From assembly GCA_031362565.1 (NCBI GenBank), contig JANLSU010000051.1, positions 1-64,000 on the forward strand: a DNA stretch of 64,000 nt, in the 5' to 3' direction. The position numbers and the translations under genes are program-made. This DNA is from a bacterium. Its GTDB lineage: Bacteria; Krumholzibacteriota; Krumholzibacteriia; G020349025. The notes below the pieces were generated by a model. That model searched no databases and was not told the origin of the DNA. It worked only from the letters and a program-made list of their open reading frames with translations. This document shows, in pieces, positions 1 to 64,000 of this stretch; the stretch's first letter is position 1; each line of letters begins with the position of its first letter.

Positions 1-643
1 AGTTCGCGCCTCCGGTGGGTGCGCTGAGCGCGCCAACATTGCGATAGCGCCAGGTCGATGACCGCCACCTCGGCACAACGCCACAACCGAAGACAGGCAA
101 CGGGCTGCAGAAAGCGCGGAATCGCTGACGGTCAACCAGCGCCGCGCTGCAACCACTTCCATAACCGATCCGGGCGCCACAGGCACACAAATGCGTGGCG
201 ACACGTGAACCTTGGCAATGAGTACCGGAGCGCGGCGCACATCGCGATCGAAGGCGAGTCAGCGGATCCGTCCACCGGCCGAATCAACACCGCACCGCCG
301 CGATACAACGACAACGTAAGTCATGGCGATGGTCGCCGCTACGGCACGCGACTCCGCGTTCGGCTAACAGGTATTCGCCCCGGCGGCGCTTGTCTGTTAC
401 GCGCGCTTTGGGGTGTTGACGTGCAAAGAGCTTACTCCTTGGGAATTGGGGGTGAAAGCGGCGATTGTCATGAGGGCTGGAGAGGGTGGCGGCGGGATTG
501 TTATCTTGCGAGCGGCAGCGTGGTAAACGCGGCTGACAATCCTGGAACGAGGCGCGGTGCCTCGGCGACCGGGGCGCGGTTTGCCCTCGTCGCCGCATCC
601 GGCAGCCGAGAACGCTTCAACCACGGCACGACCGACAACCCCG

Positions 644-3367
<2,724 letters not shown>

Positions 3368-3498
3368 CCAAGCAGTTGCGGAGGTCGAAGGGCGCGAGCC
3401 GGCACGCCGGCACGGAGCGGAGCGGCGGCGCTCGCGATGCAGTCACTGCAGTCTACGAGGCAAGGTTGCAGATGGTCAAGCCACGCGCCCGGCACGCG

Positions 3499-4602
3499 CT
3501 ACTCGACGTTCGGGTCCCAACGCGCGATGTATCGCGACGCCCGGTCGCCGGCATGATCGAAAGCGCCACCGACGAACACCGAGCCGCCCATCGAGCGCAA
3601 CGCGAACACTTGTGCCGAAAGCGCCGATCCGAGCGCCGACCACTTGACGCCATCCCAGCGGTACAAGCGGGTGCCCGTCGCCACGACAAGGCCCTGGGGG
3701 TCGGCACACAGTGCAGTGGCGTTGCCAAAGTTTTGTTCGCCCATGGACCACAGCGTTTGGCCGTCCCACCGCGCCACCGAAACCCGGAGTTCTTGGTGAT
3801 CGGGATCCAGCGCAGGAACACTGCCGGCAACGAACAGAACGCCGTCTTGCACCACGAGCGCACTGACGAAATCGCCGAACGAGGGGTTCAAAGGCACACT
3901 GCCCAGAGCCGCCCAGTCGGCGCCGTCCCAGCGCGCCAGGCCACGCACGACGCGGTGGCCGGCGACGGTAAAGTCGCCCGCCACGATCAGATCCGGTCCG
4001 TAGGCGATGAGCTGCCGCACCTTGCCGTCGACGCCGCCGCCCAGCGGCAACCAAGCAACGCCATCCCAAATCGCCAGATGCGACACCGGGTCGTTTCCAG
4101 TCATCGTGAACTCGCCGCCGGCTACGAGCTGGCCGTTATATGACGCCACCGCCAGCACGTCGTCGTCGAAACCCGCGCCGAGCGAATGCCACAACGACCC
4201 GTCCCAGGCCGCGATCGACATGGCCGGCTCGCCGCCCGCGACCGTGAACCGGCCGCCGACCACGAGCGAGCCATTCCATTCCGTGAATGCCGCCGCCGAG
4301 GCGGGGCAGTAGGTGCTCGTGCAGTCGTGACGCCGCACACCGCGCGCCAACGGCGCCCAAGCGTCACCCGTCCAGCGCGCAATTCCGAACACGTCGATAT
4401 CGCCGGCGCGCAGAAAGAGACCGCCGGCCACGAGCGAACCGTTGTACTCGGTGAGTGCGAGAACATGGCTTGTCATGCCATTGGCGTCGAAACCCGTCCA
4501 CCAGTGGGTGTGAACGCTCTCCGGAAAATCGACCCGCAAATCGTCGCAGGCCAGGAACGCAAGACTCGTGACCGCGATGAGCACGGAGAGTCTGAAACGC
4601 AT
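3499..4602 (-). CDS. Secreted lipoprotein with about 7 tandem Kelch-like beta-propeller repeats
   Basis: The internal start 'MRFRLSVLIAVTSLAFLAC' gives a signal peptide plus lipobox. About 50-aa repeats of the form LVxGGxFxxxG....IAxWDGxxWxxLGxG recur 6-7 times. The listed ORF's N-terminal extension is Arg/Cys-rich and was discarded. Confidence 0.5.
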   Translation of the reverse strand: MRFRLSVLIAVTSLAFLACDDLRVDFPESVHTHWWTGFDANGMTSHVLALTEYNGSLVAGGLFLRAGDIDVFGIARWTGDAWAPLARGVRRHDCTSTYCPASAAAFTEWNGSLVVGGRFTVAGGEPAMSIAAWDGSLWHSLGAGFDDDVLAVASYNGQLVAGGEFTMTGNDPVSHLAIWDGVAWLPLGGGVDGKVRQLIAYGPDLIVAGDFTVAGHRVVRGLARWDGADWAALGSVPLNPSFGDFVSALVVQDGVLFVAGSVPALDPDHQELRVSVARWDGQTLWSMGEQNFGNATALCADPQGLVVATGTRLYRWDGVKWSALGSALSAQVFALRSMGGSVFVGGAFDHAGDRASRYIARWDPNVE

Positions 4603-4744
4603 CGGCGCCGCCCCTTTGGGGATCGAACCCGCGCGCGACCAGACAGGGCGGGCTCGGTCGCCGCAAAGTGTACGCCCGGCCGAAAAGGGCGAGAAGCCCT
4701 CTGCGGCCGGGCGTTGGTTCAGCCCGGTCAAGGTCCGAGGACGC

Positions 4745-6595
4745 TTAGTGGCCGGTTTTCCGTGCCGCCACAGCCTTCTGTGCGGGCACGAAATCCTCGA
4801 ATACCGCTTTGCTGAGCACCTTCGGGGGCAGCATGCCCTGCGACAAGATGAAGTCGTTGAACGCCATGCGATCGAAGTCATGGCCGAGCAGGCGTTCCGC
4901 GTCCGTGCGGATTTCCAGCAGCCGCGAGTAACCGCAGAAGTACGAAGGCGCTTGGCCCGGAGCCCGGAACGTGTAGCGCTCCACTTCTTGGTTGGCCATC
5001 CCTTCGGAGAGGCAGACGTCTTCGCGCAGAATGCGATACGCCTCTTCCTTGGTCACCGTACCGGTTTGCAATCCCGGATCGAGAAACGCGCGGGCGGCGC
5101 GCAGCAACCGGTTTTGCAGGGCGCAGAGTTGACCATCCGCCGGCTCGTACGGCAGCATTTCGGCCTCGGCGTACAACGCCCAGCCTTCGACGTTGGTGCT
5201 GTTCATGGCGAACAGGGTGCGCGCCAACGACACACCGTGCTCGATGTTGGCCGCGAACTGCAGTTCGTGACCCGGGCGGCCTTCGTGCGCCGTCAGCGTC
5301 CATGAATCGGCGGCGAACGTAAAGTCATCGAGCTGCATCTCTTTGCCACCGGCGCCCTGATTGCGAAGCGGCAGCACGAACTCGCCCATTTCGCCCGTAT
5401 TGCCGATCATGCGCGGCGGGTGCATGTTGGGCGCCGGCGTTGCGGCAGCCTCGGCTTCGGATGCGATGCGCATGCGCATCTCGCGAGCCGGCAACGTCAC
5501 GATGCGCTCGCGGCGAATGATCGCCTCGAGGTCCTTGATGCGCCCCTGGTAGTGGGTCAGAATCGCATCGCCGGTAAGTTGATCCTTCTTCAATTCAGCA
5601 ATCACGGCGCGATAGTCGGTGACGGTGTAGCCCTTTTGCTTGGCAACCGTCGGTGCGAGCACCTGCATCTGGGTGCGGATCTCGGCGAAAGACGTCTTGG
5701 CCCGCGACTGGAGTTCGTCCACCGGCATGTCGATGCCGCTCTGCCGCAACGCCAGCGTGTACAGCTCCGGCGGCTGGCGGAAGTCCTCACGCGCCCGCGG
5801 CATGATTTCCTTGCGCACGAAGTCATCGTAGGCCGCGAACTGCTGCTTGAGTGCGGCGTACGGCGCTTCGTAGCCAGCGATTTGGAACTTCTGGCAGAGC
5901 TGGCCGATGCCGTCGACATACTTCTGGCACGTCACCAGATTCTTCTCGACTTCGGCTTTCACTGGTCCCAAAAGCTCGCGATTGGCGAGGCGCTCGCGGG
6001 TGCGGTCCATGGCGAGTTTCGAGAACGGCTCGTAACCCGTCTCGAGCCCCGCATAGCGTTTGAGCCGCGTGACGACCGCCGGCCGCCGGCTCGCGTCGAC
6101 CTGCTCGTCGAGGAGCGCGCGGACTCCGAAGAACGTTGTTTCCGCCACATTGAAATACGGCAGGAGATACTTCTGCTGCGCGTCGGCGTCGGCGATGAAA
6201 TCCGAGGCGGCCTGGATCATGATGTCCAGGTCCTGCTTCACGAGCGCATCCTTCTCGGCCGCGGCGCGTTTCTGCAACTCGCTGCGCGCATCGACGAGGC
6301 TTTTCCGCGAGCGCTCGGCGATCTTCGGCTTGAGGTCCGAAATCTGATCGTCCACGCCTTCGACCCCGAATTGCCCCGCGAACTCCGGAACGTACTTCGA
6401 GAGCGCCTGCAACATGACCTGGGCGTGGTCGTTGCTGCGGGCGATCCAGGCAGGCGCCGCGGTGGGCTTCGGACCGCCGCCGGTGCTGGTTTGTGCGGCC
6501 GCCGGCAAGGCCCCGAGTGCAGCAAGGGCGAGAACGGCGGCAAGCGTCGCTGCACCGCAGCGGCGCGGGACAAGCGAAGTTCGGGCGAAGATCAA
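4745..6595 (-). CDS. DUF885-family exported protein (putative metallopeptidase-like)
   Basis: 616 aa with an N-terminal signal peptide (AAVLALAALGALPAAAQ). The motif 'HEGRPGHELQ' matches the DUF885 HExxPGHHxQ signature as I recall it. The TTG start is preceded by AAGGAGG at a 5-nt spacing. Confidence 0.55.
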   Translation of the reverse strand: MIFARTSLVPRRCGAATLAAVLALAALGALPAAAQTSTGGGPKPTAAPAWIARSNDHAQVMLQALSKYVPEFAGQFGVEGVDDQISDLKPKIAERSRKSLVDARSELQKRAAAEKDALVKQDLDIMIQAASDFIADADAQQKYLLPYFNVAETTFFGVRALLDEQVDASRRPAVVTRLKRYAGLETGYEPFSKLAMDRTRERLANRELLGPVKAEVEKNLVTCQKYVDGIGQLCQKFQIAGYEAPYAALKQQFAAYDDFVRKEIMPRAREDFRQPPELYTLALRQSGIDMPVDELQSRAKTSFAEIRTQMQVLAPTVAKQKGYTVTDYRAVIAELKKDQLTGDAILTHYQGRIKDLEAIIRRERIVTLPAREMRMRIASEAEAAATPAPNMHPPRMIGNTGEMGEFVLPLRNQGAGGKEMQLDDFTFAADSWTLTAHEGRPGHELQFAANIEHGVSLARTLFAMNSTNVEGWALYAEAEMLPYEPADGQLCALQNRLLRAARAFLDPGLQTGTVTKEEAYRILREDVCLSEGMANQEVERYTFRAPGQAPSYFCGYSRLLEIRTDAERLLGHDFDRMAFNDFILSQGMLPPKVLSKAVFEDFVPAQKAVAARKTGH

Positions 6596-6618
6596 GACTT
6601 CCTCCTTAGTAGTACCAA

Positions 6619-6653
6619 GCGCGCGAAGCGCGCGCGGAGTCCGGCGCCTTTTT
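6619..6653. other. GC-rich hairpin (GCGCGCG-AAG-CGCGCGC) plus T5 in the tricorn/DUF885 intergenic spacer
   Basis: There is a perfect 7-bp stem with a 3-nt loop at 6619-6635, followed by GGCGCC and TTTTT at 6649-6653. On the coding (minus) strand the U-run precedes rather than follows the stem, so it is not a clean intrinsic terminator. Confidence 0.25.
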
Positions 6654-6745
6654 ACTCACTCCCGTACGAATCCCACCGCCCCCAGGTTCCCCTCGGGGCC
6701 TTCCCCCCCAACACGAACTCCACCCCTCAAAGGTTCCATCCGGCC

Positions 6746-9700
6746 TCAGTTCGACCGCACCGGATCTGCCGGCCGGGCCGGCAGCTTCATCGGATGCTCG
6801 CGCATCGCCTTCAGCACTTCCTCGACGCCGCGCTCGAGCTGCGGATCGTGCCCCGCCAGCACCGACTTGGGGTCGTTCTCCACAACAATATCGGGGTCGA
6901 CGCCGTGGCCTTCCACGACCCAGTCGCCGTTCACAGCGTTGGTGCCGAACTCCGGCACGTTGACCGTGCCGCCATCGATGAGGGGGCCACGATTCGTGAT
7001 CCCCACGACACCACCCCACGAGCGCTTGCCGATGAGCGGCCCGAGTTTGGCTTGGCGGAACATGTACGGGAAGATGTCGCCGTCGCTCGACGAGTTCTCG
7101 TCCAGCAGGCAGACCTTGGGGCCGTAGAGCATCGTCCCGGGGTAGGTGTTCGGCTGGGTGTCGTCGCGCGAGAACCGCGTCCCCAGCAGTTCGCGCCGCA
7201 GCCGTTCGATGATCATCTGTGACACGTTGCCGCCGCCGTTACTGCGCACGTCGACAACGAGGGCCTCCTTGTCCACCTGCGGATAGAAGGTCTTGATGAA
7301 CTCGCGAATGCCGTTCCCGCCCATGTCCGGAATATGGATGTAGGCGACCTTGCCACCGGTGAGCTGGTTGACCCGTTCTTTGTTGGTCAGAACGTAGTCC
7401 AGATAGAGAAGATCGGTTTCACTGGTGATCGGCTTGTACGTGACTTGGCGCCCTCCGTCCATGGACGGCTTGGCATTCAGAGTCAGCGTCACCGGCCGGT
7501 CAGCCTTGAAGCGCAGCATGCGGTACGGGCTGTCGTTCCCCCGCAGTTCTTCGCCATCGATGGCCATCACGTAGTCGCCGGTGTGCGCATCGACGCCGAT
7601 TTCCGTCAGCGGCGAACGGTAGCGCTCTTCTTCATTCTGGCCGCGGAAGATCTTGTCGATGCGATACCGGCCGGCCTTCGCATCGAGCGCGAATCGGGCC
7701 CCCGGCAGCGCGACCGGCGGCCGGGGCGGATTCTGAAAATCGCCACCGGCAATGTACGTGTGCGAGTTGTTGAGCTCGCCGATCATTTCGCCGATGACGT
7801 AGTTGAGGTCGCTGCGGTGCGCGACCGAGGGCAGCAGTGCCCGGTACTGCTTCCCGAGCGCCACCCAGTCGTAGCCGTTCATGTTCTTGACGTAGAAAAA
7901 ATCGCGGTACCGGCGCCAGACTTCGTCGAACATCTGCGCCCACTCCTGGGCCGGCACGATGTCGGCCGTCATGCCGTTGGTCGCGACCGTCAACGGCGAA
8001 TCCTTGCCCTTGGGCGAGGCGTCATAGAGTTTGTAAGCGGTGTCGTGCTGCACCAGAACTTTCAGTCCATTGCGCGACACCGAGTAGGCGATCGCATTTT
8101 CGCAGAGCGTCGACTCCTTGCGGGTCTTCAGATCGAAGAGCCGCAGTTCCGGGCGCTTGACCGAATCGCGTCCATAATATCCGGGCCAGCTCTTGAGGTA
8201 TGAGAGCTGTCCGGATTGCACCGCCAGGGACGAGTAGTCGTCGGCCGGCACGGGCACTTGCGCGATGCGGGCAGCGAGGCCGTCGAAATCGATCTTGACC
8301 GCCTTTAGATCGTCGGTCTTGTTGCCGGATTTCGCGTCGCTCTTCGCATCATCCTTCTTCTTGCTATCCTTCTTTTCCTTCGCGTCCGCGGCCCCGGATG
8401 CGGTGGCGTCCTTGCCGGTCTCGGTCGACACCTCGTCGCTCTCGGGCGGGAACGGATGTTTGACATCCTTCCGCAACGCCACCGCGAACAACCCGGTCAT
8501 GCGGTCGGTTGCGAAGTTGAACTCGATGGTCGACAACTGTGGTTCGTACTGCCGGTCCGACAAGAAAAAGAGATAGTTGCCATCCGGGTCCCACGCCGGG
8601 TTCGCGGCGTTGAACAGGACATCGGTGACGCGGTTCAGCTTGCCATCCGCCACGCCCCAGATCCAGACCGACCGGAGACCGTTGTCGTTCGACAGCGTAA
8701 ACGCCAGCCACTGGCCGTCGGACGACCACGTGTAGTCGCGGATTTGGTCGTGCTGATCGTCGGCAACCTCCTGCATTCGCTTGCTGTCCAACGTGAACAC
8801 GAACAGCTTGCCGTCCTTGTCGGCAAAAGCGAGCCGCTTGCCGTCGGGCGACCAGTCGGGCGCAAAGCGCATCAGCGCGCCGTTTGTGGTGAGGCGCTCC
8901 GGCACGCCGGCACCGTCCTGTTTCGCCACGTAGATTTCGTCCTCGCCGGAGGTGTCCGACATCCAGGCGATCCGCTTGCCATCCGGGGACCAACGGGCCC
9001 ATTTCTCATGCGCGGTCGACGTGCGGGTGAGATTGCGGGTCGGGCCTTTTTCGCTTGGCAGTGTGAACACGTCGCCGCGCGCCACGAACACCGCGCGCTC
9101 GCCCTTCGGCGACAAATCGAAGTCTTCGATCAGCTTGTCGACCACGGCGTGCGACGGTCGCATCGCGACACCGTCGTTGGGCACGAAGATCCGCACCGGC
9201 TGCGACGCCCCACTCTTGACGTCGAGAATCTGCAGCTCACCGTTCAGCTCGTACACGATACGGCCTTGCTCGTCGTCGCTTGGCCACCGCACGTCGTAAA
9301 CCTTCTCGTGGGTCACCTGCGTGGCGGTTCTTTGCAGCAGATCATAGAAATACAGATTCAGGTGCCCGTCACGATCCGAGTTGAAGTAGATCCGATCGCC
9401 AATCCACATGGGGTCGCGATCGGTGCGCGGGCTGGCGGCGATTTTTTCGGTGGTCGCGGTCGCCAAGTCGAAAATATAGAGATCCTGCTGCCAGCCGCCT
9501 TGGTAACGCTTCCAGGTGCGGAAGTCGCGCGCCGTCGGGTTGTAGGCCACCTTCGTCTCGTCGGGCGAAAAGTCGGCGGCGCCCGATACGGGCATGGGCA
9601 GCGGTTTGGGCAGGCCGCCGTCGACCGGCACCAAGTACTGCTTCGTTTCGGACTGCACCCAGTTGTCGTACATCGATCGTACGACGACGTTCTTGCCATC

Positions 9701-10084
9701 GCGCGTCCAGCCGTAGACCTGGTTGTCGTAGCCCCAGCGCGGCGCCAGCGGTCCGCGCGCCGGATAGAAGGTCAGCTGGCGCGGTGCGCCACCGGTTGCC
9801 GGCACGACGTAGACCTGTTCGTCGCCGTCGTACTGGCCGGTGAACGCGACCCATTGGCCGTCCGGCGAAAACTTCGGGCACACTTCCAACCCCGGGTGCG
9901 CGGTGAGGCGCGTCGCCGCGCCACCCGCGGTCGGGGCGATCCACAGGTCGCCCGCGTTACAGAACACGATCTTGTCCCCACCAATATCGGGGAAACGCAA
10001 CAGCCGGGTCTGCGCTTCGGCGGATTGTGCCGCAAGCGCTGCACCAGCGACGCACAACGCGGCCAGCGACGGGATGCGGGACAT
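6746..10084 (-). CDS. Tricorn protease homolog (beta-propeller + PDZ + S41-type peptidase)
   Basis: About 1113 aa from the internal ATG 'MSRIPSLAALCVAGAALAAQSAEAQ' (signal peptide). The N-terminus 'LLRFPDIGGDKIVFCNAGDLWIAPTAGG...RLTAHPGLEVCPKFSPDGQWVAF' is typical of tricorn. The length and domain order fit. It contains a K/D-rich low-complexity insert. Confidence 0.75.
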   Translation of the reverse strand: MSRIPSLAALCVAGAALAAQSAEAQTRLLRFPDIGGDKIVFCNAGDLWIAPTAGGAATRLTAHPGLEVCPKFSPDGQWVAFTGQYDGDEQVYVVPATGGAPRQLTFYPARGPLAPRWGYDNQVYGWTRDGKNVVVRSMYDNWVQSETKQYLVPVDGGLPKPLPMPVSGAADFSPDETKVAYNPTARDFRTWKRYQGGWQQDLYIFDLATATTEKIAASPRTDRDPMWIGDRIYFNSDRDGHLNLYFYDLLQRTATQVTHEKVYDVRWPSDDEQGRIVYELNGELQILDVKSGASQPVRIFVPNDGVAMRPSHAVVDKLIEDFDLSPKGERAVFVARGDVFTLPSEKGPTRNLTRTSTAHEKWARWSPDGKRIAWMSDTSGEDEIYVAKQDGAGVPERLTTNGALMRFAPDWSPDGKRLAFADKDGKLFVFTLDSKRMQEVADDQHDQIRDYTWSSDGQWLAFTLSNDNGLRSVWIWGVADGKLNRVTDVLFNAANPAWDPDGNYLFFLSDRQYEPQLSTIEFNFATDRMTGLFAVALRKDVKHPFPPESDEVSTETGKDATASGAADAKEKKDSKKKDDAKSDAKSGNKTDDLKAVKIDFDGLAARIAQVPVPADDYSSLAVQSGQLSYLKSWPGYYGRDSVKRPELRLFDLKTRKESTLCENAIAYSVSRNGLKVLVQHDTAYKLYDASPKGKDSPLTVATNGMTADIVPAQEWAQMFDEVWRRYRDFFYVKNMNGYDWVALGKQYRALLPSVAHRSDLNYVIGEMIGELNNSHTYIAGGDFQNPPRPPVALPGARFALDAKAGRYRIDKIFRGQNEEERYRSPLTEIGVDAHTGDYVMAIDGEELRGNDSPYRMLRFKADRPVTLTLNAKPSMDGGRQVTYKPITSETDLLYLDYVLTNKERVNQLTGGKVAYIHIPDMGGNGIREFIKTFYPQVDKEALVVDVRSNGGGNVSQMIIERLRRELLGTRFSRDDTQPNTYPGTMLYGPKVCLLDENSSSDGDIFPYMFRQAKLGPLIGKRSWGGVVGITNRGPLIDGGTVNVPEFGTNAVNGDWVVEGHGVDPDIVVENDPKSVLAGHDPQLERGVEEVLKAMREHPMKLPARPADPVRSN

Positions 10085-10321
10085 GGTTCTCCAATCGAAC
10101 GTGAGCGGTGGGCCGACAACGTCTGGGGTGGTCGAGGTTCTTTTCCCAGGCGGGCGGCGAGTGTGCGGCGGGTGACGCGGAGCGTCAAGCCCCTCGCGGG
10201 TTTGCCGCGTGCGCCGTGTGACGTGCAGCCCGAATCGCGTCGCCCCCTTCCAAAGGTGGCAACGCATCTGCGATGCTGGGGCGATTCGGCGGCGTTGCAC
10301 CCCAAAGGGGAGTCCGAGGCG

Positions 10322-10972
10322 ATGATCACCAAACGACCACCGGCGCGCGCTTGGTTCGCGGCTGCCGGAATAGCGGTCGTGACCGGCTGCGGCGGCGCCA
10401 CGGTGACGCGCCAAGCGGTGTTACCCGACACCTGGCTCGATCCCACGTATCACACCTCGCCCACCATCGTTCCGGCAGTGGCCATCGCGCCGGCGCCGTT
10501 CACCGGTACGCTTGCCGAACGAGTCGACCAAGGCCTCGAACGCGCCATCATGGACACACCGGGCAGCCAGTTGCGCACCCAGGCCGGCACCGTGCGCCAG
10601 CGCATGAACGCCAACCGGGAGTTCGTCGGCGTGATGGACCGCATCATGAAATTGAAATACGCCCCGAAAGATTTTCCGAGCGCCAACCTGCAGAGCGTTC
10701 TCTCGATGAAGGAATTCGAAGACCTGCGCACGGCGCTCGGCGGGGCCACGATGATGCTCCTGCCGGTCGAATTCACCGTGCAGTCGACGCCCAAGAGCGC
10801 CTCGGGCCAGGCCTTGTACCGCGCCTATTCGCTCGACTCCGGCCGGCTCCTCGCACAGAAGCGCTTCGACCGCCGGGCCACCACCGGCGGCGACGCCGGC
10901 GAGCGCGAGGTCACGGTAGGACTCATCCTGGACATCCAGGACGAATTCTCGAAGCACTTGGTGGCGCAGTAA
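10322..10972 (+). CDS. Lipoprotein of unknown function
   Basis: The real start is inside listed ORF 8456..10972, whose 5' part is antisense to the tricorn gene. 'MITKRPPARAWFAAAGIAVVTGCGG' is a signal peptide plus lipobox. Confidence 0.5.
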   Translation: MITKRPPARAWFAAAGIAVVTGCGGATVTRQAVLPDTWLDPTYHTSPTIVPAVAIAPAPFTGTLAERVDQGLERAIMDTPGSQLRTQAGTVRQRMNANREFVGVMDRIMKLKYAPKDFPSANLQSVLSMKEFEDLRTALGGATMMLLPVEFTVQSTPKSASGQALYRAYSLDSGRLLAQKRFDRRATTGGDAGEREVTVGLILDIQDEFSKHLVAQ

Positions 10973-11053
10973 CCGGCGCGCTTGCTAGACTCGAACCCTC
11001 GCCGGCGCAACGTGTAACAGCCTTGGTTCGATTTACCTTCAGGAGGCCGCACG

Positions 11054-11431
11054 ATGAAGAGGTCGATCACCTGGACTACGATGGCCCTGCTCGTTCTTGG
11101 TATCGCAATCGCGGGATGCGGCAAGAAGGCCGCGACCTCGGACACGGCGAAAACGCCGAAGACCGATTCTGGAGTCGCGACGCAGGCGCCCGCCGGCGAG
11201 GTTCAACTGGCTGGCACCCTGGGGTGCGGGCATTGTGTATTCCACGCCACGTCCGACTGCGCCGCTTGCGTCAAGACGGCGGCGGGCGAGGTGTACGTGA
11301 TCGATGGCGTGAGCGAGCAATCGCCGATGTGGGAGAAGCGGCTCGAAGAAGGCCACACGATCACGGTTGCCGGCATGATCGTCGACGGCGATCCGAAGCA
11401 CATCGCCATGACGTCGTTCGAACTCAAGTAA
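11054..11431 (+). CDS. Small Cys-rich lipoprotein (CxxC motifs; possible metal- or redox-binding)
   Basis: 125 aa. The lipobox is 'LGIAIAGCGKK'. Motifs 'GCGHCVFH' and 'DCAAC' are present. Confidence 0.5.
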   Translation: MKRSITWTTMALLVLGIAIAGCGKKAATSDTAKTPKTDSGVATQAPAGEVQLAGTLGCGHCVFHATSDCAACVKTAAGEVYVIDGVSEQSPMWEKRLEEGHTITVAGMIVDGDPKHIAMTSFELK

Positions 11432-11513
11432 TGAATTCGCGCCGGCGCCGATGCGGCGCTGGCGCCACTCTTGCGACTTCGACGCCTGTTATCTCGCCAG
11501 GGAGAACTCTGCC

Positions 11514-12008
11514 GTGAGTCTCACGACCGAGCAACGCGATGATCTCATTCGCCGCTACGCGGCGGGGCCGGCGCGTTTGCGCGCCGCGCTGGCGCGGATC
11601 CCTGCGGACGCATTGCGATGGCGGCCGGAGCCCGGCAAATGGTCGGCGCACCAAGTAATCGTGCATTGCGCCGACTCCGAAACGAACGCCGCGATGCGCA
11701 TTCGCTTCGTGCTCGCCGAGAAGAGCCCGACGATCATGGGCTACGACCAAGACACATGGGCCGAAGTCCTCGACTACGAGGCGCATCCGATCGACGCGGC
11801 GCTGACGGTGATCGACGCGGTTCGCGCCAACACTCTGCCGCTCCTCCGCCGGCAGCCGGCGGCGGCGTGGATGCGCTCCGGCACGCATACTGAATCGGGA
11901 GCCTATAGTGCGGAAACGTGGCTGCAGGTGTACGCAGGCCATCTCGAAACACACACCCGCCAGTTGGAGCGCAATCTGACGGCATGGCAAGCGAGAACAA
12001 GAGCGTGA
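11514..12008 (+). CDS. DinB/YfiT-like (DinB_2 superfamily) protein
   Basis: Four-helix DinB-like pattern with His residues ('WSAHQVIVHCADSE...HLETH'). The GTG start is preceded by GGAGAA. It overlaps the next gene by 25 nt. Confidence 0.5.
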   Translation: MSLTTEQRDDLIRRYAAGPARLRAALARIPADALRWRPEPGKWSAHQVIVHCADSETNAAMRIRFVLAEKSPTIMGYDQDTWAEVLDYEAHPIDAALTVIDAVRANTLPLLRRQPAAAWMRSGTHTESGAYSAETWLQVYAGHLETHTRQLERNLTAWQARTRA

Positions 12009-12763
12009 GCCGGTCTCAAAACGTCCTCGCGGTTCTGGGCGCCTTTTTTCTCACCAACGCGCTCGTCGCCGAAATGATCGGCGGCAAGCTCATCTATGTG
12101 GGCGCGACGACGTGGCGCCTCGGCCCCTTTGGACCCTTCGCGATGTCGGTGGGTGTAATTCTGTGGCCGGTGGTGTTCGTGACCACCGACTTGGTGAACG
12201 AGTACTTCGGGCGGCGCGGCGTCCGCCGGCTGACGATTCTCGCCGCCAGCATGATCGCCTATGCCTTCGTGGCGCTCGTGCTCACCATGCAGGTGCCGGC
12301 AACGTCGTTCTCCGGCGTCGACAACGCGTCCTTCAACAAGGTGTTCGGCCAGAGCCGCTGGATCATGGTTGGATCGCTCGCCGCATTTCTAGTCTCGCAA
12401 CTCATCGATGTCATCGTCTTCCATGCCCTGCGCCGGCGCACCGGCAAGGGCATGATCTGGCTGCGATCGACGGGATCCACCGTGGTGTCCCAGCTCATCG
12501 ACAGCATTGTGGTGCTGTGGATCGGCCTCGCGATCCCTCTGCACTGGTCGCCCACCCAGTTCGCCAACGTCGCGATCCCCAACTACCTGGTAAAACTCGT
12601 CATCGCGGTGCTCATGACACCCATGATCTACCTGGGCCACTGGGTCGTGGAGCGCTACCTGGGGCACTCGGTCGCGGAAGCGCTCGCCGAAGAAGCAGCC
12701 CACGAACGCACCGCCGCCGTCCGCCCACTGCACGTCGTAGCGGATCGAACGGCCGGCCACTAG
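11984..12763 (+). CDS. Queuosine-precursor transporter family membrane protein (YhhQ/DUF165-like)
   Basis: Multi-TM protein 'VLAVLGAFFLTNALVAEMIGGKLIYVG...FVTTDLVNEYFG...VSQLIDVIVFHALRR...VSQLIDSIVVLW'. The duplicated SQLID motifs are typical of the YhhQ/QPT family. Confidence 0.6.
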   Translation: MASENKSVSRSQNVLAVLGAFFLTNALVAEMIGGKLIYVGATTWRLGPFGPFAMSVGVILWPVVFVTTDLVNEYFGRRGVRRLTILAASMIAYAFVALVLTMQVPATSFSGVDNASFNKVFGQSRWIMVGSLAAFLVSQLIDVIVFHALRRRTGKGMIWLRSTGSTVVSQLIDSIVVLWIGLAIPLHWSPTQFANVAIPNYLVKLVIAVLMTPMIYLGHWVVERYLGHSVAEALAEEAAHERTAAVRPLHVVADRTAGH

Positions 12764-13464
12764 CGTCGCAACTGCTGCACTGAAAAACGGCCGGCTTGGC
12801 GCGAACCCAGGGTTCGCAACACGCGCCGCAGGCGTGCCGTTGTGTGGCGCGATGCCGGAACTCCAGGGCCGGCGAGTAAAATGCGGTTTTCATAGTCGTC
12901 GCAATGCACCACGAAGGCGCGTTCGTACGGCGCCGCGAGCCGGGCCAACAGCGCCTCCCAGGTGAGGCCTGGCACGGGCAGCACATTTGTCGCCACGACG
13001 CCGCCGGGCGCCAACCGGTCGTGCATCAACTCGGGAAGTATGTCGACGCTGACGGCGGGCTTGATGGCGCACGTCTTACCGCGCACCGTCAAGTCTTCGA
13101 TGACGACATCCCATCGGGTTCGATGCCGCCGCAACCAAACCGCGGCATCGGCTTTGTCGATCCGGACATCTCCCGCCCACCGCGCCGCGATCTCGTGGAA
13201 GAGCGGCACCGAGTCGTGCGATAGATCCACCGCATCGATGCGTTGGGTCCAACCGGCGCCACGAATCGGTGCGATGACGCCACCGGCAGCGAACCCCAGG
13301 AGCAACACGCGCGGCCGCGGCCCATCGTCGGGCGCAAAGGCCACGACGCACGCGGCGAGCAGATCGAAGAACCCGTGCGTCGGACCCGGCGTCGCCCGCA
13401 AGTGGCTCACGAGGTCGGGACCGTCCACGAGACGGACGCCGCGGCGGGTGCGAACGATCTTCAT
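12760..13464 (-). CDS. Spermidine-synthase-like (PABS-fold) SAM-dependent methyltransferase/aminopropyltransferase
   Basis: An internal ATG gives 235 aa. The GxGxG-like motif 'VLLLGFAAGG' and an acidic D after a beta2 strand 'IDAVDLSHD' are present. The start overlaps the stop of the upstream gene (ATGA). Confidence 0.45.
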   Translation of the reverse strand: MKIVRTRRGVRLVDGPDLVSHLRATPGPTHGFFDLLAACVVAFAPDDGPRPRVLLLGFAAGGVIAPIRGAGWTQRIDAVDLSHDSVPLFHEIAARWAGDVRIDKADAAVWLRRHRTRWDVVIEDLTVRGKTCAIKPAVSVDILPELMHDRLAPGGVVATNVLPVPGLTWEALLARLAAPYERAFVVHCDDYENRILLAGPGVPASRHTTARLRRVLRTLGSRQAGRFSVQQLRR

Positions 13465-14717
13465 CAGAATCCAATTTGCAGATCGAGCGTCGCAACCGGA
13501 CTCGTCAAGCTGGGGGGACTGTTCAGCGCCCCGAAAAAGCGACAACGCTCGTAGGCATACGAGGCACCCCAACCGAACGATTGTCCCATGGAGTCGTTGG
13601 ACGACCGATCGATGCGCGGTGCGTCGAAGGACGCCCGTCCAAAGACGGTCTCGTACTCCGAACGCGAGTAGCGCGTTTGTACGTTGGCAAAGAGCATGAC
13701 GCTGCGCCAAATGTGACGGCCAACCGAAAACGCCACCGAACCGTCCTCTAGATCATGGTCGGCGCGTATGAAGCCGTTCGAATCGAAGATACCATTCGGG
13801 GATAGGTGCCGCGAGAATCGCGCTGACACCGCGATGACATCGAGGTACGTCGTAGTGATGGCAACGCTCACGGCTGCCGACCAGCCTTCCAATGCCTGGG
13901 TGATACTCGTGTCCCGCGTCGTGTTGGCGGTATAGATCTGCCCCGTCCATTCCAGTTCACCATGTTCGTACCCGGCCGAGGCGACGATGTGGGCCCGGGC
14001 GCCCAGCGGCCGGCTCACTCGTCCGGCCAGATTCCAAGCCTGGTGTGGGTACGTTTGCAGGCGCGCGCCGAGCGTATCCGACGAATTGATTTGGAGTCCG
14101 CCGGTCTCGCTGGTTCGATGTGGCACTTCGGCGTTGAGTTCGATTCGCGTCCGGCCGAGGTCCGCTCCGCATCCGACGCCACCCTCGAGATAGTCGAGGT
14201 CGGCTTCACGAAAATCGCTTCGCAACTGGCCCGGCCGCAGATCCTCGCTGCCGCTCCGAGTTCGGACCCACGTGCCGCGCAGTGCGGCTCCGAATCGAAC
14301 CGCGCCCGCACGCAGTCCAACCCCCGCCTGCATAATCTGACTCGACCCGTCGATCTCGAAACGGTCGGTGCTCGTGCCGACATACGAGGGCTGCGTGAGC
14401 GCAAAAACCGCTAGAGACGAGCCCCGTGCCAGCACGCCGAGTCCCGGGCTCGTGCCGCCCGAACCCGTCGTCGCGAACAAACCCGACCGCAGCGGCAGTC
14501 CGGTGAAATGCGGTCCCGCACTGCTTTGGCTGTCCGCCAGCGCCATCTGTGGAAACCGGTACAAAAGCTCGACCTGCTCGAGCAGCGTCGGGTCGATGCC
14601 GGTACTCTGAGAAAGCGCGGTGGCCGGGATGCTGCTGGCGCGCGCCATGGTCACGCCCAACACGCCGGCAACCATCACGACGGCAAAAACCCGAAACGCA
14701 CCAAGCAGAACATGCAC
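13464..14717 (-). CDS. Outer-membrane beta-barrel protein, unknown function
   Basis: A signal peptide 'VHVLLGAFRVFAVVMVAGVLGVTMA' follows the GTG start. The C-terminal half has alternating hydrophobic residues. The terminal residues '...LDLQIGF' end in Phe, the OMP signature. Confidence 0.45.
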   Translation of the reverse strand: MHVLLGAFRVFAVVMVAGVLGVTMARASSIPATALSQSTGIDPTLLEQVELLYRFPQMALADSQSSAGPHFTGLPLRSGLFATTGSGGTSPGLGVLARGSSLAVFALTQPSYVGTSTDRFEIDGSSQIMQAGVGLRAGAVRFGAALRGTWVRTRSGSEDLRPGQLRSDFREADLDYLEGGVGCGADLGRTRIELNAEVPHRTSETGGLQINSSDTLGARLQTYPHQAWNLAGRVSRPLGARAHIVASAGYEHGELEWTGQIYTANTTRDTSITQALEGWSAAVSVAITTTYLDVIAVSARFSRHLSPNGIFDSNGFIRADHDLEDGSVAFSVGRHIWRSVMLFANVQTRYSRSEYETVFGRASFDAPRIDRSSNDSMGQSFGWGASYAYERCRFFGALNSPPSLTSPVATLDLQIGF

Positions 14718-14846
14718 GGCGCAAGTCTCCCGTGGGCAGTGGCAAGCACAACGATGCGCAAACACCGGCAGCCGGATTGAAACGTTCAAGGGGGGAGCAT
14801 ACGGGCTTGGGTCGAAAAGTCGCAAGCCACGCGGCGTGGTAACCGA

Positions 14847-17705
14847 TCAACCGGCCGGCGCTGGATCGAGAACGACGATGCTGTCGGTAGGGAGCGCGAG
14901 ATGCGCCTGCGCCCATTCGAAGACCGCATCTTCCTGCGTGAACAGGACGATTTGACGTTCGCGCGCCATCGCCTGCAAAAGCACGAGTGCCGCCTGTTTG
15001 CGTTCGCGGTCGAATTGCACGGTGACGTCATCCAAGAACAGCGGACAGGCTTCGTCGGTCCGCACGAGGTGGCGCGCCAGCGCGGCCCGCAACAGCAAGT
15101 AGACCTGTTCCGCCGTCCCATGCGACAAGAGCGCAGCGCGCCGCCAGGTGCCGCCCGTGTCCTGCAGTTGCACGTCCATGGTCTCGGGATCGACGCGCGC
15201 GTCGACCCAGCGTCCGCCGGTGACGTTGGCGAGCCCGGCGCGCACCCGTGCCGCGAGCACTGGCGCTACGTCACGGTGCACACGTTCCTGGGCGCGGGAC
15301 AAGAACTCCTGGGTCGCGCGCAGGGTATCGTCCAACTCGGAGACGCGATGTAGTTCGTTCTCCGCCCCGCGCAATTCGTCTTCCGCGTCCGCGACCGGCA
15401 CCGTGCGTTGGGCATGCAAGGCGATTTCCGTACGCACGACCGCCAGGTCGCGCTCGGCGTCGGCCTGCGTGCGTTGCCAGATCGCGACATCATCCAAGTC
15501 GCCGTTCGGCGCGCTGAACGAATTCAGGTCGAGCCCATGAGCGACCGCGGCGGCCTTCGCCTCCGCAGCCTCGAGTTCAAATTCGAGATCGGCGCGCGTG
15601 CGGCCCGCGAGCGCCGACCGCAACTCGGCCCAGTCGCGCTCTGCCTGTTCACGCTCGGCGAAGGCGCGGCTGCGATCCTCGAGCCACTGTTGCAGCGCCC
15701 GCACGCTGGCTACCGGATCGGTGTCGGGAAGCCCGCACCGTCGCGCCACACTGCGGACGATGTCCTGGCCGGCGCGCCGCTCTTCTTCCACCCGCGCCAC
15801 TGTGGCTTCGTCGCGCAGGCGGCGCTCGAGAGCGGTTTCGAGTTCGCGGCGGCGGCCGCGGCTCTTGCAAGTTTGTTTGTAGGTCTCGACGTCCTCGAGC
15901 AAGCTCGGGCCGGGCGCCACGCCGCGGTCGCGAAGCTCGACGCGCAAGGCATCTTCACGCCGTTCGCATTCGCGCTGCAGGTCGACCTGAGCACGATCCC
16001 ACTCGCCTTTGCGGCCGCGCGAGTCTTCCCACCGCGCGCGCTCGGTTGCCAAACGCCGCAGCGCCGCCGCCTCGGGAACGAGCCCCAAATCCAAAGCGCA
16101 TTCGCGCGCCGCTTCTTCCGCTGCACTCCACCGGTCCAAACGGCGACGGGCGCCAGCCATCTGCGCATGCACGTGATCCAATTCCTCGAGCCACGCCCGG
16201 CGCGCGCCACCGGTGCTCAACCCCAAACCGAGCGACACGAGCGCTGCCGCTGTTGCCCCCGCCGCACCCCACAACCATGGGGTGCGCCCGTTGGCCGCGA
16301 ACACCGCGGCGCAGCCGATGACGACCACCGTGAATGCAAGGGCGAAGCGCACCGCGAGTGCGGTGCGTGGATTGCCGGCGTGGATGCGCTCCGAAAGTTC
16401 CGCTTCGCGCATCTCGAGGGCGGTGTCGGCAACCGGCTGCGGGATTTCGAGTTGCTGCGCAAGGTTTTGCAACTCGGCAAGCGACGCGCGGCCGCCGGGT
16501 GGCGCGTTCGTGGCATCGGGCCGGTGCGCCGCGTGGGCGCGAAATGCCCCGAGTGCCGCTTCGTAGTGCGTCGCCGCCGCCAGCACTTCCGGCGCCGCCT
16601 CCTGATCCCCCGGCCATTCGGGCGCGGGCCGCGGCACCGGTCGCGGTGTGGCTGCCGTTGCAACCGCAGCGTGCGGCACGAGGCCGCGCTCTGGAGCGAC
16701 GGGGTCGGCACCGCGCGGCGAACGCGGCAGTGTCGCCGCGATCTCGCGCCGCAGGTCTTCGGCCGTGGGCCCGTCGAGCGACAGTGCTGCCGGGCGTGCG
16801 GCCCATCCGTGCACCGCCGTCACCGCGTCGCGCGCCAACGCTTCGTCGGCCACGAGGCCCCGCGGCGCACCGCCAGGAAAGCGCCGCTCGAGTTCGCGGA
16901 CGTGCTGCAATTCGCGGTGGCGCAATTCGACTTCGTTTGCGGCCTGGCGCGCTGCCGCAACGCGCACCGCCGTGCCCGCATGCCGAACGCGTGCGGCGCT
17001 GTCTTCTTCGCGCGCCATCAAGCGCAAATACGCTTCGTGCTCGGCGCGCGCACTGTCGTAGACGGAGCGTGCCGTTTCCAAGCGCACCTGTGCTTCGCGG
17101 AAGGGACGCGCGCCGTGCGACGCGCTCCGGCTGCCGACATGCGCGGCGAGAAAAGTGCCGATGCGGGTGATTGCTGCGGCCGCCGTGGCATCGGCACCGG
17201 CGGTTGCGACGGCGCGCTGCACGAACTCGCGCAGCGCCTCGGCGTCACGGCGCAACGCCAACAGATCCGCCTGGCGCACACTGGCGACCGCCAGGAATGC
17301 GCGCCGGTCGATGCCGAGCCAGCGCGTCGCATCGGGCGTCCAATCCGCCGCTTGGATTTCGGTCGAAATGTCACGGCCCAGATCGGCGTCGAAGGCGCGG
17401 CTGTCACTCTTCTCATTCAGATCTTGGACGAGTTCGACGCGGCGGCCCGTTTCGAGGCGCACGAGAACTCGCACCTTCCACGTTTCGCCGCCGGACCAGG
17501 GGCGATAACGTTCCTCGAACAACTGCTCGTCGCGCGTCTTGCCGCGCGCCCGGCGCACGCCGCACAACGCGGTCGTGAGCGCCGCGTGCAACGAACTCTT
17601 GCCGGCCTCGTTGGGGCCATAGATGACGGTCAGGCCGGGCGCGAGTTCGATGCGGCGGTCGCGGAAGGGTCCGAAAGCGACCAGATCGAGGCGTTCGACG
17701 CGCAC
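14847..17705 (-). CDS. YhaN/SbcC-like SMC-family AAA ATPase with internal transmembrane segment
   Basis: The N-terminal Walker A is 'IYGPNEAGKSSL'. Long Ala/Arg/Glu-rich coiled coils are present. An internal hydrophobic pair reads 'LAFTVVVIGCAAVFA...WLWGAAGATAAALVSLGLGL'. The C-terminal signature and D-loop 'LFLDDVTVQFD' is present. The GTG start has GGAGG at a 9-nt spacing. Confidence 0.65.
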   Translation of the reverse strand: MRVERLDLVAFGPFRDRRIELAPGLTVIYGPNEAGKSSLHAALTTALCGVRRARGKTRDEQLFEERYRPWSGGETWKVRVLVRLETGRRVELVQDLNEKSDSRAFDADLGRDISTEIQAADWTPDATRWLGIDRRAFLAVASVRQADLLALRRDAEALREFVQRAVATAGADATAAAAITRIGTFLAAHVGSRSASHGARPFREAQVRLETARSVYDSARAEHEAYLRLMAREEDSAARVRHAGTAVRVAAARQAANEVELRHRELQHVRELERRFPGGAPRGLVADEALARDAVTAVHGWAARPAALSLDGPTAEDLRREIAATLPRSPRGADPVAPERGLVPHAAVATAATPRPVPRPAPEWPGDQEAAPEVLAAATHYEAALGAFRAHAAHRPDATNAPPGGRASLAELQNLAQQLEIPQPVADTALEMREAELSERIHAGNPRTALAVRFALAFTVVVIGCAAVFAANGRTPWLWGAAGATAAALVSLGLGLSTGGARRAWLEELDHVHAQMAGARRRLDRWSAAEEAARECALDLGLVPEAAALRRLATERARWEDSRGRKGEWDRAQVDLQRECERREDALRVELRDRGVAPGPSLLEDVETYKQTCKSRGRRRELETALERRLRDEATVARVEEERRAGQDIVRSVARRCGLPDTDPVASVRALQQWLEDRSRAFAEREQAERDWAELRSALAGRTRADLEFELEAAEAKAAAVAHGLDLNSFSAPNGDLDDVAIWQRTQADAERDLAVVRTEIALHAQRTVPVADAEDELRGAENELHRVSELDDTLRATQEFLSRAQERVHRDVAPVLAARVRAGLANVTGGRWVDARVDPETMDVQLQDTGGTWRRAALLSHGTAEQVYLLLRAALARHLVRTDEACPLFLDDVTVQFDRERKQAALVLLQAMARERQIVLFTQEDAVFEWAQAHLALPTDSIVVLDPAPAG

Positions 17706-17706
17706 G

Positions 17707-18807
17707 TCACAACACCTCCAAGTCGTCGCGCCCATCGAGCGCCCGCATCCCAGTCACCAGAATGCGTTGCCGGCGCGTCGGCTCCAACTCGGCCGCGAGC
17801 ACGTCGCGCACGAATTGGCCACGCACTGTCGGCTCGACGGCGACGGCCTCGAAGTTGTATCCCGGCCGCAGGCGCGCCGCGCGCACCACGACCGCGTCCA
17901 GTTGCTTCGTCACCGCATCCAGATCGGCCGGCACGAAGTCGACTTGCGGCGCCAGTTCTCCCTGCAGCGTGATGCGGGCGATGCCACCGCGGCCGACGAG
18001 CGAGGCGGCGACCCGGCCGCACACCTCTTGGCGGTTGGTGCAACCCGTCACATCGACTTCGACATCGTGAACGACGGACGCCGCGACCGCTTTCTGCTCG
18101 CGCATGACCGTGCCGTCGGGCCGTATGTGCGCGATGACGGCGCCACGAGTGCCGGTCTCACCGAATGCCAATGGATCGGGGTTGCCGGGATAGGTGTGTT
18201 GCGGTGCAAGCCGCGGCAGGTGGTAGTGCCCAAGAAACGCGTGATCGATGCCGGCGTTGCGAATGTCTTCCGCCGCAAACGGCGCGTGCGGCACCTTGGT
18301 GTCGCCCTGGTCGCGGAGCGACGAACGCTCCGAGCCGTGAAAGAGCGCCAGGTGGGCACCGGCCCGGTCGACGACGAAGCCGTCCAGGAAACCCGGCGTA
18401 CCGGCCGGCCGCACATGCGCCGCGCCCCAGAGCGTGAGCCCGCCGGTCAGCTCGACCGGCATCAGGCGTGGTTCGGTAAAGATATGGACATTGTCGGACC
18501 AGGCGACGCGGCGGTACAGGCTTTCGGCGCCGTACCAGTCATGGTTGCCGGGCGCGACGAAGACTCGGATCGGATGCAGTTGGGCGAAGGCGGCGCGCAG
18601 AAAAGCGGCCGTGTCGGGCGAGAAGCGGTCGTGCTCGTACAGATCGCCGCCGCAGAACACCGCATCGACGCGTTCGGCCTGCGCCAACGCGATCAGGCGC
18701 GCCAGGGTATGCCGCAACGCCTCACGGCGGGCGCGAGCGGTGCGGGCGCTGCCCAGCGACGCGAACCCGGTGTCCAAATGCAAATCGGCAAAATGCAGAA
18801 GCTTCAA
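17707..18807 (-). CDS. SbcD/YhaO-like metallophosphoesterase nuclease
   Basis: MPP motifs 'LKLLHFADLHLD', 'GGDLYEHDR' and 'VAPGNHD' are present. The TTG start is preceded by GGGAGGA at an 8-nt spacing. The listed ORF has a long Arg-rich N-terminal extension, which was discarded. Confidence 0.65.
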   Translation of the reverse strand: MKLLHFADLHLDTGFASLGSARTARARREALRHTLARLIALAQAERVDAVFCGGDLYEHDRFSPDTAAFLRAAFAQLHPIRVFVAPGNHDWYGAESLYRRVAWSDNVHIFTEPRLMPVELTGGLTLWGAAHVRPAGTPGFLDGFVVDRAGAHLALFHGSERSSLRDQGDTKVPHAPFAAEDIRNAGIDHAFLGHYHLPRLAPQHTYPGNPDPLAFGETGTRGAVIAHIRPDGTVMREQKAVAASVVHDVEVDVTGCTNRQEVCGRVAASLVGRGGIARITLQGELAPQVDFVPADLDAVTKQLDAVVVRAARLRPGYNFEAVAVEPTVRGQFVRDVLAAELEPTRRQRILVTGMRALDGRDDLEVL

Positions 18808-19271
18808 GCGCCCTATCCTCCCCACCCGCGCCGCCGCCGCCTCGGGGAAGGCCGGCGCGCCGCAGCGCCACAGTACCGAGGACGCGCGCGGAAAGGAACC
18901 CCTGGTTTGAGGCCTGGCTCGGGGCGCAGTCGGCCCGGCCATTTCGCGGTTTTGCCTCATAGGGGGCAAGCGCTCACGCGGTAGAAGGTCGAGACTCACG
19001 GTCTCGCCGCTGGTTCCGAATCGCGATCGACGCGTGCAATGGGGATTTTCACCCAGCAGAAAGCGCTTTCGCGCCTCACTGCCGTCGATGCAGGTTGTCG
19101 GAACCGCACTCGATCGCGTACCTTTTTGACTCCCCAGCGAGCGATCTGGAAGTAAACGCTTGTCCGCAACGGTCGACACGATCGCCGGCGTAACTCTGCA
19201 CGCCGGCCGTTCGGCTTTTGCGGAAATCTGTTTTCTGGGATCGAAGAGGATCTTTTTTTCGGAGGCTTGGA

Positions 19272-19997
19272 ATGAAGCGACGGTTTTCGATGCATGTGGC
19301 CGCTGCGTTCGCAGTCGTGGCACTGGGAGCGGCAGCGGGTTGGGCGGCAGACGAAGACATGGAGACGCCGGACGGACCGCAGATCGAGACGACCTGCGAC
19401 GTGTCCGGCTACAAGACGGAATCGATCAAGTATGACCCCGCAGTTGCCATCCCGGACGGCGACACGGGCGGCGTCAAACTGGGTCCACTGCAATTCGCAG
19501 ATGACGGCAAGCGGATCTCCGACACGGTGCTGGAGATTATCGCCAGCCACACCAAGATCGGTGATCTCACGGTTGAACTCGGCTACGACCTGACCTGCAA
19601 CGGCTCGATCGACTACAAGTCGCGCGTCGTGTGCCGCCCGCGTGGGACACAAACCACGACTCCCGCACCGTGCGGCACCGGCACCGGTGGCGGTTGTACG
19701 GGCGACCTGAGCTGCGGCCGCATGTACTCGTTCCGGGACGCCGGCGCCAGCGAGTTGGCGGTCGGAGCGTGCGCTGCGACGCTCGCGACCGGCTGCTACA
19801 AGCCACCGACGACGGGCGGCACGCCGTTGTCCGTCTTCAAGGACCTTCCCAAGGGCGGCTGCTGGTATCTGACGATCGTCGACCACGTGACCCCCAACAA
19901 GGGCTCCGTGTGTGAATGGTCCGTGCATCTTTTGAACCATGTTGCAGTCGGCGTCGAGGCCGCGACATGGGCCAAGTACAAGGTGCTGTACCGGTAG
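19272..19997 (+). CDS. Secreted protein with proprotein-convertase P-domain-like fold and conserved 'LYR' C-terminal tail
   Basis: An RBS GGAGG lies 7 nt before the ATG. The signal peptide is 'MKRRFSMHVAAAFAVVALGAAAGWAAD'. The stretch 'IGDLTVELGYDLTCNG...GGCWYLTIVDHVTPNKGSVCEWSVHL' resembles a P-domain (PF01483-like). The C-terminus is 'VGVEAATWAKYKVLYR'. Confidence 0.55.
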   Translation: MKRRFSMHVAAAFAVVALGAAAGWAADEDMETPDGPQIETTCDVSGYKTESIKYDPAVAIPDGDTGGVKLGPLQFADDGKRISDTVLEIIASHTKIGDLTVELGYDLTCNGSIDYKSRVVCRPRGTQTTTPAPCGTGTGGGCTGDLSCGRMYSFRDAGASELAVGACAATLATGCYKPPTTGGTPLSVFKDLPKGGCWYLTIVDHVTPNKGSVCEWSVHLLNHVAVGVEAATWAKYKVLYR

Positions 19998-20084
19998 ATC
20001 CGCAACGGTAGGTGCGGACGGCGGCGCCCCTGACGCCGCCGTCCGCTTTCTGTTTCCCACCCGGCAGCGGCAGCGGCGCGAGTC

Positions 20085-21635
20085 TCACCGCGTCCGCAGC
20101 CACAGGATCTGTCCGCCTTGCACGGTTTCGTCGCTCGGCGCGATGCGCAGGCTGTGCGCTTGCACGTCGCAAAGCCAGCTCCCGCGTCCCAAGATGGCTT
20201 CGGCGTCAACGATGCCGCTCGACTCCCACAGACCGGGGCGGTTGTCCTTCGCTTCGTCGCGATTCGCAGGGTCGGCGGCGAGCGCGTGGCGCACGGCAGG
20301 CGTGCGGTTGATTTCGGCGACGCGGCGCAGTTTGCGGTGGGTGATGTCGTAGATCCAGATCGATGCGTCGCGCTGGAGCCCGAGGGCGCGCAGATCGTGC
20401 CCCGGGTCTTCCTGGATCGCCAACTCACCGTGCCGGTTCACCTCGACATTGTCGGGGGCCACGAAACCGTCGCTACCATCCAGCAACAGCGTCAGCATGC
20501 CGCCGGCCATCGGATCCGTCGGGCTGAAATGCAGCCGGTAGATGCGGCCGCGTTCGTTGCAGCCCGGCGGCTCGTTGGCGCTGGGCAGTTTGCCGGTCGT
20601 CGCGAAGTAAAGATTGCCCGGCGCCACCGGATCGCAGGCACCGTCCTCGATCCGCACGAAGCCGAAGGCCGCCGCGGCCTTTGCGGCAGCATCGAGTTCC
20701 AAATCCGTGCCGTCCCAGGGCACCGGCACCCAGTGCACGGGCAGCGAGTTGCCGCGCGCGTGGAAGGTCGCTTCCGAAGCGCGTCCGGCGTCATCGGATG
20801 CGAGTGCGAAGAGTGTGCCGCCCCGCAAACCGTTCGCGGTCAGCGGATCCGCGTCGCCGGGCTGTTTGGTACCCAAGTGCATGTAGAGTTGTGAGTGCAG
20901 GCCGTCACCATCGCTCGGCCCATCTTCGAGACCGAAGGTCACGGTCTGGGCGCCCGTGAATGGCGCCACGACAACATTCTCCCACTCCCCGCGGCCCATG
21001 CGTGGCACCGCGTATGCGCGCCCGTCGACGAGCGCCCACGCTTCGCCGCCGCGGCCGTCGAAATTGTTCTTGCCGGCCGATTCCTCGCCATTCAGGAAGA
21101 TGCGCCGGTCGAACCCGACGCGTTCATCGGCGAGAAACGCCGAACACAGTTTGGCGATCCCGCCGGTCACCGGATCGACACGCACCGGTGGCTCTCCGAC
21201 ATACACGCTCTCGATGGCCCACCGTCCGGAGACGACGCGTGGGCGCGCGCCGGATCCGATCGCGATGCGGAGTTCGGTCACCCGCGCGCCCGCCGGGAGC
21301 GGTCCGGCGGCATGGCCCGCGTCCTTCGCCCATTCGTGGTTCACCAAGAGAATCGCCGTGTCGGGCCATGCCGCGTACAAACCCAGACCATCCGGCACAC
21401 CCAAGAAGCGAAATGTCCGGCTTGGGGCGCCGGTCTGCGGCAGCGTCTGTCCGACGGTGACGAGGGCTCGAATACGGGCGCGCGACTGGACCGGTTTCAA
21501 GTAGGCCGGTGCATTGGCGTACGGATCCCGAGCCGGCGCCGCGGCGCCCGCGATGGCCGGCGTGCCCGCACAGGCGGCACCGAACAACAGCCATGCAAGA
21601 GCATGCGGCGGAACTCGTCTCACGTGTCGTCGCAA
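20085..21635 (-). CDS. Secreted PhoX/DUF839-like beta-propeller protein (putative phosphatase)
   Basis: A signal peptide 'RRVPPHALAWLLFGAACAGTPAIAGAAA' is present. The 'LVNHE' motif and Gly/Asp-rich propeller repeats are present. The start is uncertain: a TTG with GGGGGGA upstream was chosen. Confidence 0.4.
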   Translation of the reverse strand: MRRHVRRVPPHALAWLLFGAACAGTPAIAGAAAPARDPYANAPAYLKPVQSRARIRALVTVGQTLPQTGAPSRTFRFLGVPDGLGLYAAWPDTAILLVNHEWAKDAGHAAGPLPAGARVTELRIAIGSGARPRVVSGRWAIESVYVGEPPVRVDPVTGGIAKLCSAFLADERVGFDRRIFLNGEESAGKNNFDGRGGEAWALVDGRAYAVPRMGRGEWENVVVAPFTGAQTVTFGLEDGPSDGDGLHSQLYMHLGTKQPGDADPLTANGLRGGTLFALASDDAGRASEATFHARGNSLPVHWVPVPWDGTDLELDAAAKAAAAFGFVRIEDGACDPVAPGNLYFATTGKLPSANEPPGCNERGRIYRLHFSPTDPMAGGMLTLLLDGSDGFVAPDNVEVNRHGELAIQEDPGHDLRALGLQRDASIWIYDITHRKLRRVAEINRTPAVRHALAADPANRDEAKDNRPGLWESSGIVDAEAILGRGSWLCDVQAHSLRIAPSDETVQGGQILWLRTR

Positions 21636-21762
21636 ACGTATCCCCCCGGTGATGGGAGTGGAGCCTCGTTCCGGCGGCGGCAAACGGCGCCCATGCTATC
21701 AGAGTGTCTTCACACCTGGAATGCGTAGCGCCGGCCCGAAACGGGCGCTATAGTGCGCCACC

Positions 21763-23394
21763 ATGAAACCGATTCTCGACATCGCACGCACGCTCGAACT
21801 CGATCCCGCGCTCCTCGAGCCATACGGCAACTACAAAGCCAAGGTCGCGCTTCGGGCCCTCGATGCACGCGTGCCGCGCGGCCGGCTGATACTCGTTTCG
21901 GCTATCACGCCAACGCCGGCCGGCGAGGGCAAGACGACGACTTCCATCGGGCTCGCACAGGGATTGGCGCGCATCGGTGTGCGCGCCGCGGCGGCGCTCC
22001 GCGAGCCCTCGCTGGGGCCCTATCTGGGGATGAAGGGTGGCGGCTCGGGCGGCGGCATGTCGCAGGTGGTGCCGGCAGATGACATCAATTTGCACTTCAC
22101 CGGCGACATCCATGCGGTCGGCAGCGCCCACAATCTCTTGGCGGCCATGCTCGACAACCACCTGCATCATGGCAATGCGCTCGCCATCGATTCGCGGCGC
22201 GTGCAGTGGCGCCGGTCGCTGGACATGAACGACCGGGCGCTCCGCGACATGGTGATCGGCTTGGGCGGGCACCGCGAAGGCGTGCCGCGCGAAACCGGTT
22301 TCGACATCACGGCCGCCAGCGAGGTCATGGCGATTCTGTGCCTGGCGCGCGACGTCCACGATCTCAAGGAACGCCTGGCGCGCATCGTCGTCGGGTTCCG
22401 GCCGGACGGCAGCGCCGTCAAAGCGGCTGATCTGCATGCGGTCGGCGCCATGGCGGCGCTCTTGCGCGATGCGATCAAGCCCAATCTGGTGCAAACACTG
22501 GAGGGTGTACCGGCCTTCGTGCACGGCGGACCGTTCGCGAACATTGCCCACGGCACGAATTCGGTGAACGCCACCCGCATGGCGTTGGCCTACGCCGATG
22601 CCGTGGTGACCGAGGCCGGCTTCGCGTTCGAACTGGGTGCCGAGAAGTTTTTCGACATCAACTGCCGGTACGGTGGTTTTGCGCCAAATTGCACGGTGCT
22701 CGTCGCCACCGTGCGCGCCCTCAAGATGCATGGCGGCCTGCCGCTCAAGCGGATTGCCGAGCCCGATGCCGGGGCCGTCGAGCGCGGCCTCGAGAATCTC
22801 GAGAAGCACATCGAGAACATCCGCAAGTTCCAACAATCGTGCGTCGTTTCGATCAATCACTTCCCCAACGATACGGCGGACGAAATTCGCGCCGTCGAAG
22901 AGGGCTGCAAACGCTTCGGCGTGCCGGCGGTGCTGGCGAAGCCGTTCTCGGAGGGCGGCGCGGGGTGCACGGCGCTCGCCGAAACCGTCTGGGCGGTGGC
23001 CAAAGCCAATCCGCCGCGCTTCCGTCCGCTCTACGAGTGGGGCGCGTCCATCGAAGAGAAGATTCACGCCATTGCGCATGAGATGTACGGTGCCGAGGCG
23101 GTCGACTATTCGTTGCGGGCGCGACGCGACCGCACTCAGCTCGAAAAACTCGGCTACGACAATCTGCCGGTGTGTGTCGCCAAGACGCAGCAGTCGTTGT
23201 CCGATAATCCGGCGCTCCTCGGCCGTCCGAAGGATTTCCTGGTGACGGTACGTGAAATCCAACTCGCGGCCGGCGCCGGATTCATCATCCCGATCACCGG
23301 CGAGATCCTCCGCATGCCGGGCCTGCCCGCCCAGCCACTTGCCGAACGATTCGATCTCACCGACGACGGCGAGATCGCGTTCCGCGACGCGTGA
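21763..23394 (+). CDS. fhs: Formate--tetrahydrofolate ligase
   Basis: 'MKPILDIARTLELDP...LVSAITPTPAGEGKTTTSIGLAQGL' is the canonical FTHFS N-terminus and P-loop. 543 aa. Confidence 0.9.
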   Translation: MKPILDIARTLELDPALLEPYGNYKAKVALRALDARVPRGRLILVSAITPTPAGEGKTTTSIGLAQGLARIGVRAAAALREPSLGPYLGMKGGGSGGGMSQVVPADDINLHFTGDIHAVGSAHNLLAAMLDNHLHHGNALAIDSRRVQWRRSLDMNDRALRDMVIGLGGHREGVPRETGFDITAASEVMAILCLARDVHDLKERLARIVVGFRPDGSAVKAADLHAVGAMAALLRDAIKPNLVQTLEGVPAFVHGGPFANIAHGTNSVNATRMALAYADAVVTEAGFAFELGAEKFFDINCRYGGFAPNCTVLVATVRALKMHGGLPLKRIAEPDAGAVERGLENLEKHIENIRKFQQSCVVSINHFPNDTADEIRAVEEGCKRFGVPAVLAKPFSEGGAGCTALAETVWAVAKANPPRFRPLYEWGASIEEKIHAIAHEMYGAEAVDYSLRARRDRTQLEKLGYDNLPVCVAKTQQSLSDNPALLGRPKDFLVTVREIQLAAGAGFIIPITGEILRMPGLPAQPLAERFDLTDDGEIAFRDA

Positions 23395-24365
23395 CGGCGC
23401 GCCGTCGCACCGCCGCAGGGCTCGATGCGCCCACAACGCCGGGCCTCTATCAGGATCCGCTGGTCTACGATGTGCTTTCGTCGCCCGGCACCGCGCTCGA
23501 AGTCGATGGACTCGAGCGCATCGCCCGGCTCTGGGTGCGGTCGCGCGGTGCACGGCGTGATTGGCTCGAACCCGGCTGCGGCTCGGGGCGGTATTTGCGC
23601 ATTCTCGCGCGCCGCGGCCATCGGGTCACGGGCTTCGACCACAGCGCCACAATGATCGAGTACGCACGCCGCCGGGCACCGGCGGCGCGCCTCTTCGTGG
23701 CTGATTTCAGCGATTTCGCGGCCCGTTGCGGCAAACAACGCTACGACTTCGCGTTCAATCTCTTCAATTCGATCCGGCATCTCGAATCCGATGCGGCGGT
23801 TGTCGCGCACTTTGCCGGCATGGCGCAAGTGCTGCGTCCCGGCGGCTTGTACGCGGTGGGACTCTCGTTCACCGACTACGGGCACGAACCCATGGACGAG
23901 GACATTTGGGAGGGGCGGCGTGGCGGGCTCCGCGTGCGGCAAGTCGTCCAGTACTTGCCGCCGGGGACTTGGCCCGCTGCTGCCGGCCGGACACGGCGTT
24001 TCGAACGCGTCGTGAGCCACCTCGCGGTAGAGCGCGGCGCCACAGCATCGCACTTCGACAGTGTCTACGACCTGCGGACCTACGATGCGGTGGAGTGGCG
24101 GCGGCTCGTGGCGCGTTCGGCGCTCTCGACAGTGGCAACGGCAACCTGGAACGGGGATCGGGTGGACGAACGCGTCACACCGTACGCCGTCGAATTGCTG
24201 GGGCGGCGTCAAGACGCGGCGCTGCACTCACATCCGGCCCACGCTCAATCGCGCCCCGCCAAAAGGCCCGCAAAAGACGCCAGGCCCAAAGCGACGAGGC
24301 CGCCGGTCGTCGCACCCGTCATCGCGCCGTGCACGCGCGCCGCCGTCGCATTCTGTTCGCTGTAG
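23391..24365 (+). CDS. Class I SAM-dependent methyltransferase
   Basis: Motif I is 'WLEPGCGSGRYL'. The GTG start overlaps the fhs stop (GTGA). The 3' end may be shorter than listed: the last ~120 nt overlap the convergent gene and are Arg/Pro-rich. Confidence 0.6.
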   Translation: MTARRRTAAGLDAPTTPGLYQDPLVYDVLSSPGTALEVDGLERIARLWVRSRGARRDWLEPGCGSGRYLRILARRGHRVTGFDHSATMIEYARRRAPAARLFVADFSDFAARCGKQRYDFAFNLFNSIRHLESDAAVVAHFAGMAQVLRPGGLYAVGLSFTDYGHEPMDEDIWEGRRGGLRVRQVVQYLPPGTWPAAAGRTRRFERVVSHLAVERGATASHFDSVYDLRTYDAVEWRRLVARSALSTVATATWNGDRVDERVTPYAVELLGRRQDAALHSHPAHAQSRPAKRPAKDARPKATRPPVVAPVIAPCTRAAVAFCSL

Positions 24366-24970
24366 AAGCGGTCCACGTCGAGGCGATCCATGACGAGCCG
24401 CGCCGGAAGTGCCGGATCGATCGTTTGGCGCTCCGCTTCGGCGGCTTGCAATTCACGCACGATCTTGTCGACCTGATGCGCGTCGAGGGTCGAGACCGCG
24501 GCGCCGCAAAAGGTGCAGGTCGAGCCGCGGGCCAGATCGATGGGCGCTCCACAGCCGTCACAGTGGATCGTTTGCACGTTCTCGCGCAGTTTGGCGAGCT
24601 CGGCGGGCGCCAAAGGCCGCACGAAGCTTTTCTCGCGCAGAAACTCGATGAAGTTGGTGAGCCGGCCGTGACGCGCGGCGCAACTCCAGTAGGTGAAGCG
24701 TACGTTGCGTTGCACGTCGTGAGTCTCGCTGAGCGCGGCGCGGCAGCGCGGGCAGGCGGGCGATGTGAGTACGCCCGGCTGGCGTTCCGCCTGATGTTCG
24801 TGGATCAAAGTGAACAGGCGCAGCACCGCCCCCGGCGCGAGCGCCACGCTCTCATGCGCATCGAACCAGATCACCGCGCAGCCAAAGCACAGGTCGAGCG
24901 CCACGGTGCGGCCATAGTGGCCGTCGAATACCTCGGAGTGCGTCGGCTGGCTGCAGACGGGGCATTGCAT
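24245..24970 (-). CDS. Zinc-ribbon (TFIIB-type zf) membrane-anchored protein, YdjG-like
   Basis: Multiple CxxC pairs (CPVC, CPRC, CDGC, CTFC) and a C-terminal hydrophobic anchor are present. The gene lies 4 nt downstream of the SPFH gene. Confidence 0.5.
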   Translation of the reverse strand: MQCPVCSQPTHSEVFDGHYGRTVALDLCFGCAVIWFDAHESVALAPGAVLRLFTLIHEHQAERQPGVLTSPACPRCRAALSETHDVQRNVRFTYWSCAARHGRLTNFIEFLREKSFVRPLAPAELAKLRENVQTIHCDGCGAPIDLARGSTCTFCGAAVSTLDAHQVDKIVRELQAAEAERQTIDPALPARLVMDRLDVDRFYSEQNATAARVHGAMTGATTGGLVALGLASFAGLLAGRD

Positions 24971-24973
24971 GGT

Positions 24974-25978
24974 TCAGCCGAGCTGCGTGCCGCAGTCGGG
25001 GCAGAATCGCGTCCGCTGCTCCAGGCGTGCTTGGCAACGGCCGCAGACGACTGTTTCAGACACAATGCTCGGCGCTGCAGCTGAAGGCGGAGCGTCGGCG
25101 GCTGCCGGGACCGGTTTCTGAGATCTTGTCACGGCGGTTGTCATAGTTTGCCCCAGCGCCACGCCGGCGCCGATTCCAACCGCTGCACCCGCCACCCCGC
25201 CGGGGTTCGCCGCCGCGATCGGAATCGCGCGTGCCGCTTGGTACTGCGTGTAGCGCTCGAGGTCGCCCACCATGCCCATACTGATGCGCTCGTCGAGCCG
25301 CTGCTGCAGTTCCTCGGGCAGCGACAAGCTCTGGATCTGGACGCTTTCCAGCTCGAGACCGAGCGTTTCGAACTGCGACCGCGCATGATCGCGGACACCG
25401 GCTGCAAGCGCGGTTTGCTGCGACGCCATGTCGATGAACGGCACACCGCTCGTCCCCATGTGCTGAGCCAGCGAACTGCCGAGTGCGGCGCGCAGCGGCC
25501 CCTCCAACTCCGCCAGCAAATAGCTCGGGCGTGTTCCGGAGGTCTGGAGGAAAAACCGCACCGCGTTGGTGATCCGGAAGCTGTAGACGCCGAAGGCCCG
25601 GACGCGCACGGCGCCAAATTCCTTATCACGCACCGTCACTGGTTGCGGCGTGCCCCACGTCTGGCCTAAGCGCAAGCGCGTGGAGAAAAAGTAGACCTCG
25701 CTCTTGAAAGGCGATTCGAATTTCTTGTCCCAGTGGCGCAGGTCCGAAAGGACCGGCAAGTTGCGTGTATGGAGGCGATACTGTCCGGGGCCGAAGCGAT
25801 CCGCAACCCGGCCCTGGTCCACGAAAAGCGCCACCTGCGACTCGCGCACCGTGAGTTCGGCGCCCTGCTGAATCTCCATGTCGGCCGTCGGGAAACGCCA
25901 TGCGAGCACGTCGTCGGTCGCCTCGGTCCACTGAATGATGTCGAGGAACTGCTTCTGGATGAAGTCGCCGAGTCCCAT
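24974..25978 (-). CDS. SPFH/band-7 domain protein (YdjI/virion-core-like) with C-terminal zinc ribbon
   Basis: An RBS GGAGG lies 5 nt before the ATG. The SPFH-like N-terminus is 'MGLGDFIQKQFLDIIQW'. A Gly/Ala-rich linker is followed by the C-terminal 'CGRCQARLEQRTRFCPDCG'. Confidence 0.55.
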   Translation of the reverse strand: MGLGDFIQKQFLDIIQWTEATDDVLAWRFPTADMEIQQGAELTVRESQVALFVDQGRVADRFGPGQYRLHTRNLPVLSDLRHWDKKFESPFKSEVYFFSTRLRLGQTWGTPQPVTVRDKEFGAVRVRAFGVYSFRITNAVRFFLQTSGTRPSYLLAELEGPLRAALGSSLAQHMGTSGVPFIDMASQQTALAAGVRDHARSQFETLGLELESVQIQSLSLPEELQQRLDERISMGMVGDLERYTQYQAARAIPIAAANPGGVAGAAVGIGAGVALGQTMTTAVTRSQKPVPAAADAPPSAAAPSIVSETVVCGRCQARLEQRTRFCPDCGTQLG

Positions 25979-26121
25979 GAACGCCTCCCTGGCAGCGATT
26001 CTGCGCCTACACGGGCCTTCTCACCCGCTTTTTGCCAATCGTGCAATCTCGATGCCACGCGCCGGCGCCGCACAATTTGCCCGGCTTGCGCTCCGGGGCT
26101 CGGTGCGGTCAGAGTCCAGAG

Positions 26122-27096
26122 ATGCGCATCGGCTCCATCCAGATCGAACGCGGCCTGCTCCTCGCCCCCATGGAGGATGTGACCGACCTGCCATTCCGGC
26201 TGCTCTGCAAGCGCCTTGGAGCCGACATCGTCTACACCGAGTTCGTGAAGACCGAGGAACTGGTGCGCGATATCCGCTCGGTGCGCCGCAAACTGCTCTT
26301 CGACGAGTCGGAGCGGCCGCTCGGCATTCAACTCTACGGCGGCGATCCGGGCACCATGGCCGAAGCCGCCCGGCGCGCCGAGGCATTGGGGCCCGATCTC
26401 ATCGACCTCAATTGCGGCTGTTGGGTGAAAGACGTCACGCGCCACGGTGCGGGCGCCGCACTCTTGCGCGACTTGGGACGCTTGGAAGAAGTGCTGACGA
26501 CGGTCGTGAACGCGGTCGGGATTCCGGTCACGCTCAAGACACGGCTGGGTTGGGATGCGTCCAGTATCCGCATCGTCGAGGTGGCGCGCCTCGCCGAACG
26601 GGTTGGAATCCGCGCCATTACCGTGCACTGCCGCACCCGGGATCAAGGGCATGCGGGCCCGGTCGACTACAGTTGGATTCCCAAGATCAAAGCTGCGGTG
26701 TCCATTCCGGTCATCGTCAACGGTGATATCGCCACCCCACAGGTGGCCCGGCAGGTGTTCGAGACGACGGGTTGCGACGCCGTCATGATCGGCCGCGCCG
26801 CGGTGCGCAACCCGTGGATTTTCCAGCAAACGCGCGCCTATCTCGAAACCGGCCGGGTGCCGGCCCCGCCGGGACCCGAGGAACGCGTCGCACTGTTCCG
26901 CGAGCACCTGGCGCTTGCAACCGAGCATCTCGGCGAACGCGAGGCGGTGCACGAACTGCGCAAGCACTACGCCATCGTTCTGACCGGAATGCCGCACGTC
27001 AACGAGGTGCGCGACGCACTGCGCCGCGCCGAGAGCCCGGGCCAAGTTCTCGAGCACCTCGAGCGCTTCTGCGATCTGTACTCCGTCCCGGCCTGA
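26122..27096 (+). CDS. dus: tRNA-dihydrouridine synthase
   Basis: 'LLLAPMEDVTDLPFRLLCKRLGADIVYTEFV...IDLNCGC...' shows the TIM-barrel Dus motifs. The internal ATG was chosen over the Arg-rich N-terminal extension. Confidence 0.8.
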   Translation: MRIGSIQIERGLLLAPMEDVTDLPFRLLCKRLGADIVYTEFVKTEELVRDIRSVRRKLLFDESERPLGIQLYGGDPGTMAEAARRAEALGPDLIDLNCGCWVKDVTRHGAGAALLRDLGRLEEVLTTVVNAVGIPVTLKTRLGWDASSIRIVEVARLAERVGIRAITVHCRTRDQGHAGPVDYSWIPKIKAAVSIPVIVNGDIATPQVARQVFETTGCDAVMIGRAAVRNPWIFQQTRAYLETGRVPAPPGPEERVALFREHLALATEHLGEREAVHELRKHYAIVLTGMPHVNEVRDALRRAESPGQVLEHLERFCDLYSVPA

Positions 27097-27150
27097 TCCC
27101 GATGCCGCGCGGATGCCTCGCCGTGGCGTAACACCCGCGCCGCCTTGGAT

Positions 27151-27558
27151 TCAGTCGTCGTGGTGGCGGCGATCGTCGTGATGGTGGCCGTCGTCGTCGT
27201 CGTCATCGTGGCCGTGATGCCCGCGACGGCGTGACTCGACCGCATACGACTTGAGCACGCCGTTGCGGCGATCGACGCGGGCCCGAATGCCCACCCGCTC
27301 GCCGCACGAATCCGTGCCGCTCAGGTCGACGCGCCACTCGTTCTTGTGGCGCTTGACTTCGTCGACACGCACCCGCACGACGCGCTGGCGTCCGGCTTCC
27401 GTGACGACGATATGCACCGCTTCTTCCCGGCCGACGTCGACGCGGACATGCGCGGGAACCGGCATCGGGGCCGGCGCATCGTCGCGCGACTGCAATACGA
27501 GCGTCCCGCCGCATCCGGTCATGCAGGCAACGACCAACAAGGCACAGGCGAGCTTCAT
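27151..27558 (-). CDS. Small lipoprotein with His/Asp-rich C-terminal tail (putative metal-binding)
   Basis: An RBS AGGAG lies 6 nt before the ATG. The lipobox is 'LLVVACMTGCGG'. The C-terminus is 'RRRGHHGHDDDDDDGHHHDDRRHHDD'. Confidence 0.5.
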   Translation of the reverse strand: MKLACALLVVACMTGCGGTLVLQSRDDAPAPMPVPAHVRVDVGREEAVHIVVTEAGRQRVVRVRVDEVKRHKNEWRVDLSGTDSCGERVGIRARVDRRNGVLKSYAVESRRRGHHGHDDDDDDGHHHDDRRHHDD

Positions 27559-27661
27559 GGCGGCTCCTCTCTCGAGTACGGGCTTTCCACCCGTCCAGAG
27601 TGCGAGGTACGTGCCACGATTGAGTTGTGTGGACGGCACCACGCGCCATCATGCGGCGCGA

Positions 27662-29776
27662 TCAGCGCGCTTCGTCCAAGAGCCGGCAACCCTCGAAGAG
27701 CATTGAATCGGTGGGCTCGGACACGTTGTCCGGGGGAAACGATTTCACGGGCGAGGTTGCGAATGCTCCCTGATCGCGCCAGCGGATGATGCGGTAGATG
27801 GCGTCGGCACCCTGCGCCGGCCCGCATGCCGCGTGCACGATCTGGCCGTGGCGCATGAAGAAGCTGGCCGACTCGCCGCTCGCGCTCTGCAATTGAACTC
27901 GCACCGTACGTTGGCTGCCGGAGAGCGCTTGCACGAGATCGATGAAGGGCAGTTCCTGCAGGGTGCCGCGGAAGCCGCGTTCGGAGCGCCCACCCGGGCG
28001 GCCACGCATTTCGAGTGCCTTGCCGATGCGCGTCACGAGCACGTTGTAGTTGAACGGCGGCACGTACGCATCGTCGAAGCCGGCATCGAGCAGCTCCATG
28101 ACGAGCGCCGGACCGGCTTGCGCCGAGAAGGCGTAGGCGAGCGCCGAGGTGTTGTCCTTGACGAACCGGCACAGCTCGGTGGCGCGCGCCGCGTGGCGCT
28201 CGTGATTGACGAGCACCACGGCCGGTGTGATGCGGCTCACGAGCCGGCGTGCTTCATCGATGTCGTCGACTTCGACAACGCGATAGCCGCCGTAACGCAG
28301 GTGCACCCCGAGCTGCTTTGCGACTTCGTTTCCTGAACCGACCAGCAAGACCGGATCGAGGCTCGCGGCGGTGTTGGAATCGGCACCCTGCTCGAGCAAT
28401 CGCAGGTATGTGTCGACGACTTCCGTCGCGGCGAGCCGCCCGACTTGGCGCCGCAATTCGATTTTGACGGCCTCGAGCGACACTTCCGCGCTGCGGAACG
28501 CCGCGAATCGATACCACACGAGCGCCAGGATCTGCGCCGCGAGCGAGACCTTGTGATTGCCGTCGCGCCGTACGTGCGCCACGTCGGTGAGGTACGCGAA
28601 CGATTCGAGACAGGCTTCGACATTCCACGGGAACTGTAAGGCTTGCGCGATCTCGAGCGAGCGTGCGAAGTCGGCGAAAGCGAAGGCGCTGGCATGCGTC
28701 ACCTCGCCGACGGCGGGACGCGGTGCCGGACCCCGCCCGGCGCGCGCGGCGTCCACTTCCTCCGCCGCCGGAACGAGCAAGTGGGCCGCGATCTGTAAAC
28801 CGTCGATCGCCAGGCGGCGGAATCCGAGCGCCGTGGCGAGATTGCGCAGGTCCTCGCAAACGTGGGCGTACGACGGCCGGTACGCGGAGCCGGATGCCGT
28901 GGCGCGCAGGTCCGCCATCTGCTGCAGGGATCGAATCAACGCCCCTGCGACGTCGCGGTACGGGGCTGGGTTTTCCAACAACGAGCCGCTGACGCTCGAA
29001 AACATGGACATCTCCACCCGTGGCGGCGCAAAGACGCCGGCGCGCCCCCATTCCTCGAACTGCGCCTCCATGTCCTTGGCGACCAACACGTGGTTGTAGT
29101 GGCCCTGCTGCAATGCGGTGGCGATTTGCTGCGGATCCGACATGAGGTCGAGTTCGACACCCTCACGCTCGAAGATGGCGACCAGGAAATTGCGCAAGAA
29201 CGCCGTGCGGCTCACCATCAAGACGCGCGGCGAAGGTTGCGCCGGTCCCGGCTCGGCAGGGCGCGCGGCGGCCTTGTTCGCCTCGTCGTCGAAGATCGCC
29301 GGCAACTCGATGATTTGGTCCACGAACAGCTCGTGGCCACGCGCATGGTAGTGCTCGGCGATCGCGCTCCGCACCAGCGCGTCGACCGCGATGTGCGGCT
29401 TGATGTCGGTACAGGCGCCTTTGCGGCGCGCGTGGTGCAGGGCGCCGGCGTTGCTCGGATCGGCCATCGCGACGTGCAGCGTTTGCGTGCCGGCGTCCCA
29501 TGCGAAGGGCAGCATCTGGTATTCGTCCACGACGTCGACCGGCAGGCGTTTCGTGACGTCCTCGGGAATCCGCCGGCCGTCGAGACACACACCCGGCACG
29601 CCGAACTGTTCGCCGAGGGCGCGCACCAGTTGTTCTTCGGTCACGAATCGGTAATACAGAAAATGCGACCCAAGGCGCCCGCCGCGCAGTTTCTGGCGGT
29701 CGAGCGCTCGTTGGACTTGGTCGGGGTTGAGGATGCCGTAGCGCTGAAGAATTTCAGCCAGTTTTTCGTGCTTCAT
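27662..29776 (-). CDS. Multidomain regulator: T2SSE_N/MshEN-like N-terminus, two degenerate receiver-like domains, DUF4388 C-terminal domain
   Basis: The N-terminus is 'MKHEKLAEILQRYGILNPDQVQRALDRQ...RLGSHFLYYRFVTEEQLVRALGEQ'. The second half fits the MshEN c-di-GMP motif RLGxx(L/V/I)(L/V/I)xxG(L/V/I)(L/V/I)xxxxLxxxLxxQ. The receiver-like blocks are 'RVLMVSRTAF...HVLVAKDM' and 'VLLVGSGNEV...AVVLVNHE'. The C-terminal 'LQELPFIDLVQALSGSQRTVRV...IYRIIRWRDGAF' is DUF4388-like. Its start overlaps the pilT stop (ATGA). Confidence 0.55.
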   Translation of the reverse strand: MKHEKLAEILQRYGILNPDQVQRALDRQKLRGGRLGSHFLYYRFVTEEQLVRALGEQFGVPGVCLDGRRIPEDVTKRLPVDVVDEYQMLPFAWDAGTQTLHVAMADPSNAGALHHARRKGACTDIKPHIAVDALVRSAIAEHYHARGHELFVDQIIELPAIFDDEANKAAARPAEPGPAQPSPRVLMVSRTAFLRNFLVAIFEREGVELDLMSDPQQIATALQQGHYNHVLVAKDMEAQFEEWGRAGVFAPPRVEMSMFSSVSGSLLENPAPYRDVAGALIRSLQQMADLRATASGSAYRPSYAHVCEDLRNLATALGFRRLAIDGLQIAAHLLVPAAEEVDAARAGRGPAPRPAVGEVTHASAFAFADFARSLEIAQALQFPWNVEACLESFAYLTDVAHVRRDGNHKVSLAAQILALVWYRFAAFRSAEVSLEAVKIELRRQVGRLAATEVVDTYLRLLEQGADSNTAASLDPVLLVGSGNEVAKQLGVHLRYGGYRVVEVDDIDEARRLVSRITPAVVLVNHERHAARATELCRFVKDNTSALAYAFSAQAGPALVMELLDAGFDDAYVPPFNYNVLVTRIGKALEMRGRPGGRSERGFRGTLQELPFIDLVQALSGSQRTVRVQLQSASGESASFFMRHGQIVHAACGPAQGADAIYRIIRWRDQGAFATSPVKSFPPDNVSEPTDSMLFEGCRLLDEAR

Positions 29777-30867
29777 GCGCCCTGCTTGACCGGCGCCGGT
29801 CGTGGGCCCGCGGCCGGTGTCCCCGCCAAGAAGGCCTCGGGTTCCTCGGCGAACCGAGCCGCCTCTTCGTTGGTCACGAGATGTTGCTGCACCAGCTCGC
29901 GCAGGTGCTGGTCGAGCAACTGCATGCCTTCACGGCGGCTGGTCACCATGACGTTCTTGATGTGATGTGGCTTGCCCTCGCGGATGAGATTGGCGATGGC
30001 GTGGTTGCGAATCATGATCTCCAGCGCCGCGACACGTCCGTGCCCATCGGCGCGGCGCAGGAGCTGCTGTGAGCACACGCCAACCAGACATTCAGAGAGC
30101 GCCAAGCCGATTTGCGCCTGCTGGTCGGCCGGAAACACGTCGATAATGCGGCTCACGGTTTGGGGCGCCGATTTGGTGTGCAGCGTACCGAGCACCAGCA
30201 GCCCAACCTCCGCGGCCGTGAGCGCCAGGGCGATCGTCTCGTTGTCTCGCATCTCGCCGACGAGGATGACGTTCGGATCCTCCCGCAGCGCTGCCCGGAG
30301 CCCGCTCGCGAACGACTTGCTATGCTCGCCGATCTGCCTCTGGTTGATGAGACAGTTGCGGTTCGTGTGAATGAATTCGAGCGGATCCTCGAGCGTCAGG
30401 ATGTGGTAGTTCTTGTTGTCATTCAGGTGGTCGACCATCGCCGCGAGCGTCGTCGACTTGCCGGAATTCGCGGGGCCGGTGACTAGGATCAAGCCGCTCC
30501 GGCTCTCCAACATCCGCTTGAGAGTCGGCGGAAATCCCAGGCCGTCCAGGGTCGGAATCTTGTACGGAATGCTGCGGAACGCCGCCGCGAGGCCGGGGTG
30601 TTTGCGGAACACGTTGATCCGGAAGCGCGCCACGTCTGGAACCGTGTATGCGAAGTCCAGCTCGCCAAGCGCCTCGAAGCGCTCGATCTGGGCGTCGGTC
30701 AGCAGTTCGTAGAGGAGGACTTTGACTTCGTCGCCGCTCAGCGGCTTATGCTGGGTGCGTTCCAGAACCCCGTTGATGCGCAGCAGCGGCTCGGTGCCGT
30801 CGACCAGGTGCAGATCGGACGCACCATACTTCTGCATCACCTGCAGGAAGGCGTCGATGCGAGCCAT
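29773..30867 (-). CDS. pilT: Type IV pilus retraction ATPase PilT
   Basis: The N-terminus is 'MARIDAFLQVMQKYGASDLHL'. The Walker A is 'GPANSGKST'. Also present are 'LVGEMRD' and the PilT-specific 'AIANLIREGK' motif. The internal ATG was chosen; the listed 144-aa N-terminal extension is Arg-rich junk. Confidence 0.8.
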   Translation of the reverse strand: MARIDAFLQVMQKYGASDLHLVDGTEPLLRINGVLERTQHKPLSGDEVKVLLYELLTDAQIERFEALGELDFAYTVPDVARFRINVFRKHPGLAAAFRSIPYKIPTLDGLGFPPTLKRMLESRSGLILVTGPANSGKSTTLAAMVDHLNDNKNYHILTLEDPLEFIHTNRNCLINQRQIGEHSKSFASGLRAALREDPNVILVGEMRDNETIALALTAAEVGLLVLGTLHTKSAPQTVSRIIDVFPADQQAQIGLALSECLVGVCSQQLLRRADGHGRVAALEIMIRNHAIANLIREGKPHHIKNVMVTSRREGMQLLDQHLRELVQQHLVTNEEAARFAEEPEAFLAGTPAAGPRPAPVKQGA

Positions 30868-31120
30868 GCAAGCCGCCTGGACGAAGGGGTGACCTTGGAG
30901 ACGTGGCACCTCGGGTCCCACGCCGACTCCGGGGACGCAGTCTCGTTGCTTTGCACGGAGCGCGCCGAAGCGTATGAATCTGGAGAAGTCGCTGAATGCG
31001 GTCCTCGACCGCCTCCACCGAGGAGTCGGGGCATCATCCGCCCGGCTCGAGCGGACGTACTGGAAGCAAATGCGGCGATTCCTTTGCAGACAGAAGCCGG
31101 CCTCGAGTCGTTGTCCCGGC

Positions 31121-31975
31121 ATGGGTTGCCGGGCGTGGCGCGGGGTCGCGTCATTGGCGCTCTGGGCGGCGTTCCTGACGTCCGGCGGCAAGGTGCAAGC
31201 GCACGAGTTCTGGCTTGCCGCCCGACCGCCGCGGGCTGCTGCCGGCGATACGGTGGAGGTGCGGGCCTTCGTCGGCACCGGATTTCGCGGTGAACTCAAG
31301 CCCTACGCCACGGCGCGCACGATCCATTTGCAATTGCGCACCGGGCGCACGATCGACCTCGCACCGGGAGCCCGCAACGGCGACCTCGCCTTTGCACACT
31401 TCATCACTCCCGATACGGGCGGGGCGCTCGTCGCGTACGAATCCAACTTCGCGTTCATCGAGCTCGCGGCGCCGAGCTTCGATCGATATTTGAAGACCGA
31501 AGGACTCGACGCCGCGGCCGCGGCGCGAACCACGGCAGGGGCGGCGAATCCCGGCCGCGAACGCTACGCGCGGTGTGCGAAGGTGTGGATTGCGGGTACG
31601 GATGCGAAGCGCGTCATCGAGCCCATGGGACAGACGATCGAGATCGTGCCGCTTGCGGATCCTGCCACCACGACACCCTTTCGATGCCGCGTACTGTACG
31701 AAGGCAAACCGCTCGCCGGCGCCTTGGTTCGCGCTTGGCGGAATCCGCAGCCCGAACGCGGCGGTGCCGAGCGCGATTCCGTACCGCCGGGTGCCGAAAC
31801 GCGCAGCGCCGCCGATGGCAGTGCGACACTGGCACTCGAGGCAGCGGGTGAATGGCTGGTCAACGCCGTGCACATGATCCCGAGCACCGATCCGGCACAA
31901 GCCGACTGGCAGAGTTACTGGGGATCGCTCGCCTTCGTCCGACCCACCAAGCCCTCCGCCCCCAAGACGAGGTAA
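31121..31975 (+). CDS. DUF4198-family periplasmic protein (Ni/Co-uptake-associated family)
   Basis: The signal peptide 'WRGVASLALWAAFLTSGGKVQA' is followed by 'HEFWL', the characteristic mature N-terminus of DUF4198. It is paired with the downstream membrane protein. Confidence 0.55.
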   Translation: MGCRAWRGVASLALWAAFLTSGGKVQAHEFWLAARPPRAAAGDTVEVRAFVGTGFRGELKPYATARTIHLQLRTGRTIDLAPGARNGDLAFAHFITPDTGGALVAYESNFAFIELAAPSFDRYLKTEGLDAAAAARTTAGAANPGRERYARCAKVWIAGTDAKRVIEPMGQTIEIVPLADPATTTPFRCRVLYEGKPLAGALVRAWRNPQPERGGAERDSVPPGAETRSAADGSATLALEAAGEWLVNAVHMIPSTDPAQADWQSYWGSLAFVRPTKPSAPKTR

Positions 31976-31980
31976 ACCGC

Positions 31981-33114
31981 GTGCGCGCTCCGTCCTTGCG
32001 CCTGGTTCTGCTGGCCGTCCTCGTCGCCATTGGTCTGGCGCCGCGCGGCGCGTCGGCCCATGCGGAGCCTTACAGTTGGATCACGGTGTGGATTCGCGAT
32101 GGCGCGCTGCACGGCCAAGTCACCGCGCACGTGTTCGATATCGCCCAAGCCATCGACGTGGCGCGGCCGGAATCGCTCCTCGTCCCCGCCTTCACGGCGC
32201 GCGAGTGCGAACGGATCCAGAACGCCATCGACGGCCTGTTCCACTTGGACTTGGACGGCAATCCGGCGGTGCCAGAGTGGCGCAGTTGCACCGTCGTGCC
32301 GGACCGCCACGGCATTACGCTCGAGTTCGACATCAAGAATGCGCGGCCGGCGCAATTGGTTCTGCACGGGCCGCTCTTCGCCTACGACCCGGCGCACGAA
32401 ACCTACTTCAACGTCTATCTCGGCGAACAGTTGGTGCACCAGGATCTGCTCGACTTCGGCCGTACCGCGAGCCCCTTCGCGACCGGTCTCTTGCAGACCA
32501 CCGGCGAGGTCATCCGCCGCTTCCTGGACGAGGGCGTACACCGGGTCTTACGCCGGCCGGAACAACTTCTGTTCGTCGCGGGACTCTTGCTCCTGGGAGG
32601 CAGCCTCAAGCGCCAGTTGGCAATCGTGGGCGTGTTCATGGTGGCGCACAGCTTCACCTTGACGCTCGCCACGCTCGGTGCGATTCAGTTGCCGGTCCGC
32701 ATCATCGACCCGATCGTCGCGCTCAGTGTCGTGTACATCGGCGCCGACAATCTTTTGCGAAGTCGCCGGGGTGAAGCCCCGGCTGGTTCGGCCGCCGTGG
32801 GTTCTGCCGGCCCGCGGTTCGCCATCGACCCCCAGTTGTGGATCGCCGGGGCATTCGGTCTCGCCCACGGTTTCGGCCTTACGAATGTGCTGCGCGAACT
32901 CGGCCCGTCACATCAAGCCCTTGGTTCATCGCTTCTCTGGTTCAACGCCGGCGTCGAAGTCGGGCAAGCGTACGTCTTCTGGCCGGTCCTCCTGTTATTC
33001 GCCGTCCTGCACTCCCGCGCGCCCCGCGTGGCACCGCGCGTCGCGATCCTTTGCAGCACGGCCCTCGTCGCCGCCGGCGCCTATCTCTTCGTACAACACA
33101 CTTTTCTTTCCTGA
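31981..33114 (+). CDS. HupE/UreJ_2-like membrane protein (putative Ni/Co transporter component)
   Basis: A GTG start immediately follows the DUF4198 stop. The signal peptide is 'RAPSLRLVLLAVLVAIGLAPRGASAHA'. A ~200-aa periplasmic domain is followed by 4-5 TM helices containing 'AHGFG' and 'VAHSF' His motifs. Confidence 0.4.
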   Translation: MRAPSLRLVLLAVLVAIGLAPRGASAHAEPYSWITVWIRDGALHGQVTAHVFDIAQAIDVARPESLLVPAFTARECERIQNAIDGLFHLDLDGNPAVPEWRSCTVVPDRHGITLEFDIKNARPAQLVLHGPLFAYDPAHETYFNVYLGEQLVHQDLLDFGRTASPFATGLLQTTGEVIRRFLDEGVHRVLRRPEQLLFVAGLLLLGGSLKRQLAIVGVFMVAHSFTLTLATLGAIQLPVRIIDPIVALSVVYIGADNLLRSRRGEAPAGSAAVGSAGPRFAIDPQLWIAGAFGLAHGFGLTNVLRELGPSHQALGSSLLWFNAGVEVGQAYVFWPVLLLFAVLHSRAPRVAPRVAILCSTALVAAGAYLFVQHTFLS

Positions 33115-33233
33115 GTTCGGCGCGCGCCACGCAAAACGGGCCCGGCGTAAACCGGGCCCGTTGGCGCGCGAAGAAACGGCGGAGGTGTCTTTCGCGGCGC
33201 GCTTTGGGTGCAACAGCCTTGGGTGTCGCGGCC

Positions 33234-35048
33234 TTACTGGGTCACCAACACCTTGTGGCTCTGCAGTGCCTGGCCGTCCACCGAGAGACGTGCGAAGTAC
33301 ATGCCGCCCGCAACCCGCGAACCGGTATCGTCGCGGCCATCCCAGCGAGTGGCAAAGGTCCCAGGCGCTGCATCTTGGTTGACCAGCGACCGCACCCGGC
33401 GTCCACGTGCATCGAACAATTCGAGCGCCACGTGGCCTTGGCGCGGCACCGTGAAGAGCAGGCGGCTCGCCGCACCGGCATCCGGGATCACGTCGAGCTT
33501 CGACTGCGGTGCCGCAGCCGCGGTGCCCGCCGTACCGTGGCTGGAGTCGACGTCGGCGTCGTCATCGTCGGCGGCAGTCGATCCATCGTCCTGCAACGTG
33601 ATCACGGCCTGGTTTTGATTGCTGGTGCCTTCGTGGCTATGATCCAGCGGGTTGTGCGGCAGCGCGACGTACGGGAAATAGGGTAGGAACGGCACGTCGT
33701 TGTAGTCGACGCCGTCACCCAACTGCCGGTTGGGCTTGATGTCGAATCCGGGCACGAGCACGCCGGCCACGACGCGCAATTCGATGTCGACGATGTCGTC
33801 GCCCAAACGGCGGCCGTTCGGGAAGCCTGCCAAGTCGCCCTTTAGGACAGCGAAACGATTCGGCTTCCGCGCCGGCGGGATGAGCATGTTGAGACGCACC
33901 ATTTCGCAAGCGCCACCGTTCTCGTTCAGGCCCGGTACACCCTTCAAGAACACCGCCACCAGATCGTTGCGCGGCGTCGGGGGCACGCTGATGCCATAGA
34001 TGGCGTGGAGCAGGCCCGGCAACTCCGGATTGGTGACGTAGTTCAGAAACGCCCCGTCGCCAGTCGGCTTGGTGGCATTGAACTTGTCTTTGTCCTGCAG
34101 CGGAATCACGACTTCATTCACGAGTGGCATGCCGAGCCGCGACACTTGCAGTTCGGGGCCGCTGATGCTGGCCGTACCGTCGGCGTTGATGATGCGGGTC
34201 GAGTTGCGCTCGGTCGAGTCGTAGATGCCGAGCACCGAAGTGCCGGCCTTCGGCGCCTGGCCGTCCCGCGTCAGGCGCTCGAACGGCACCTGTAGCACGA
34301 TCGCCATAGCGTTGTAACCGGCAAGCCCGTCGATCCCACGGCCTTTGTTCCCCGGCAGGCGGCGGATGGTGAGCAGGTCGAAGATGCCGGCCAAATCCAC
34401 GAAGAACGGATCGTCACGCGGCCCGCAAAATACCTTGGTGCCGTCCGAGAGTGTTTGCACCGCTGCCCGCGCCAGGCTCGCGTAGTCCGGCATCGACACC
34501 GGGCCGACGTAGTTCGGCGCCACCGGCAGGCCGGTCGCGAGTTCGTGGTCGACGCCATCTTCGACGCGCGTCACCGAGTAGGTCTGGCGCACGTTCAAGT
34601 CCGGGTCGTTGAGCGAGGTCACAACGCCGGTGTTGTACAGGAACGTGTTGCCGTTCTGGCGCGTCGTCGTGAAATTGAATTCATAGCGCAGGTGGTCGAG
34701 ACAGTCGCCGACGTTGTCGATGTTGACGTAGTAGTGGGCTTCGTCGTCGAACACATAGAAATTGGGACCGCCGTTGGGCTCGAGCAAGGGGATCCACAGG
34801 CCCACGAACGTCACCGCATGCGGCGCATCGGGGCTCACGAACGCGTAGAGGTCGGTGTCGTCGGCCAGGCGATCCTTCGCCGTGCCCGGCGCTTCACTGT
34901 GGCTGGACGCGATAGCGCCCCGCACGAGAACGCTGGCGCTGAGCGCAATGCCCAGGGCTAGCAGTACAAAGAGATGCAGGCCGCGCTTCAGCGCGACCGC
35001 CGCAACGCGACCACCGGTGCGTTGCAAAGGAGATGACGCGTGCTTCAT
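33234..35048 (-). CDS. DUF4331-domain secreted protein with Por/T9SS-type C-terminal sorting domain
   Basis: An RBS GGAGG lies 9 nt before the ATG. The signal peptide is 'LHLFVLLALGIALSASVL'. The mature N-terminus 'SSHSEAP...DDTDLYAF' is the DUF4331 signature. The C-terminus 'ELFDARGRRVRSLVN...WDGRDDTGSRVAGGMYFARLSVDGQALQSHKVLVTQ' matches the T9SS CTD pattern. Confidence 0.6.
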   Translation of the reverse strand: MKHASSPLQRTGGRVAAVALKRGLHLFVLLALGIALSASVLVRGAIASSHSEAPGTAKDRLADDTDLYAFVSPDAPHAVTFVGLWIPLLEPNGGPNFYVFDDEAHYYVNIDNVGDCLDHLRYEFNFTTTRQNGNTFLYNTGVVTSLNDPDLNVRQTYSVTRVEDGVDHELATGLPVAPNYVGPVSMPDYASLARAAVQTLSDGTKVFCGPRDDPFFVDLAGIFDLLTIRRLPGNKGRGIDGLAGYNAMAIVLQVPFERLTRDGQAPKAGTSVLGIYDSTERNSTRIINADGTASISGPELQVSRLGMPLVNEVVIPLQDKDKFNATKPTGDGAFLNYVTNPELPGLLHAIYGISVPPTPRNDLVAVFLKGVPGLNENGGACEMVRLNMLIPPARKPNRFAVLKGDLAGFPNGRRLGDDIVDIELRVVAGVLVPGFDIKPNRQLGDGVDYNDVPFLPYFPYVALPHNPLDHSHEGTSNQNQAVITLQDDGSTAADDDDADVDSSHGTAGTAAAAPQSKLDVIPDAGAASRLLFTVPRQGHVALELFDARGRRVRSLVNQDAAPGTFATRWDGRDDTGSRVAGGMYFARLSVDGQALQSHKVLVTQ

Positions 35049-35246
35049 ACCCAAGGGCCTCCGTAGTTCGCGAGCGCAGAGGGCGCGCGCGAGGGTGCTT
35101 CGAGCGATCGACGGCGCGCAGGGGTCAGCGCCGGGTGTCGCCGTATCTACGGAGCCCGATGCGTCCCGGATGTTGCCGATCATGCCGCAGCCGGCCGTGG
35201 GGCAAGTCCCCCACTCCCGCCGCACGATCTCGTCGAGCCCGGGGCA

Positions 35247-37484
35247 TCAGAAGCGCAAGAGATAGCTCAACTTCGTGAACAGCCGGCGCTCCGACAGAAT
35301 GGTCGGGTCGCCGGACCCCGGCGCGCCCGTGTCGTCGAGCGCCGTGTAGACATCCGTGTAGCCCACGTACACCGCAGTGCCTGGACGCACGAAGTAGGAC
35401 ATCAACACGTCGGGCGCCAGGCGCTTGCTGCGAGCCCGCGCGAAAAGGTCCGGATTGGCGAGCAACCCGTCGTAGTCGACGATGGTTCGCAGTGCCAAGG
35501 TGCGGGTGAATTGCAACGCCACCCGCAGGCGTGCCGTGTGGTGATCGAAGATCACCGCCGTGCCGGGGACACCCACTGCACCGGGCAGGGTACGGAGCCG
35601 GTTGTACAGGTATGTGCCGCGAATCTGCAGGCGCGGTGCGGGCCGCACCGTGATGTCGAACGTGCCGGTGACGACTCTCGCCGGTTCCGGTGACCGGCCC
35701 GCCGCCGGAGAAAAATTGGGCGCCACTCCAATATCGAGGGTTTCGGAGACTCCCAGGCACCGCCACCAGTTGGTGCTGGCATTGAACGTCGTGAGATGGC
35801 CGCGAATGCCTACCGCACCGCGGCGATCGAAACTTTCGACGCGGCGGCAAAAGAGCGACGTCTGGCCGCGCAAGTCGACTTGAAATGGAAATCGCACGAT
35901 CCATTCGCGCCGTCCGCCCGCATGATCCCAGCCGACTCGGAAGAACGAGTTGGGTCCGTATGCCAGCACCGGCCCGTGTCGCGGCCGCCACCGGTACTCG
36001 CCATAGTGTTCCAACAGGCGAACATCAGTGCGCGGCGAAAACCCGAGTTCGGTATGAAACTCGGGACTGCGGTCCAAGTACAGCAAGCTCACCTGTGCGC
36101 CGCGTCCGGTGCGTTTGAGGTGCACGTTCGCGGCAAGGCCCGCCGGTGATGCTCCGGAGGTGCCGGTGCGGCTCGCGGCAACCCACGCGGCCAGCGTCCA
36201 AGCCGGCCAGAGCCGGGCCCGCACATCGAGGGCCCCGACGTCGTTGGCGCGCCGCGCCAGATTCCAGTGGGTCGCGGTACCGGCGAGGGTCCAACCGGGC
36301 CGGATGACACGTTGAATGCGCGCCACGCCGATCGCCGTATTGCGTTCGCGATCGGCATCGCCCGGTTGCAGACGATGGCCCGGCGCTGCGTCGTCGGCAA
36401 TGAGCGCCCCCACGGCCCAGGCCCCGGCGCGGCCCGTGATGCGCACGCCCGCATTCGGGTCGGCGATGCGGCGCGAGAAGAACAATGTTTCGGCAGCGCC
36501 GCGGTTCAGGTCCACGGCGCCCATCTGAAAGAACCCGGCGTTTTCCAGGAAGAACGGCCGCTTCTCGGGAAAGAAAACTTCGAAGCGCTGGTTGCTCGTG
36601 ACCTGCGGTTCGTCGGATTCGATCTGACTGAAGTCCGGATTGACCGTGAGATCGAGCGCGAAGGCGTTGCGGACCACGACCTTCGCGTCGGCGCCGCCGG
36701 CGGCGTGCCGCGTCCAATCGAGCCCCGCGCCGCGCCGCGGGCGGTGCGCTTCGGCGTCGGCAACGCCGTACGGCACGATCTGCAAATCGTGCCCGGCGTC
36801 GACGCCTGCGAGCCGCACCGCGGCCAGCTGTTGCACGGTGCCCTCGACACGCCGGGTGACGGCGGGCCAAAACACCTGCTCGTTGGTGCGCGGGATGACG
36901 CGCGTCAGGCCGATCGCCCAGGTTTGCAATACGGCATGTTGGACGCGCAGGCTCTTGAATGGAATCGCGAACCGCAGCCAATAGCCGTCCGATTCGATGC
37001 GTGACTCGACGTCCCAAATGGCGTCGAAGGCGAAGTCGTCGTCTTGGCCATCGGTCAGCAACGCATCGGACTGCACGCCACGCGGATTGGCAAGAAACAG
37101 ATAGGCGTGACGCCGGTCGTGAAACGTGTCGAGAATGACGCCCGCTTGGTCGTCGCCGGCGATGGCTTCCCGGCGCGCCAGGCGCGCCCGCATTCCGTCC
37201 GGCTGAGTTTCCGCGCAATGGAAGACGACGACCAGCGTCGCACCGTCCTGCACCAGCCAGGCGCGCGTCGGTTGTGAAGCCGGCGTTCCGTCGCCGGGTT
37301 CGCGCTGTACGAAGGAGTCAACGGCCAAGCACGAGTCGCCGGCCGTGCCCGCGACCCAAGCCGCGAGCGGCGGGATGTTGCGCCGCAATGGAATCGCGGT
37401 CGTCGAGGTGTCGAACGATTGCGCCCCGGCAACGGCGACCCCGGCTGCCAGAATTCCACTCGCGCGCCCCAGATGTCGAAGCAT
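35247..37484 (-). CDS. DUF5916-like outer-membrane protein (CBM9-like N-domain + beta-barrel)
   Basis: The signal peptide 'MLRHLGRASGILAAGVAVAGAQS' is present. The block 'VNPDFSQIESDEPQVTSNQRFEVFFPEKRPFFLEN' is the hallmark of DUF5916. The C-terminal '...KLSYLLRF' ends in Phe, the OMP signature. Confidence 0.5.
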   Translation of the reverse strand: MLRHLGRASGILAAGVAVAGAQSFDTSTTAIPLRRNIPPLAAWVAGTAGDSCLAVDSFVQREPGDGTPASQPTRAWLVQDGATLVVVFHCAETQPDGMRARLARREAIAGDDQAGVILDTFHDRRHAYLFLANPRGVQSDALLTDGQDDDFAFDAIWDVESRIESDGYWLRFAIPFKSLRVQHAVLQTWAIGLTRVIPRTNEQVFWPAVTRRVEGTVQQLAAVRLAGVDAGHDLQIVPYGVADAEAHRPRRGAGLDWTRHAAGGADAKVVVRNAFALDLTVNPDFSQIESDEPQVTSNQRFEVFFPEKRPFFLENAGFFQMGAVDLNRGAAETLFFSRRIADPNAGVRITGRAGAWAVGALIADDAAPGHRLQPGDADRERNTAIGVARIQRVIRPGWTLAGTATHWNLARRANDVGALDVRARLWPAWTLAAWVAASRTGTSGASPAGLAANVHLKRTGRGAQVSLLYLDRSPEFHTELGFSPRTDVRLLEHYGEYRWRPRHGPVLAYGPNSFFRVGWDHAGGRREWIVRFPFQVDLRGQTSLFCRRVESFDRRGAVGIRGHLTTFNASTNWWRCLGVSETLDIGVAPNFSPAAGRSPEPARVVTGTFDITVRPAPRLQIRGTYLYNRLRTLPGAVGVPGTAVIFDHHTARLRVALQFTRTLALRTIVDYDGLLANPDLFARARSKRLAPDVLMSYFVRPGTAVYVGYTDVYTALDDTGAPGSGDPTILSERRLFTKLSYLLRF

Positions 37485-37566
37485 TGCGTACCGGCCCCCT
37501 TTCGCGACCGACGGCGCGGTCACGCAACGAGACTTGCACGCGCAAAGCAATGCGTCTTGAACGGTG

Positions 37567-38403
37567 TCAGCCGCGGCGTTGAACGGATGCGATCTTCGAT
37601 GGTCGAACTGCAGCGCGGTAGCGGCCGGGCGGCGTGCCGGTGATGCGGGCGAAGGAGCGGGTGAAGTGGCTCTGGTCGGCGAAGCCCGCCGCGAACGCGA
37701 TCGCGGCGAGAGACGCATCGGTTCGCAAGAGTTGGGCGCGTGCCCAGTCGACGCGCTGGCCGCGCACGAATTCGCTCGGCGTCACGCCGGCGTGGAGGCG
37801 GAAGACGCGCGTCAAATGCGCCGGATGAACCCCGGCTTTGGCCGCAAGATCGGCGACGACGAGCGGCTCGCGGTACTGGGTGCGCAACGCCTCAAGAACC
37901 GGCGCGAGCCACTCGGGACGGCCTTGCGGCAATTGCGGGCCGGCACCGCGCCCGACTTGCGCCAGAAGCTCGAGCACCAGCCCCTCGATTGCGAGGCGCG
38001 ACAGGCCGTCGTCCGCCCGGATCTCGTTGGCGAGAGCTTCAACCAACGCCGCGACCGGACCCGCGGCCACGTGCCGGATGTCCGAGAACGAGGCACCGGC
38101 GAACTGCAAACGCGACTCCGGCAACTCGACCAGCAGACAGTCCGCACCGGTCGGGCCATAGCGATTGGCGTGCACGGCGCCCGCCGGTTTGAAGAGCACG
38201 GAATGCGCCCCGCACTCGAACGTCGCGGCCGGAAAGGATTCTTCGAAGCTGCCGCGCAACACGCAGGTCAGTGACGCCGGGGCGTGCGCGTGGCGGGGCA
38301 AGGTCAGGCCGGCGGGATGCCGGGTCTCGATGACGTTCACATCGCCGGCGCGCACGCTGCGAACCAAGTCGCCCTGCGTCGTCGGCTGAAAGGCCATGGT
38401 CAC
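37567..38403 (-). CDS. AraC-family transcriptional regulator (cupin N-domain)
   Basis: The C-terminal HTH is 'LAAIAFAAGFADQSHFTRSFARITGTPPGRYR'. It overlaps the upstream ChrB-like gene by 4 nt. Confidence 0.7.
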   Translation of the reverse strand: MTMAFQPTTQGDLVRSVRAGDVNVIETRHPAGLTLPRHAHAPASLTCVLRGSFEESFPAATFECGAHSVLFKPAGAVHANRYGPTGADCLLVELPESRLQFAGASFSDIRHVAAGPVAALVEALANEIRADDGLSRLAIEGLVLELLAQVGRGAGPQLPQGRPEWLAPVLEALRTQYREPLVVADLAAKAGVHPAHLTRVFRLHAGVTPSEFVRGQRVDWARAQLLRTDASLAAIAFAAGFADQSHFTRSFARITGTPPGRYRAAVRPSKIASVQRRG

Positions 38404-39221
38404 GCCCGGCGCTTCCTAAAGGACGCGTAGAGATCATCGAACACCGCCGCGCCGCGCGCCAATCGGGTTGCATCATCGTCGTGGGCCGACGCGATTCCAC
38501 GCATCAGGGTTGCGACTCCGGCGGTCTCGGGCCGTCCAAAGCGCTCGTCCTTGCAGTCGATGTCGTGCACGATCTCGGCAATCCAGCCGATGGCCCGGTC
38601 GGCGACTCCAAACCGCTTCACCAGCGTCTGAAACGTGCACTCCTCGCCGACATGGGTGTATTCCGCTTCGAACATGTCGAAACGCAGCTCCCCGGGCGAT
38701 GGCTGGTAGCCACGCGCCGCAACGAACTTGAATTGCGCCACCGGATCGATGCAGCGGCGAATCAACCAGGCGCTCGCGATGCGATCGACGTGGACACCTT
38801 GGCGAGTCACCCACGTGCGCCCCGGTTCGACGCGTTGCGCGGCGGCTTCTTTCGCGGCGGCTTCCGGCGCGTTACCGCTCTCCGTTTCAAGCATGGCGTC
38901 CAGCTCCTCGTCTGAAATACCCTCGATGAACCCGGCTTCGACGATCAGTGCGCTGCCGCCATCGGCTTCGATCTCCTCGCGCAGCCAGTGAAAGTCTTCG
39001 ACCGCTTCGTCGGTGTGCGGCAACAGGTAGACGGTGTGCTTGAGCGCCACCGCCCCGAGCTGTCGCAACCGGCGGCGCACCTTCACCCGCAGATAGTCCG
39101 GTTTCGGCGGCACCTGGTGGATGAGGAGCAGCCAGGAGCGGGCGCTGGCGGGCTTTTTGGCTTCTGTCGCAATAGAATCATTCATTGATTCAACTGTATC
39201 AGAAGCACTGGCGGCTGTCAA
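38400..39221 (-). CDS. ChrB-like (chromate-resistance regulatory domain) protein
   Basis: 'WLLLIHQVPPKPDYLRVKVRRRLRQLGAVALKHTVYLLP' matches the ChrB N-terminal domain signature, and a rhodanese-like C-terminal region follows. Confidence 0.5.
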   Translation of the reverse strand: MTAASASDTVESMNDSIATEAKKPASARSWLLLIHQVPPKPDYLRVKVRRRLRQLGAVALKHTVYLLPHTDEAVEDFHWLREEIEADGGSALIVEAGFIEGISDEELDAMLETESGNAPEAAAKEAAAQRVEPGRTWVTRQGVHVDRIASAWLIRRCIDPVAQFKFVAARGYQPSPGELRFDMFEAEYTHVGEECTFQTLVKRFGVADRAIGWIAEIVHDIDCKDERFGRPETAGVATLMRGIASAHDDDATRLARGAAVFDDLYASFRKRRA

Positions 39222-39288
39222 CGACCGGATGACCGCGGGCGTTCGACCGATTACTCTCGCGGCAATCGCCTGGAGCTGAGCTGTTGCC

Positions 39289-40605
39289 GTGATCCGACCG
39301 AACCGAAGTCCGTCGCGCGCGATTCACCTCGCCGCCCTTCTCGGCTGCCTGCTGCGGGCCACACCGGCCGGCGCGCAAGCCGAGATGGCGAGCGCGGCGC
39401 GCGCCTTCTATCGCCAGGCGGTGCAGGCGTATCAAAAGCAAGACTTCGCCTCGGCGCGTGACCTCATGGCCCAGGCCCAAACGGCGTGGCCCAGCCAATC
39501 GGCCTACGTGCTCGGCCTGGCGACGATGTGGGCGCGGACCGGCGACAGCAAAGAGACAGCCCGCTGGCTGAACTACTACGCCGATCTTGGACTCGGGCAG
39601 GACTTGAGCCAGAACGAAGCCTTCGCGGCGGTGCGGGCAAAGCCCGCCGTGCGCCGGGCCATCGCGCGCGTCGCCGCCAATCGCCACCCCATCGCCAAGA
39701 GCAGCGTCGCCGCCCGCCTCACCGAGCCGGACTTCTTCCCCGAAGGCATTGCGAGCGACGACTCGACGCATGACTTGTACGTGGCCAGCGTGCGGCACCG
39801 AAAAATTGCCCGCGTTCGGCCCAGCGGACAGAGCGCCGATTTCGTCACCGAGGGGCAGGACGGACTCTGCGCCGTGCTCGGGGTGCGCGTCGATGCGACG
39901 CGCCGGCTGCTCTGGGCCACCACCGCCGGTATTCCACAAATGGCGGGATACACCGCTGCCGACAGCGGCCGCGGCGGTCTCTTCGCATTTGATCTCGCCA
40001 CCGGTGAACTTCGGCATCGCCTGTGGCTGCCGGCGGTGGCCAGCGGGCACATTCTGGGCGATTTACTCGTGACACCGAGCGGCGATGTGTATGCGACCGA
40101 CAGCCAAGACCCTGCCGTGTATCTCGTGCGCGCCGGGGCGGACAGCGTCGAGCAATTCCTGACGCATCCGCAGTTTCGATCGCTCCAAGGATTGGTGCTC
40201 GCACCGAACGGCGGTGCCTTGATCCTGGCGGATTATTCGCACGGCCTCTTTCGCGTCGATCTCGCATCGAAGGCCGTGCAATGGCTCGGATTCCCGGCCG
40301 GCGTGACCGTGCTCGGGCTCGACGGACTGGCGCGTGACGGACAATCGCTCGTCGCCATTCAGAACGGCGTGGCTCCGGCGCGGGTGGTGCGTCTGCGCCT
40401 CGATGCAGACGCCGGACGCGTAGTGGCGCTCGAAGTTCTCGACCGCCACCTGCCGGTCGCCGACCAACCGACCATCGGGACGCTTTCCGGGCGCGATTTC
40501 TACTACGTGGCCAACAGCCAGTGGGAGCAGTATCAAGACGACGGCCGGCTCCGCGACGGAGCCGGGCTCGAAGCGCCCGTCATTCTGCGGCTCCGAGTTC
40601 GCTAG
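39289..40605 (+). CDS. Secreted TPR plus beta-propeller (SMP-30/NHL-like) protein
   Basis: After the GTG start, the signal peptide is 'AIHLAALLGCLLRATPAGAQA'. N-terminal TPR-like helices are followed by 'DLYVAS...LWATTAG...GDVYATDS' propeller-type repeats. Confidence 0.45.
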   Translation: MIRPNRSPSRAIHLAALLGCLLRATPAGAQAEMASAARAFYRQAVQAYQKQDFASARDLMAQAQTAWPSQSAYVLGLATMWARTGDSKETARWLNYYADLGLGQDLSQNEAFAAVRAKPAVRRAIARVAANRHPIAKSSVAARLTEPDFFPEGIASDDSTHDLYVASVRHRKIARVRPSGQSADFVTEGQDGLCAVLGVRVDATRRLLWATTAGIPQMAGYTAADSGRGGLFAFDLATGELRHRLWLPAVASGHILGDLLVTPSGDVYATDSQDPAVYLVRAGADSVEQFLTHPQFRSLQGLVLAPNGGALILADYSHGLFRVDLASKAVQWLGFPAGVTVLGLDGLARDGQSLVAIQNGVAPARVVRLRLDADAGRVVALEVLDRHLPVADQPTIGTLSGRDFYYVANSQWEQYQDDGRLRDGAGLEAPVILRLRVR

Positions 40606-40630
40606 AAAACCTGAGTGGAGACTTGCGCGC

Positions 40631-41089
40631 ATGCTGTTGTCCGAGATTTTGCTGCGTGACATCGTACCGATTCTGCAGGTCGCCGTCGGGCCGGTGATTT
40701 TGATTTCCGGCATCGGCCTCTTGCTCCTATCGATGACGAATCGCTTCGGACGGGTCATCGATCGCTCACGGCAATTGTCGCTCGCATTGCGCTCGGCCGC
40801 CGGTGAAGAGCGCGCCATCGTCACGTCGCAAATCGCCATTCTCTCAACGCGGGCGCTCTTGGTACGGCGGGCGATCGTTCTCGCAACCCTGAGCGTGCTG
40901 TGTGCCGCGGTGCTCGTGATCACGCTCTTTGTCGCTGCCGTATGCGGCTGGGAAAGTGCCGTCCTGGCGGTCACGCTGTTCGTCTGCTGCCTGGTGTGCC
41001 TCATCGGGGCGCTGGTCGTGTTCCTTCAGGACATCAACCTGTCGCTCGCAGCCTTGAAGCTGGAGATCGCGGCCCGGCAGAACAATTGA
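40631..41089 (+). CDS. DUF2721-family membrane protein
   Basis: 152 aa. 'ILISGIGLLLLSMTNRFGRVIDRSRQL' matches the DUF2721 pattern. There are 3 TM helices. Confidence 0.5.
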   Translation: MLLSEILLRDIVPILQVAVGPVILISGIGLLLLSMTNRFGRVIDRSRQLSLALRSAAGEERAIVTSQIAILSTRALLVRRAIVLATLSVLCAAVLVITLFVAAVCGWESAVLAVTLFVCCLVCLIGALVVFLQDINLSLAALKLEIAARQNN

Positions 41090-41093
41090 AGCC

Positions 41094-41957
41094 TCAGGGG
41101 CGTCCGGCATCCGAGAGAGCGGCTTGCAGCGAGTCGGCGAGTGTGCTGTGCAACGCTTGGAGCGCATCGTACTGGACCCGCGCCGCGTTCCGGTTGCCGC
41201 TCGCGGCCAAGGCCCGGCCGAGTGCGTAGTGCCCGGTGGCAACATCGGGGAGGAGCCGCACGAACTGTTGCAGTGCGGCGATCTCGTCGCGCCGCTTGCC
41301 GCGCTTTGCCGCGGCGCGCGCCAAATGGAAATAGGCGGCTGCGAAGTCCGGTTTGACGCGCGTCGCCCGCGTCAGCGCCACAACTTCGTCATCCCAGCGG
41401 CCCACCTTGCCGTACACCACACCTAGATGAAACAACGCATCCGCATCATCGGGCCGGAGTCGCGCCGCGTGGCGCAAGGCCGCGATTGCGTCGCGGTGCC
41501 GGGCGAGCCGGTCGTACACCATCCCGAGTTGGAAGTACGCCCAAGCGCAGTCCGCCTGCAAGCGGACCGCTTGCTGGAGAGTTGCCACTTCGTCTTGCCA
41601 GCGCTCGGTCTTCTCGTAAACCGTGGCAAGTCCAGCCAGTGCCTCGACGTTCGGCGTGATGCGGAACGAGCGCTGGTACGCTTCGATCGACTCCGGCCAA
41701 TGCTTCATCTTGAAGTAAGCGAAACCGAGGCGCCGGCAGGCGTCGGGGCGCGCGGGATCGAGCCGCAGCGCGGCTTCGTAGGCACTGACGGCACTCATCC
41801 ACGCCTCGCGATCCGACTCGTCGTTGCCCACCGCGACGAGACTGTCGGCCCGGCCCGGCGCGGCCGGCCCAGCGGCCTCGGCTTGCCCCGCTACGGCCAA
41901 GATGCATACCAGCGCACTCAGCGTCATCCGGCGCGCGCCGTGAAGGAGGCGTTTCAT
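41094..41957 (-). CDS. Secreted tetratricopeptide-repeat protein
   Basis: From the internal ATG 'MKRLLHGARRMTLSALVCILAVAGQAEA' the product is about 287 aa. There are at least 6 TPR units (AYFKMKHWPESIEAYQ..., AWAYFQLGMVYDRLARHRDAIAAL..., ALFHLGVVYGKVGRWDDEV...). The upstream Arg-rich extension was discarded. It overlaps the MFS gene by 4 nt. Confidence 0.6.
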   Translation of the reverse strand: MKRLLHGARRMTLSALVCILAVAGQAEAAGPAAPGRADSLVAVGNDESDREAWMSAVSAYEAALRLDPARPDACRRLGFAYFKMKHWPESIEAYQRSFRITPNVEALAGLATVYEKTERWQDEVATLQQAVRLQADCAWAYFQLGMVYDRLARHRDAIAALRHAARLRPDDADALFHLGVVYGKVGRWDDEVVALTRATRVKPDFAAAYFHLARAAAKRGKRRDEIAALQQFVRLLPDVATGHYALGRALAASGNRNAARVQYDALQALHSTLADSLQAALSDAGRP

Positions 41958-43207
41958 CGCCGCCTCGCGAAGCCGAGAATCGCCGCGCCGCTCAAGCACG
42001 CCACGCCGGCGGCGCCGAAGGCAATGAGCGGGCCGCACGCCGACCAGAGAATCCCGACGAGCGAACTCGAGAGCAGATCCCCGATGCCGCTCACCGCTGC
42101 CAGCGTGCCGTAGGCGGTACCGCGCAATGCCGACGGCACCTCGAGCGCGACGACCGTCGCCTCGAGCGTTTCGACATACGCCAGGCAAAGTCCGGCGATC
42201 GCAAACAGCACTGCCAGCATCGGCACCGAGGGCAGTGCAAAGGCCGCCAGCAACGCGGTCATGGCGCCAAGCACGTAGCCGTGCACGAGCAGGCGCCGCG
42301 GACTGGTGCGATCCGCGAAGCGTCCGATCGGATATGCGGCCGCCGCATAGACGAGGTTGTGCAACGCGTACAGCCCGATCGCCGTCGTCGCGGCAAGCGG
42401 CATTCCGAGTTTCGGCTCCAAGAGACGCGTGGCATGCAAGATGAGGAGCGTGCGCGCGAAGTCGCCGATGCCGAACACGAATGTCGCAACAAGAAAGCCG
42501 CGAAAACGGCGCGGCAAGGCGGCGAGGCTCGTGTGCAGCGCACGGCGCTCCACACTGCCGGGACGCAGTTCGGGTTTGACGAGGATGGCGAACACCAAGG
42601 CCGCCAGCAATCCCGGCAAGAGACTCCACGCCAGCACGTGCCGCAGCGGCATGGTGCGCACCAACAGGATGGCGATCAGCGGACCGAGCACCGCACCCGT
42701 CGAATCGAGAGCGCGCTGGAAGCCGAAGGCGCGGCCACGGGCGCGGCGCGGCACGGAATCGGCGAGCAGCGCATTGCGCGCCGGGGCGCGAATGCCGCGC
42801 GAAATCCAGCCGCCGCTCCGCGTCAGCAGGACGTGCGTCCAGGTCGCGCAAACCGCATAAGCGCCGTTCGACACGCCGGTCAAGAAATAGCCCAGGACGG
42901 CGATCGGCTTGCGCCATCGCGGGTGGTCCGCGAGCCAGCCACCGACCAGCTTCGCGGCGCTCGACAGACCGTCTGCGACACCTTCGATCACCCCGAGCAC
43001 TGCCGGCGGTGCGCCGAGCGAGGCAAGGAATGTCGGGAGCGCAGCGGTCGTCGTCTCGTGTCCGATGTCCGACAGGAAGCTCGCCACTCCGAAGCCCAGG
43101 ACGGAACGGTTGAGCCATCCACGCGCCGCAGGTCGCGACGATGGTGCCGGGACGGCCGGGTCGACACCGGCATTCAGGGCGCTCTGCTCGGAATTGGATG
43201 TGGCCAC
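41954..43207 (-). CDS. MFS-family transporter
   Basis: About 12 TM helices. Loop motifs 'GWLADHPRWRKP' and 'RFADRTSPRRL' are of the MFS type. The GTG start has GAGGTG 6 nt upstream. Confidence 0.65.
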   Translation of the reverse strand: MATSNSEQSALNAGVDPAVPAPSSRPAARGWLNRSVLGFGVASFLSDIGHETTTAALPTFLASLGAPPAVLGVIEGVADGLSSAAKLVGGWLADHPRWRKPIAVLGYFLTGVSNGAYAVCATWTHVLLTRSGGWISRGIRAPARNALLADSVPRRARGRAFGFQRALDSTGAVLGPLIAILLVRTMPLRHVLAWSLLPGLLAALVFAILVKPELRPGSVERRALHTSLAALPRRFRGFLVATFVFGIGDFARTLLILHATRLLEPKLGMPLAATTAIGLYALHNLVYAAAAYPIGRFADRTSPRRLLVHGYVLGAMTALLAAFALPSVPMLAVLFAIAGLCLAYVETLEATVVALEVPSALRGTAYGTLAAVSGIGDLLSSSLVGILWSACGPLIAFGAAGVACLSGAAILGFARRR

Positions 43208-43365
43208 GAAAGCACCTCGAATACAGGGACCATGCCAAGGCCCGCGTGGAATTCGCGTATACTCTTCCCGTGGCGCGCGATTCAACTCTTCGAGAAGCAT
43301 CGCTGGCGGTTTCGTACTCGCCGCGCACCGTCGAGGTCCATTCACCCGGGGTGCGCCGTGAGACC

Positions 43366-43944
43366 ATGCTCGTGCTGCGCGTCGGGTTTCAAGTTCTCTT
43401 CTGGTGGGCGGTCTTGATCGCCGGCGAACGCGGCCTGGCAGCGCACCCAGGCGCCAACGCCGTAGCACGCCTCGCCCCCGGGCAAGCTGCCTTCGCCGAT
43501 CTGCCGTCCGCGGATCAGCGTACGTTTCGGGCCATTCAAGAAGGCGTCACCGAAGCCGAGCGGCTGCGGTCTTCCACCGGCCGCTGGCCTACGCCGGAGG
43601 AACTCGCCAGCCAAGGGATCCCACCGTTCGCACCGGACCCCATCGACCGCGATGGCTACACTTGGTCGATGCTGCAGAAGGATACCGACATCAATTACGT
43701 CGGCACGCCGGCGCCCGGCCATGCGCGGCCACGTTTCCTCGTGCTCATTGTCGAACCATCGCCGGGGATGGCCGACGATCCGCAGACGCCGACCGACGAG
43801 ATTCACCATCGTCTGAACAACGGCATGATGCTGCACGTGACGATCATGATGCGGCCGCCCGGACGCAATCTCACCCAGCCTGGCACCTGGATGAACGGCG
43901 AAGAAGGCTGGACACAAGTCACCACCGGGGCCACCGGGCCCTGA
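43366..43944 (+). CDS. Hypothetical membrane-anchored protein upstream of the znu operon
   Basis: An internal ATG 'MLVLRVGFQVLFWWAVLIAGERG' gives a single N-terminal TM helix. No recognisable family. Confidence 0.35.
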   Translation: MLVLRVGFQVLFWWAVLIAGERGLAAHPGANAVARLAPGQAAFADLPSADQRTFRAIQEGVTEAERLRSSTGRWPTPEELASQGIPPFAPDPIDRDGYTWSMLQKDTDINYVGTPAPGHARPRFLVLIVEPSPGMADDPQTPTDEIHHRLNNGMMLHVTIMMRPPGRNLTQPGTWMNGEEGWTQVTTGATGP

Positions 43945-43961
43945 ACGCTGGGAGTCGAATC

Positions 43962-44852
43962 ATGCGCCTGCTCGCGTTGCTTGGACTCGTGGCCGCGCTC
44001 CTCGCGCCGGCCGTGGGAGCCGCCACGGCGCCGCGCCCGTTGAAAATCGGCGTCACGTTGCACCCCTACTACTCGTGGACCATGAATGTCGTCGGCAACA
44101 CACCGGGCGTCGAAGTGCGTGGCGTGCTGCCGGAAGAAGTCGACGCCGGGGATTACCAACCACGGCCCGACGACATCAAGAAGCTTGCCGACTTGGATGC
44201 GATCGTCATCAACGGCATCGGGCACGACGACTTTATTCTCGACATGATCAAAGCTTCCGGCAACAAACAACTCGTTGTCATCCGTCCGAACGACGTGACG
44301 CCGACGATCAAGTTCGCGACCGGCAACGCAGTCAATTCGCATACCTTCATTTCGTTCGGCAATGCCATTCAGCAGACGTACTACATCGCCAAGGAACTGG
44401 CCAAGCTGCGCCCCGAGGATGCGGCGGCGTTCGAGGCGAACGCCGCGGAGTATGCCCGCCGCCTGCGCACCATCAAAGCGGACGCCGCCACCAAGCTCGC
44501 CGCCGCCTCGATCGCCCGCGTGGTCACGGTGCATGATGGCTACAGTTATCTGCTGCAGGAATTCGGCATCGACTTGGCGGGCGTGGTGGAACCGGCCCAC
44601 GGCCTCATTCCATCGGCGAAGGAATTGGCCGAGATCGTCACCATCGTCAAGAAGGAAAACGTCAAGGTCGTGCTGAGCGAAGCGACATTCTCCGACAAGC
44701 TCCTGCAAGTTTTGAAAGACGCGGGCGGCGTGCGGGTCTACATCATCAGCCATATCGCCACCGGGCAGTATGCGGCCGACAAGTTCGAGACGGAAATGCA
44801 AGCGAATGTCAACGCGCTGATTCAGGCGCTCGTCATCGATCCGAAAACTTGA
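43962..44852 (+). CDS. znuA: Metal (Zn/Mn) ABC transporter substrate-binding protein, ZnuA/TroA family
   Basis: An RBS GGAG lies 8 nt before the ATG. The signal peptide is 'MRLLALLGLVAALLAPAVGAA'. A cluster-9 SBP pattern 'LKIGVTLHPYYSW...VHDGYSYLLQEFG' is present. Confidence 0.7.
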   Translation: MRLLALLGLVAALLAPAVGAATAPRPLKIGVTLHPYYSWTMNVVGNTPGVEVRGVLPEEVDAGDYQPRPDDIKKLADLDAIVINGIGHDDFILDMIKASGNKQLVVIRPNDVTPTIKFATGNAVNSHTFISFGNAIQQTYYIAKELAKLRPEDAAAFEANAAEYARRLRTIKADAATKLAAASIARVVTVHDGYSYLLQEFGIDLAGVVEPAHGLIPSAKELAEIVTIVKKENVKVVLSEATFSDKLLQVLKDAGGVRVYIISHIATGQYAADKFETEMQANVNALIQALVIDPKT

Positions 44853-44866
44853 GCGCCACACCCCGA

Positions 44867-45580
44867 ATGAAGGTGGCGCCGCTGGTCGAAGTGACCGGTC
44901 TCGGCGTGCGGGTCGAGGGCGCGACCCTGCTGGAGAATCTCTCCCTGCAGGTGGCCGCGCAATCGATCCATGTGATCGTCGGCCCGAATGGCGCCGGCAA
45001 GAGCACCTTCGTGGCGGCGCTTCTCGGACAGCGCGCCTTCACCGGCGCCATCCGTTTGCATTGGCGCGGCAGTGGGCGCATCGGTTACGTCCCGCAAGTG
45101 TTTCACGCCGATCGCACCCTGCCGGTGACGGTCACCGAGTTCCTGGCACTCGAGCGGCAGCGTTGGCCGGTCTGCTTTGGGGTGCGGGCGGCGACGCGAC
45201 GCGCGGTCGAGGCACTGCTCGAGCGCGTCGGACTCGCCGGCATGGGCGAGCGGCGTTTGGGCGTGCTCTCGGGCGGCGAACTGCGCCGCGTGCTCATCGC
45301 CAACGCCATCGATCCGGCGCCCGAACTGCTTCTCTGCGATGAACCCGCGAGCGGCCTCGACCCGGCAGCGGTTGCGGCGCTCGACCGGCTGCTGCTCGAA
45401 CTGCGCGACACCTCTGGCACGACGATCGTCTTGGTGTCGCACGACCTGCAGCAGGTGCAACGGCTCGCGGACCGCGTCACGCTCCTCGATCGCACCGTGC
45501 GCCAAACCGGCAGCGCCGCCGAAATCTTCGCCGCCGCGGGACTCGCGGCCTTCCCCGCTCGGCCCGTGGAGGGACGTTGA
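44867..45580 (+). CDS. znuC: Metal ABC transporter ATP-binding protein
   Basis: The Walker A is 'GPNGAGKST'. The signature is 'LSGGELRRVLIA'. The Walker B is 'LLLCDEPASGLD'. Confidence 0.75.
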   Translation: MKVAPLVEVTGLGVRVEGATLLENLSLQVAAQSIHVIVGPNGAGKSTFVAALLGQRAFTGAIRLHWRGSGRIGYVPQVFHADRTLPVTVTEFLALERQRWPVCFGVRAATRRAVEALLERVGLAGMGERRLGVLSGGELRRVLIANAIDPAPELLLCDEPASGLDPAAVAALDRLLLELRDTSGTTIVLVSHDLQQVQRLADRVTLLDRTVRQTGSAAEIFAAAGLAAFPARPVEGR

Positions 45581-46461
45581 ACTCCTTGTACGAGTGGCTC
45601 GGGCAACTCGCGAAGGCGGGACATCTACCGCCGGCGTTCGAGTATCCGTTCATGGCGCGCGGCATTCTCGCGGCGCTCGTCGTGGCGCCGTTGCTGGGCG
45701 GTATGAGCCATCTGGTGGTAGCGCGGCGCCTGGCGTTCTTCAGCACGGCGCTCGGGCAAGCGGCATTGACCGGCCTCACCATCGGCCTCTTGCTAGGAGA
45801 GCCGCTCGCGGCGCCCTATGGCGGCATCTTCGGTTTCTGCCTGTTGTCGGCGCTCGGCATGGTGTACGTGAAGCGCCGCGCGGCACTGCCACCCGACACC
45901 CTCATCGGCGTCTTCATGGCGCTGACCCTCGGACTCGGAATTTGCCTGTTGGTCGCAGCCACCAAGCGCTTCAACATCCATCAGATCGAGGCGGTGATGT
46001 TCGGGAGCCTGCTGACGGTGACCGATACCGATCTGGCGCTGCTGCTGATCGTCGGCACCGGAATCGGCATCATTCTGGCGCGGCGTTACAATTCGCTGCT
46101 GCTGGACAGTCTGAGCCCGCCGTTGGCGCAATCCACCGGCACCGACACGATGGTGGTGGAGTACATCTTTGTCGTGTTGTTGACGTTGGCGATCGTCGTC
46201 AGCCTGAAGGTGATTGGCGCCTTGCTCGTCGAAGCGCTGGTGGTCGTACCGGCGGCGGCAGCACGCAACTTGGCGCGCAGTACGCGCGGCTACATCCTCT
46301 GGAGCATCGCCATCGCGCTCGTGAGTTGCCAAAGCGGCTTGTTCGTGTCGACACAGTGGCGCGTGCCGACCGGTGGTGCGATCGTGCTGGTGCTGAGCGT
46401 GCTGTTCTTTGCGACGCTGGGCGTGGCGGGATGGCGCGGGCGGCGGCGGACCGGCGCGTGA
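45577..46461 (+). CDS. znuB: Metal ABC transporter permease (ABC-3 family)
   Basis: 8-TM ABC-3 permease pattern. It overlaps znuC by 4 nt. Confidence 0.7.
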   Translation: MNSLYEWLGQLAKAGHLPPAFEYPFMARGILAALVVAPLLGGMSHLVVARRLAFFSTALGQAALTGLTIGLLLGEPLAAPYGGIFGFCLLSALGMVYVKRRAALPPDTLIGVFMALTLGLGICLLVAATKRFNIHQIEAVMFGSLLTVTDTDLALLLIVGTGIGIILARRYNSLLLDSLSPPLAQSTGTDTMVVEYIFVVLLTLAIVVSLKVIGALLVEALVVVPAAAARNLARSTRGYILWSIAIALVSCQSGLFVSTQWRVPTGGAIVLVLSVLFFATLGVAGWRGRRRTGA

Positions 46462-46826
46462 CGCCCGCTTCCCATCCCCGACGCCCGGATTGTGCTGCTC
46501 GAGCGGGTCGCTCGTGGACTCCCCCTGGTCTGCGCCCATCGGGTCGGGCGAGGCTCTCTTAGAGCATAAGCGCCGCGGGTTGGGCGGTTGGCGGAATCGC
46601 TGGGCCCTTTGGCCCAGTATACTTACGCCGTTCGGCGCCGCCGGAAGACCGCCCTCTCCCTGAACGGCCGGGCTGGGGAGTCACCGGACGCACCGCGGGG
46701 CTTGAAGGCCGGCCTGGGTTGGGCCTAAGATTGTATGGAATCGATTGAAGGGTTGCCGGCGAGCAACGCCATCGGGGGCATGCCCGTCCTCTGCACGGGC
46801 CCGAGTCTACCGATGTGACTCTGGTT

Positions 46827-46856
46827 TCGACTCGCGCGCCGTTCAGCGCGAGTCGA
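46827..46856. promoter_or_regulatory. 11-bp perfect inverted repeat (TCGACTCGCGC-n8-GCGCGAGTCGA), about 50 nt upstream of the 46906 gene
   Basis: The palindrome was read directly. It lies inside the 444-nt znuB-to-46906 intergenic region. No T-run follows it, so it is operator-like rather than terminator-like. Confidence 0.3.
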
Positions 46857-46905
46857 CACACGGGTTGCATCGCTCACAGTTCCGTCTCAAAGGGAGACAT
46901 CCAAA

Positions 46906-47682
46906 ATGAGAAAGACAGCCATCGCGCTCCTCCTTTGCTGCATCGCAGCACTCGTGGCGGCTCCGGCCATGGCCACGAACCTGTTGGCCGATGCTTTCGC
47001 CTACGCTGACGGCGGTCTGGTGCCGAACGGCGGTTGGGCGAACTTCAGCGGCACAGCCACTGACATTCAGGTTGTCTCGGGTCGCGCCGTCGGCGTGGGT
47101 CCGAACGCCAACGACGACCACGTGTTCTTCGCGGTGCAACCGACGACCTCGACGACCTTTGCGTGCCTCACGGTGCGGATCCCGGCGGTCGCGGGCGCGC
47201 CGAAGGCGATCTACTTCTTCGGCATGAAGGATGGCGGCACGGCGGCTTTCGTGTCGCGCGTGTACGTGCTACCGATCACCGGCGGGTTCACGTTCGGCCT
47301 GTCGCATTCCAGCACCAGCGCCACGGTTGGCGTTGTGCCGTGGTCGGCCTCGACGCTTTTGTACGATCACGACTACAACATCGTCATCAACTACGATCCA
47401 GTCGCGAAATCGTCGACCATGTGGGTCGACCCGGTGAACCAGGCGAGCACGAGTGTCTCGATCACCAACGCGGCAATCGCGGCGCTCGCCGTTCAGACCG
47501 TGTTTCTCCGCCAGAGCGGCACGGCAGCCACGTTGCCAGCGTCGCCGTCCTACGCCGGCACTGTCGACTGGGGCTTCTCGGTGGACAACGTCGGAGTCGG
47601 CACCACGTTCACCGACGCCTGCTCCGGCACCGTCGCCGTCGAAAGGGCCAACTGGAGCAGCATGAAGACGCTGTACCGGTAA
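46906..47682 (+). CDS. Secreted beta-rich protein of unknown function with conserved 'LYR' C-terminal tail
   Basis: The signal peptide is 'MRKTAIALLLCCIAALVAAPAMA'. The C-terminus is 'VAVERANWSSMKTLYR'. Confidence 0.5.
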   Translation: MRKTAIALLLCCIAALVAAPAMATNLLADAFAYADGGLVPNGGWANFSGTATDIQVVSGRAVGVGPNANDDHVFFAVQPTTSTTFACLTVRIPAVAGAPKAIYFFGMKDGGTAAFVSRVYVLPITGGFTFGLSHSSTSATVGVVPWSASTLLYDHDYNIVINYDPVAKSSTMWVDPVNQASTSVSITNAAIAALAVQTVFLRQSGTAATLPASPSYAGTVDWGFSVDNVGVGTTFTDACSGTVAVERANWSSMKTLYR

Positions 47683-47832
47683 TCCGGTTCCAGCGACCTC
47701 GTCCGTTCGGAGCGACCACCCCGCCAAGGGGTGGTCGCTTTTCTTTGATCGCTCCAGCCGGGCGACGTCCAATCGGCGCCCCGGTCCGTAGTACTTCCTG
47801 AACCGGTTCGGCGACGGGAGCCTGGCGAGCGG

Positions 47833-48396
47833 ATGACCCCTCAAGAACGAGACCTCGGACTCCTGCTCCGGTTGCAGGCCCGTGATGCGATGGCGCTCGA
47901 GGCGCTGTATGACATCTATGGTGCGCTGCTCTATACGGTTGCGCTCGGCATCGTGCGCGACGTGGCCGATGCGGAGGAAGTCGTGCAGGACGGCTGGGTG
48001 CAGGTCTGGCGCGGGGCGCCGACCTACGATCCACGCCGCGCCACGGTAGCAGGCTGGCTCACGACCATCATTCGCAGCCGGGCACTCGACCGTTACCGCA
48101 GCAAAGCGTCGCGCCTGCGCGCCGAAACGACCGCCGAGACCGCGTTGCCGCCGCCGCCCGCGGGGCCCACGCCGGAGTCGGAGTCGGTGCACTCGCAACT
48201 GGCGTCGCGGTTGGGAGGCGCGCTCGCATCGCTGCCGGACGAGCACCGGCGCGTGCTGGAGCTGGCGTACTTCCGAGGCCTGTCGCAAAGCCAAATTGCG
48301 GCCGAACTCGACAAGCCGCTCGGCACCGTGAAGTCGTGGGCGCGGCAGGGACTCCTGCGCTTGCGTGAACTCGTGCCGCAGGAGCAGTGGTTGTGA
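47833..48396 (+). CDS. ECF (sigma-70 family, group IV) RNA polymerase sigma factor
   Basis: Region 2 is 'LEALYDIYGALLYTVALGIVRDVADAEEVVQDGWVQVW'. The region 4 HTH is 'LELAYFRGLSQSQIAAELDKPLGTVKSW'. Confidence 0.8.
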   Translation: MTPQERDLGLLLRLQARDAMALEALYDIYGALLYTVALGIVRDVADAEEVVQDGWVQVWRGAPTYDPRRATVAGWLTTIIRSRALDRYRSKASRLRAETTAETALPPPPAGPTPESESVHSQLASRLGGALASLPDEHRRVLELAYFRGLSQSQIAAELDKPLGTVKSWARQGLLRLRELVPQEQWL

Positions 48397-48439
48397 AGCA
48401 GCGCGCGGTTTCCGCCGCAACCTTGGAAAGGAGGCGCAC

Positions 48440-49282
48440 ATGAGCGGGCATCTGCAAGAGCATTTGGATCTTTGCGCGGCGTACGCGCTTGGATGTCTCG
48501 ACGTACCGGATCGCGACACGCTTGAAGTGCATCTCGCCACCGGTTGCGCCGAATGCGAAGCCGCCCTCGTCGAGTTTTCGGCGGCGACGACATTGCTGGC
48601 GGCCGCGACACCGCCGCTGCAGCCGCCACCGGCGTTGCGGCAGCGAGTCTTGGATGCGGCGCGTGCCGCCGCCGCGCCCGCCGAGCCGCCGCCGGGTATC
48701 GCGCGGCGCGCCCCGGTCGCATCCGTCGTGCCGCTCGCGCCACGCCGTTCGACGGCACGCTGGGCGCGGCTGGCCGCTGCCGCGTGCCTTGCCGTCGCAG
48801 TTTGGGGCGTGCGCACCACGTGGCAGTTGCGTGGTCAAGTCGAGGCGCAGCAAACGCGCCTCGTGGCACTCGAGCACGATCGCGACCAACTCGCGAGCCA
48901 GCTCGAGACCACGCGCCGCTGGGTCAACGTCGCCACTGCAAGTGACGCGCGCGTCGCCGAGCTCATGCCCACACCGGGCGCCGACGCAACGCTCCGCGGC
49001 CGGGCGATGCTCGATCCCGCCACTCAGCGTGCGGCGTTCGCCTTCTCGAACTTCCGTCCACCGGCCGGACACGACTACCAACTGTGGTCGATTCGTGACG
49101 GCAAGCCGCACAGCCTGGGCGTGCTGCACGCCGATTCCGAAGGCGTCGCCTTTGTGAACGTGGATGTCGGCGACCCCAAGTCCTTGCAAGCCCTCGCGGT
49201 CTCGCTCGAACCCGCCGGCGGCGCACCAACCTCCGACCAGCCAACGGGCCCCGTGGTCATGCTCGCCAAGCTGAGCGGCTAG
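48440..49282 (+). CDS. Anti-sigma factor (RskA-like zinc-binding anti-sigma, C-terminal periplasmic domain)
   Basis: An RBS GAAAGGAGG precedes the ATG. The N-terminus 'HLDLCAAYALGCL...HLATGCAECE' is an HxxxCxxC zinc-anti-sigma motif. A TM helix 'LAAAACLAVAVWGV' is present. The C-terminus 'DYQLWSI...VSLEPAGG' is RskA-like. Confidence 0.6.
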   Translation: MSGHLQEHLDLCAAYALGCLDVPDRDTLEVHLATGCAECEAALVEFSAATTLLAAATPPLQPPPALRQRVLDAARAAAAPAEPPPGIARRAPVASVVPLAPRRSTARWARLAAAACLAVAVWGVRTTWQLRGQVEAQQTRLVALEHDRDQLASQLETTRRWVNVATASDARVAELMPTPGADATLRGRAMLDPATQRAAFAFSNFRPPAGHDYQLWSIRDGKPHSLGVLHADSEGVAFVNVDVGDPKSLQALAVSLEPAGGAPTSDQPTGPVVMLAKLSG

Positions 49283-49338
49283 CATCGCCGGCCGGCGTGT
49301 TATCGTGCGGACATTCGTTCACAACGCCGGAGCTCGAA

Positions 49339-50376
49339 ATGAAGTACGGCCCGATCGCCACGAATCCCTTCGAGCGTTTGGCGCTCGGACTCGGCAAGGT
49401 GCCTCTGCCGCTCCTCGATTCGCTGTATGGGCCGATCAAGGCGCGGGCGTTGCTCGCCGGGGTGCAGCTCGGCGTCTTCGAAGCGATGCGCGATGGCTGG
49501 CACACCTCGGAAACCCTGGCGACGACATTGCACTTGGACGCCAACGCCCTCGAACTCTTGCTGCGCGTTCTCGCCTATTCCGAATACCTGCAACAGGACG
49601 GCGAGCGCTATGCGCTGGCGCCGCTGGCGCGCCGGTCCTTGGTGCGCGGCAGTCCAATGGACATGACGGGATTCGTGGCCTGGAACGAGTGGATGTGGGA
49701 CATGATCGGCGGCCTGGAAACGGTCGTTCGCACCGGACGCGGCGTCGACCATCACACGACGCTCGAAGATCCGGCGGCGTGGGCGGCCTACCAGCGCGGC
49801 ATGCTCGAGATCGCCCGGCTCGACGCACCGGTCGTCGCGAAACACGTCCCGGTGCGTCCCGGCGCGACGCGCTTGCTCGATCTCGCGGGATCGCATGGTT
49901 TTTTCGGCGCCACGCTCTGCCGCCGCCACCCGGGACTGCGTGCGACAGTGCTGGATCTGCCACGCGCCATCGAACCGGCGCGGGCGCTCGCCCGCGAAGC
50001 CGGCATCGACGACGTCGTCGAGCATCGTGCCGGCGACCTGCTCACCGACGATCTCGGGCACGGCTGGGACGTGGTGTTGCTGAACAACATCTTGCACCAC
50101 TTCGGACCCGAGACGATTGCGGTGATCGCCGGACGCGCCTACGCCGCGCTCGGCGCCGGAGGCTCGATCGGCATCTGGGAGTTGGAGCGGCCGCGGCGCG
50201 GCTCGAAACCGACCGAGGGCGACGGCGCGGCACTCTTCTTCCGCATCACGTCGACGGCGGGCTGCTATCACGGCGACGAGTACGCCGGGTGGCTCGAGCA
50301 AGCCGGGTTCACGAAGGTGCGCGTGCAACGGCCGGCGCTCTCGCCCGGCAGCATTTTGGTGACCGCGGTGCGCTGA
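49339..50376 (+). CDS. O-methyltransferase (class I SAM MTase, family 2 with dimerisation domain)
   Basis: 'LLDLAGSHGFFGATL' is motif I. 'DVVLLNNILHHF' is conserved. An internal ATG 'MKYGPIATNPFERL' was chosen. Confidence 0.65.
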   Translation: MKYGPIATNPFERLALGLGKVPLPLLDSLYGPIKARALLAGVQLGVFEAMRDGWHTSETLATTLHLDANALELLLRVLAYSEYLQQDGERYALAPLARRSLVRGSPMDMTGFVAWNEWMWDMIGGLETVVRTGRGVDHHTTLEDPAAWAAYQRGMLEIARLDAPVVAKHVPVRPGATRLLDLAGSHGFFGATLCRRHPGLRATVLDLPRAIEPARALAREAGIDDVVEHRAGDLLTDDLGHGWDVVLLNNILHHFGPETIAVIAGRAYAALGAGGSIGIWELERPRRGSKPTEGDGAALFFRITSTAGCYHGDEYAGWLEQAGFTKVRVQRPALSPGSILVTAVR

Positions 50377-50390
50377 ATCCGCCGCGCACC

Positions 50391-52508
50391 CTACTTCACC
50401 AGCGTCAGCTTCTTCGTCTCGGTGAACGACGGCGTCGTCAGGCGATAGAAATACACGCCCGAGCGCACGCGCGTGCCGAGGCGGTCCTTGCCGTTCCACG
50501 TCGCACTGCGATCGATGCCGCCCGGCACCCGCCGATTGACGAGAATCCGCACCAAGCGTCCCGAGATGTCGTAGATCGCCAGATAGACGTGTTCGTCCTG
50601 CGCCAGCCGGTAGCGAATGCTGGTCGTGGGATTGAACGGATTCGGCGCGTTCTGGTCGAGACGCGAGGTGATGACCGGCGGCGGCGCCGGGGCCGGCAGC
50701 GAACCATTGAGCAGGATCCGGCCGTCGGAGGGCGCCAGCGTTTCACTCGTCACCACCGCGCCATCGTAGAACGAGGAGCCTGGAATCGACAGGCGCTGAA
50801 ATGTTGCGCCGAGATCGACGTTTTGCGGGCTTGTCGTGTAATTGAGAAGCACGATGCCGTTTTCGAAATCGCGCCGGTACACCGACGCGTCACCCTCGCG
50901 GAGCGTCACGTCATCGAACCATACACTACCGGCTGTCGTCACGAACAGGTTGAGACCCGCGGCGTCGGTACCGCTGGCGACGAACGGGATTTCGTAGCGC
51001 TGCCAGGCATTCGTGATTGCAATGCGTTGATCGCTGAGGCAGCGGATGCTGGGGCACGCCGGACCATACAGGTGCAGTGTGATGTCCTGCGCCGCCGACG
51101 CGCGGGCCCAAAAGGCGAGCGTGTAGCCATGCCCGCCCTGCACGTTGACGGTCTGATACAGCTTGAAGTTGCCGTTCGTCTGCACGTTCGACACATCGAT
51201 GCGCACCGAGGTCGGCGCCGTGTGATAGGCGGTCGCATCGAGGGTCGCGTTGCCGGTGCAGAGAGTCGCCTGCGGTGTCCACGGTGCAAGGCTGGTGTCG
51301 AAGGCGCCGTTCACGACTTGCTCCGCACCGCTCGGGATGCCGATGCGCCGCATCGGTCCGAGCGGATATCCCAAGTAACCCTTGCCGCGGCCCGCATGGT
51401 CGAACTCCGGCTCCCACCACAAGCTGCCGTGGCCGGTTTGGGCGGCGTCCAGGCTGTAGTAGCCGTCCCCTAAGAGCGCCGAGGCGAGTGTGAAGCGTTT
51501 GTGGCGCTCGAACTCCGCCGAACGTGTGGGCGCATCCCAGGTGCCCTGCCAGTCGGCGTTCAGCACCGAGACCGAGTACGGAGTGCTCTGGAATGGCGCC
51601 ACCAAATAGCCACCCGGCTGCGCGAGCATTTCTTGATTCCAGTTGTACCCGTAGGCATTGCCGGGATCCGGGTTCGACGATGCGGACGGGAAGTACTCGT
51701 GGAGCGTGCCGTTCAGCCAGCCGAAGTAGTCGGTCGAACTATTCGAGACCACCGCCAGCGGCCGGCCGCCCCGCGCCGCGACGATCGCATCGAAGCGCGT
51801 CCGCGTGTCTTGCGCCAGGTCCCGGAGCGCGTGGTTCCACAACGAGTCGACCGCGGCGTCGCTGTCCATGATGCCGTTACAACCGGCCGGATTGTGCGTC
51901 GGGTTGCAGTCCGAATCGACTTGGATCGCGCCACCCTGTTCCCAGCCGATCGATTGCCAAAAATTGTCGTAGAACACGCCGTCGGCTTCCGGGAACTCCT
52001 CCATGAGCGCGGCGACGCGCGCCGCGATGTACTGGCGCCAGTTGCCCTCCGCACCCGTGGGACACTGATCGGTGATATTGACGAGTTGTGTTCCAGGCCA
52101 GTCGGAAGCGATCGTCTGATTCCAGTTGCGCCACCATAGGTCGTTCGAGTTCGCGTAGGCGTGATTTTGCTGGCGCCACGCATCCACCGGCGGCGGCACC
52201 TGCACGCAATACGCACACACATAGAAGAAGATCTTGATGTCGGGATTGAGCTGCCGCAAGTGCTGCAGGTCGGTGTGCGACCACGCCGTGTCGAGAATGA
52301 GTACGTCCCAGCGCGCTAGCGCCGGCACGTCGCCGGGGTCGATCGCGCCCTGCAAGTACATGTTCGCGAGACGCGGATACGCGGGTTCGGTAGCCGACGC
52401 GCCCATGCCACACGCAACCACCAGGACGGCGGCGATGAGAGCTGCGGCCCACGGGCACCGCAGTTCAATGGTCGAGTCGCAGCGTTTCACCCAGCGTTGG
52501 CGTCGCAT
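50391..52508 (-). CDS. Secreted putative glycoside-hydrolase-like (GHL) enzyme with CBM-like domain and T9SS-type C-terminal domain
   Basis: An RBS GGAGG lies 7 nt before the ATG. The signal/lipobox is '[19 protein letters not shown]'. A TIM-barrel-like N-domain, a beta-sandwich middle and the C-terminus '[14 protein letters not shown]...[35 protein letters not shown]' (Por secretion tail pattern) follow. Confidence 0.5.
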
Positions 52509-52695
52509 CCGCGAACCTCCTACGACCGCGCGGAGCATCGAAGGCGCGACCGAGAATTCGTCGCGGCGTGCGGAATTTGCATTCCCCGGGCCAGGCTCGC
52601 GTGCCGGGCCAGATGCGGTGCGACGCGCCATCGCGCGCCACGCGCGGGTTGCCGGCGGTCGTGTGTGGAATCGTCCGGCGCGGTATACTGCACGC

Positions 52696-55600
52696 ATGGT
52701 GCTGCAGGGCTTTCATCCGGCGGTTCGGGCCTGGTTCGAGGGGCGTTTCGGAGAACCCTCCGAAGCGCAGACCGGCGCCTGGCCGGCGATTCGTGCCGGG
52801 CAACACGCGCTCGTCGCCGCACCGACGGGTTCCGGCAAGACTCTCGCGGCGTTCTTGTCCGCGCTCGACGATCTCGTGCGACTGGGACTACAGAGCGGTT
52901 TGAGCGACGAAACACACGTCGTCTATGTGTCGCCCTTGAAGGCGCTCTCCAACGACATCGAACGCAACCTGCGGGAACCGTTGGCGGGTATCCGGCGCGA
53001 ACTCGCGGCGCGCGGCCTGCCGGACGTCGACATCCGCACCTTCGTGCGTACCGGTGACACGCCGGCGCGCGAACGCGAGGCCATGGCGCGCCGGCCGCCG
53101 CACATCGTGGTGACGACGCCGGAATCGCTCTACATTCTGCTCACCAGCCGCCGCGGCCGCGACATGCTGCGCACGACCCGCACCGTGATCGTCGACGAGA
53201 TCCATGCACTCGTCGGCAGCAAGCGCGGTTCGCATCTCGCACTGTCGCTCGAACGCCTGGAGGCTTTGGCCGGCCGGCGCCTGACGCGCATCGGATTGTC
53301 CGCGACGCAGCGTCCCATCGAAACCGTGGCGCGCTTCCTGGTGGGCGCGCGCGGTGACGCCTGCACGATCTTGGATACCGGCCATGTGCGCCGGCTGGAC
53401 GTGGGGCTCGAGATGCCGCAGTCACCGCTCGATGCGGTGATGGCGGGCGAGGTCTGGACCGAGGTCTACGACCGCATCGCGGCACTGGCACGCGAGCACC
53501 GCACGACGCTGGTTTTCGTCAACACTCGGCGGCTGGCGGAGCGCGTCGCGCGCCATCTGTCCGAACGGCTCGGGGAAAACCAGGTCGCCGCTCATCACGG
53601 CAGCCTGTCGCGCGACCAACGGCTTACCGCCGAGCAGCGTTTGAAGAGCGGCGAGTTGCAGGCCCTGGTCGCGACCGCGTCGTTGGAGCTCGGGATCGAC
53701 ATCGGCGACGTCGACCTGGTGTGTCAAATCGGTGCGACGCGCGGCATCGCCACGTTTCTGCAGCGCGTCGGCCGCTCCGGACACGGCTTGGGGCGCGTTC
53801 CGAAGGGGCGCTTGTTTCCGCTGTCGCGCGATGAATTGGTGGAATGCGTCGCGCTCTTGGACGCGGTCCGGCGCGGCGAACTGGACGCGGTGTCCGTGCC
53901 GGCGGCGCCACTCGACATCCTCGCCCAACAGTTGGTGGCGTGCGCCGCGTGCGACGATTGGGCGGAGGACGATCTGTTCACGCTCGTCCGTGGCGCTTTT
54001 CCGTACCGGGATCTGGCGCGCGCCGACTTCGATGCAGTGCTTCGCATGCTGAGCGACGGGTTCGTGACGGCGCGCGGCCGCCGCGCCGCGCACGTGCATC
54101 GCGATGCAGTGCATCACCGGGTCCGCGGCCGGCGCGGTGCGCGCATCGTGGCGATCACCGGCGGCGGCGCGATTCCGGACAACGCCGACTACCAGGTCGT
54201 GCTCGAACCCGCCGGCACGGTCGTCGGCACGCTGCACGAAGACTTCGCCATCGAAAGCATGGCGGGCGACATCTTCCAACTGGGCAACATGTCATGGCGC
54301 ATCTTGCGCGTCGAGAACGGCCGGGTGCGGGTCGAGGATGCGCGCGGTGAGTCGCCGACGGTGCCATTCTGGCTCGGTGAAGCACCGTCGCGGACGCCGG
54401 AACTGTCGGCGGCGGTGTCGCGCTTGCGGAGCGAAGTCGAGGCGCGCTTGCCGCCCGCCGCGCTGCCGCGGGAGCACGGCGCGAACCCCGAGCCCAGCGC
54501 GTTGAACGGCCTCGACACGGTGATTCAGTGGCTGGTGCAGGAACGCGGCATCTGTGAACCGGCGGCGCAGCAGGTCGTGGAATACTTGGCCGCGGCGCAC
54601 GCCGCGCTCGGCGTTTTGCCGACCCAGGAGACCGTCGTCCTCGAGCGTTTCTTCGACGAAGCCGGCGGCATGCAACTCGTCCTGCATGCACCGTTCGGCA
54701 GCCGCCTGAACCGCGCTTGGGGACTCGCGCTCCGCAAGCGCTTCTGCCGCAAGTTCAACTTCGAGCTGCAGGCGGCCGCGACCGAGGATGCGATCATCCT
54801 GTCGCTCGGCCCGACTCACAGCTTTCCGATCGCCGACGTCTTCGGCTACTTGTCGGCGCGCGGTGTCCGCGACGTGCTCGAACAGGCGTTGCTTGCCGCT
54901 CCCATGTTCGCGACTCGCTGGCGTTGGAACGCGACGCGTTCGCTGGCGGTACCGCGCTTCCGCAACGGCCGCAAGGTGCCCGCCAATTTGTTGCGAATGC
55001 AAACCGACGACCTGCTGACACTCGTTTTCCCGGACCAGGTCGCTTGCGCCGAGAACTTGGCCGGGGCCCGCGAGATCCCGGATCACCCGCTCGTCGCCCA
55101 GACGGTGCGCGATTGTCTCGAAGAGGCGATGGACCTCGAACGGTTGGAGGCACTGCTCGAAGGCATCGCCGCCGGCAATGTCCGGTGCGTGGCGCGCGAC
55201 ACGACCGAGCCGTCGCCGCTGGCGCAAGAGATTCTCAATTCGCGCCCCTACACGTTTCTCGATGACGCGCCGCTCGAAGAACGCCGGACGCGCGCCGTGC
55301 TCGCGCGCCGCTGGCTCGACCCGGCGTCGGCGGCCGACCTCGGGGCGCTGGACGCCGCGGCAATCGAGCGCGTCCGCGACGAAGCCTGGCCGGATGCGGT
55401 GAACGACGACGAACTGCATGACGCCTTGGTGCTGCTCGGTTTCCTGACCGAGACCGAGGGCCTGGCGGGTGAGAATTGGCGCGCGTACTTCGAAACTTTG
55501 GTGAAGGCAGGGCGCGCGACGCGCGTTGTCGTGGCGCCTGATGTGGTGTGGTGGGTCGCAGCGGAGAGGCTGCCGGTCGTGCGGGCAATTTTTCCGGTGG

Positions 55601-57072
55601 CAGAGCTGCGGCCGGAGCTCGAGGTGCCGGCGGAGTTGGCGCGGGAGTGGGAGCGGGGAGCGGCGATTGCGGAGTTGGTGCGTGGGCGGATGGATTCGGT
55701 TGCGGCGGTCACTGCACTTGCACTCGCGGGAACGGTTGGCGTATTTGCACCCGAAATCGACGCGGCGCTACTTCAATTGGAAGCCGACGGCTCCATCTTG
55801 CGTGGACACTTCACGCCGGGCCTCGCACCGGAAACGCTCGAGTGGTGCGAGCGCCGGCTTCTCGCCCGGATTCATCGCGCCACGCTCCAGCGCCTGCGAG
55901 CCGAAATCGAACCCGTCGCGGCGAGCGATTTCGTGCGCTTCCTGCTCGCATGGCAACACGCCGGCGCCGAAGAACGCCTCGAAGGGCCGCAGAGCACCGC
56001 CGTCATTCTCGAACAGTTGGAAGGCATCGACGCGCCGGCCGCCGCCTGGGAAACAGAGATTCTGCCGCTCCGCATCGCCGACTACGAACCGGCATGGCTC
56101 GATGCGTCGTGTACTGCCGGCCGGACGACATGGATTCGGCGCGTGCCGCCACGCGCCGCGCGCGCTGATGGACCGGTGCGTTCGACACCCATCGCGCTGG
56201 TGGCGCGTCGCAACGCGGCCTGCTGGGCGGTCGAGCCGGAAGCGCCGGTGGACGAGGCGCACGCTTCTTCCGAAGCGCAGGCGGTGGAAGCATTCCTTGC
56301 GACCCACGGGGCGGCGTTCTTCGACGATCTCGTGGCGGGAACGCGCCTGCTCCGCACCCAGACGGAACGGGCGCTCGGTGAACTCGTGGCGCTCGGACGC
56401 GTGTCGTCGGATTCGTTTGCAGGATTGCGCGCGCTGTTGGTGCCGTCGAACGAGCGTCCATCGCTGCGGGCGGGCGCCGCGCCGCGGCGCCGGCGGCTGC
56501 AGGCTTCCAGTGTCGAAGACGCGGGGCGCTGGACGCTCGTACGGCGCGCCACCGCTCGGGACCCCGCGTCGCTCGACACCATCGTGCAGACACTGCTCGG
56601 CCGTTGGGGCGTCGTGTTTCGGCGCGTCGCCGATCTGGAAGAGGCGTTGCCTCCCTGGCGTGACCTCTTGCGCGTTTTGCGGCGCCTCGAGGCCCGCGGC
56701 GACGTGCGCGGCGGCCGATTCGTGGCCGGGTTCACCGGCGAACAATTCGCCCTGCCCGATGCAGTCGGCCGGTTGCGCGACATTCGGCGCACACCGGCGC
56801 CGGGTGCACTCGTGACCGTCAGTGCATCCGATCCGCTCAACGTCACGGGTGTGCTGATCCCCGGCGCCCGCGTCCCCGCGCTCACCGGCAACCGCGTGCT
56901 CTTCCGCGACGGCGTGCCGATCGCGGTACGTGAAGGGGGTGAGATCCGCATTCTCGCGCCGCTCGAGCCCGCCGACGAATGGCGCGTTCGCCAGGCGCTC
57001 GTGCGCCGGCCAGGCGCGCGGACTCGTTCGTCTGGATCGCCGTCTTCGCTTGCCGGCATCCGCATCGCCTGA
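52696..57072 (+). CDS. lhr: ATP-dependent helicase Lhr (large helicase-related, Lhr-core + C-terminal domain)
   Basis: The internal ATG gives '[53 protein letters not shown]' (Q-motif plus Walker A). 'VIVDEIHAL' is the DEIH box. 'GLSATQRP' is present. The product is about 1458 aa. Confidence 0.8.
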
Positions 57073-57229
57073 CGGGATGCGGGGCGCGCGCCGCGGACCG
57101 TGGAGCAGTTCTTGCTCTCGACCCCCAACGACCCTCGCCGTATTGCACTGCGCCTGTGGCATTCACAAGGGTCAGCGAGCTCGCCCACTGGGCTCACGTT
57201 GGGGTTTGCGAACGCACGGAGCGTTGCTC

Positions 57230-58912
57230 ATGCGCGGCCGCGTCCGGCACTTCGTTGCGATGTGCGCGCTTGCAGCCTCCGTGCGCTGCAGCCAGCAGAG
57301 CGCTTCGTCGGTTCCCGACAAGGCCACACGTCCGCGTGACGGCGGCACGTTGCATCTGGCCCAGGATGCTCCCGACCGTCTCGATCCCGCCTGTGTCGAC
57401 GACGCCTACGAAGCCTCACTGGTGAACCAGATTTTCGACGGCCTGCTGGCGTTCGACACCCACCTCAACACGGTGCCGGGAATTGCGTCCAGCTGGGTCA
57501 TCTCTCCGGACGGCACCGTATACACCTTCGAATTGCGCGCCGGCGTTCCATTTCACGACGGCAGTGAAGTGACCGCCGATGACGTGGTGTTTTCGCTGCG
57601 CCGGGTGTTCGATTTGCCGGAACACGAAACGGGGCTCGCTCGGGCCTACCTAGGACACATTCTTGGATCACGCGAGTACGCCGAGCATCGCACCAAACAA
57701 CTTCGCGGCCTCGAGGCGCTGTCGCCGCACCAAGTGCGGATCACACTCGAACATCCCTACGCGCCCTTCCTGGCCGTATTGGCTTCGGAAATGGCGCGCA
57801 TTGTTCCCAAACATGTCGTCGAGCAGGTCGGCAATGAAGCGTTCGCACGCCAGCCGGTCGGGAGCGGGCCGTTCCGCCTGGCGCGTTGGGTGCCGAACCA
57901 AAGCATCGTGCTAACGGCGTTCCGCGCCCCGAACACCGCGCATGTCTACTTGGACTCGATCGTGATCGACCTGCCGCAAGGCAACGTGCGCGAGTATGCG
58001 CCGCGGCAGTTCATGGCCGGACATTTGAGTGCGGTGGTCGTCCCAGACGGGCGGTTGTTCGATTTCAAAGGCCATCCGAATTGGCATGTCGTGAGCCGCC
58101 AGGAGTTGAGCCTCACCTTCTTGGCGCTCAATCCGCACCAACCACCGTTCAACGACATCCGGGTGCGGCGCGCCTTCGCGCTGGCGCTCGACCGCAAAGC
58201 GATCCTCGGCCGCGAAACGGGGGCCCGCATTCCCCCGAACGGCATCCTGCCACCGGGCATCCCCGGCTACAGCCCCGAGTCGAAACTCCTGCCGCACGAT
58301 GCTGTCACCGCCAAACAGTTGCTGGCAGCCGCGGGACATCCCGGCGGACGCGGCTTGTCGCCGGTGCGGCTGACGCTTGCGATGACCTCGGCCCAGGGGC
58401 GGGCGCTGCTCGAACAGGTGCGGGCCCAGCTCGCGGCGGTTGGCTTTCGGGTCCAACTTCAGGAACTCCCGTGGCGCGAATTCAGTCCGCTCTTGAACGA
58501 CCATTCGTTGCAGTGCTTGAACGTCACTTGGACGGCGGACATTCCGGATCCGGACTCGTTCCTGTATCCGATGTGCGCCAGCGACGGGTCGGGCAATTTC
58601 GTCGGCTATTCGAACCCCGCGGTCGACGCGCTGTTGCTCCGCGGACGCTCGACTCGCAGCTCGATCGAGCGGCTGGAGATCTACCGCGATGCCGAGCGGC
58701 GCATTCTCCAGGATGCGACGTTGATTCCCCTCTTTCACCCCTTGGGTGCGATCGCCGTTCAGGAGTATGTGCACGACTTCACGTTTTCGGCGATGGGGTG
58801 GGCGAGCATGCCGCTGGAACACGTGTGGCTCAGCAATGGCGCCGTCGGCGTGGAACCGATGGCCTCCGGCGTGCGCATCACACCCGCCACACTCGAAGGG
58901 CGAATCCAGTGA
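57230..58912 (+). CDS. ABC-type substrate-binding protein, family 5 (peptide/nickel/opine type), lipoprotein
   Basis: The lipobox is 'MCALAASVRCSQQ'. 'GGTLHLAQDAPDRLDPA...YEASLVNQIFDGLLAFD' is the SBP_bac_5 N-terminal pattern. It is 560 aa from the internal ATG. Confidence 0.65.
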   Translation: MRGRVRHFVAMCALAASVRCSQQSASSVPDKATRPRDGGTLHLAQDAPDRLDPACVDDAYEASLVNQIFDGLLAFDTHLNTVPGIASSWVISPDGTVYTFELRAGVPFHDGSEVTADDVVFSLRRVFDLPEHETGLARAYLGHILGSREYAEHRTKQLRGLEALSPHQVRITLEHPYAPFLAVLASEMARIVPKHVVEQVGNEAFARQPVGSGPFRLARWVPNQSIVLTAFRAPNTAHVYLDSIVIDLPQGNVREYAPRQFMAGHLSAVVVPDGRLFDFKGHPNWHVVSRQELSLTFLALNPHQPPFNDIRVRRAFALALDRKAILGRETGARIPPNGILPPGIPGYSPESKLLPHDAVTAKQLLAAAGHPGGRGLSPVRLTLAMTSAQGRALLEQVRAQLAAVGFRVQLQELPWREFSPLLNDHSLQCLNVTWTADIPDPDSFLYPMCASDGSGNFVGYSNPAVDALLLRGRSTRSSIERLEIYRDAERRILQDATLIPLFHPLGAIAVQEYVHDFTFSAMGWASMPLEHVWLSNGAVGVEPMASGVRITPATLEGRIQ

Positions 58913-61164
58913 ACGCCCTGGCTGCCGCAATCCTCCGCCACCGCAAACCCGGCCTGCAGGGCCGGTTCATGTTGTGGTTCGGACTCATCGTCATCACACT
59001 CATGACGGCTGTGGTCTTTGTCGTCGAGCGCCGCATGTCAGAGACACTGATGGAACAGGCGGAAATGCGTGCCACCGCCATCGCGCGTTCAATCGCCGCT
59101 ACCGTGAAGAGTTCGCTGCTGAACTACGACTATGTGGCGTTGCAACAGGCAGCTGAAACGGCGGCCCAAGACGAGAACCTGCTTTATGTCGTCATCCTGA
59201 CCAAGGAAAACATCGTCGCCGGCTACAGCGGCCGCGCCGAATTGCAGGGCCAAGTTTCGCGGCCACATCCAGGCCGGCGCGACTTGCCGGCCGAGGCATT
59301 GCAGATCCACCGCCTGAGCGCCGCCGCCGACCCGGCGATTACGGTCGAACACCTCGACATCGCCATTCCCGTCATGGTGGAAGGCGCGCCGGTCCGGTGG
59401 GGCACGGTGCGCGTCGGCATGTCCCTCGTTCCATTGCGCACCGCCGTCGGCCGGATGCAGGTGCTGCTGCTGGTGCTGGGCCTCGGAGCCATTCTCATTA
59501 CACTCGTCTCGGCGCGCCTCTTGTCGCGCCAGATCATCCGGCCCATTGCCGGCCTCGCCGAGGCCACCGGTGTCATCGCCGCCGGCAATCTGGATCACAA
59601 CGTCAGCGAGAACCTCGTCGGTGAACTCGGCGACCTGGCACGCAGTTTCAACCAGATGACCAGCGAACTGCGCCGGAGCCGCGACTCCGTCCACAGCCAG
59701 AACTTGCATCTCGAGAACATGGTGCAGCTGCGCACGGCAGCGCTGGCACAGAAGGCCGAGGAGTTGGAACGCGCCAATGCCGAGCTGACGGAACTCGACC
59801 GTTTGAAGAGCGATTTCCTGAGCAATGTGAGCCATGAACTCCGCACCCCGTTGACCGCGATTCGCAGCTTCACCGAGATCCTCCTGGATCCGGAGCCGAA
59901 CCTCGCGGATTCGGAGCGGCAGGAGTTTCTGCAAATTGTCTCGGCGCAATCCGAGCGTCTGACGCGGCTCATCAGCGATCTCCTCGATTTGTCGAAGATC
60001 GAAGCCGGCAAGTTCGAATGCCGCCCGGTAGCGATCGAAGCCCGCCGCCTGGTGGACACCTGCGTGCACTCACTCCGGACGCTTGCCGCGAACAAGAACG
60101 TTCAGTTGGTGACCGACATCGGCAGCCTGCCGCCGGTCTTCGCGGATGTCGACCGCATGAGCCAGGTCCTCACGAACCTCATCGACAACGCGATCAAATT
60201 TACCGCCGCCAAAGGCACCGTGCGGGTCGAGGCACTGCGCAGCCCGACGCGCCGCTGCCTCATTGGCGTCGAGCGCGAGGGTGCCTTGCCGCGCGGCGCG
60301 TTTCACGGCATGGAAAGCCGGGCGTCCGCCTATGGCGAGTTCGTCGTCATCTCGGTGCGCGATACCGGTGTCGGCATTTCGGCAGCCGACGAACTGCGCG
60401 TCTTCGACAAGTTCGGCCAAGTAGGCAACGTTCTCACGGACAAACCGCAGGGCACCGGCTTGGGGTTGCCGATTTCCGGCAGCATCGCCGTACAGCATGG
60501 GGGTGCACTCTGGGTGGAGAGCACACCCGGGGTCGGCTCGGTGTTTTCGGTGTCGATTCCGATTGCCCCCACCGGAGCTCGCACCAAGCTGAACGGCGGC
60601 GGGCTTGCGGACTCGGGGCACGAAAATGGCGTCGCTTCGGCGCTACCGAATTCGGCCGCGAACGGCGGTTCGGCGTCCGAGGAAGGCTCGAGGCCAGGCA
60701 GTCGTGCGGCGGACTCGTTCGCCGCCCGCACCTCGGCATCATCGGCAGCGGCGTTGGATGATCCCGCGGCACCTTCCGAGGCTCTGGTCGGCGCACTGCA
60801 GCGCAGCACGGTCGGCAAGCGCATTCTGGTCGTCGACGACGAGCCGAGCATCGTCTCCGCCCTCACCGAAGTCTTGCAGCCGGCCGGCTACGTCGCGATT
60901 GGCTGCTCGACCGGCAGCCAAGCGGTGGCCCGGGCGCGTGACTTGCGGCCGGATGCCATCGTGCTCGACATCATGATGCCGGAAATCAACGGCTTCGATG
61001 TGTTGCGCCTGCTCAAGAGTGAGCCCTCGACGGCGCACATTCCGGTCATCGTGTTGTCCGTGCTCGACGACCGCGAAAAAGCCATCAGCCTGGGCGCGGC
61101 GGAATACGTCCGCAAGCCCTTCGACAAGCAAGTGTTGCTGGACAACGTCCGAATGTTCGTCTGA
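58909..61164 (+). CDS. Hybrid sensor histidine kinase (TM sensor, HAMP, HisKA, HATPase_c, C-terminal REC)
   Basis: The GTG start overlaps the SBP stop (GTGA). The TM helices are 'MLWFGLIVITLMTAVVFVV' and 'VLLLVLGLGAILITLV'. The HAMP domain is 'IRPIAGLAEATGVIAAGNLD'. The H-box is 'FLSNVSHELRTPL'. The G-box is 'GTGLGLPIS'. The REC is 'ILVVDDEPSIV...IVLDIMMP'. Confidence 0.75.
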   Translation: MNALAAAILRHRKPGLQGRFMLWFGLIVITLMTAVVFVVERRMSETLMEQAEMRATAIARSIAATVKSSLLNYDYVALQQAAETAAQDENLLYVVILTKENIVAGYSGRAELQGQVSRPHPGRRDLPAEALQIHRLSAAADPAITVEHLDIAIPVMVEGAPVRWGTVRVGMSLVPLRTAVGRMQVLLLVLGLGAILITLVSARLLSRQIIRPIAGLAEATGVIAAGNLDHNVSENLVGELGDLARSFNQMTSELRRSRDSVHSQNLHLENMVQLRTAALAQKAEELERANAELTELDRLKSDFLSNVSHELRTPLTAIRSFTEILLDPEPNLADSERQEFLQIVSAQSERLTRLISDLLDLSKIEAGKFECRPVAIEARRLVDTCVHSLRTLAANKNVQLVTDIGSLPPVFADVDRMSQVLTNLIDNAIKFTAAKGTVRVEALRSPTRRCLIGVEREGALPRGAFHGMESRASAYGEFVVISVRDTGVGISAADELRVFDKFGQVGNVLTDKPQGTGLGLPISGSIAVQHGGALWVESTPGVGSVFSVSIPIAPTGARTKLNGGGLADSGHENGVASALPNSAANGGSASEEGSRPGSRAADSFAARTSASSAAALDDPAAPSEALVGALQRSTVGKRILVVDDEPSIVSALTEVLQPAGYVAIGCSTGSQAVARARDLRPDAIVLDIMMPEINGFDVLRLLKSEPSTAHIPVIVLSVLDDREKAISLGAAEYVRKPFDKQVLLDNVRMFV

Positions 61165-61191
61165 CAGCGCTCGAGCGGAAGGATTTCCAAG

Positions 61192-61590
<399 letters not shown>

Positions 61591-61614
61591 ACCTTCGGCG
61601 CCGGCGCCGCACCA

Positions 61615-62523
61615 TCAACGGTAGAGGCTCTTGACGCCGCCCCACGCGTTGTTTTCGATGCTGATCGTCGGCACCCACACGTCGGTAATCGGCGCCGCGG
61701 TCACCGCGTTCGCGAACGGCGCCAGGCCGAGCGCGTCGCAAATCGTCCGCACCAAGTTGTAGTGATTGACGGTACCCGGCGACACGAAATTTGGAATCAC
61801 CATTGGACCCGCGAACACCGTCAATATGCGGTTGAACGACGCACTGTCGTCTTCGTCCCACGTCAAGATCACACAGCCATTCGGCCCGGCTGCGGCGACC
61901 ATCGCCGGAATGTTGTTGGACAGCCACGTATCACCCACCGCCAGCGCGCAGTCGTGCGTGTTGTTGCAATTGTTCGGGATCACGAACACCAAGTTCGGCA
62001 GCGTGTTGTTGGCGATGTCCAGCGCCAAGTCGGAGTACGGCCGTTCGTTCAGATGATTCAAGTTGTTGAAGTTCGTCCACGGGTCATGCTTGCGCGTGTA
62101 GAGCATGCCATCGTTGGTGCAAAGAACCGAACCGGCGGCCGACAAATTCTCGCTGTACGCGCGCCAGGTGAGGCCGGCGGCTTCGCAAGCGTGCCCGAGG
62201 TTCTCGGCGCTGAAGGGCGAGCCGAATGCCGGACATTGGTTGCTGTTGACTCCGAGAAGACTGCCTGCCCACAGGGCGATGTAGTTCGGTTGCGACGGGT
62301 GAGTGATGGCGAAAGAGTTGGAGCAATGGCTGTTGGCGGCGATGAGACTGGCGGTGTACGGCAGAACCCGCACTTGGTTGTAGCTCTTGTTTTCCATGAC
62401 CACGACGATGACGTGATCGAGATGCGGCACCGAGGCCGCCTGGGCTCGGCCCGCGGACAACAACGCCGCAAGAGCCACGATGAGCGCGGCGCCTTTCGAC
62501 TGGGTGGGCGACACGACGTTCAC
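61615..62523 (-). CDS. Secreted phosphoesterase-family protein (PLC/AcpA-type) with conserved 'LYR' C-terminal tail
   Basis: After the GTG start, the signal peptide is 'ALIVALAALLSAGRAQA'. 'HVIVVVMENKSYNQV' is the phosphoesterase (PF04185-type) motif. The C-terminus is 'ISIENNAWGGVKSLYR'. Confidence 0.6.
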   Translation of the reverse strand: MNVVSPTQSKGAALIVALAALLSAGRAQAASVPHLDHVIVVVMENKSYNQVRVLPYTASLIAANSHCSNSFAITHPSQPNYIALWAGSLLGVNSNQCPAFGSPFSAENLGHACEAAGLTWRAYSENLSAAGSVLCTNDGMLYTRKHDPWTNFNNLNHLNERPYSDLALDIANNTLPNLVFVIPNNCNNTHDCALAVGDTWLSNNIPAMVAAAGPNGCVILTWDEDDSASFNRILTVFAGPMVIPNFVSPGTVNHYNLVRTICDALGLAPFANAVTAAPITDVWVPTISIENNAWGGVKSLYR

Positions 62524-62833
62524 GCGGTCTCCTCTCGAGATGCAAGCACCGGTGCGGACCTTCTAGAGTTCGTCTGGCATCTGCCGTCAGGCCCTTGATT
62601 CTATCCGACCGGGCGCTGGTTGTCCCTGGTCGCGAAACCTGGAACGGCGGCGTGCCCGGGGGCCCCGTGGCCCGAGGAACCCCCGTCCAGCTGCCCTTCC
62701 GCGTTGTCGATCCACGGGCCAGCGTGCTATTCTGTGCCATTCGAACCGCGTCGCTCCGCCGGGCGTCCGGGAGTTGCATCCGTTGCTCAGCACCAAGTCC
62801 GCCCATTCGCTTCGCCGCCTGCGAAGCAAACCG

Positions 62834-64000
62834 ATGATGGCCGCGATTTTCGCGGCCTTGGTTGTGTTTTGTGCCCTGCCGGTGGCAGCCGAGACCCTGC
62901 GGCATCACTATAGGTTCGATGCCGCGCGCCTCGTCGTGCAATCGGGCGTCGCGGGCGCTTCGGTCGCGATCCGGCCCGCCGGCCCGGGCATCGAATCGCT
63001 GCCCGGCACGCTGCCCGCCACCTGGGATGCGGGCGAGCCCGAACTGCCTTACGAAGTCGTCACGTTCGTGGTGCCGCGCGGTTCGCGAGTTCTCGAAGTG
63101 CGCGCCGAAGCCGGCGCCACGATCACTGTCGCCGAAGGGCTCGAATTCGCGGCGGCGGCGGCCGTTCTGAGTGAGACCGGCGTGGCGCTGGCCCCCAAGG
63201 CCGCGGTGACTGCCGCGCCAAGCAGCCTCTATCCTGCCGTCGCGGCGCAGGCGGCCGGCGGCGGTGCGTTGCACGGCTACCAGCTCGCTTCGGTGCGTGT
63301 GTACCCGGTGCGCTGGGACGCGGCGCAAAAACGCCTGCAGGTGACCACCGACCTCGACATCGAAGTGACGATCGCGCCGGGCGGCGCGTTGCCGTTGCAG
63401 CGCGAGCGGTACCGGCCGGAAATCGAAAACCTGGCGCGCCACACGCTCGAGCACCTCGTGGTGAATCCGGCGGCGCTCGACACCTACGACCGGCGGATCG
63501 GCGTCCGCGTCGAAAAACAGTCCGCCGGCTTCCGGCCCACCGACGCGCCGAGCCTCGAGGGCAGCGACGTCGACTACGTCATCATTACGAGCAACGCGCT
63601 GGCGCCGGCCTGGCAGGTCCTCGCCGACTGGAAGACCCACCGTGGCGTGCCGACCGTCATTCGCACCACGGAATGGATTCAGGCCCACTATCGCCACGGC
63701 AGTGATCTCGCGGAGACCGTCCGCAATTTCATCGAAGACGCCTACGCCAAGTGGGGCGTGCGCTATGTCCTGCTGGCCGGCGACTCCGACATTATTCCAG
63801 CCCGCTACGGCTTCTCCGGCTTCGGCGAACCGAGCGAACAAAAAATTCCGACCGACATGTACTTCGCCTGTCTGGATGGCAACTGGAATTTCGACGGGGA
63901 CGCATTGTTCGGCGAAGCCGTGGTCGACTTCGGCGATCCGGGCGACGACACCGACCTCTACGCCGAGGTCTTCGTCGGCCGCGTGCCGCTCAGCCTGACA
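62834..64000 (+). CDS. Peptidase family C25 (gingipain-like) secreted cysteine peptidase, 5' partial (runs off window end)
   Basis: This frame is open with no stop to the window end, so it is not in the ORF track. I translated it by hand. The signal peptide is 'MMAAIFAALVVFCALPVAAE'. 'DYVIITSNALAPAWQVLADWKTHRGVPTVIRTTEWI...IRNFIEDAYAKWGVRYVLLAGDSDIIPARY...DMYFACLDGNWNFDGD...VGRVP' matches the C25 catalytic-domain pattern, also found in T9SS PorU. Confidence 0.55.
   Translation, partial: MMAAIFAALVVFCALPVAAETLRHHYRFDAARLVVQSGVAGASVAIRPAGPGIESLPGTLPATWDAGEPELPYEVVTFVVPRGSRVLEVRAEAGATITVAEGLEFAAAAAVLSETGVALAPKAAVTAAPSSLYPAVAAQAAGGGALHGYQLASVRVYPVRWDAAQKRLQVTTDLDIEVTIAPGGALPLQRERYRPEIENLARHTLEHLVVNPAALDTYDRRIGVRVEKQSAGFRPTDAPSLEGSDVDYVIITSNALAPAWQVLADWKTHRGVPTVIRTTEWIQAHYRHGSDLAETVRNFIEDAYAKWGVRYVLLAGDSDIIPARYGFSGFGEPSEQKIPTDMYFACLDGNWNFDGDALFGEAVVDFGDPGDDTDLYAEVFVGRVPLSLT

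Follow-up and report, generated by a model that had tools for sequence, protein, structure and literature searches.

A shared C-terminal tail on three exported proteins

The 64-kb stretch of DNA analyzed here (the window) encodes three proteins that end in nearly the same way, which raises the question of whether their common tail is a sorting signal of an undescribed kind. Exactly three ORFs in the six-frame translation of the window terminate in W-x3-K-x-L-Y-R followed by a stop codon, and this motif is found nowhere else; a relaxed version, W...[KR].[LIVM][YFW][RK], also occurs three times, in all three cases immediately 5′ of a stop codon. The ORFs translate as the initial annotation had given them. 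That of protein 1 (19272–19997, forward strand) ends in ...VGVEAATWAKYKVLYR, that of protein 2 (46906–47682, forward strand) in ...VAVERANWSSMKTLYR and that of protein 3 (61615–62523, reverse strand) in ...ISIENNAWGGVKSLYR, each followed directly by a stop. The interval 19947–19997, reported for the tail in the initial annotation, corresponds to the last 16 residues of protein 1 plus the stop codon.

Given the amino-acid composition of the window, the chance of W...K.LYR at any one C-terminus is 5.3e-8, so that ~3e-6 occurrences are expected in ~60 genes. The last 16–24 residues are the only notable similarity among the three proteins, and the passenger regions are unrelated. At the DNA level, the three tails have 26–31 of 48 bases in common, differ in their synonymous codons and end in three different stop codons; the conservation therefore lies in the protein and not in a DNA repeat. 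G+C-rich hairpins and a T run are seen in the sequence 3′ of genes 1 and 2, indicating that the ends of these genes are real.

In protein 1 (241 aa), a Sec-type signal peptide (MKRRFSMHVAAAFAVVALGAAAGWA) is followed by a stand-alone jelly roll of P-domain-like fold and then by the C-terminal tag, the last 20 residues of which (NHVAVGVEAATWAKYKVLYR) are encoded at 19935–19994 on the forward strand. It matches PF01483 weakly, and its AlphaFold model (pLDDT 82.5) is closest among PDB folds to the P domains of Aeromonas ASP, furin, and Kex2. Homologues comprise one truncated and 21 full-length proteins (~240 aa); the latter carry signal peptides and retain the tail in intact or slightly degenerate form. 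Protein 2 (258 aa) matches no Pfam or NCBIfam family. Its model (pLDDT 89.5) is a concanavalin/legume-lectin-like beta sandwich, for which Foldseek returned legume lectins and a phage CBM, and this fold lies between a signal peptide and the tag (last 20 residues CSGTVAVERANWSSMKTLYR, with the tag-proximal Cys included; 47620–47679, forward strand). Protein 2 has 270 homologues at E ≤ 1e-3; among the 120 listed, almost every one terminates in TWGx[VIL]Kx[LI]YR, and a few tails terminate in ...RYK. Protein 3 (302 aa) combines a signal peptide and the tag (last 20 residues WVPTISIENNAWGGVKSLYR; 61618–61677, reverse strand) with a phosphoesterase domain of the AcpA/phospholipase C family (PF04185 at 1.5e-26). 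An identical copy of protein 3 is found on a 4-kb Logan contig. All three proteins thus start with signal-peptide-like N-termini and carry passengers without mutual similarity, in agreement with the initial annotation; the passengers are a P-domain-like fold, a lectin-like sandwich and a PF04185 phosphoesterase.

Consensus, terminal position and distribution

A DNA pattern scan over 185,579 species genomes recovered at least 120 loci. The pattern permitted TGG as well as stop codons at its final position, yet a true stop (TAA, TAG or TGA, never TGG) directly follows the tail in 125 of 125 matches among the loci listed. Six-frame translation of 892 kb yielded 140 WG.hK.hYR motifs, every one of them 0–2 residues from a stop and none internal. 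A position-blind profile search of 1.84 billion proteins (an exhaustive search of representatives) returned 496 clusters at E ≤ 1e-3. Of the 150 top-scoring matches, 147 are located at the very C-terminus of the protein. A 42-aa tail profile run against a word-indexed database of 5.8 billion proteins produced 24 candidates and 3 short matches and was uninformative.

The wide consensus is (Cys)-[PA]-[TV]-[PA]-[TVA]-[ERK]-x-[ST]-T-W-G-x-[IVL]-K-[AS]-[LIM]-Y-R-COOH. A representative tail peptide is PTPTRSSTWGQVKSLYR. The terminal motif first described from the window as a 16-residue tail is real, but the tag is ~20 residues long, often starting with Cys, and the motif inferred from three proteins is a blurred version of the sharper ...[ST]TWGx[IVL]Kx[LI]YR. 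The window tails are a degenerate local form of a widespread tag.

From one phylum or passenger family to another, the residues T, W, G, K, Y, and R hardly vary. In alignment A2, whose members share 57–79% identity with the window protein, no substitution of W, K, or Y is seen and R is nearly invariant, and in the families of proteins 1 and 2 the tail is retained down to ~40% overall identity. One or two residues extend beyond YR in ~4% of tails. Additional copies, internal or in tandem, are present in a few proteins (P0147, P0158, P0175, and P0270). Four copies stand in tandem at the end of P0147, and proteins with two modules have an internal copy behind each of them. A free carboxylate at precisely the Arg is consequently not an absolute requirement. 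An FG-GAP-type repeat in P0263 ('NNWGQVKILTASD') resembles the core of the tail; this was judged a chance likeness within a propeller repeat.

The Gly that follows the Trp has been lost in close relatives of the window organism in two unrelated families (6 of 9 and 3 of 4 members), as against 1 of 110 and 5 of 17 among more distant members of the same two families. Tails therefore drift in parallel in unrelated families within one lineage. Such parallel loss is expected if a single reader co-evolves with all of the tails, although relaxed constraint rather than co-evolution could also be the cause.

All carriers come from uncultured organisms represented by metagenome-assembled genomes (MAGs). 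Among the labelled MAGs of the at least 120 loci, most are Eisenbacteria, with some Krumholzibacteriota, Latescibacterota, Gemmatimonadota, Zixibacteria, and “Fibrobacteraceae”; none of the 120 loci listed is assigned to Bacteroidota. This range depends on the loci listed and on the MAG labels given by submitters. Besides the three tails in the 64-kb window, 23 further unselected tails are found in 828 kb of loci. The number of copies per genome, estimated at a few percent of genes, is extrapolated from these local densities only.

Carrier proteins and their passengers

The 104 carrier proteins taken from at least 120 loci fall into 57 unrelated passenger clusters, 41 of which are singletons. 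Passenger domains include LTD, beta-helix, NHL, CHRD, CBM20, plastocyanin-like, and phosphoesterase domains. Some passengers are closest to families that bear PEP-CTERM or GlyGly-CTERM tags elsewhere (ScyF at 1e-54, PepA, and ExeM), and beta-helix passengers bear either the tail or a T9SS CTD; in its architecture the tail thus fills the niche of known tags. Approximately 90% of carriers have Sec signal peptides: by a heuristic, 99 of 109 N-termini are signal-peptide-like, and the same heuristic passes 93% of tail ORFs, compared with 43% of the remaining ORFs of comparable length from these loci.

Two findings that, according to the initial annotation, would have argued against a sorting tag were thus not borne out. 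The tail is not limited to three paralogs, since it occurs on at least 57 unrelated passenger clusters from at least 120 loci and on 496 clusters in 1.84 billion proteins, and its carriers are, by the heuristic, exported proteins rather than cytoplasmic ones without signal peptides. Paralogy of the carriers is ruled out by their unrelated passengers. A lipoprotein signal is likewise ruled out, with a lipobox in at most 3 of 104 carriers, as is a fixed local disulfide loop, the spacing from the tag-proximal Cys to a partner Cys being variable.

Structure of the tail

In the AlphaFold model of protein 1, residues 225–240 form a low-confidence hairpin (block pLDDT 73, 59, and 53) that follows the confident domain. 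In that of protein 2, residues 241–249 are coil (pLDDT <50 at 244–247) and residues 250–257 a low-confidence helix. Linker and tail have a pLDDT of ~54 in both models and lie outside the confident passenger folds, which rules out the last strand of the P-domain or of the lectin fold. No Pfam or NCBIfam model covers the tail in the three window proteins or the 104 carriers, and the remaining objection, that the motif is merely the last strand of a known domain, falls with these two results. Across the last 10 residues, the hydrophobic moment is greatest at 110–120 degrees, with a value of 0.56, compared to 0.35 ± 0.17 for shuffled sequences at 100 degrees. The tail profile found only noise (≤13 bits) among PDB sequences, and a literature search on the motif, on CTERM-style names, and on Eisenbacteria/FCB phyla together with secretion found nothing relevant.

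Comparison with known C-terminal signals

The T9SS C-terminal domain (CTD; TIGR04183/PF18962 and FlgD-Ig-like variants) resembles the tag in being a C-terminal signal on unrelated Sec-exported cargo. Both are found in the same superphylum and in the same genomes, and both terminate in hydrophobic residues followed by a basic residue. The CTD is, however, a folded beta sandwich of 70–100 aa that is cleaved by PorU, whereas the tag is unstructured in models, shares no sequence similarity with it and is absent from Bacteroidota among the loci listed. Tag carriers are also small: their median length is 243 aa, and the figure for CTD proteins encoded in these loci is ~658 aa. Matches to PF18962, PF13860, and TIGR04183 were absent from all 104 tail proteins and the three window proteins, while CTD proteins of the same loci were detected normally. 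Because T9SS-type CTD cargo coexists with the tag in the same genomes, the tail is a class separate from the T9SS CTD.

The tripartite signals, such as PEP-CTERM/exosortase, LPXTG/sortase, GlyGly-CTERM/rhombosortase, and MYXO-CTERM, share with the tag a short modular C-terminal element on many unrelated secreted proteins of one lineage, and several tag passengers have homologues among the PEP-CTERM or GlyGly-CTERM proteins of other phyla. The tripartite signals differ in combining a motif with a TM helix and a basic cluster and in being processed by a membrane transpeptidase. No hydrophobic stretch was present in the last 20 residues, and no NCBIfam CTERM model matched, in the window proteins and 104 carriers.

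Several other signals resemble the tag in part. The short C-terminal membrane anchors of PBP5/DacA and MinD (MTS) share with it basic plus aromatic residues and may share helical amphipathicity, but they are weakly conserved and family-specific, whereas the tag is nearly invariant across dozens of families. The attachment site of Lpp (...YRK) is an extreme C-terminal Tyr-Arg motif with a conserved Lys on an envelope protein, but it belongs to a single family and reacts via its terminal Lys; the tag has a terminal Arg in nearly all cases, its Lys at −5, and diverse carriers. An OMP beta-signal, which closes a beta-barrel with a terminal aromatic residue (usually Phe), is excluded, the tails being Arg-terminated and the passengers soluble folds rather than beta-barrels. 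Type I secretion signals lack a Sec signal peptide, are poorly conserved at the C-terminus and are often accompanied by RTX repeats; the tag has a sharp motif, ~90% of its carriers have Sec signal peptides, and RTX (HemolysinCabind) is not among the matched families. The exclusions proposed from the window alone were therefore well founded: without a TM helix or basic tail the tag is not of the PEP-CTERM, LPXTG, or GlyGly-CTERM type, a conserved region of ~20 residues is not a T9SS CTD of 70–100 aa, a terminal Arg with no terminal aromatic residue is not an OMP beta-signal, and carriers with Sec signal peptides do not point to a T1SS signal.

Genomic context

When 706 ORFs, drawn from the window and 120 further loci, were clustered all against all, no gene for a reader or associated machinery and no conserved non-tail neighbour emerged across the 120 loci listed. 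The only recurrent neighbours are T9SS-CTD proteins, PD40/TPR/kinase repeat proteins, amidohydrolases, and DUF5916 proteins, none of them specific.

Other genes of the window provide context. A DUF4331 protein (33234–35225, reverse strand; PF14224 plus PF13860) ends not in the tag but in a FlgD-Ig/T9SS-type CTD (...GGMYFARLSVDGQALQSHKVLVTQ) and groups with 21 other CTD-ending proteins from tail loci, indicating that the folded C-terminal secretion domain of classical type is present in the window genome too. Locus L096 contains a PF18962 match. A 1222-aa tricorn-like S41 protease with a PDZ domain is encoded at 6746–10414 on the reverse strand. The gene for a C25-family cysteine peptidase, a distant relative of PorU (62774–64000, forward strand, cut at the window end; PF01364 at 1.9e-25), divergently adjoins the gene for protein 3. 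Its 882-aa version on L130 scores 79.6 bits against the PorU model NF033707, for which the cutoff is 420. This peptidase, which has not been shown to act on the tag, was rejected as its sortase: adjacency recurs in 1 of 120 other loci listed (L080), and the C25 homologue there itself terminates in a classical CTD.

Proposed function and alternative explanations

The tail shows the properties proposed for a tag class, namely terminal position, signal peptides, unrelated passengers, lineage restriction and, by extrapolation, many copies. The existence of the tag has been shown, as have its strictly terminal position, its placement beyond the fold of diverse exported passengers, and its separateness from T9SS cargo. 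The occurrence of one tail on a large and diverse exported set in Eisenbacteria and related uncultured phyla makes it probable that the tail is a label, not yet described, that directs proteins to the cell envelope or anchors them there, a function that is inferred. On balance we lean, without strong conviction, toward the tail being a modular sorting or anchoring tag of ~20 residues on Sec-exported proteins that is read in trans by a shared partner.

The tag has three parts. A Cys, often present, closes off the passenger domain; a short, extended linker rich in Pro, Thr, and Val comes next ([PA][TV][PA][TV][ERK]x[ST]); and the nearly invariant terminal peptide T-W-G-x-[IVL]-K-[AS]-[LIM]-Y-R-COOH follows. 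Cargo would cross the inner membrane via Sec and fold in the periplasm, where the flexible linker would expose the terminal peptide. Itself without fixed structure, this peptide may be bound by one shared trans-acting reader that steers or tethers the cargo to a site in the envelope, most likely the outer membrane or cell surface. The existence and identity of such a reader and the destination of the cargo are inferred only, as no localization, processing or proteomic data are available. The logic would be closer to terminal-peptide sorting by PTS1 (-SKL) or KDEL/HDEL than to TM-anchored sortase-type tags. By analogy, those signals are also very short C-terminal peptides on folded unrelated cargo that are read by a receptor, soluble or membrane-bound; they differ in being eukaryotic and in compartment and motif, and for the tag no receptor has been identified.

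The absence of a linked machinery gene across the 120 loci listed would also fit a tail that needs no reader at all and is itself an envelope-binding peptide. As a small amphipathic helix or hairpin, with Trp/Tyr at the interface and Lys/Arg as its basic residues, it would make non-covalent contact with a membrane leaflet, with LPS, or with peptidoglycan and so tether proteins of the periplasm or surface, in the manner of the C-terminal amphipathic helix of PBP5 or MinD or of a single cell-wall-binding repeat. The W, Y, K, and R composition suits an interfacial peptide, and the peak of the hydrophobic moment at 110–120 degrees, the tolerance of one or two additional terminal residues, and the tandem copies of P0147 and internal copies after modules, as in avidity-type binding modules, point the same way. 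Sequence conservation is usually poor in lipid-binding helices, however, and the near invariance of T, W, G, K, Y, and R is unlike them; ten residues are also short for stable membrane binding, and parallel lineage-specific drift better suits a protein partner. AlphaFold is undecided, with a helix in one model and a hairpin in the other, both of low confidence. We regard direct binding without sorting machinery as unlikely, while giving it some weight. Less probable again is that T9SS components (the translocon, a PorV-type shuttle, or a PorU-like C25 sortase) read the tail as a mimic of the last strand of the folded CTD. The labelled carrier phyla are mostly candidate phyla conventionally assigned to the FCB group, in which T9SS is known (PMC12398890). 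The window and the same loci encode many T9SS-type or FlgD-Ig CTD proteins, the PorU-related peptidase adjoins protein 3, and either signal is found on beta-helix passengers. The CTD terminus, [KR]-h-h-h-h-[RK]-COOH, can be set beside K-[AS]-h-Y-R-COOH of the tag, but the likeness is weak. Bacteroidota, the phylum with most known T9SS, is missing from the 120 loci listed, the C25 adjacency is not conserved and the L080 homologue has its own classical CTD, and none of the 104 tail proteins matches PF18962 or TIGR04183. The defining T9SS CTD is a folded beta sandwich of 70–100 aa (PMC4804311), as opposed to ~20 disordered residues in the tag.

Two further readings seem very improbable to us. PDZ domains of S41 peptidases read C-termini, as established for Prc/Tsp and CtpA, and a strictly C-terminal tag in a window that encodes a tricorn-like S41 protease with a PDZ domain could serve recognition by such a periplasmic processing protease, with a role in maturation or turnover rather than sorting. 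Such domains favor hydrophobic terminal residues, not the Arg of the tag; S41/tricorn proteases are much more widespread than the tag and are not linked to it across the loci listed, and a hard-wired degradation or processing tag in an estimated few percent of genes and dozens of families is hard to rationalize. Equally little credence is given to covalent anchoring via the invariant Lys, through an isopeptide bond to a partner protein or an L,D-transpeptidase link to peptidoglycan. E. coli Lpp ends in Tyr-Arg-Lys, with the terminal Lys as the reactive residue, and the Lys at −5, the terminal Tyr-Arg, and the few tails ending in ...RYK recall it; the tag nevertheless has a terminal Arg and an internal Lys, and there is no evidence for a catcher domain or linked transpeptidase. 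That the tail has no function and reflects chance, paralog ancestry, or a DNA-level repeat could be entertained only from the small number of cases (three) in the window. It is already refuted by the chance expectation of ~3e-6, the unrelated passengers, the 26–31 of 48 identical bases with different stop codons, and the always-terminal independent instances in more than 100 loci and hundreds of protein clusters.

The preferred reading, a tag recognized in trans, can be stated more specifically, but in that form it is tentative and we would not be surprised to see it fail. Eisenbacteria and related FCB candidate phyla would have an undescribed pathway for sorting proteins within the envelope or tethering them to the surface. 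It would recognize, in a PTS1/KDEL-like manner, the ~10-residue, TM-less, unstructured peptide TWGxhKxhYR-COOH, carried by an estimated few percent of the proteome, with a reader unrelated to sortases, exosortases, and the T9SS CTD pathway.

Implications

A dedicated sorting machine was discovered through each of the LPXTG, PEP-CTERM, and T9SS CTD tags, and known C-terminal tags are in routine use for surface-proteome prediction. As the tag described here contains neither a TM segment nor a folded domain, whatever reads it should work unlike known systems, and the tag profile could drive phylogenetic profiling toward this missing component. The 20-position profile already recovers the class and could be used in annotation pipelines for the secretome and surfaceome of the carrier phyla. 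These phyla are abundant and uncultured, come from soil, sediment, and groundwater, and have an essentially unknown cell biology; in them, the tag appears to mark a large and functionally diverse exported set that includes lectin-like, carbohydrate-binding, phosphatase, beta-helix, and nuclease-associated domains.

Three proteins sharing a C-terminal tail

Proteins 1 (19272–19997, + strand), 2 (46906–47682, + strand) and 3 (61615–62523, − strand) terminate, on translation, in ...VGVEAATWAKYKVLYR, ...VAVERANWSSMKTLYR and ...ISIENNAWGGVKSLYR, respectively, each directly followed by the stop codon. The initial annotation held that these reading frames share a tail, and direct translation bears this out, with a signal peptide-like N-terminus in each; the tails match the extended consensus V-x-V-E ... 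W ... K-x-L-Y-R. A relaxed motif, W...[KR].[LIVM][YFW][RK], occurs only three times in the six-frame translation of the 64 kb, each time abutting a stop codon, and the chance of W...K.LYR at a given C-terminus is 5.3e-8 under the local amino acid composition. The last 16–24 residues are the sole notable likeness among the three proteins in pairwise BLAST comparisons. Chance or paralogy as the origin of the tail is refuted. Only 26–31 of 48 bases are common to the DNA encoding the tails, which end in three different stop codons; the conservation is at the protein level and not that of a DNA repeat. Terminator-like hairpins can be recognized by sequence 3′ of genes 1 and 2.

The passengers, i.e. 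the parts of the proteins other than the tail, had been described as unrelated, correctly so: by domain match or model they are P-domain-like, lectin-like and phosphoesterase, respectively. Protein 3 belongs to the AcpA/phospholipase C family of phosphoesterases (PF04185, 1.5e-26). The only Pfam match of protein 1 is a weak one to P_proprotein; the best fold matches of its AlphaFold model (pLDDT 82.5) are the P domains of Aeromonas ASP, furin and Kex2, and on the strength of this model it is a predicted stand-alone P-domain-like jelly roll. It has 21 full-length homologs with signal peptides, in which the tail persists, sometimes slightly degenerate, down to ~40% identity. Protein 2 has no family match in Pfam or NCBIfam and is confidently modeled (pLDDT 89.5) as a concanavalin/legume-lectin-like beta sandwich. 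There are 270 homologs of protein 2 at E≤1e-3, from Candidatus Eisenbacteria and Gemmatimonadales MAGs where the source is named. The 120 listed are 56–100% identical to the query, and nearly all of them have a "DAC...TPT" linker followed by a terminal [ST]TWGx[VIL]Kx[LI]YR.

Distribution and abundance of the tail

The tail is not confined to the three proteins in the window, in agreement with the initial annotation's view of it as a sorting or recognition signal: it was found at no fewer than 120 loci in a DNA-pattern scan and in 496 clusters in a profile search. The scan used the back-translated tail (ACN TGG GGN NNN NTN AAR NNN NTN TAY MGN TRR) against 185,579 species, one genome each, for which ~35 chance matches were calculated in the whole collection, versus the at least 120 loci found. 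In all 125 matches listed a real stop codon comes next, never TGG, which the pattern also allows. By record title, the matches listed include ~45 Candidatus Eisenbacteria, 6 Latescibacterota, 6 "uncultured Fibrobacteraceae," 5 Krumholzibacteriota, 5 Gemmatimonadota, 1 Zixibacteria and ~45 loci from unclassified MAGs; no record from Bacteroidota or from a cultured organism is among them. A few single short contigs among the matches listed are probably mis-binned. The identical pattern gave just 9 matches in IMG/VR, 8 of them true tail-ending ORFs, which could stem from prophages, from host DNA or from contigs of these phyla mistakenly called viral.

For the profile search, a 20-position profile built solely from the window proteins and their homologs was run, blind to position, against 1.84 billion representative proteins, and the 496 clusters are those at E≤1e-3. 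In 147 of the best 150 matches the motif lies 1–2 residues from the C-terminus, and the 84 long matches fall into 25 passenger clusters. Calibration indicated that such a profile brings only ~6% of independent true tails to E≤1e-3; by rough extrapolation, therefore, the real number of 50%-identity tail clusters is probably in the thousands. The window has 3 tails per 64 kb and the loci a further 23 unselected tails in 828 kb, local densities that suggest, as an order of magnitude, about a hundred or more carriers (tail-ending proteins) per genome.

Carriers and anatomy of the tag

Carriers were expected to be enriched for signal peptides and to have diverse passengers, and both expectations were met. 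Under a simple heuristic, a signal peptide-like N-terminus is present in 99 of the 109 complete tail ORFs among the matches listed; the same heuristic gave 93% for tail ORFs versus 43% for controls, which were other ORFs of similar size from the same loci. A lipobox is present in at most 3 of 104 carriers, and the median length is 243 aa. With the tail removed, the 104 proteins among the matches listed form 57 clusters, 41 of them singletons. Their Pfam domains are LTD (7), beta-helix (4), NHL, CHRD, CBM20, plastocyanin-like, phytase-like and others of extracellular type. Several passengers best match NCBIfam families that elsewhere bear PEP-CTERM or GlyGly-CTERM tags, namely ScyF (9.7e-55), PepA and ExeM, and some beta-helix passengers have this tail, others a T9SS-type CTD.

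By position-specific counts, the upstream half of the tag has a Cys (−20 to −18, in 63% of proteins), then [PA] −17, [TV] −16, [PA] −15, [TVA] −14 and [ERK] −13. Position −12 can be any residue and is followed by [ST] −11, T −10, W −9 and G −8; position −7 is likewise free, and is followed by [IVL] −6, K −5, [AS] −4, [LIM] −3, Y −2 and R −1. Although the search pattern itself set T, W, G, K, Y and R, unbiased family alignments confirm them. A Cys precedes the Trp by 9–11 residues in 31 of the 57 independent passenger clusters; the background is ~2–4% per position. It was seen in proteins from loci L010–L129, and in protein 2 it is Cys239 (47620–47622). Because this Cys recurs across clusters while its spacing to the nearest upstream Cys varies, we infer that it probably closes the passenger through a disulfide.

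The possibility that the tail is the terminal strand of a known domain, which would have undone its reading as a tag, can be set aside: no family covers it, whether in Pfam (2025 copy) or NCBIfam release 20, for the carriers and window proteins searched, and it lies outside both modeled passenger folds. In these AlphaFold models of proteins 1 and 2 the tail has a pLDDT of ~54 and forms a hairpin in the former and a helix behind a coil linker in the latter. Its conformation is thus undetermined by the models, as may be expected of a peptide that folds upon binding. The hydrophobic moment of its last ten residues peaks at 110–120 degrees.

All 140 occurrences of the core motif in 892 kb of six-frame translation are 0–2 residues from a stop. 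In ~4% of tails, 1 or 2 residues follow the YR, and a lipoprotein family with repeated tail motifs was observed: P0147 has four tandem copies at its C-terminus, and in P0158, P0175 and P0270 the module is duplicated, with a tail-like motif behind each of the two modules, the internal motif continuing into a Pro-rich linker. Internal copies thus occur with module duplication, and there is no absolute need for the terminal carboxylate to sit on the Arg. In P0263 (1347 aa, with FG-GAP-type repeats), "NNWGQVKILTASD" recurs nine times internally, and its similarity to the tail core was judged to be due to chance.

Genomic neighborhood

The gene content of the window is that of an ordinary chromosome, including aconitase, formate-tetrahydrofolate ligase, Dus, Lhr helicase and ZnuABC. 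Protein 1 is flanked by a Metallophos protein (17707–19323, −) and a PhoX-like protein (20085–21683, −). Genes for an ECF sigma and an RskA-type anti-sigma factor (47833–49282, +) lie immediately downstream of that for protein 2, and a hybrid histidine kinase and response regulator (57886–61590) adjoin the gene for protein 3. The phosphatase-rich surroundings (17707–21683 and 61615–62523) may represent a phosphate-scavenging regulon. A MshEN/DUF4388 protein followed by a T2SSE-family secretion/pilus ATPase (27662–31299, −) belongs to a type II/IV-like system. The 1222-aa tricorn-like protease (6746–10414, −), with PD40 propellers, Tricorn_C1, PDZ and S41 peptidase domains, is of an enzyme type that reads C-termini; to connect it with the tag would be purely speculative. 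Among the loci listed, no gene family other than those with tails occurs repeatedly beside the tail genes.

Possible roles of the tag

By its sequence, the tag appears to belong among the C-terminal tags of secreted proteins, and no relationship to a described family could be detected. The initial annotation could match it to no known signal, and this assessment holds: it lacks the defining features of the TM-containing tags (PEP-CTERM, LPXTG and GlyGly-CTERM), the T9SS CTD, the OMP beta-signal and the T1SS signal, as well as those of Lpp-type attachment. No PDB chain covers it in a comparison with the tail profile, nor was it found in the literature searched. With confidence only a little above even, we favor a modular tag for the sorting or anchoring of Sec-exported proteins; a flexible linker would present it, and a shared, unidentified partner would read it in trans. 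Its function is unproven.

Evidence bearing on such a partner comes from the closest relatives of the window organism, in which the Gly after the Trp is lost in 6 of 9 and 3 of 4 members of two unrelated families, versus 1 of 110 and 5 of 17 more distant members of the same families. The degenerate tails of this sublineage are those of P0002–P0007, P0125–P0127 and the three window proteins; both families show loss of the Gly at −8, and in that of protein 1 Thr or Tyr also takes the place of the hydrophobic residue at −6. A shared, co-evolving partner would produce such parallel, lineage-specific drift in unrelated proteins, and the pattern suggests that whatever reads the tag has drifted in this lineage, relaxed constraint being the alternative. 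A peptide that binds the envelope by itself is a possibility we regard as unlikely, though not negligible. Still less probable is a minimal or accessory T9SS signal. The window encodes a DUF4331 protein ending in a FlgD-Ig/T9SS-type CTD (33234–35225, −) and, divergent from protein 3, a C25-family peptidase (62774–64000, +) only distantly related to PorU; its 882-aa version on L130 (3–2648, −) scores 79.6 bits, the cutoff being 420. A C25 gene adjoins a tail gene in just 1 of the 120 loci listed, and that homolog has a normal CTD. The tail loci (L011–L125) also contain 22 proteins with T9SS-type CTDs (median ~658 aa), ending in ...SGVYFVRL...K-h-h-h-h-R or, generally, [KR]-h-h-h-h-[RK], together with a PF18962 match, so tagged proteins occur side by side with classical T9SS cargo and form a separate class of smaller proteins. 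Recognition by a PDZ protease and covalent anchoring via the invariant Lys are both given very little credence.

Confidence in the sorting or anchoring reading, and its immediate testability, are limited by the unproven function and by the origin of all carriers in uncultured organisms. If the reader of the tag were a new machine, the finding would be categorically new.
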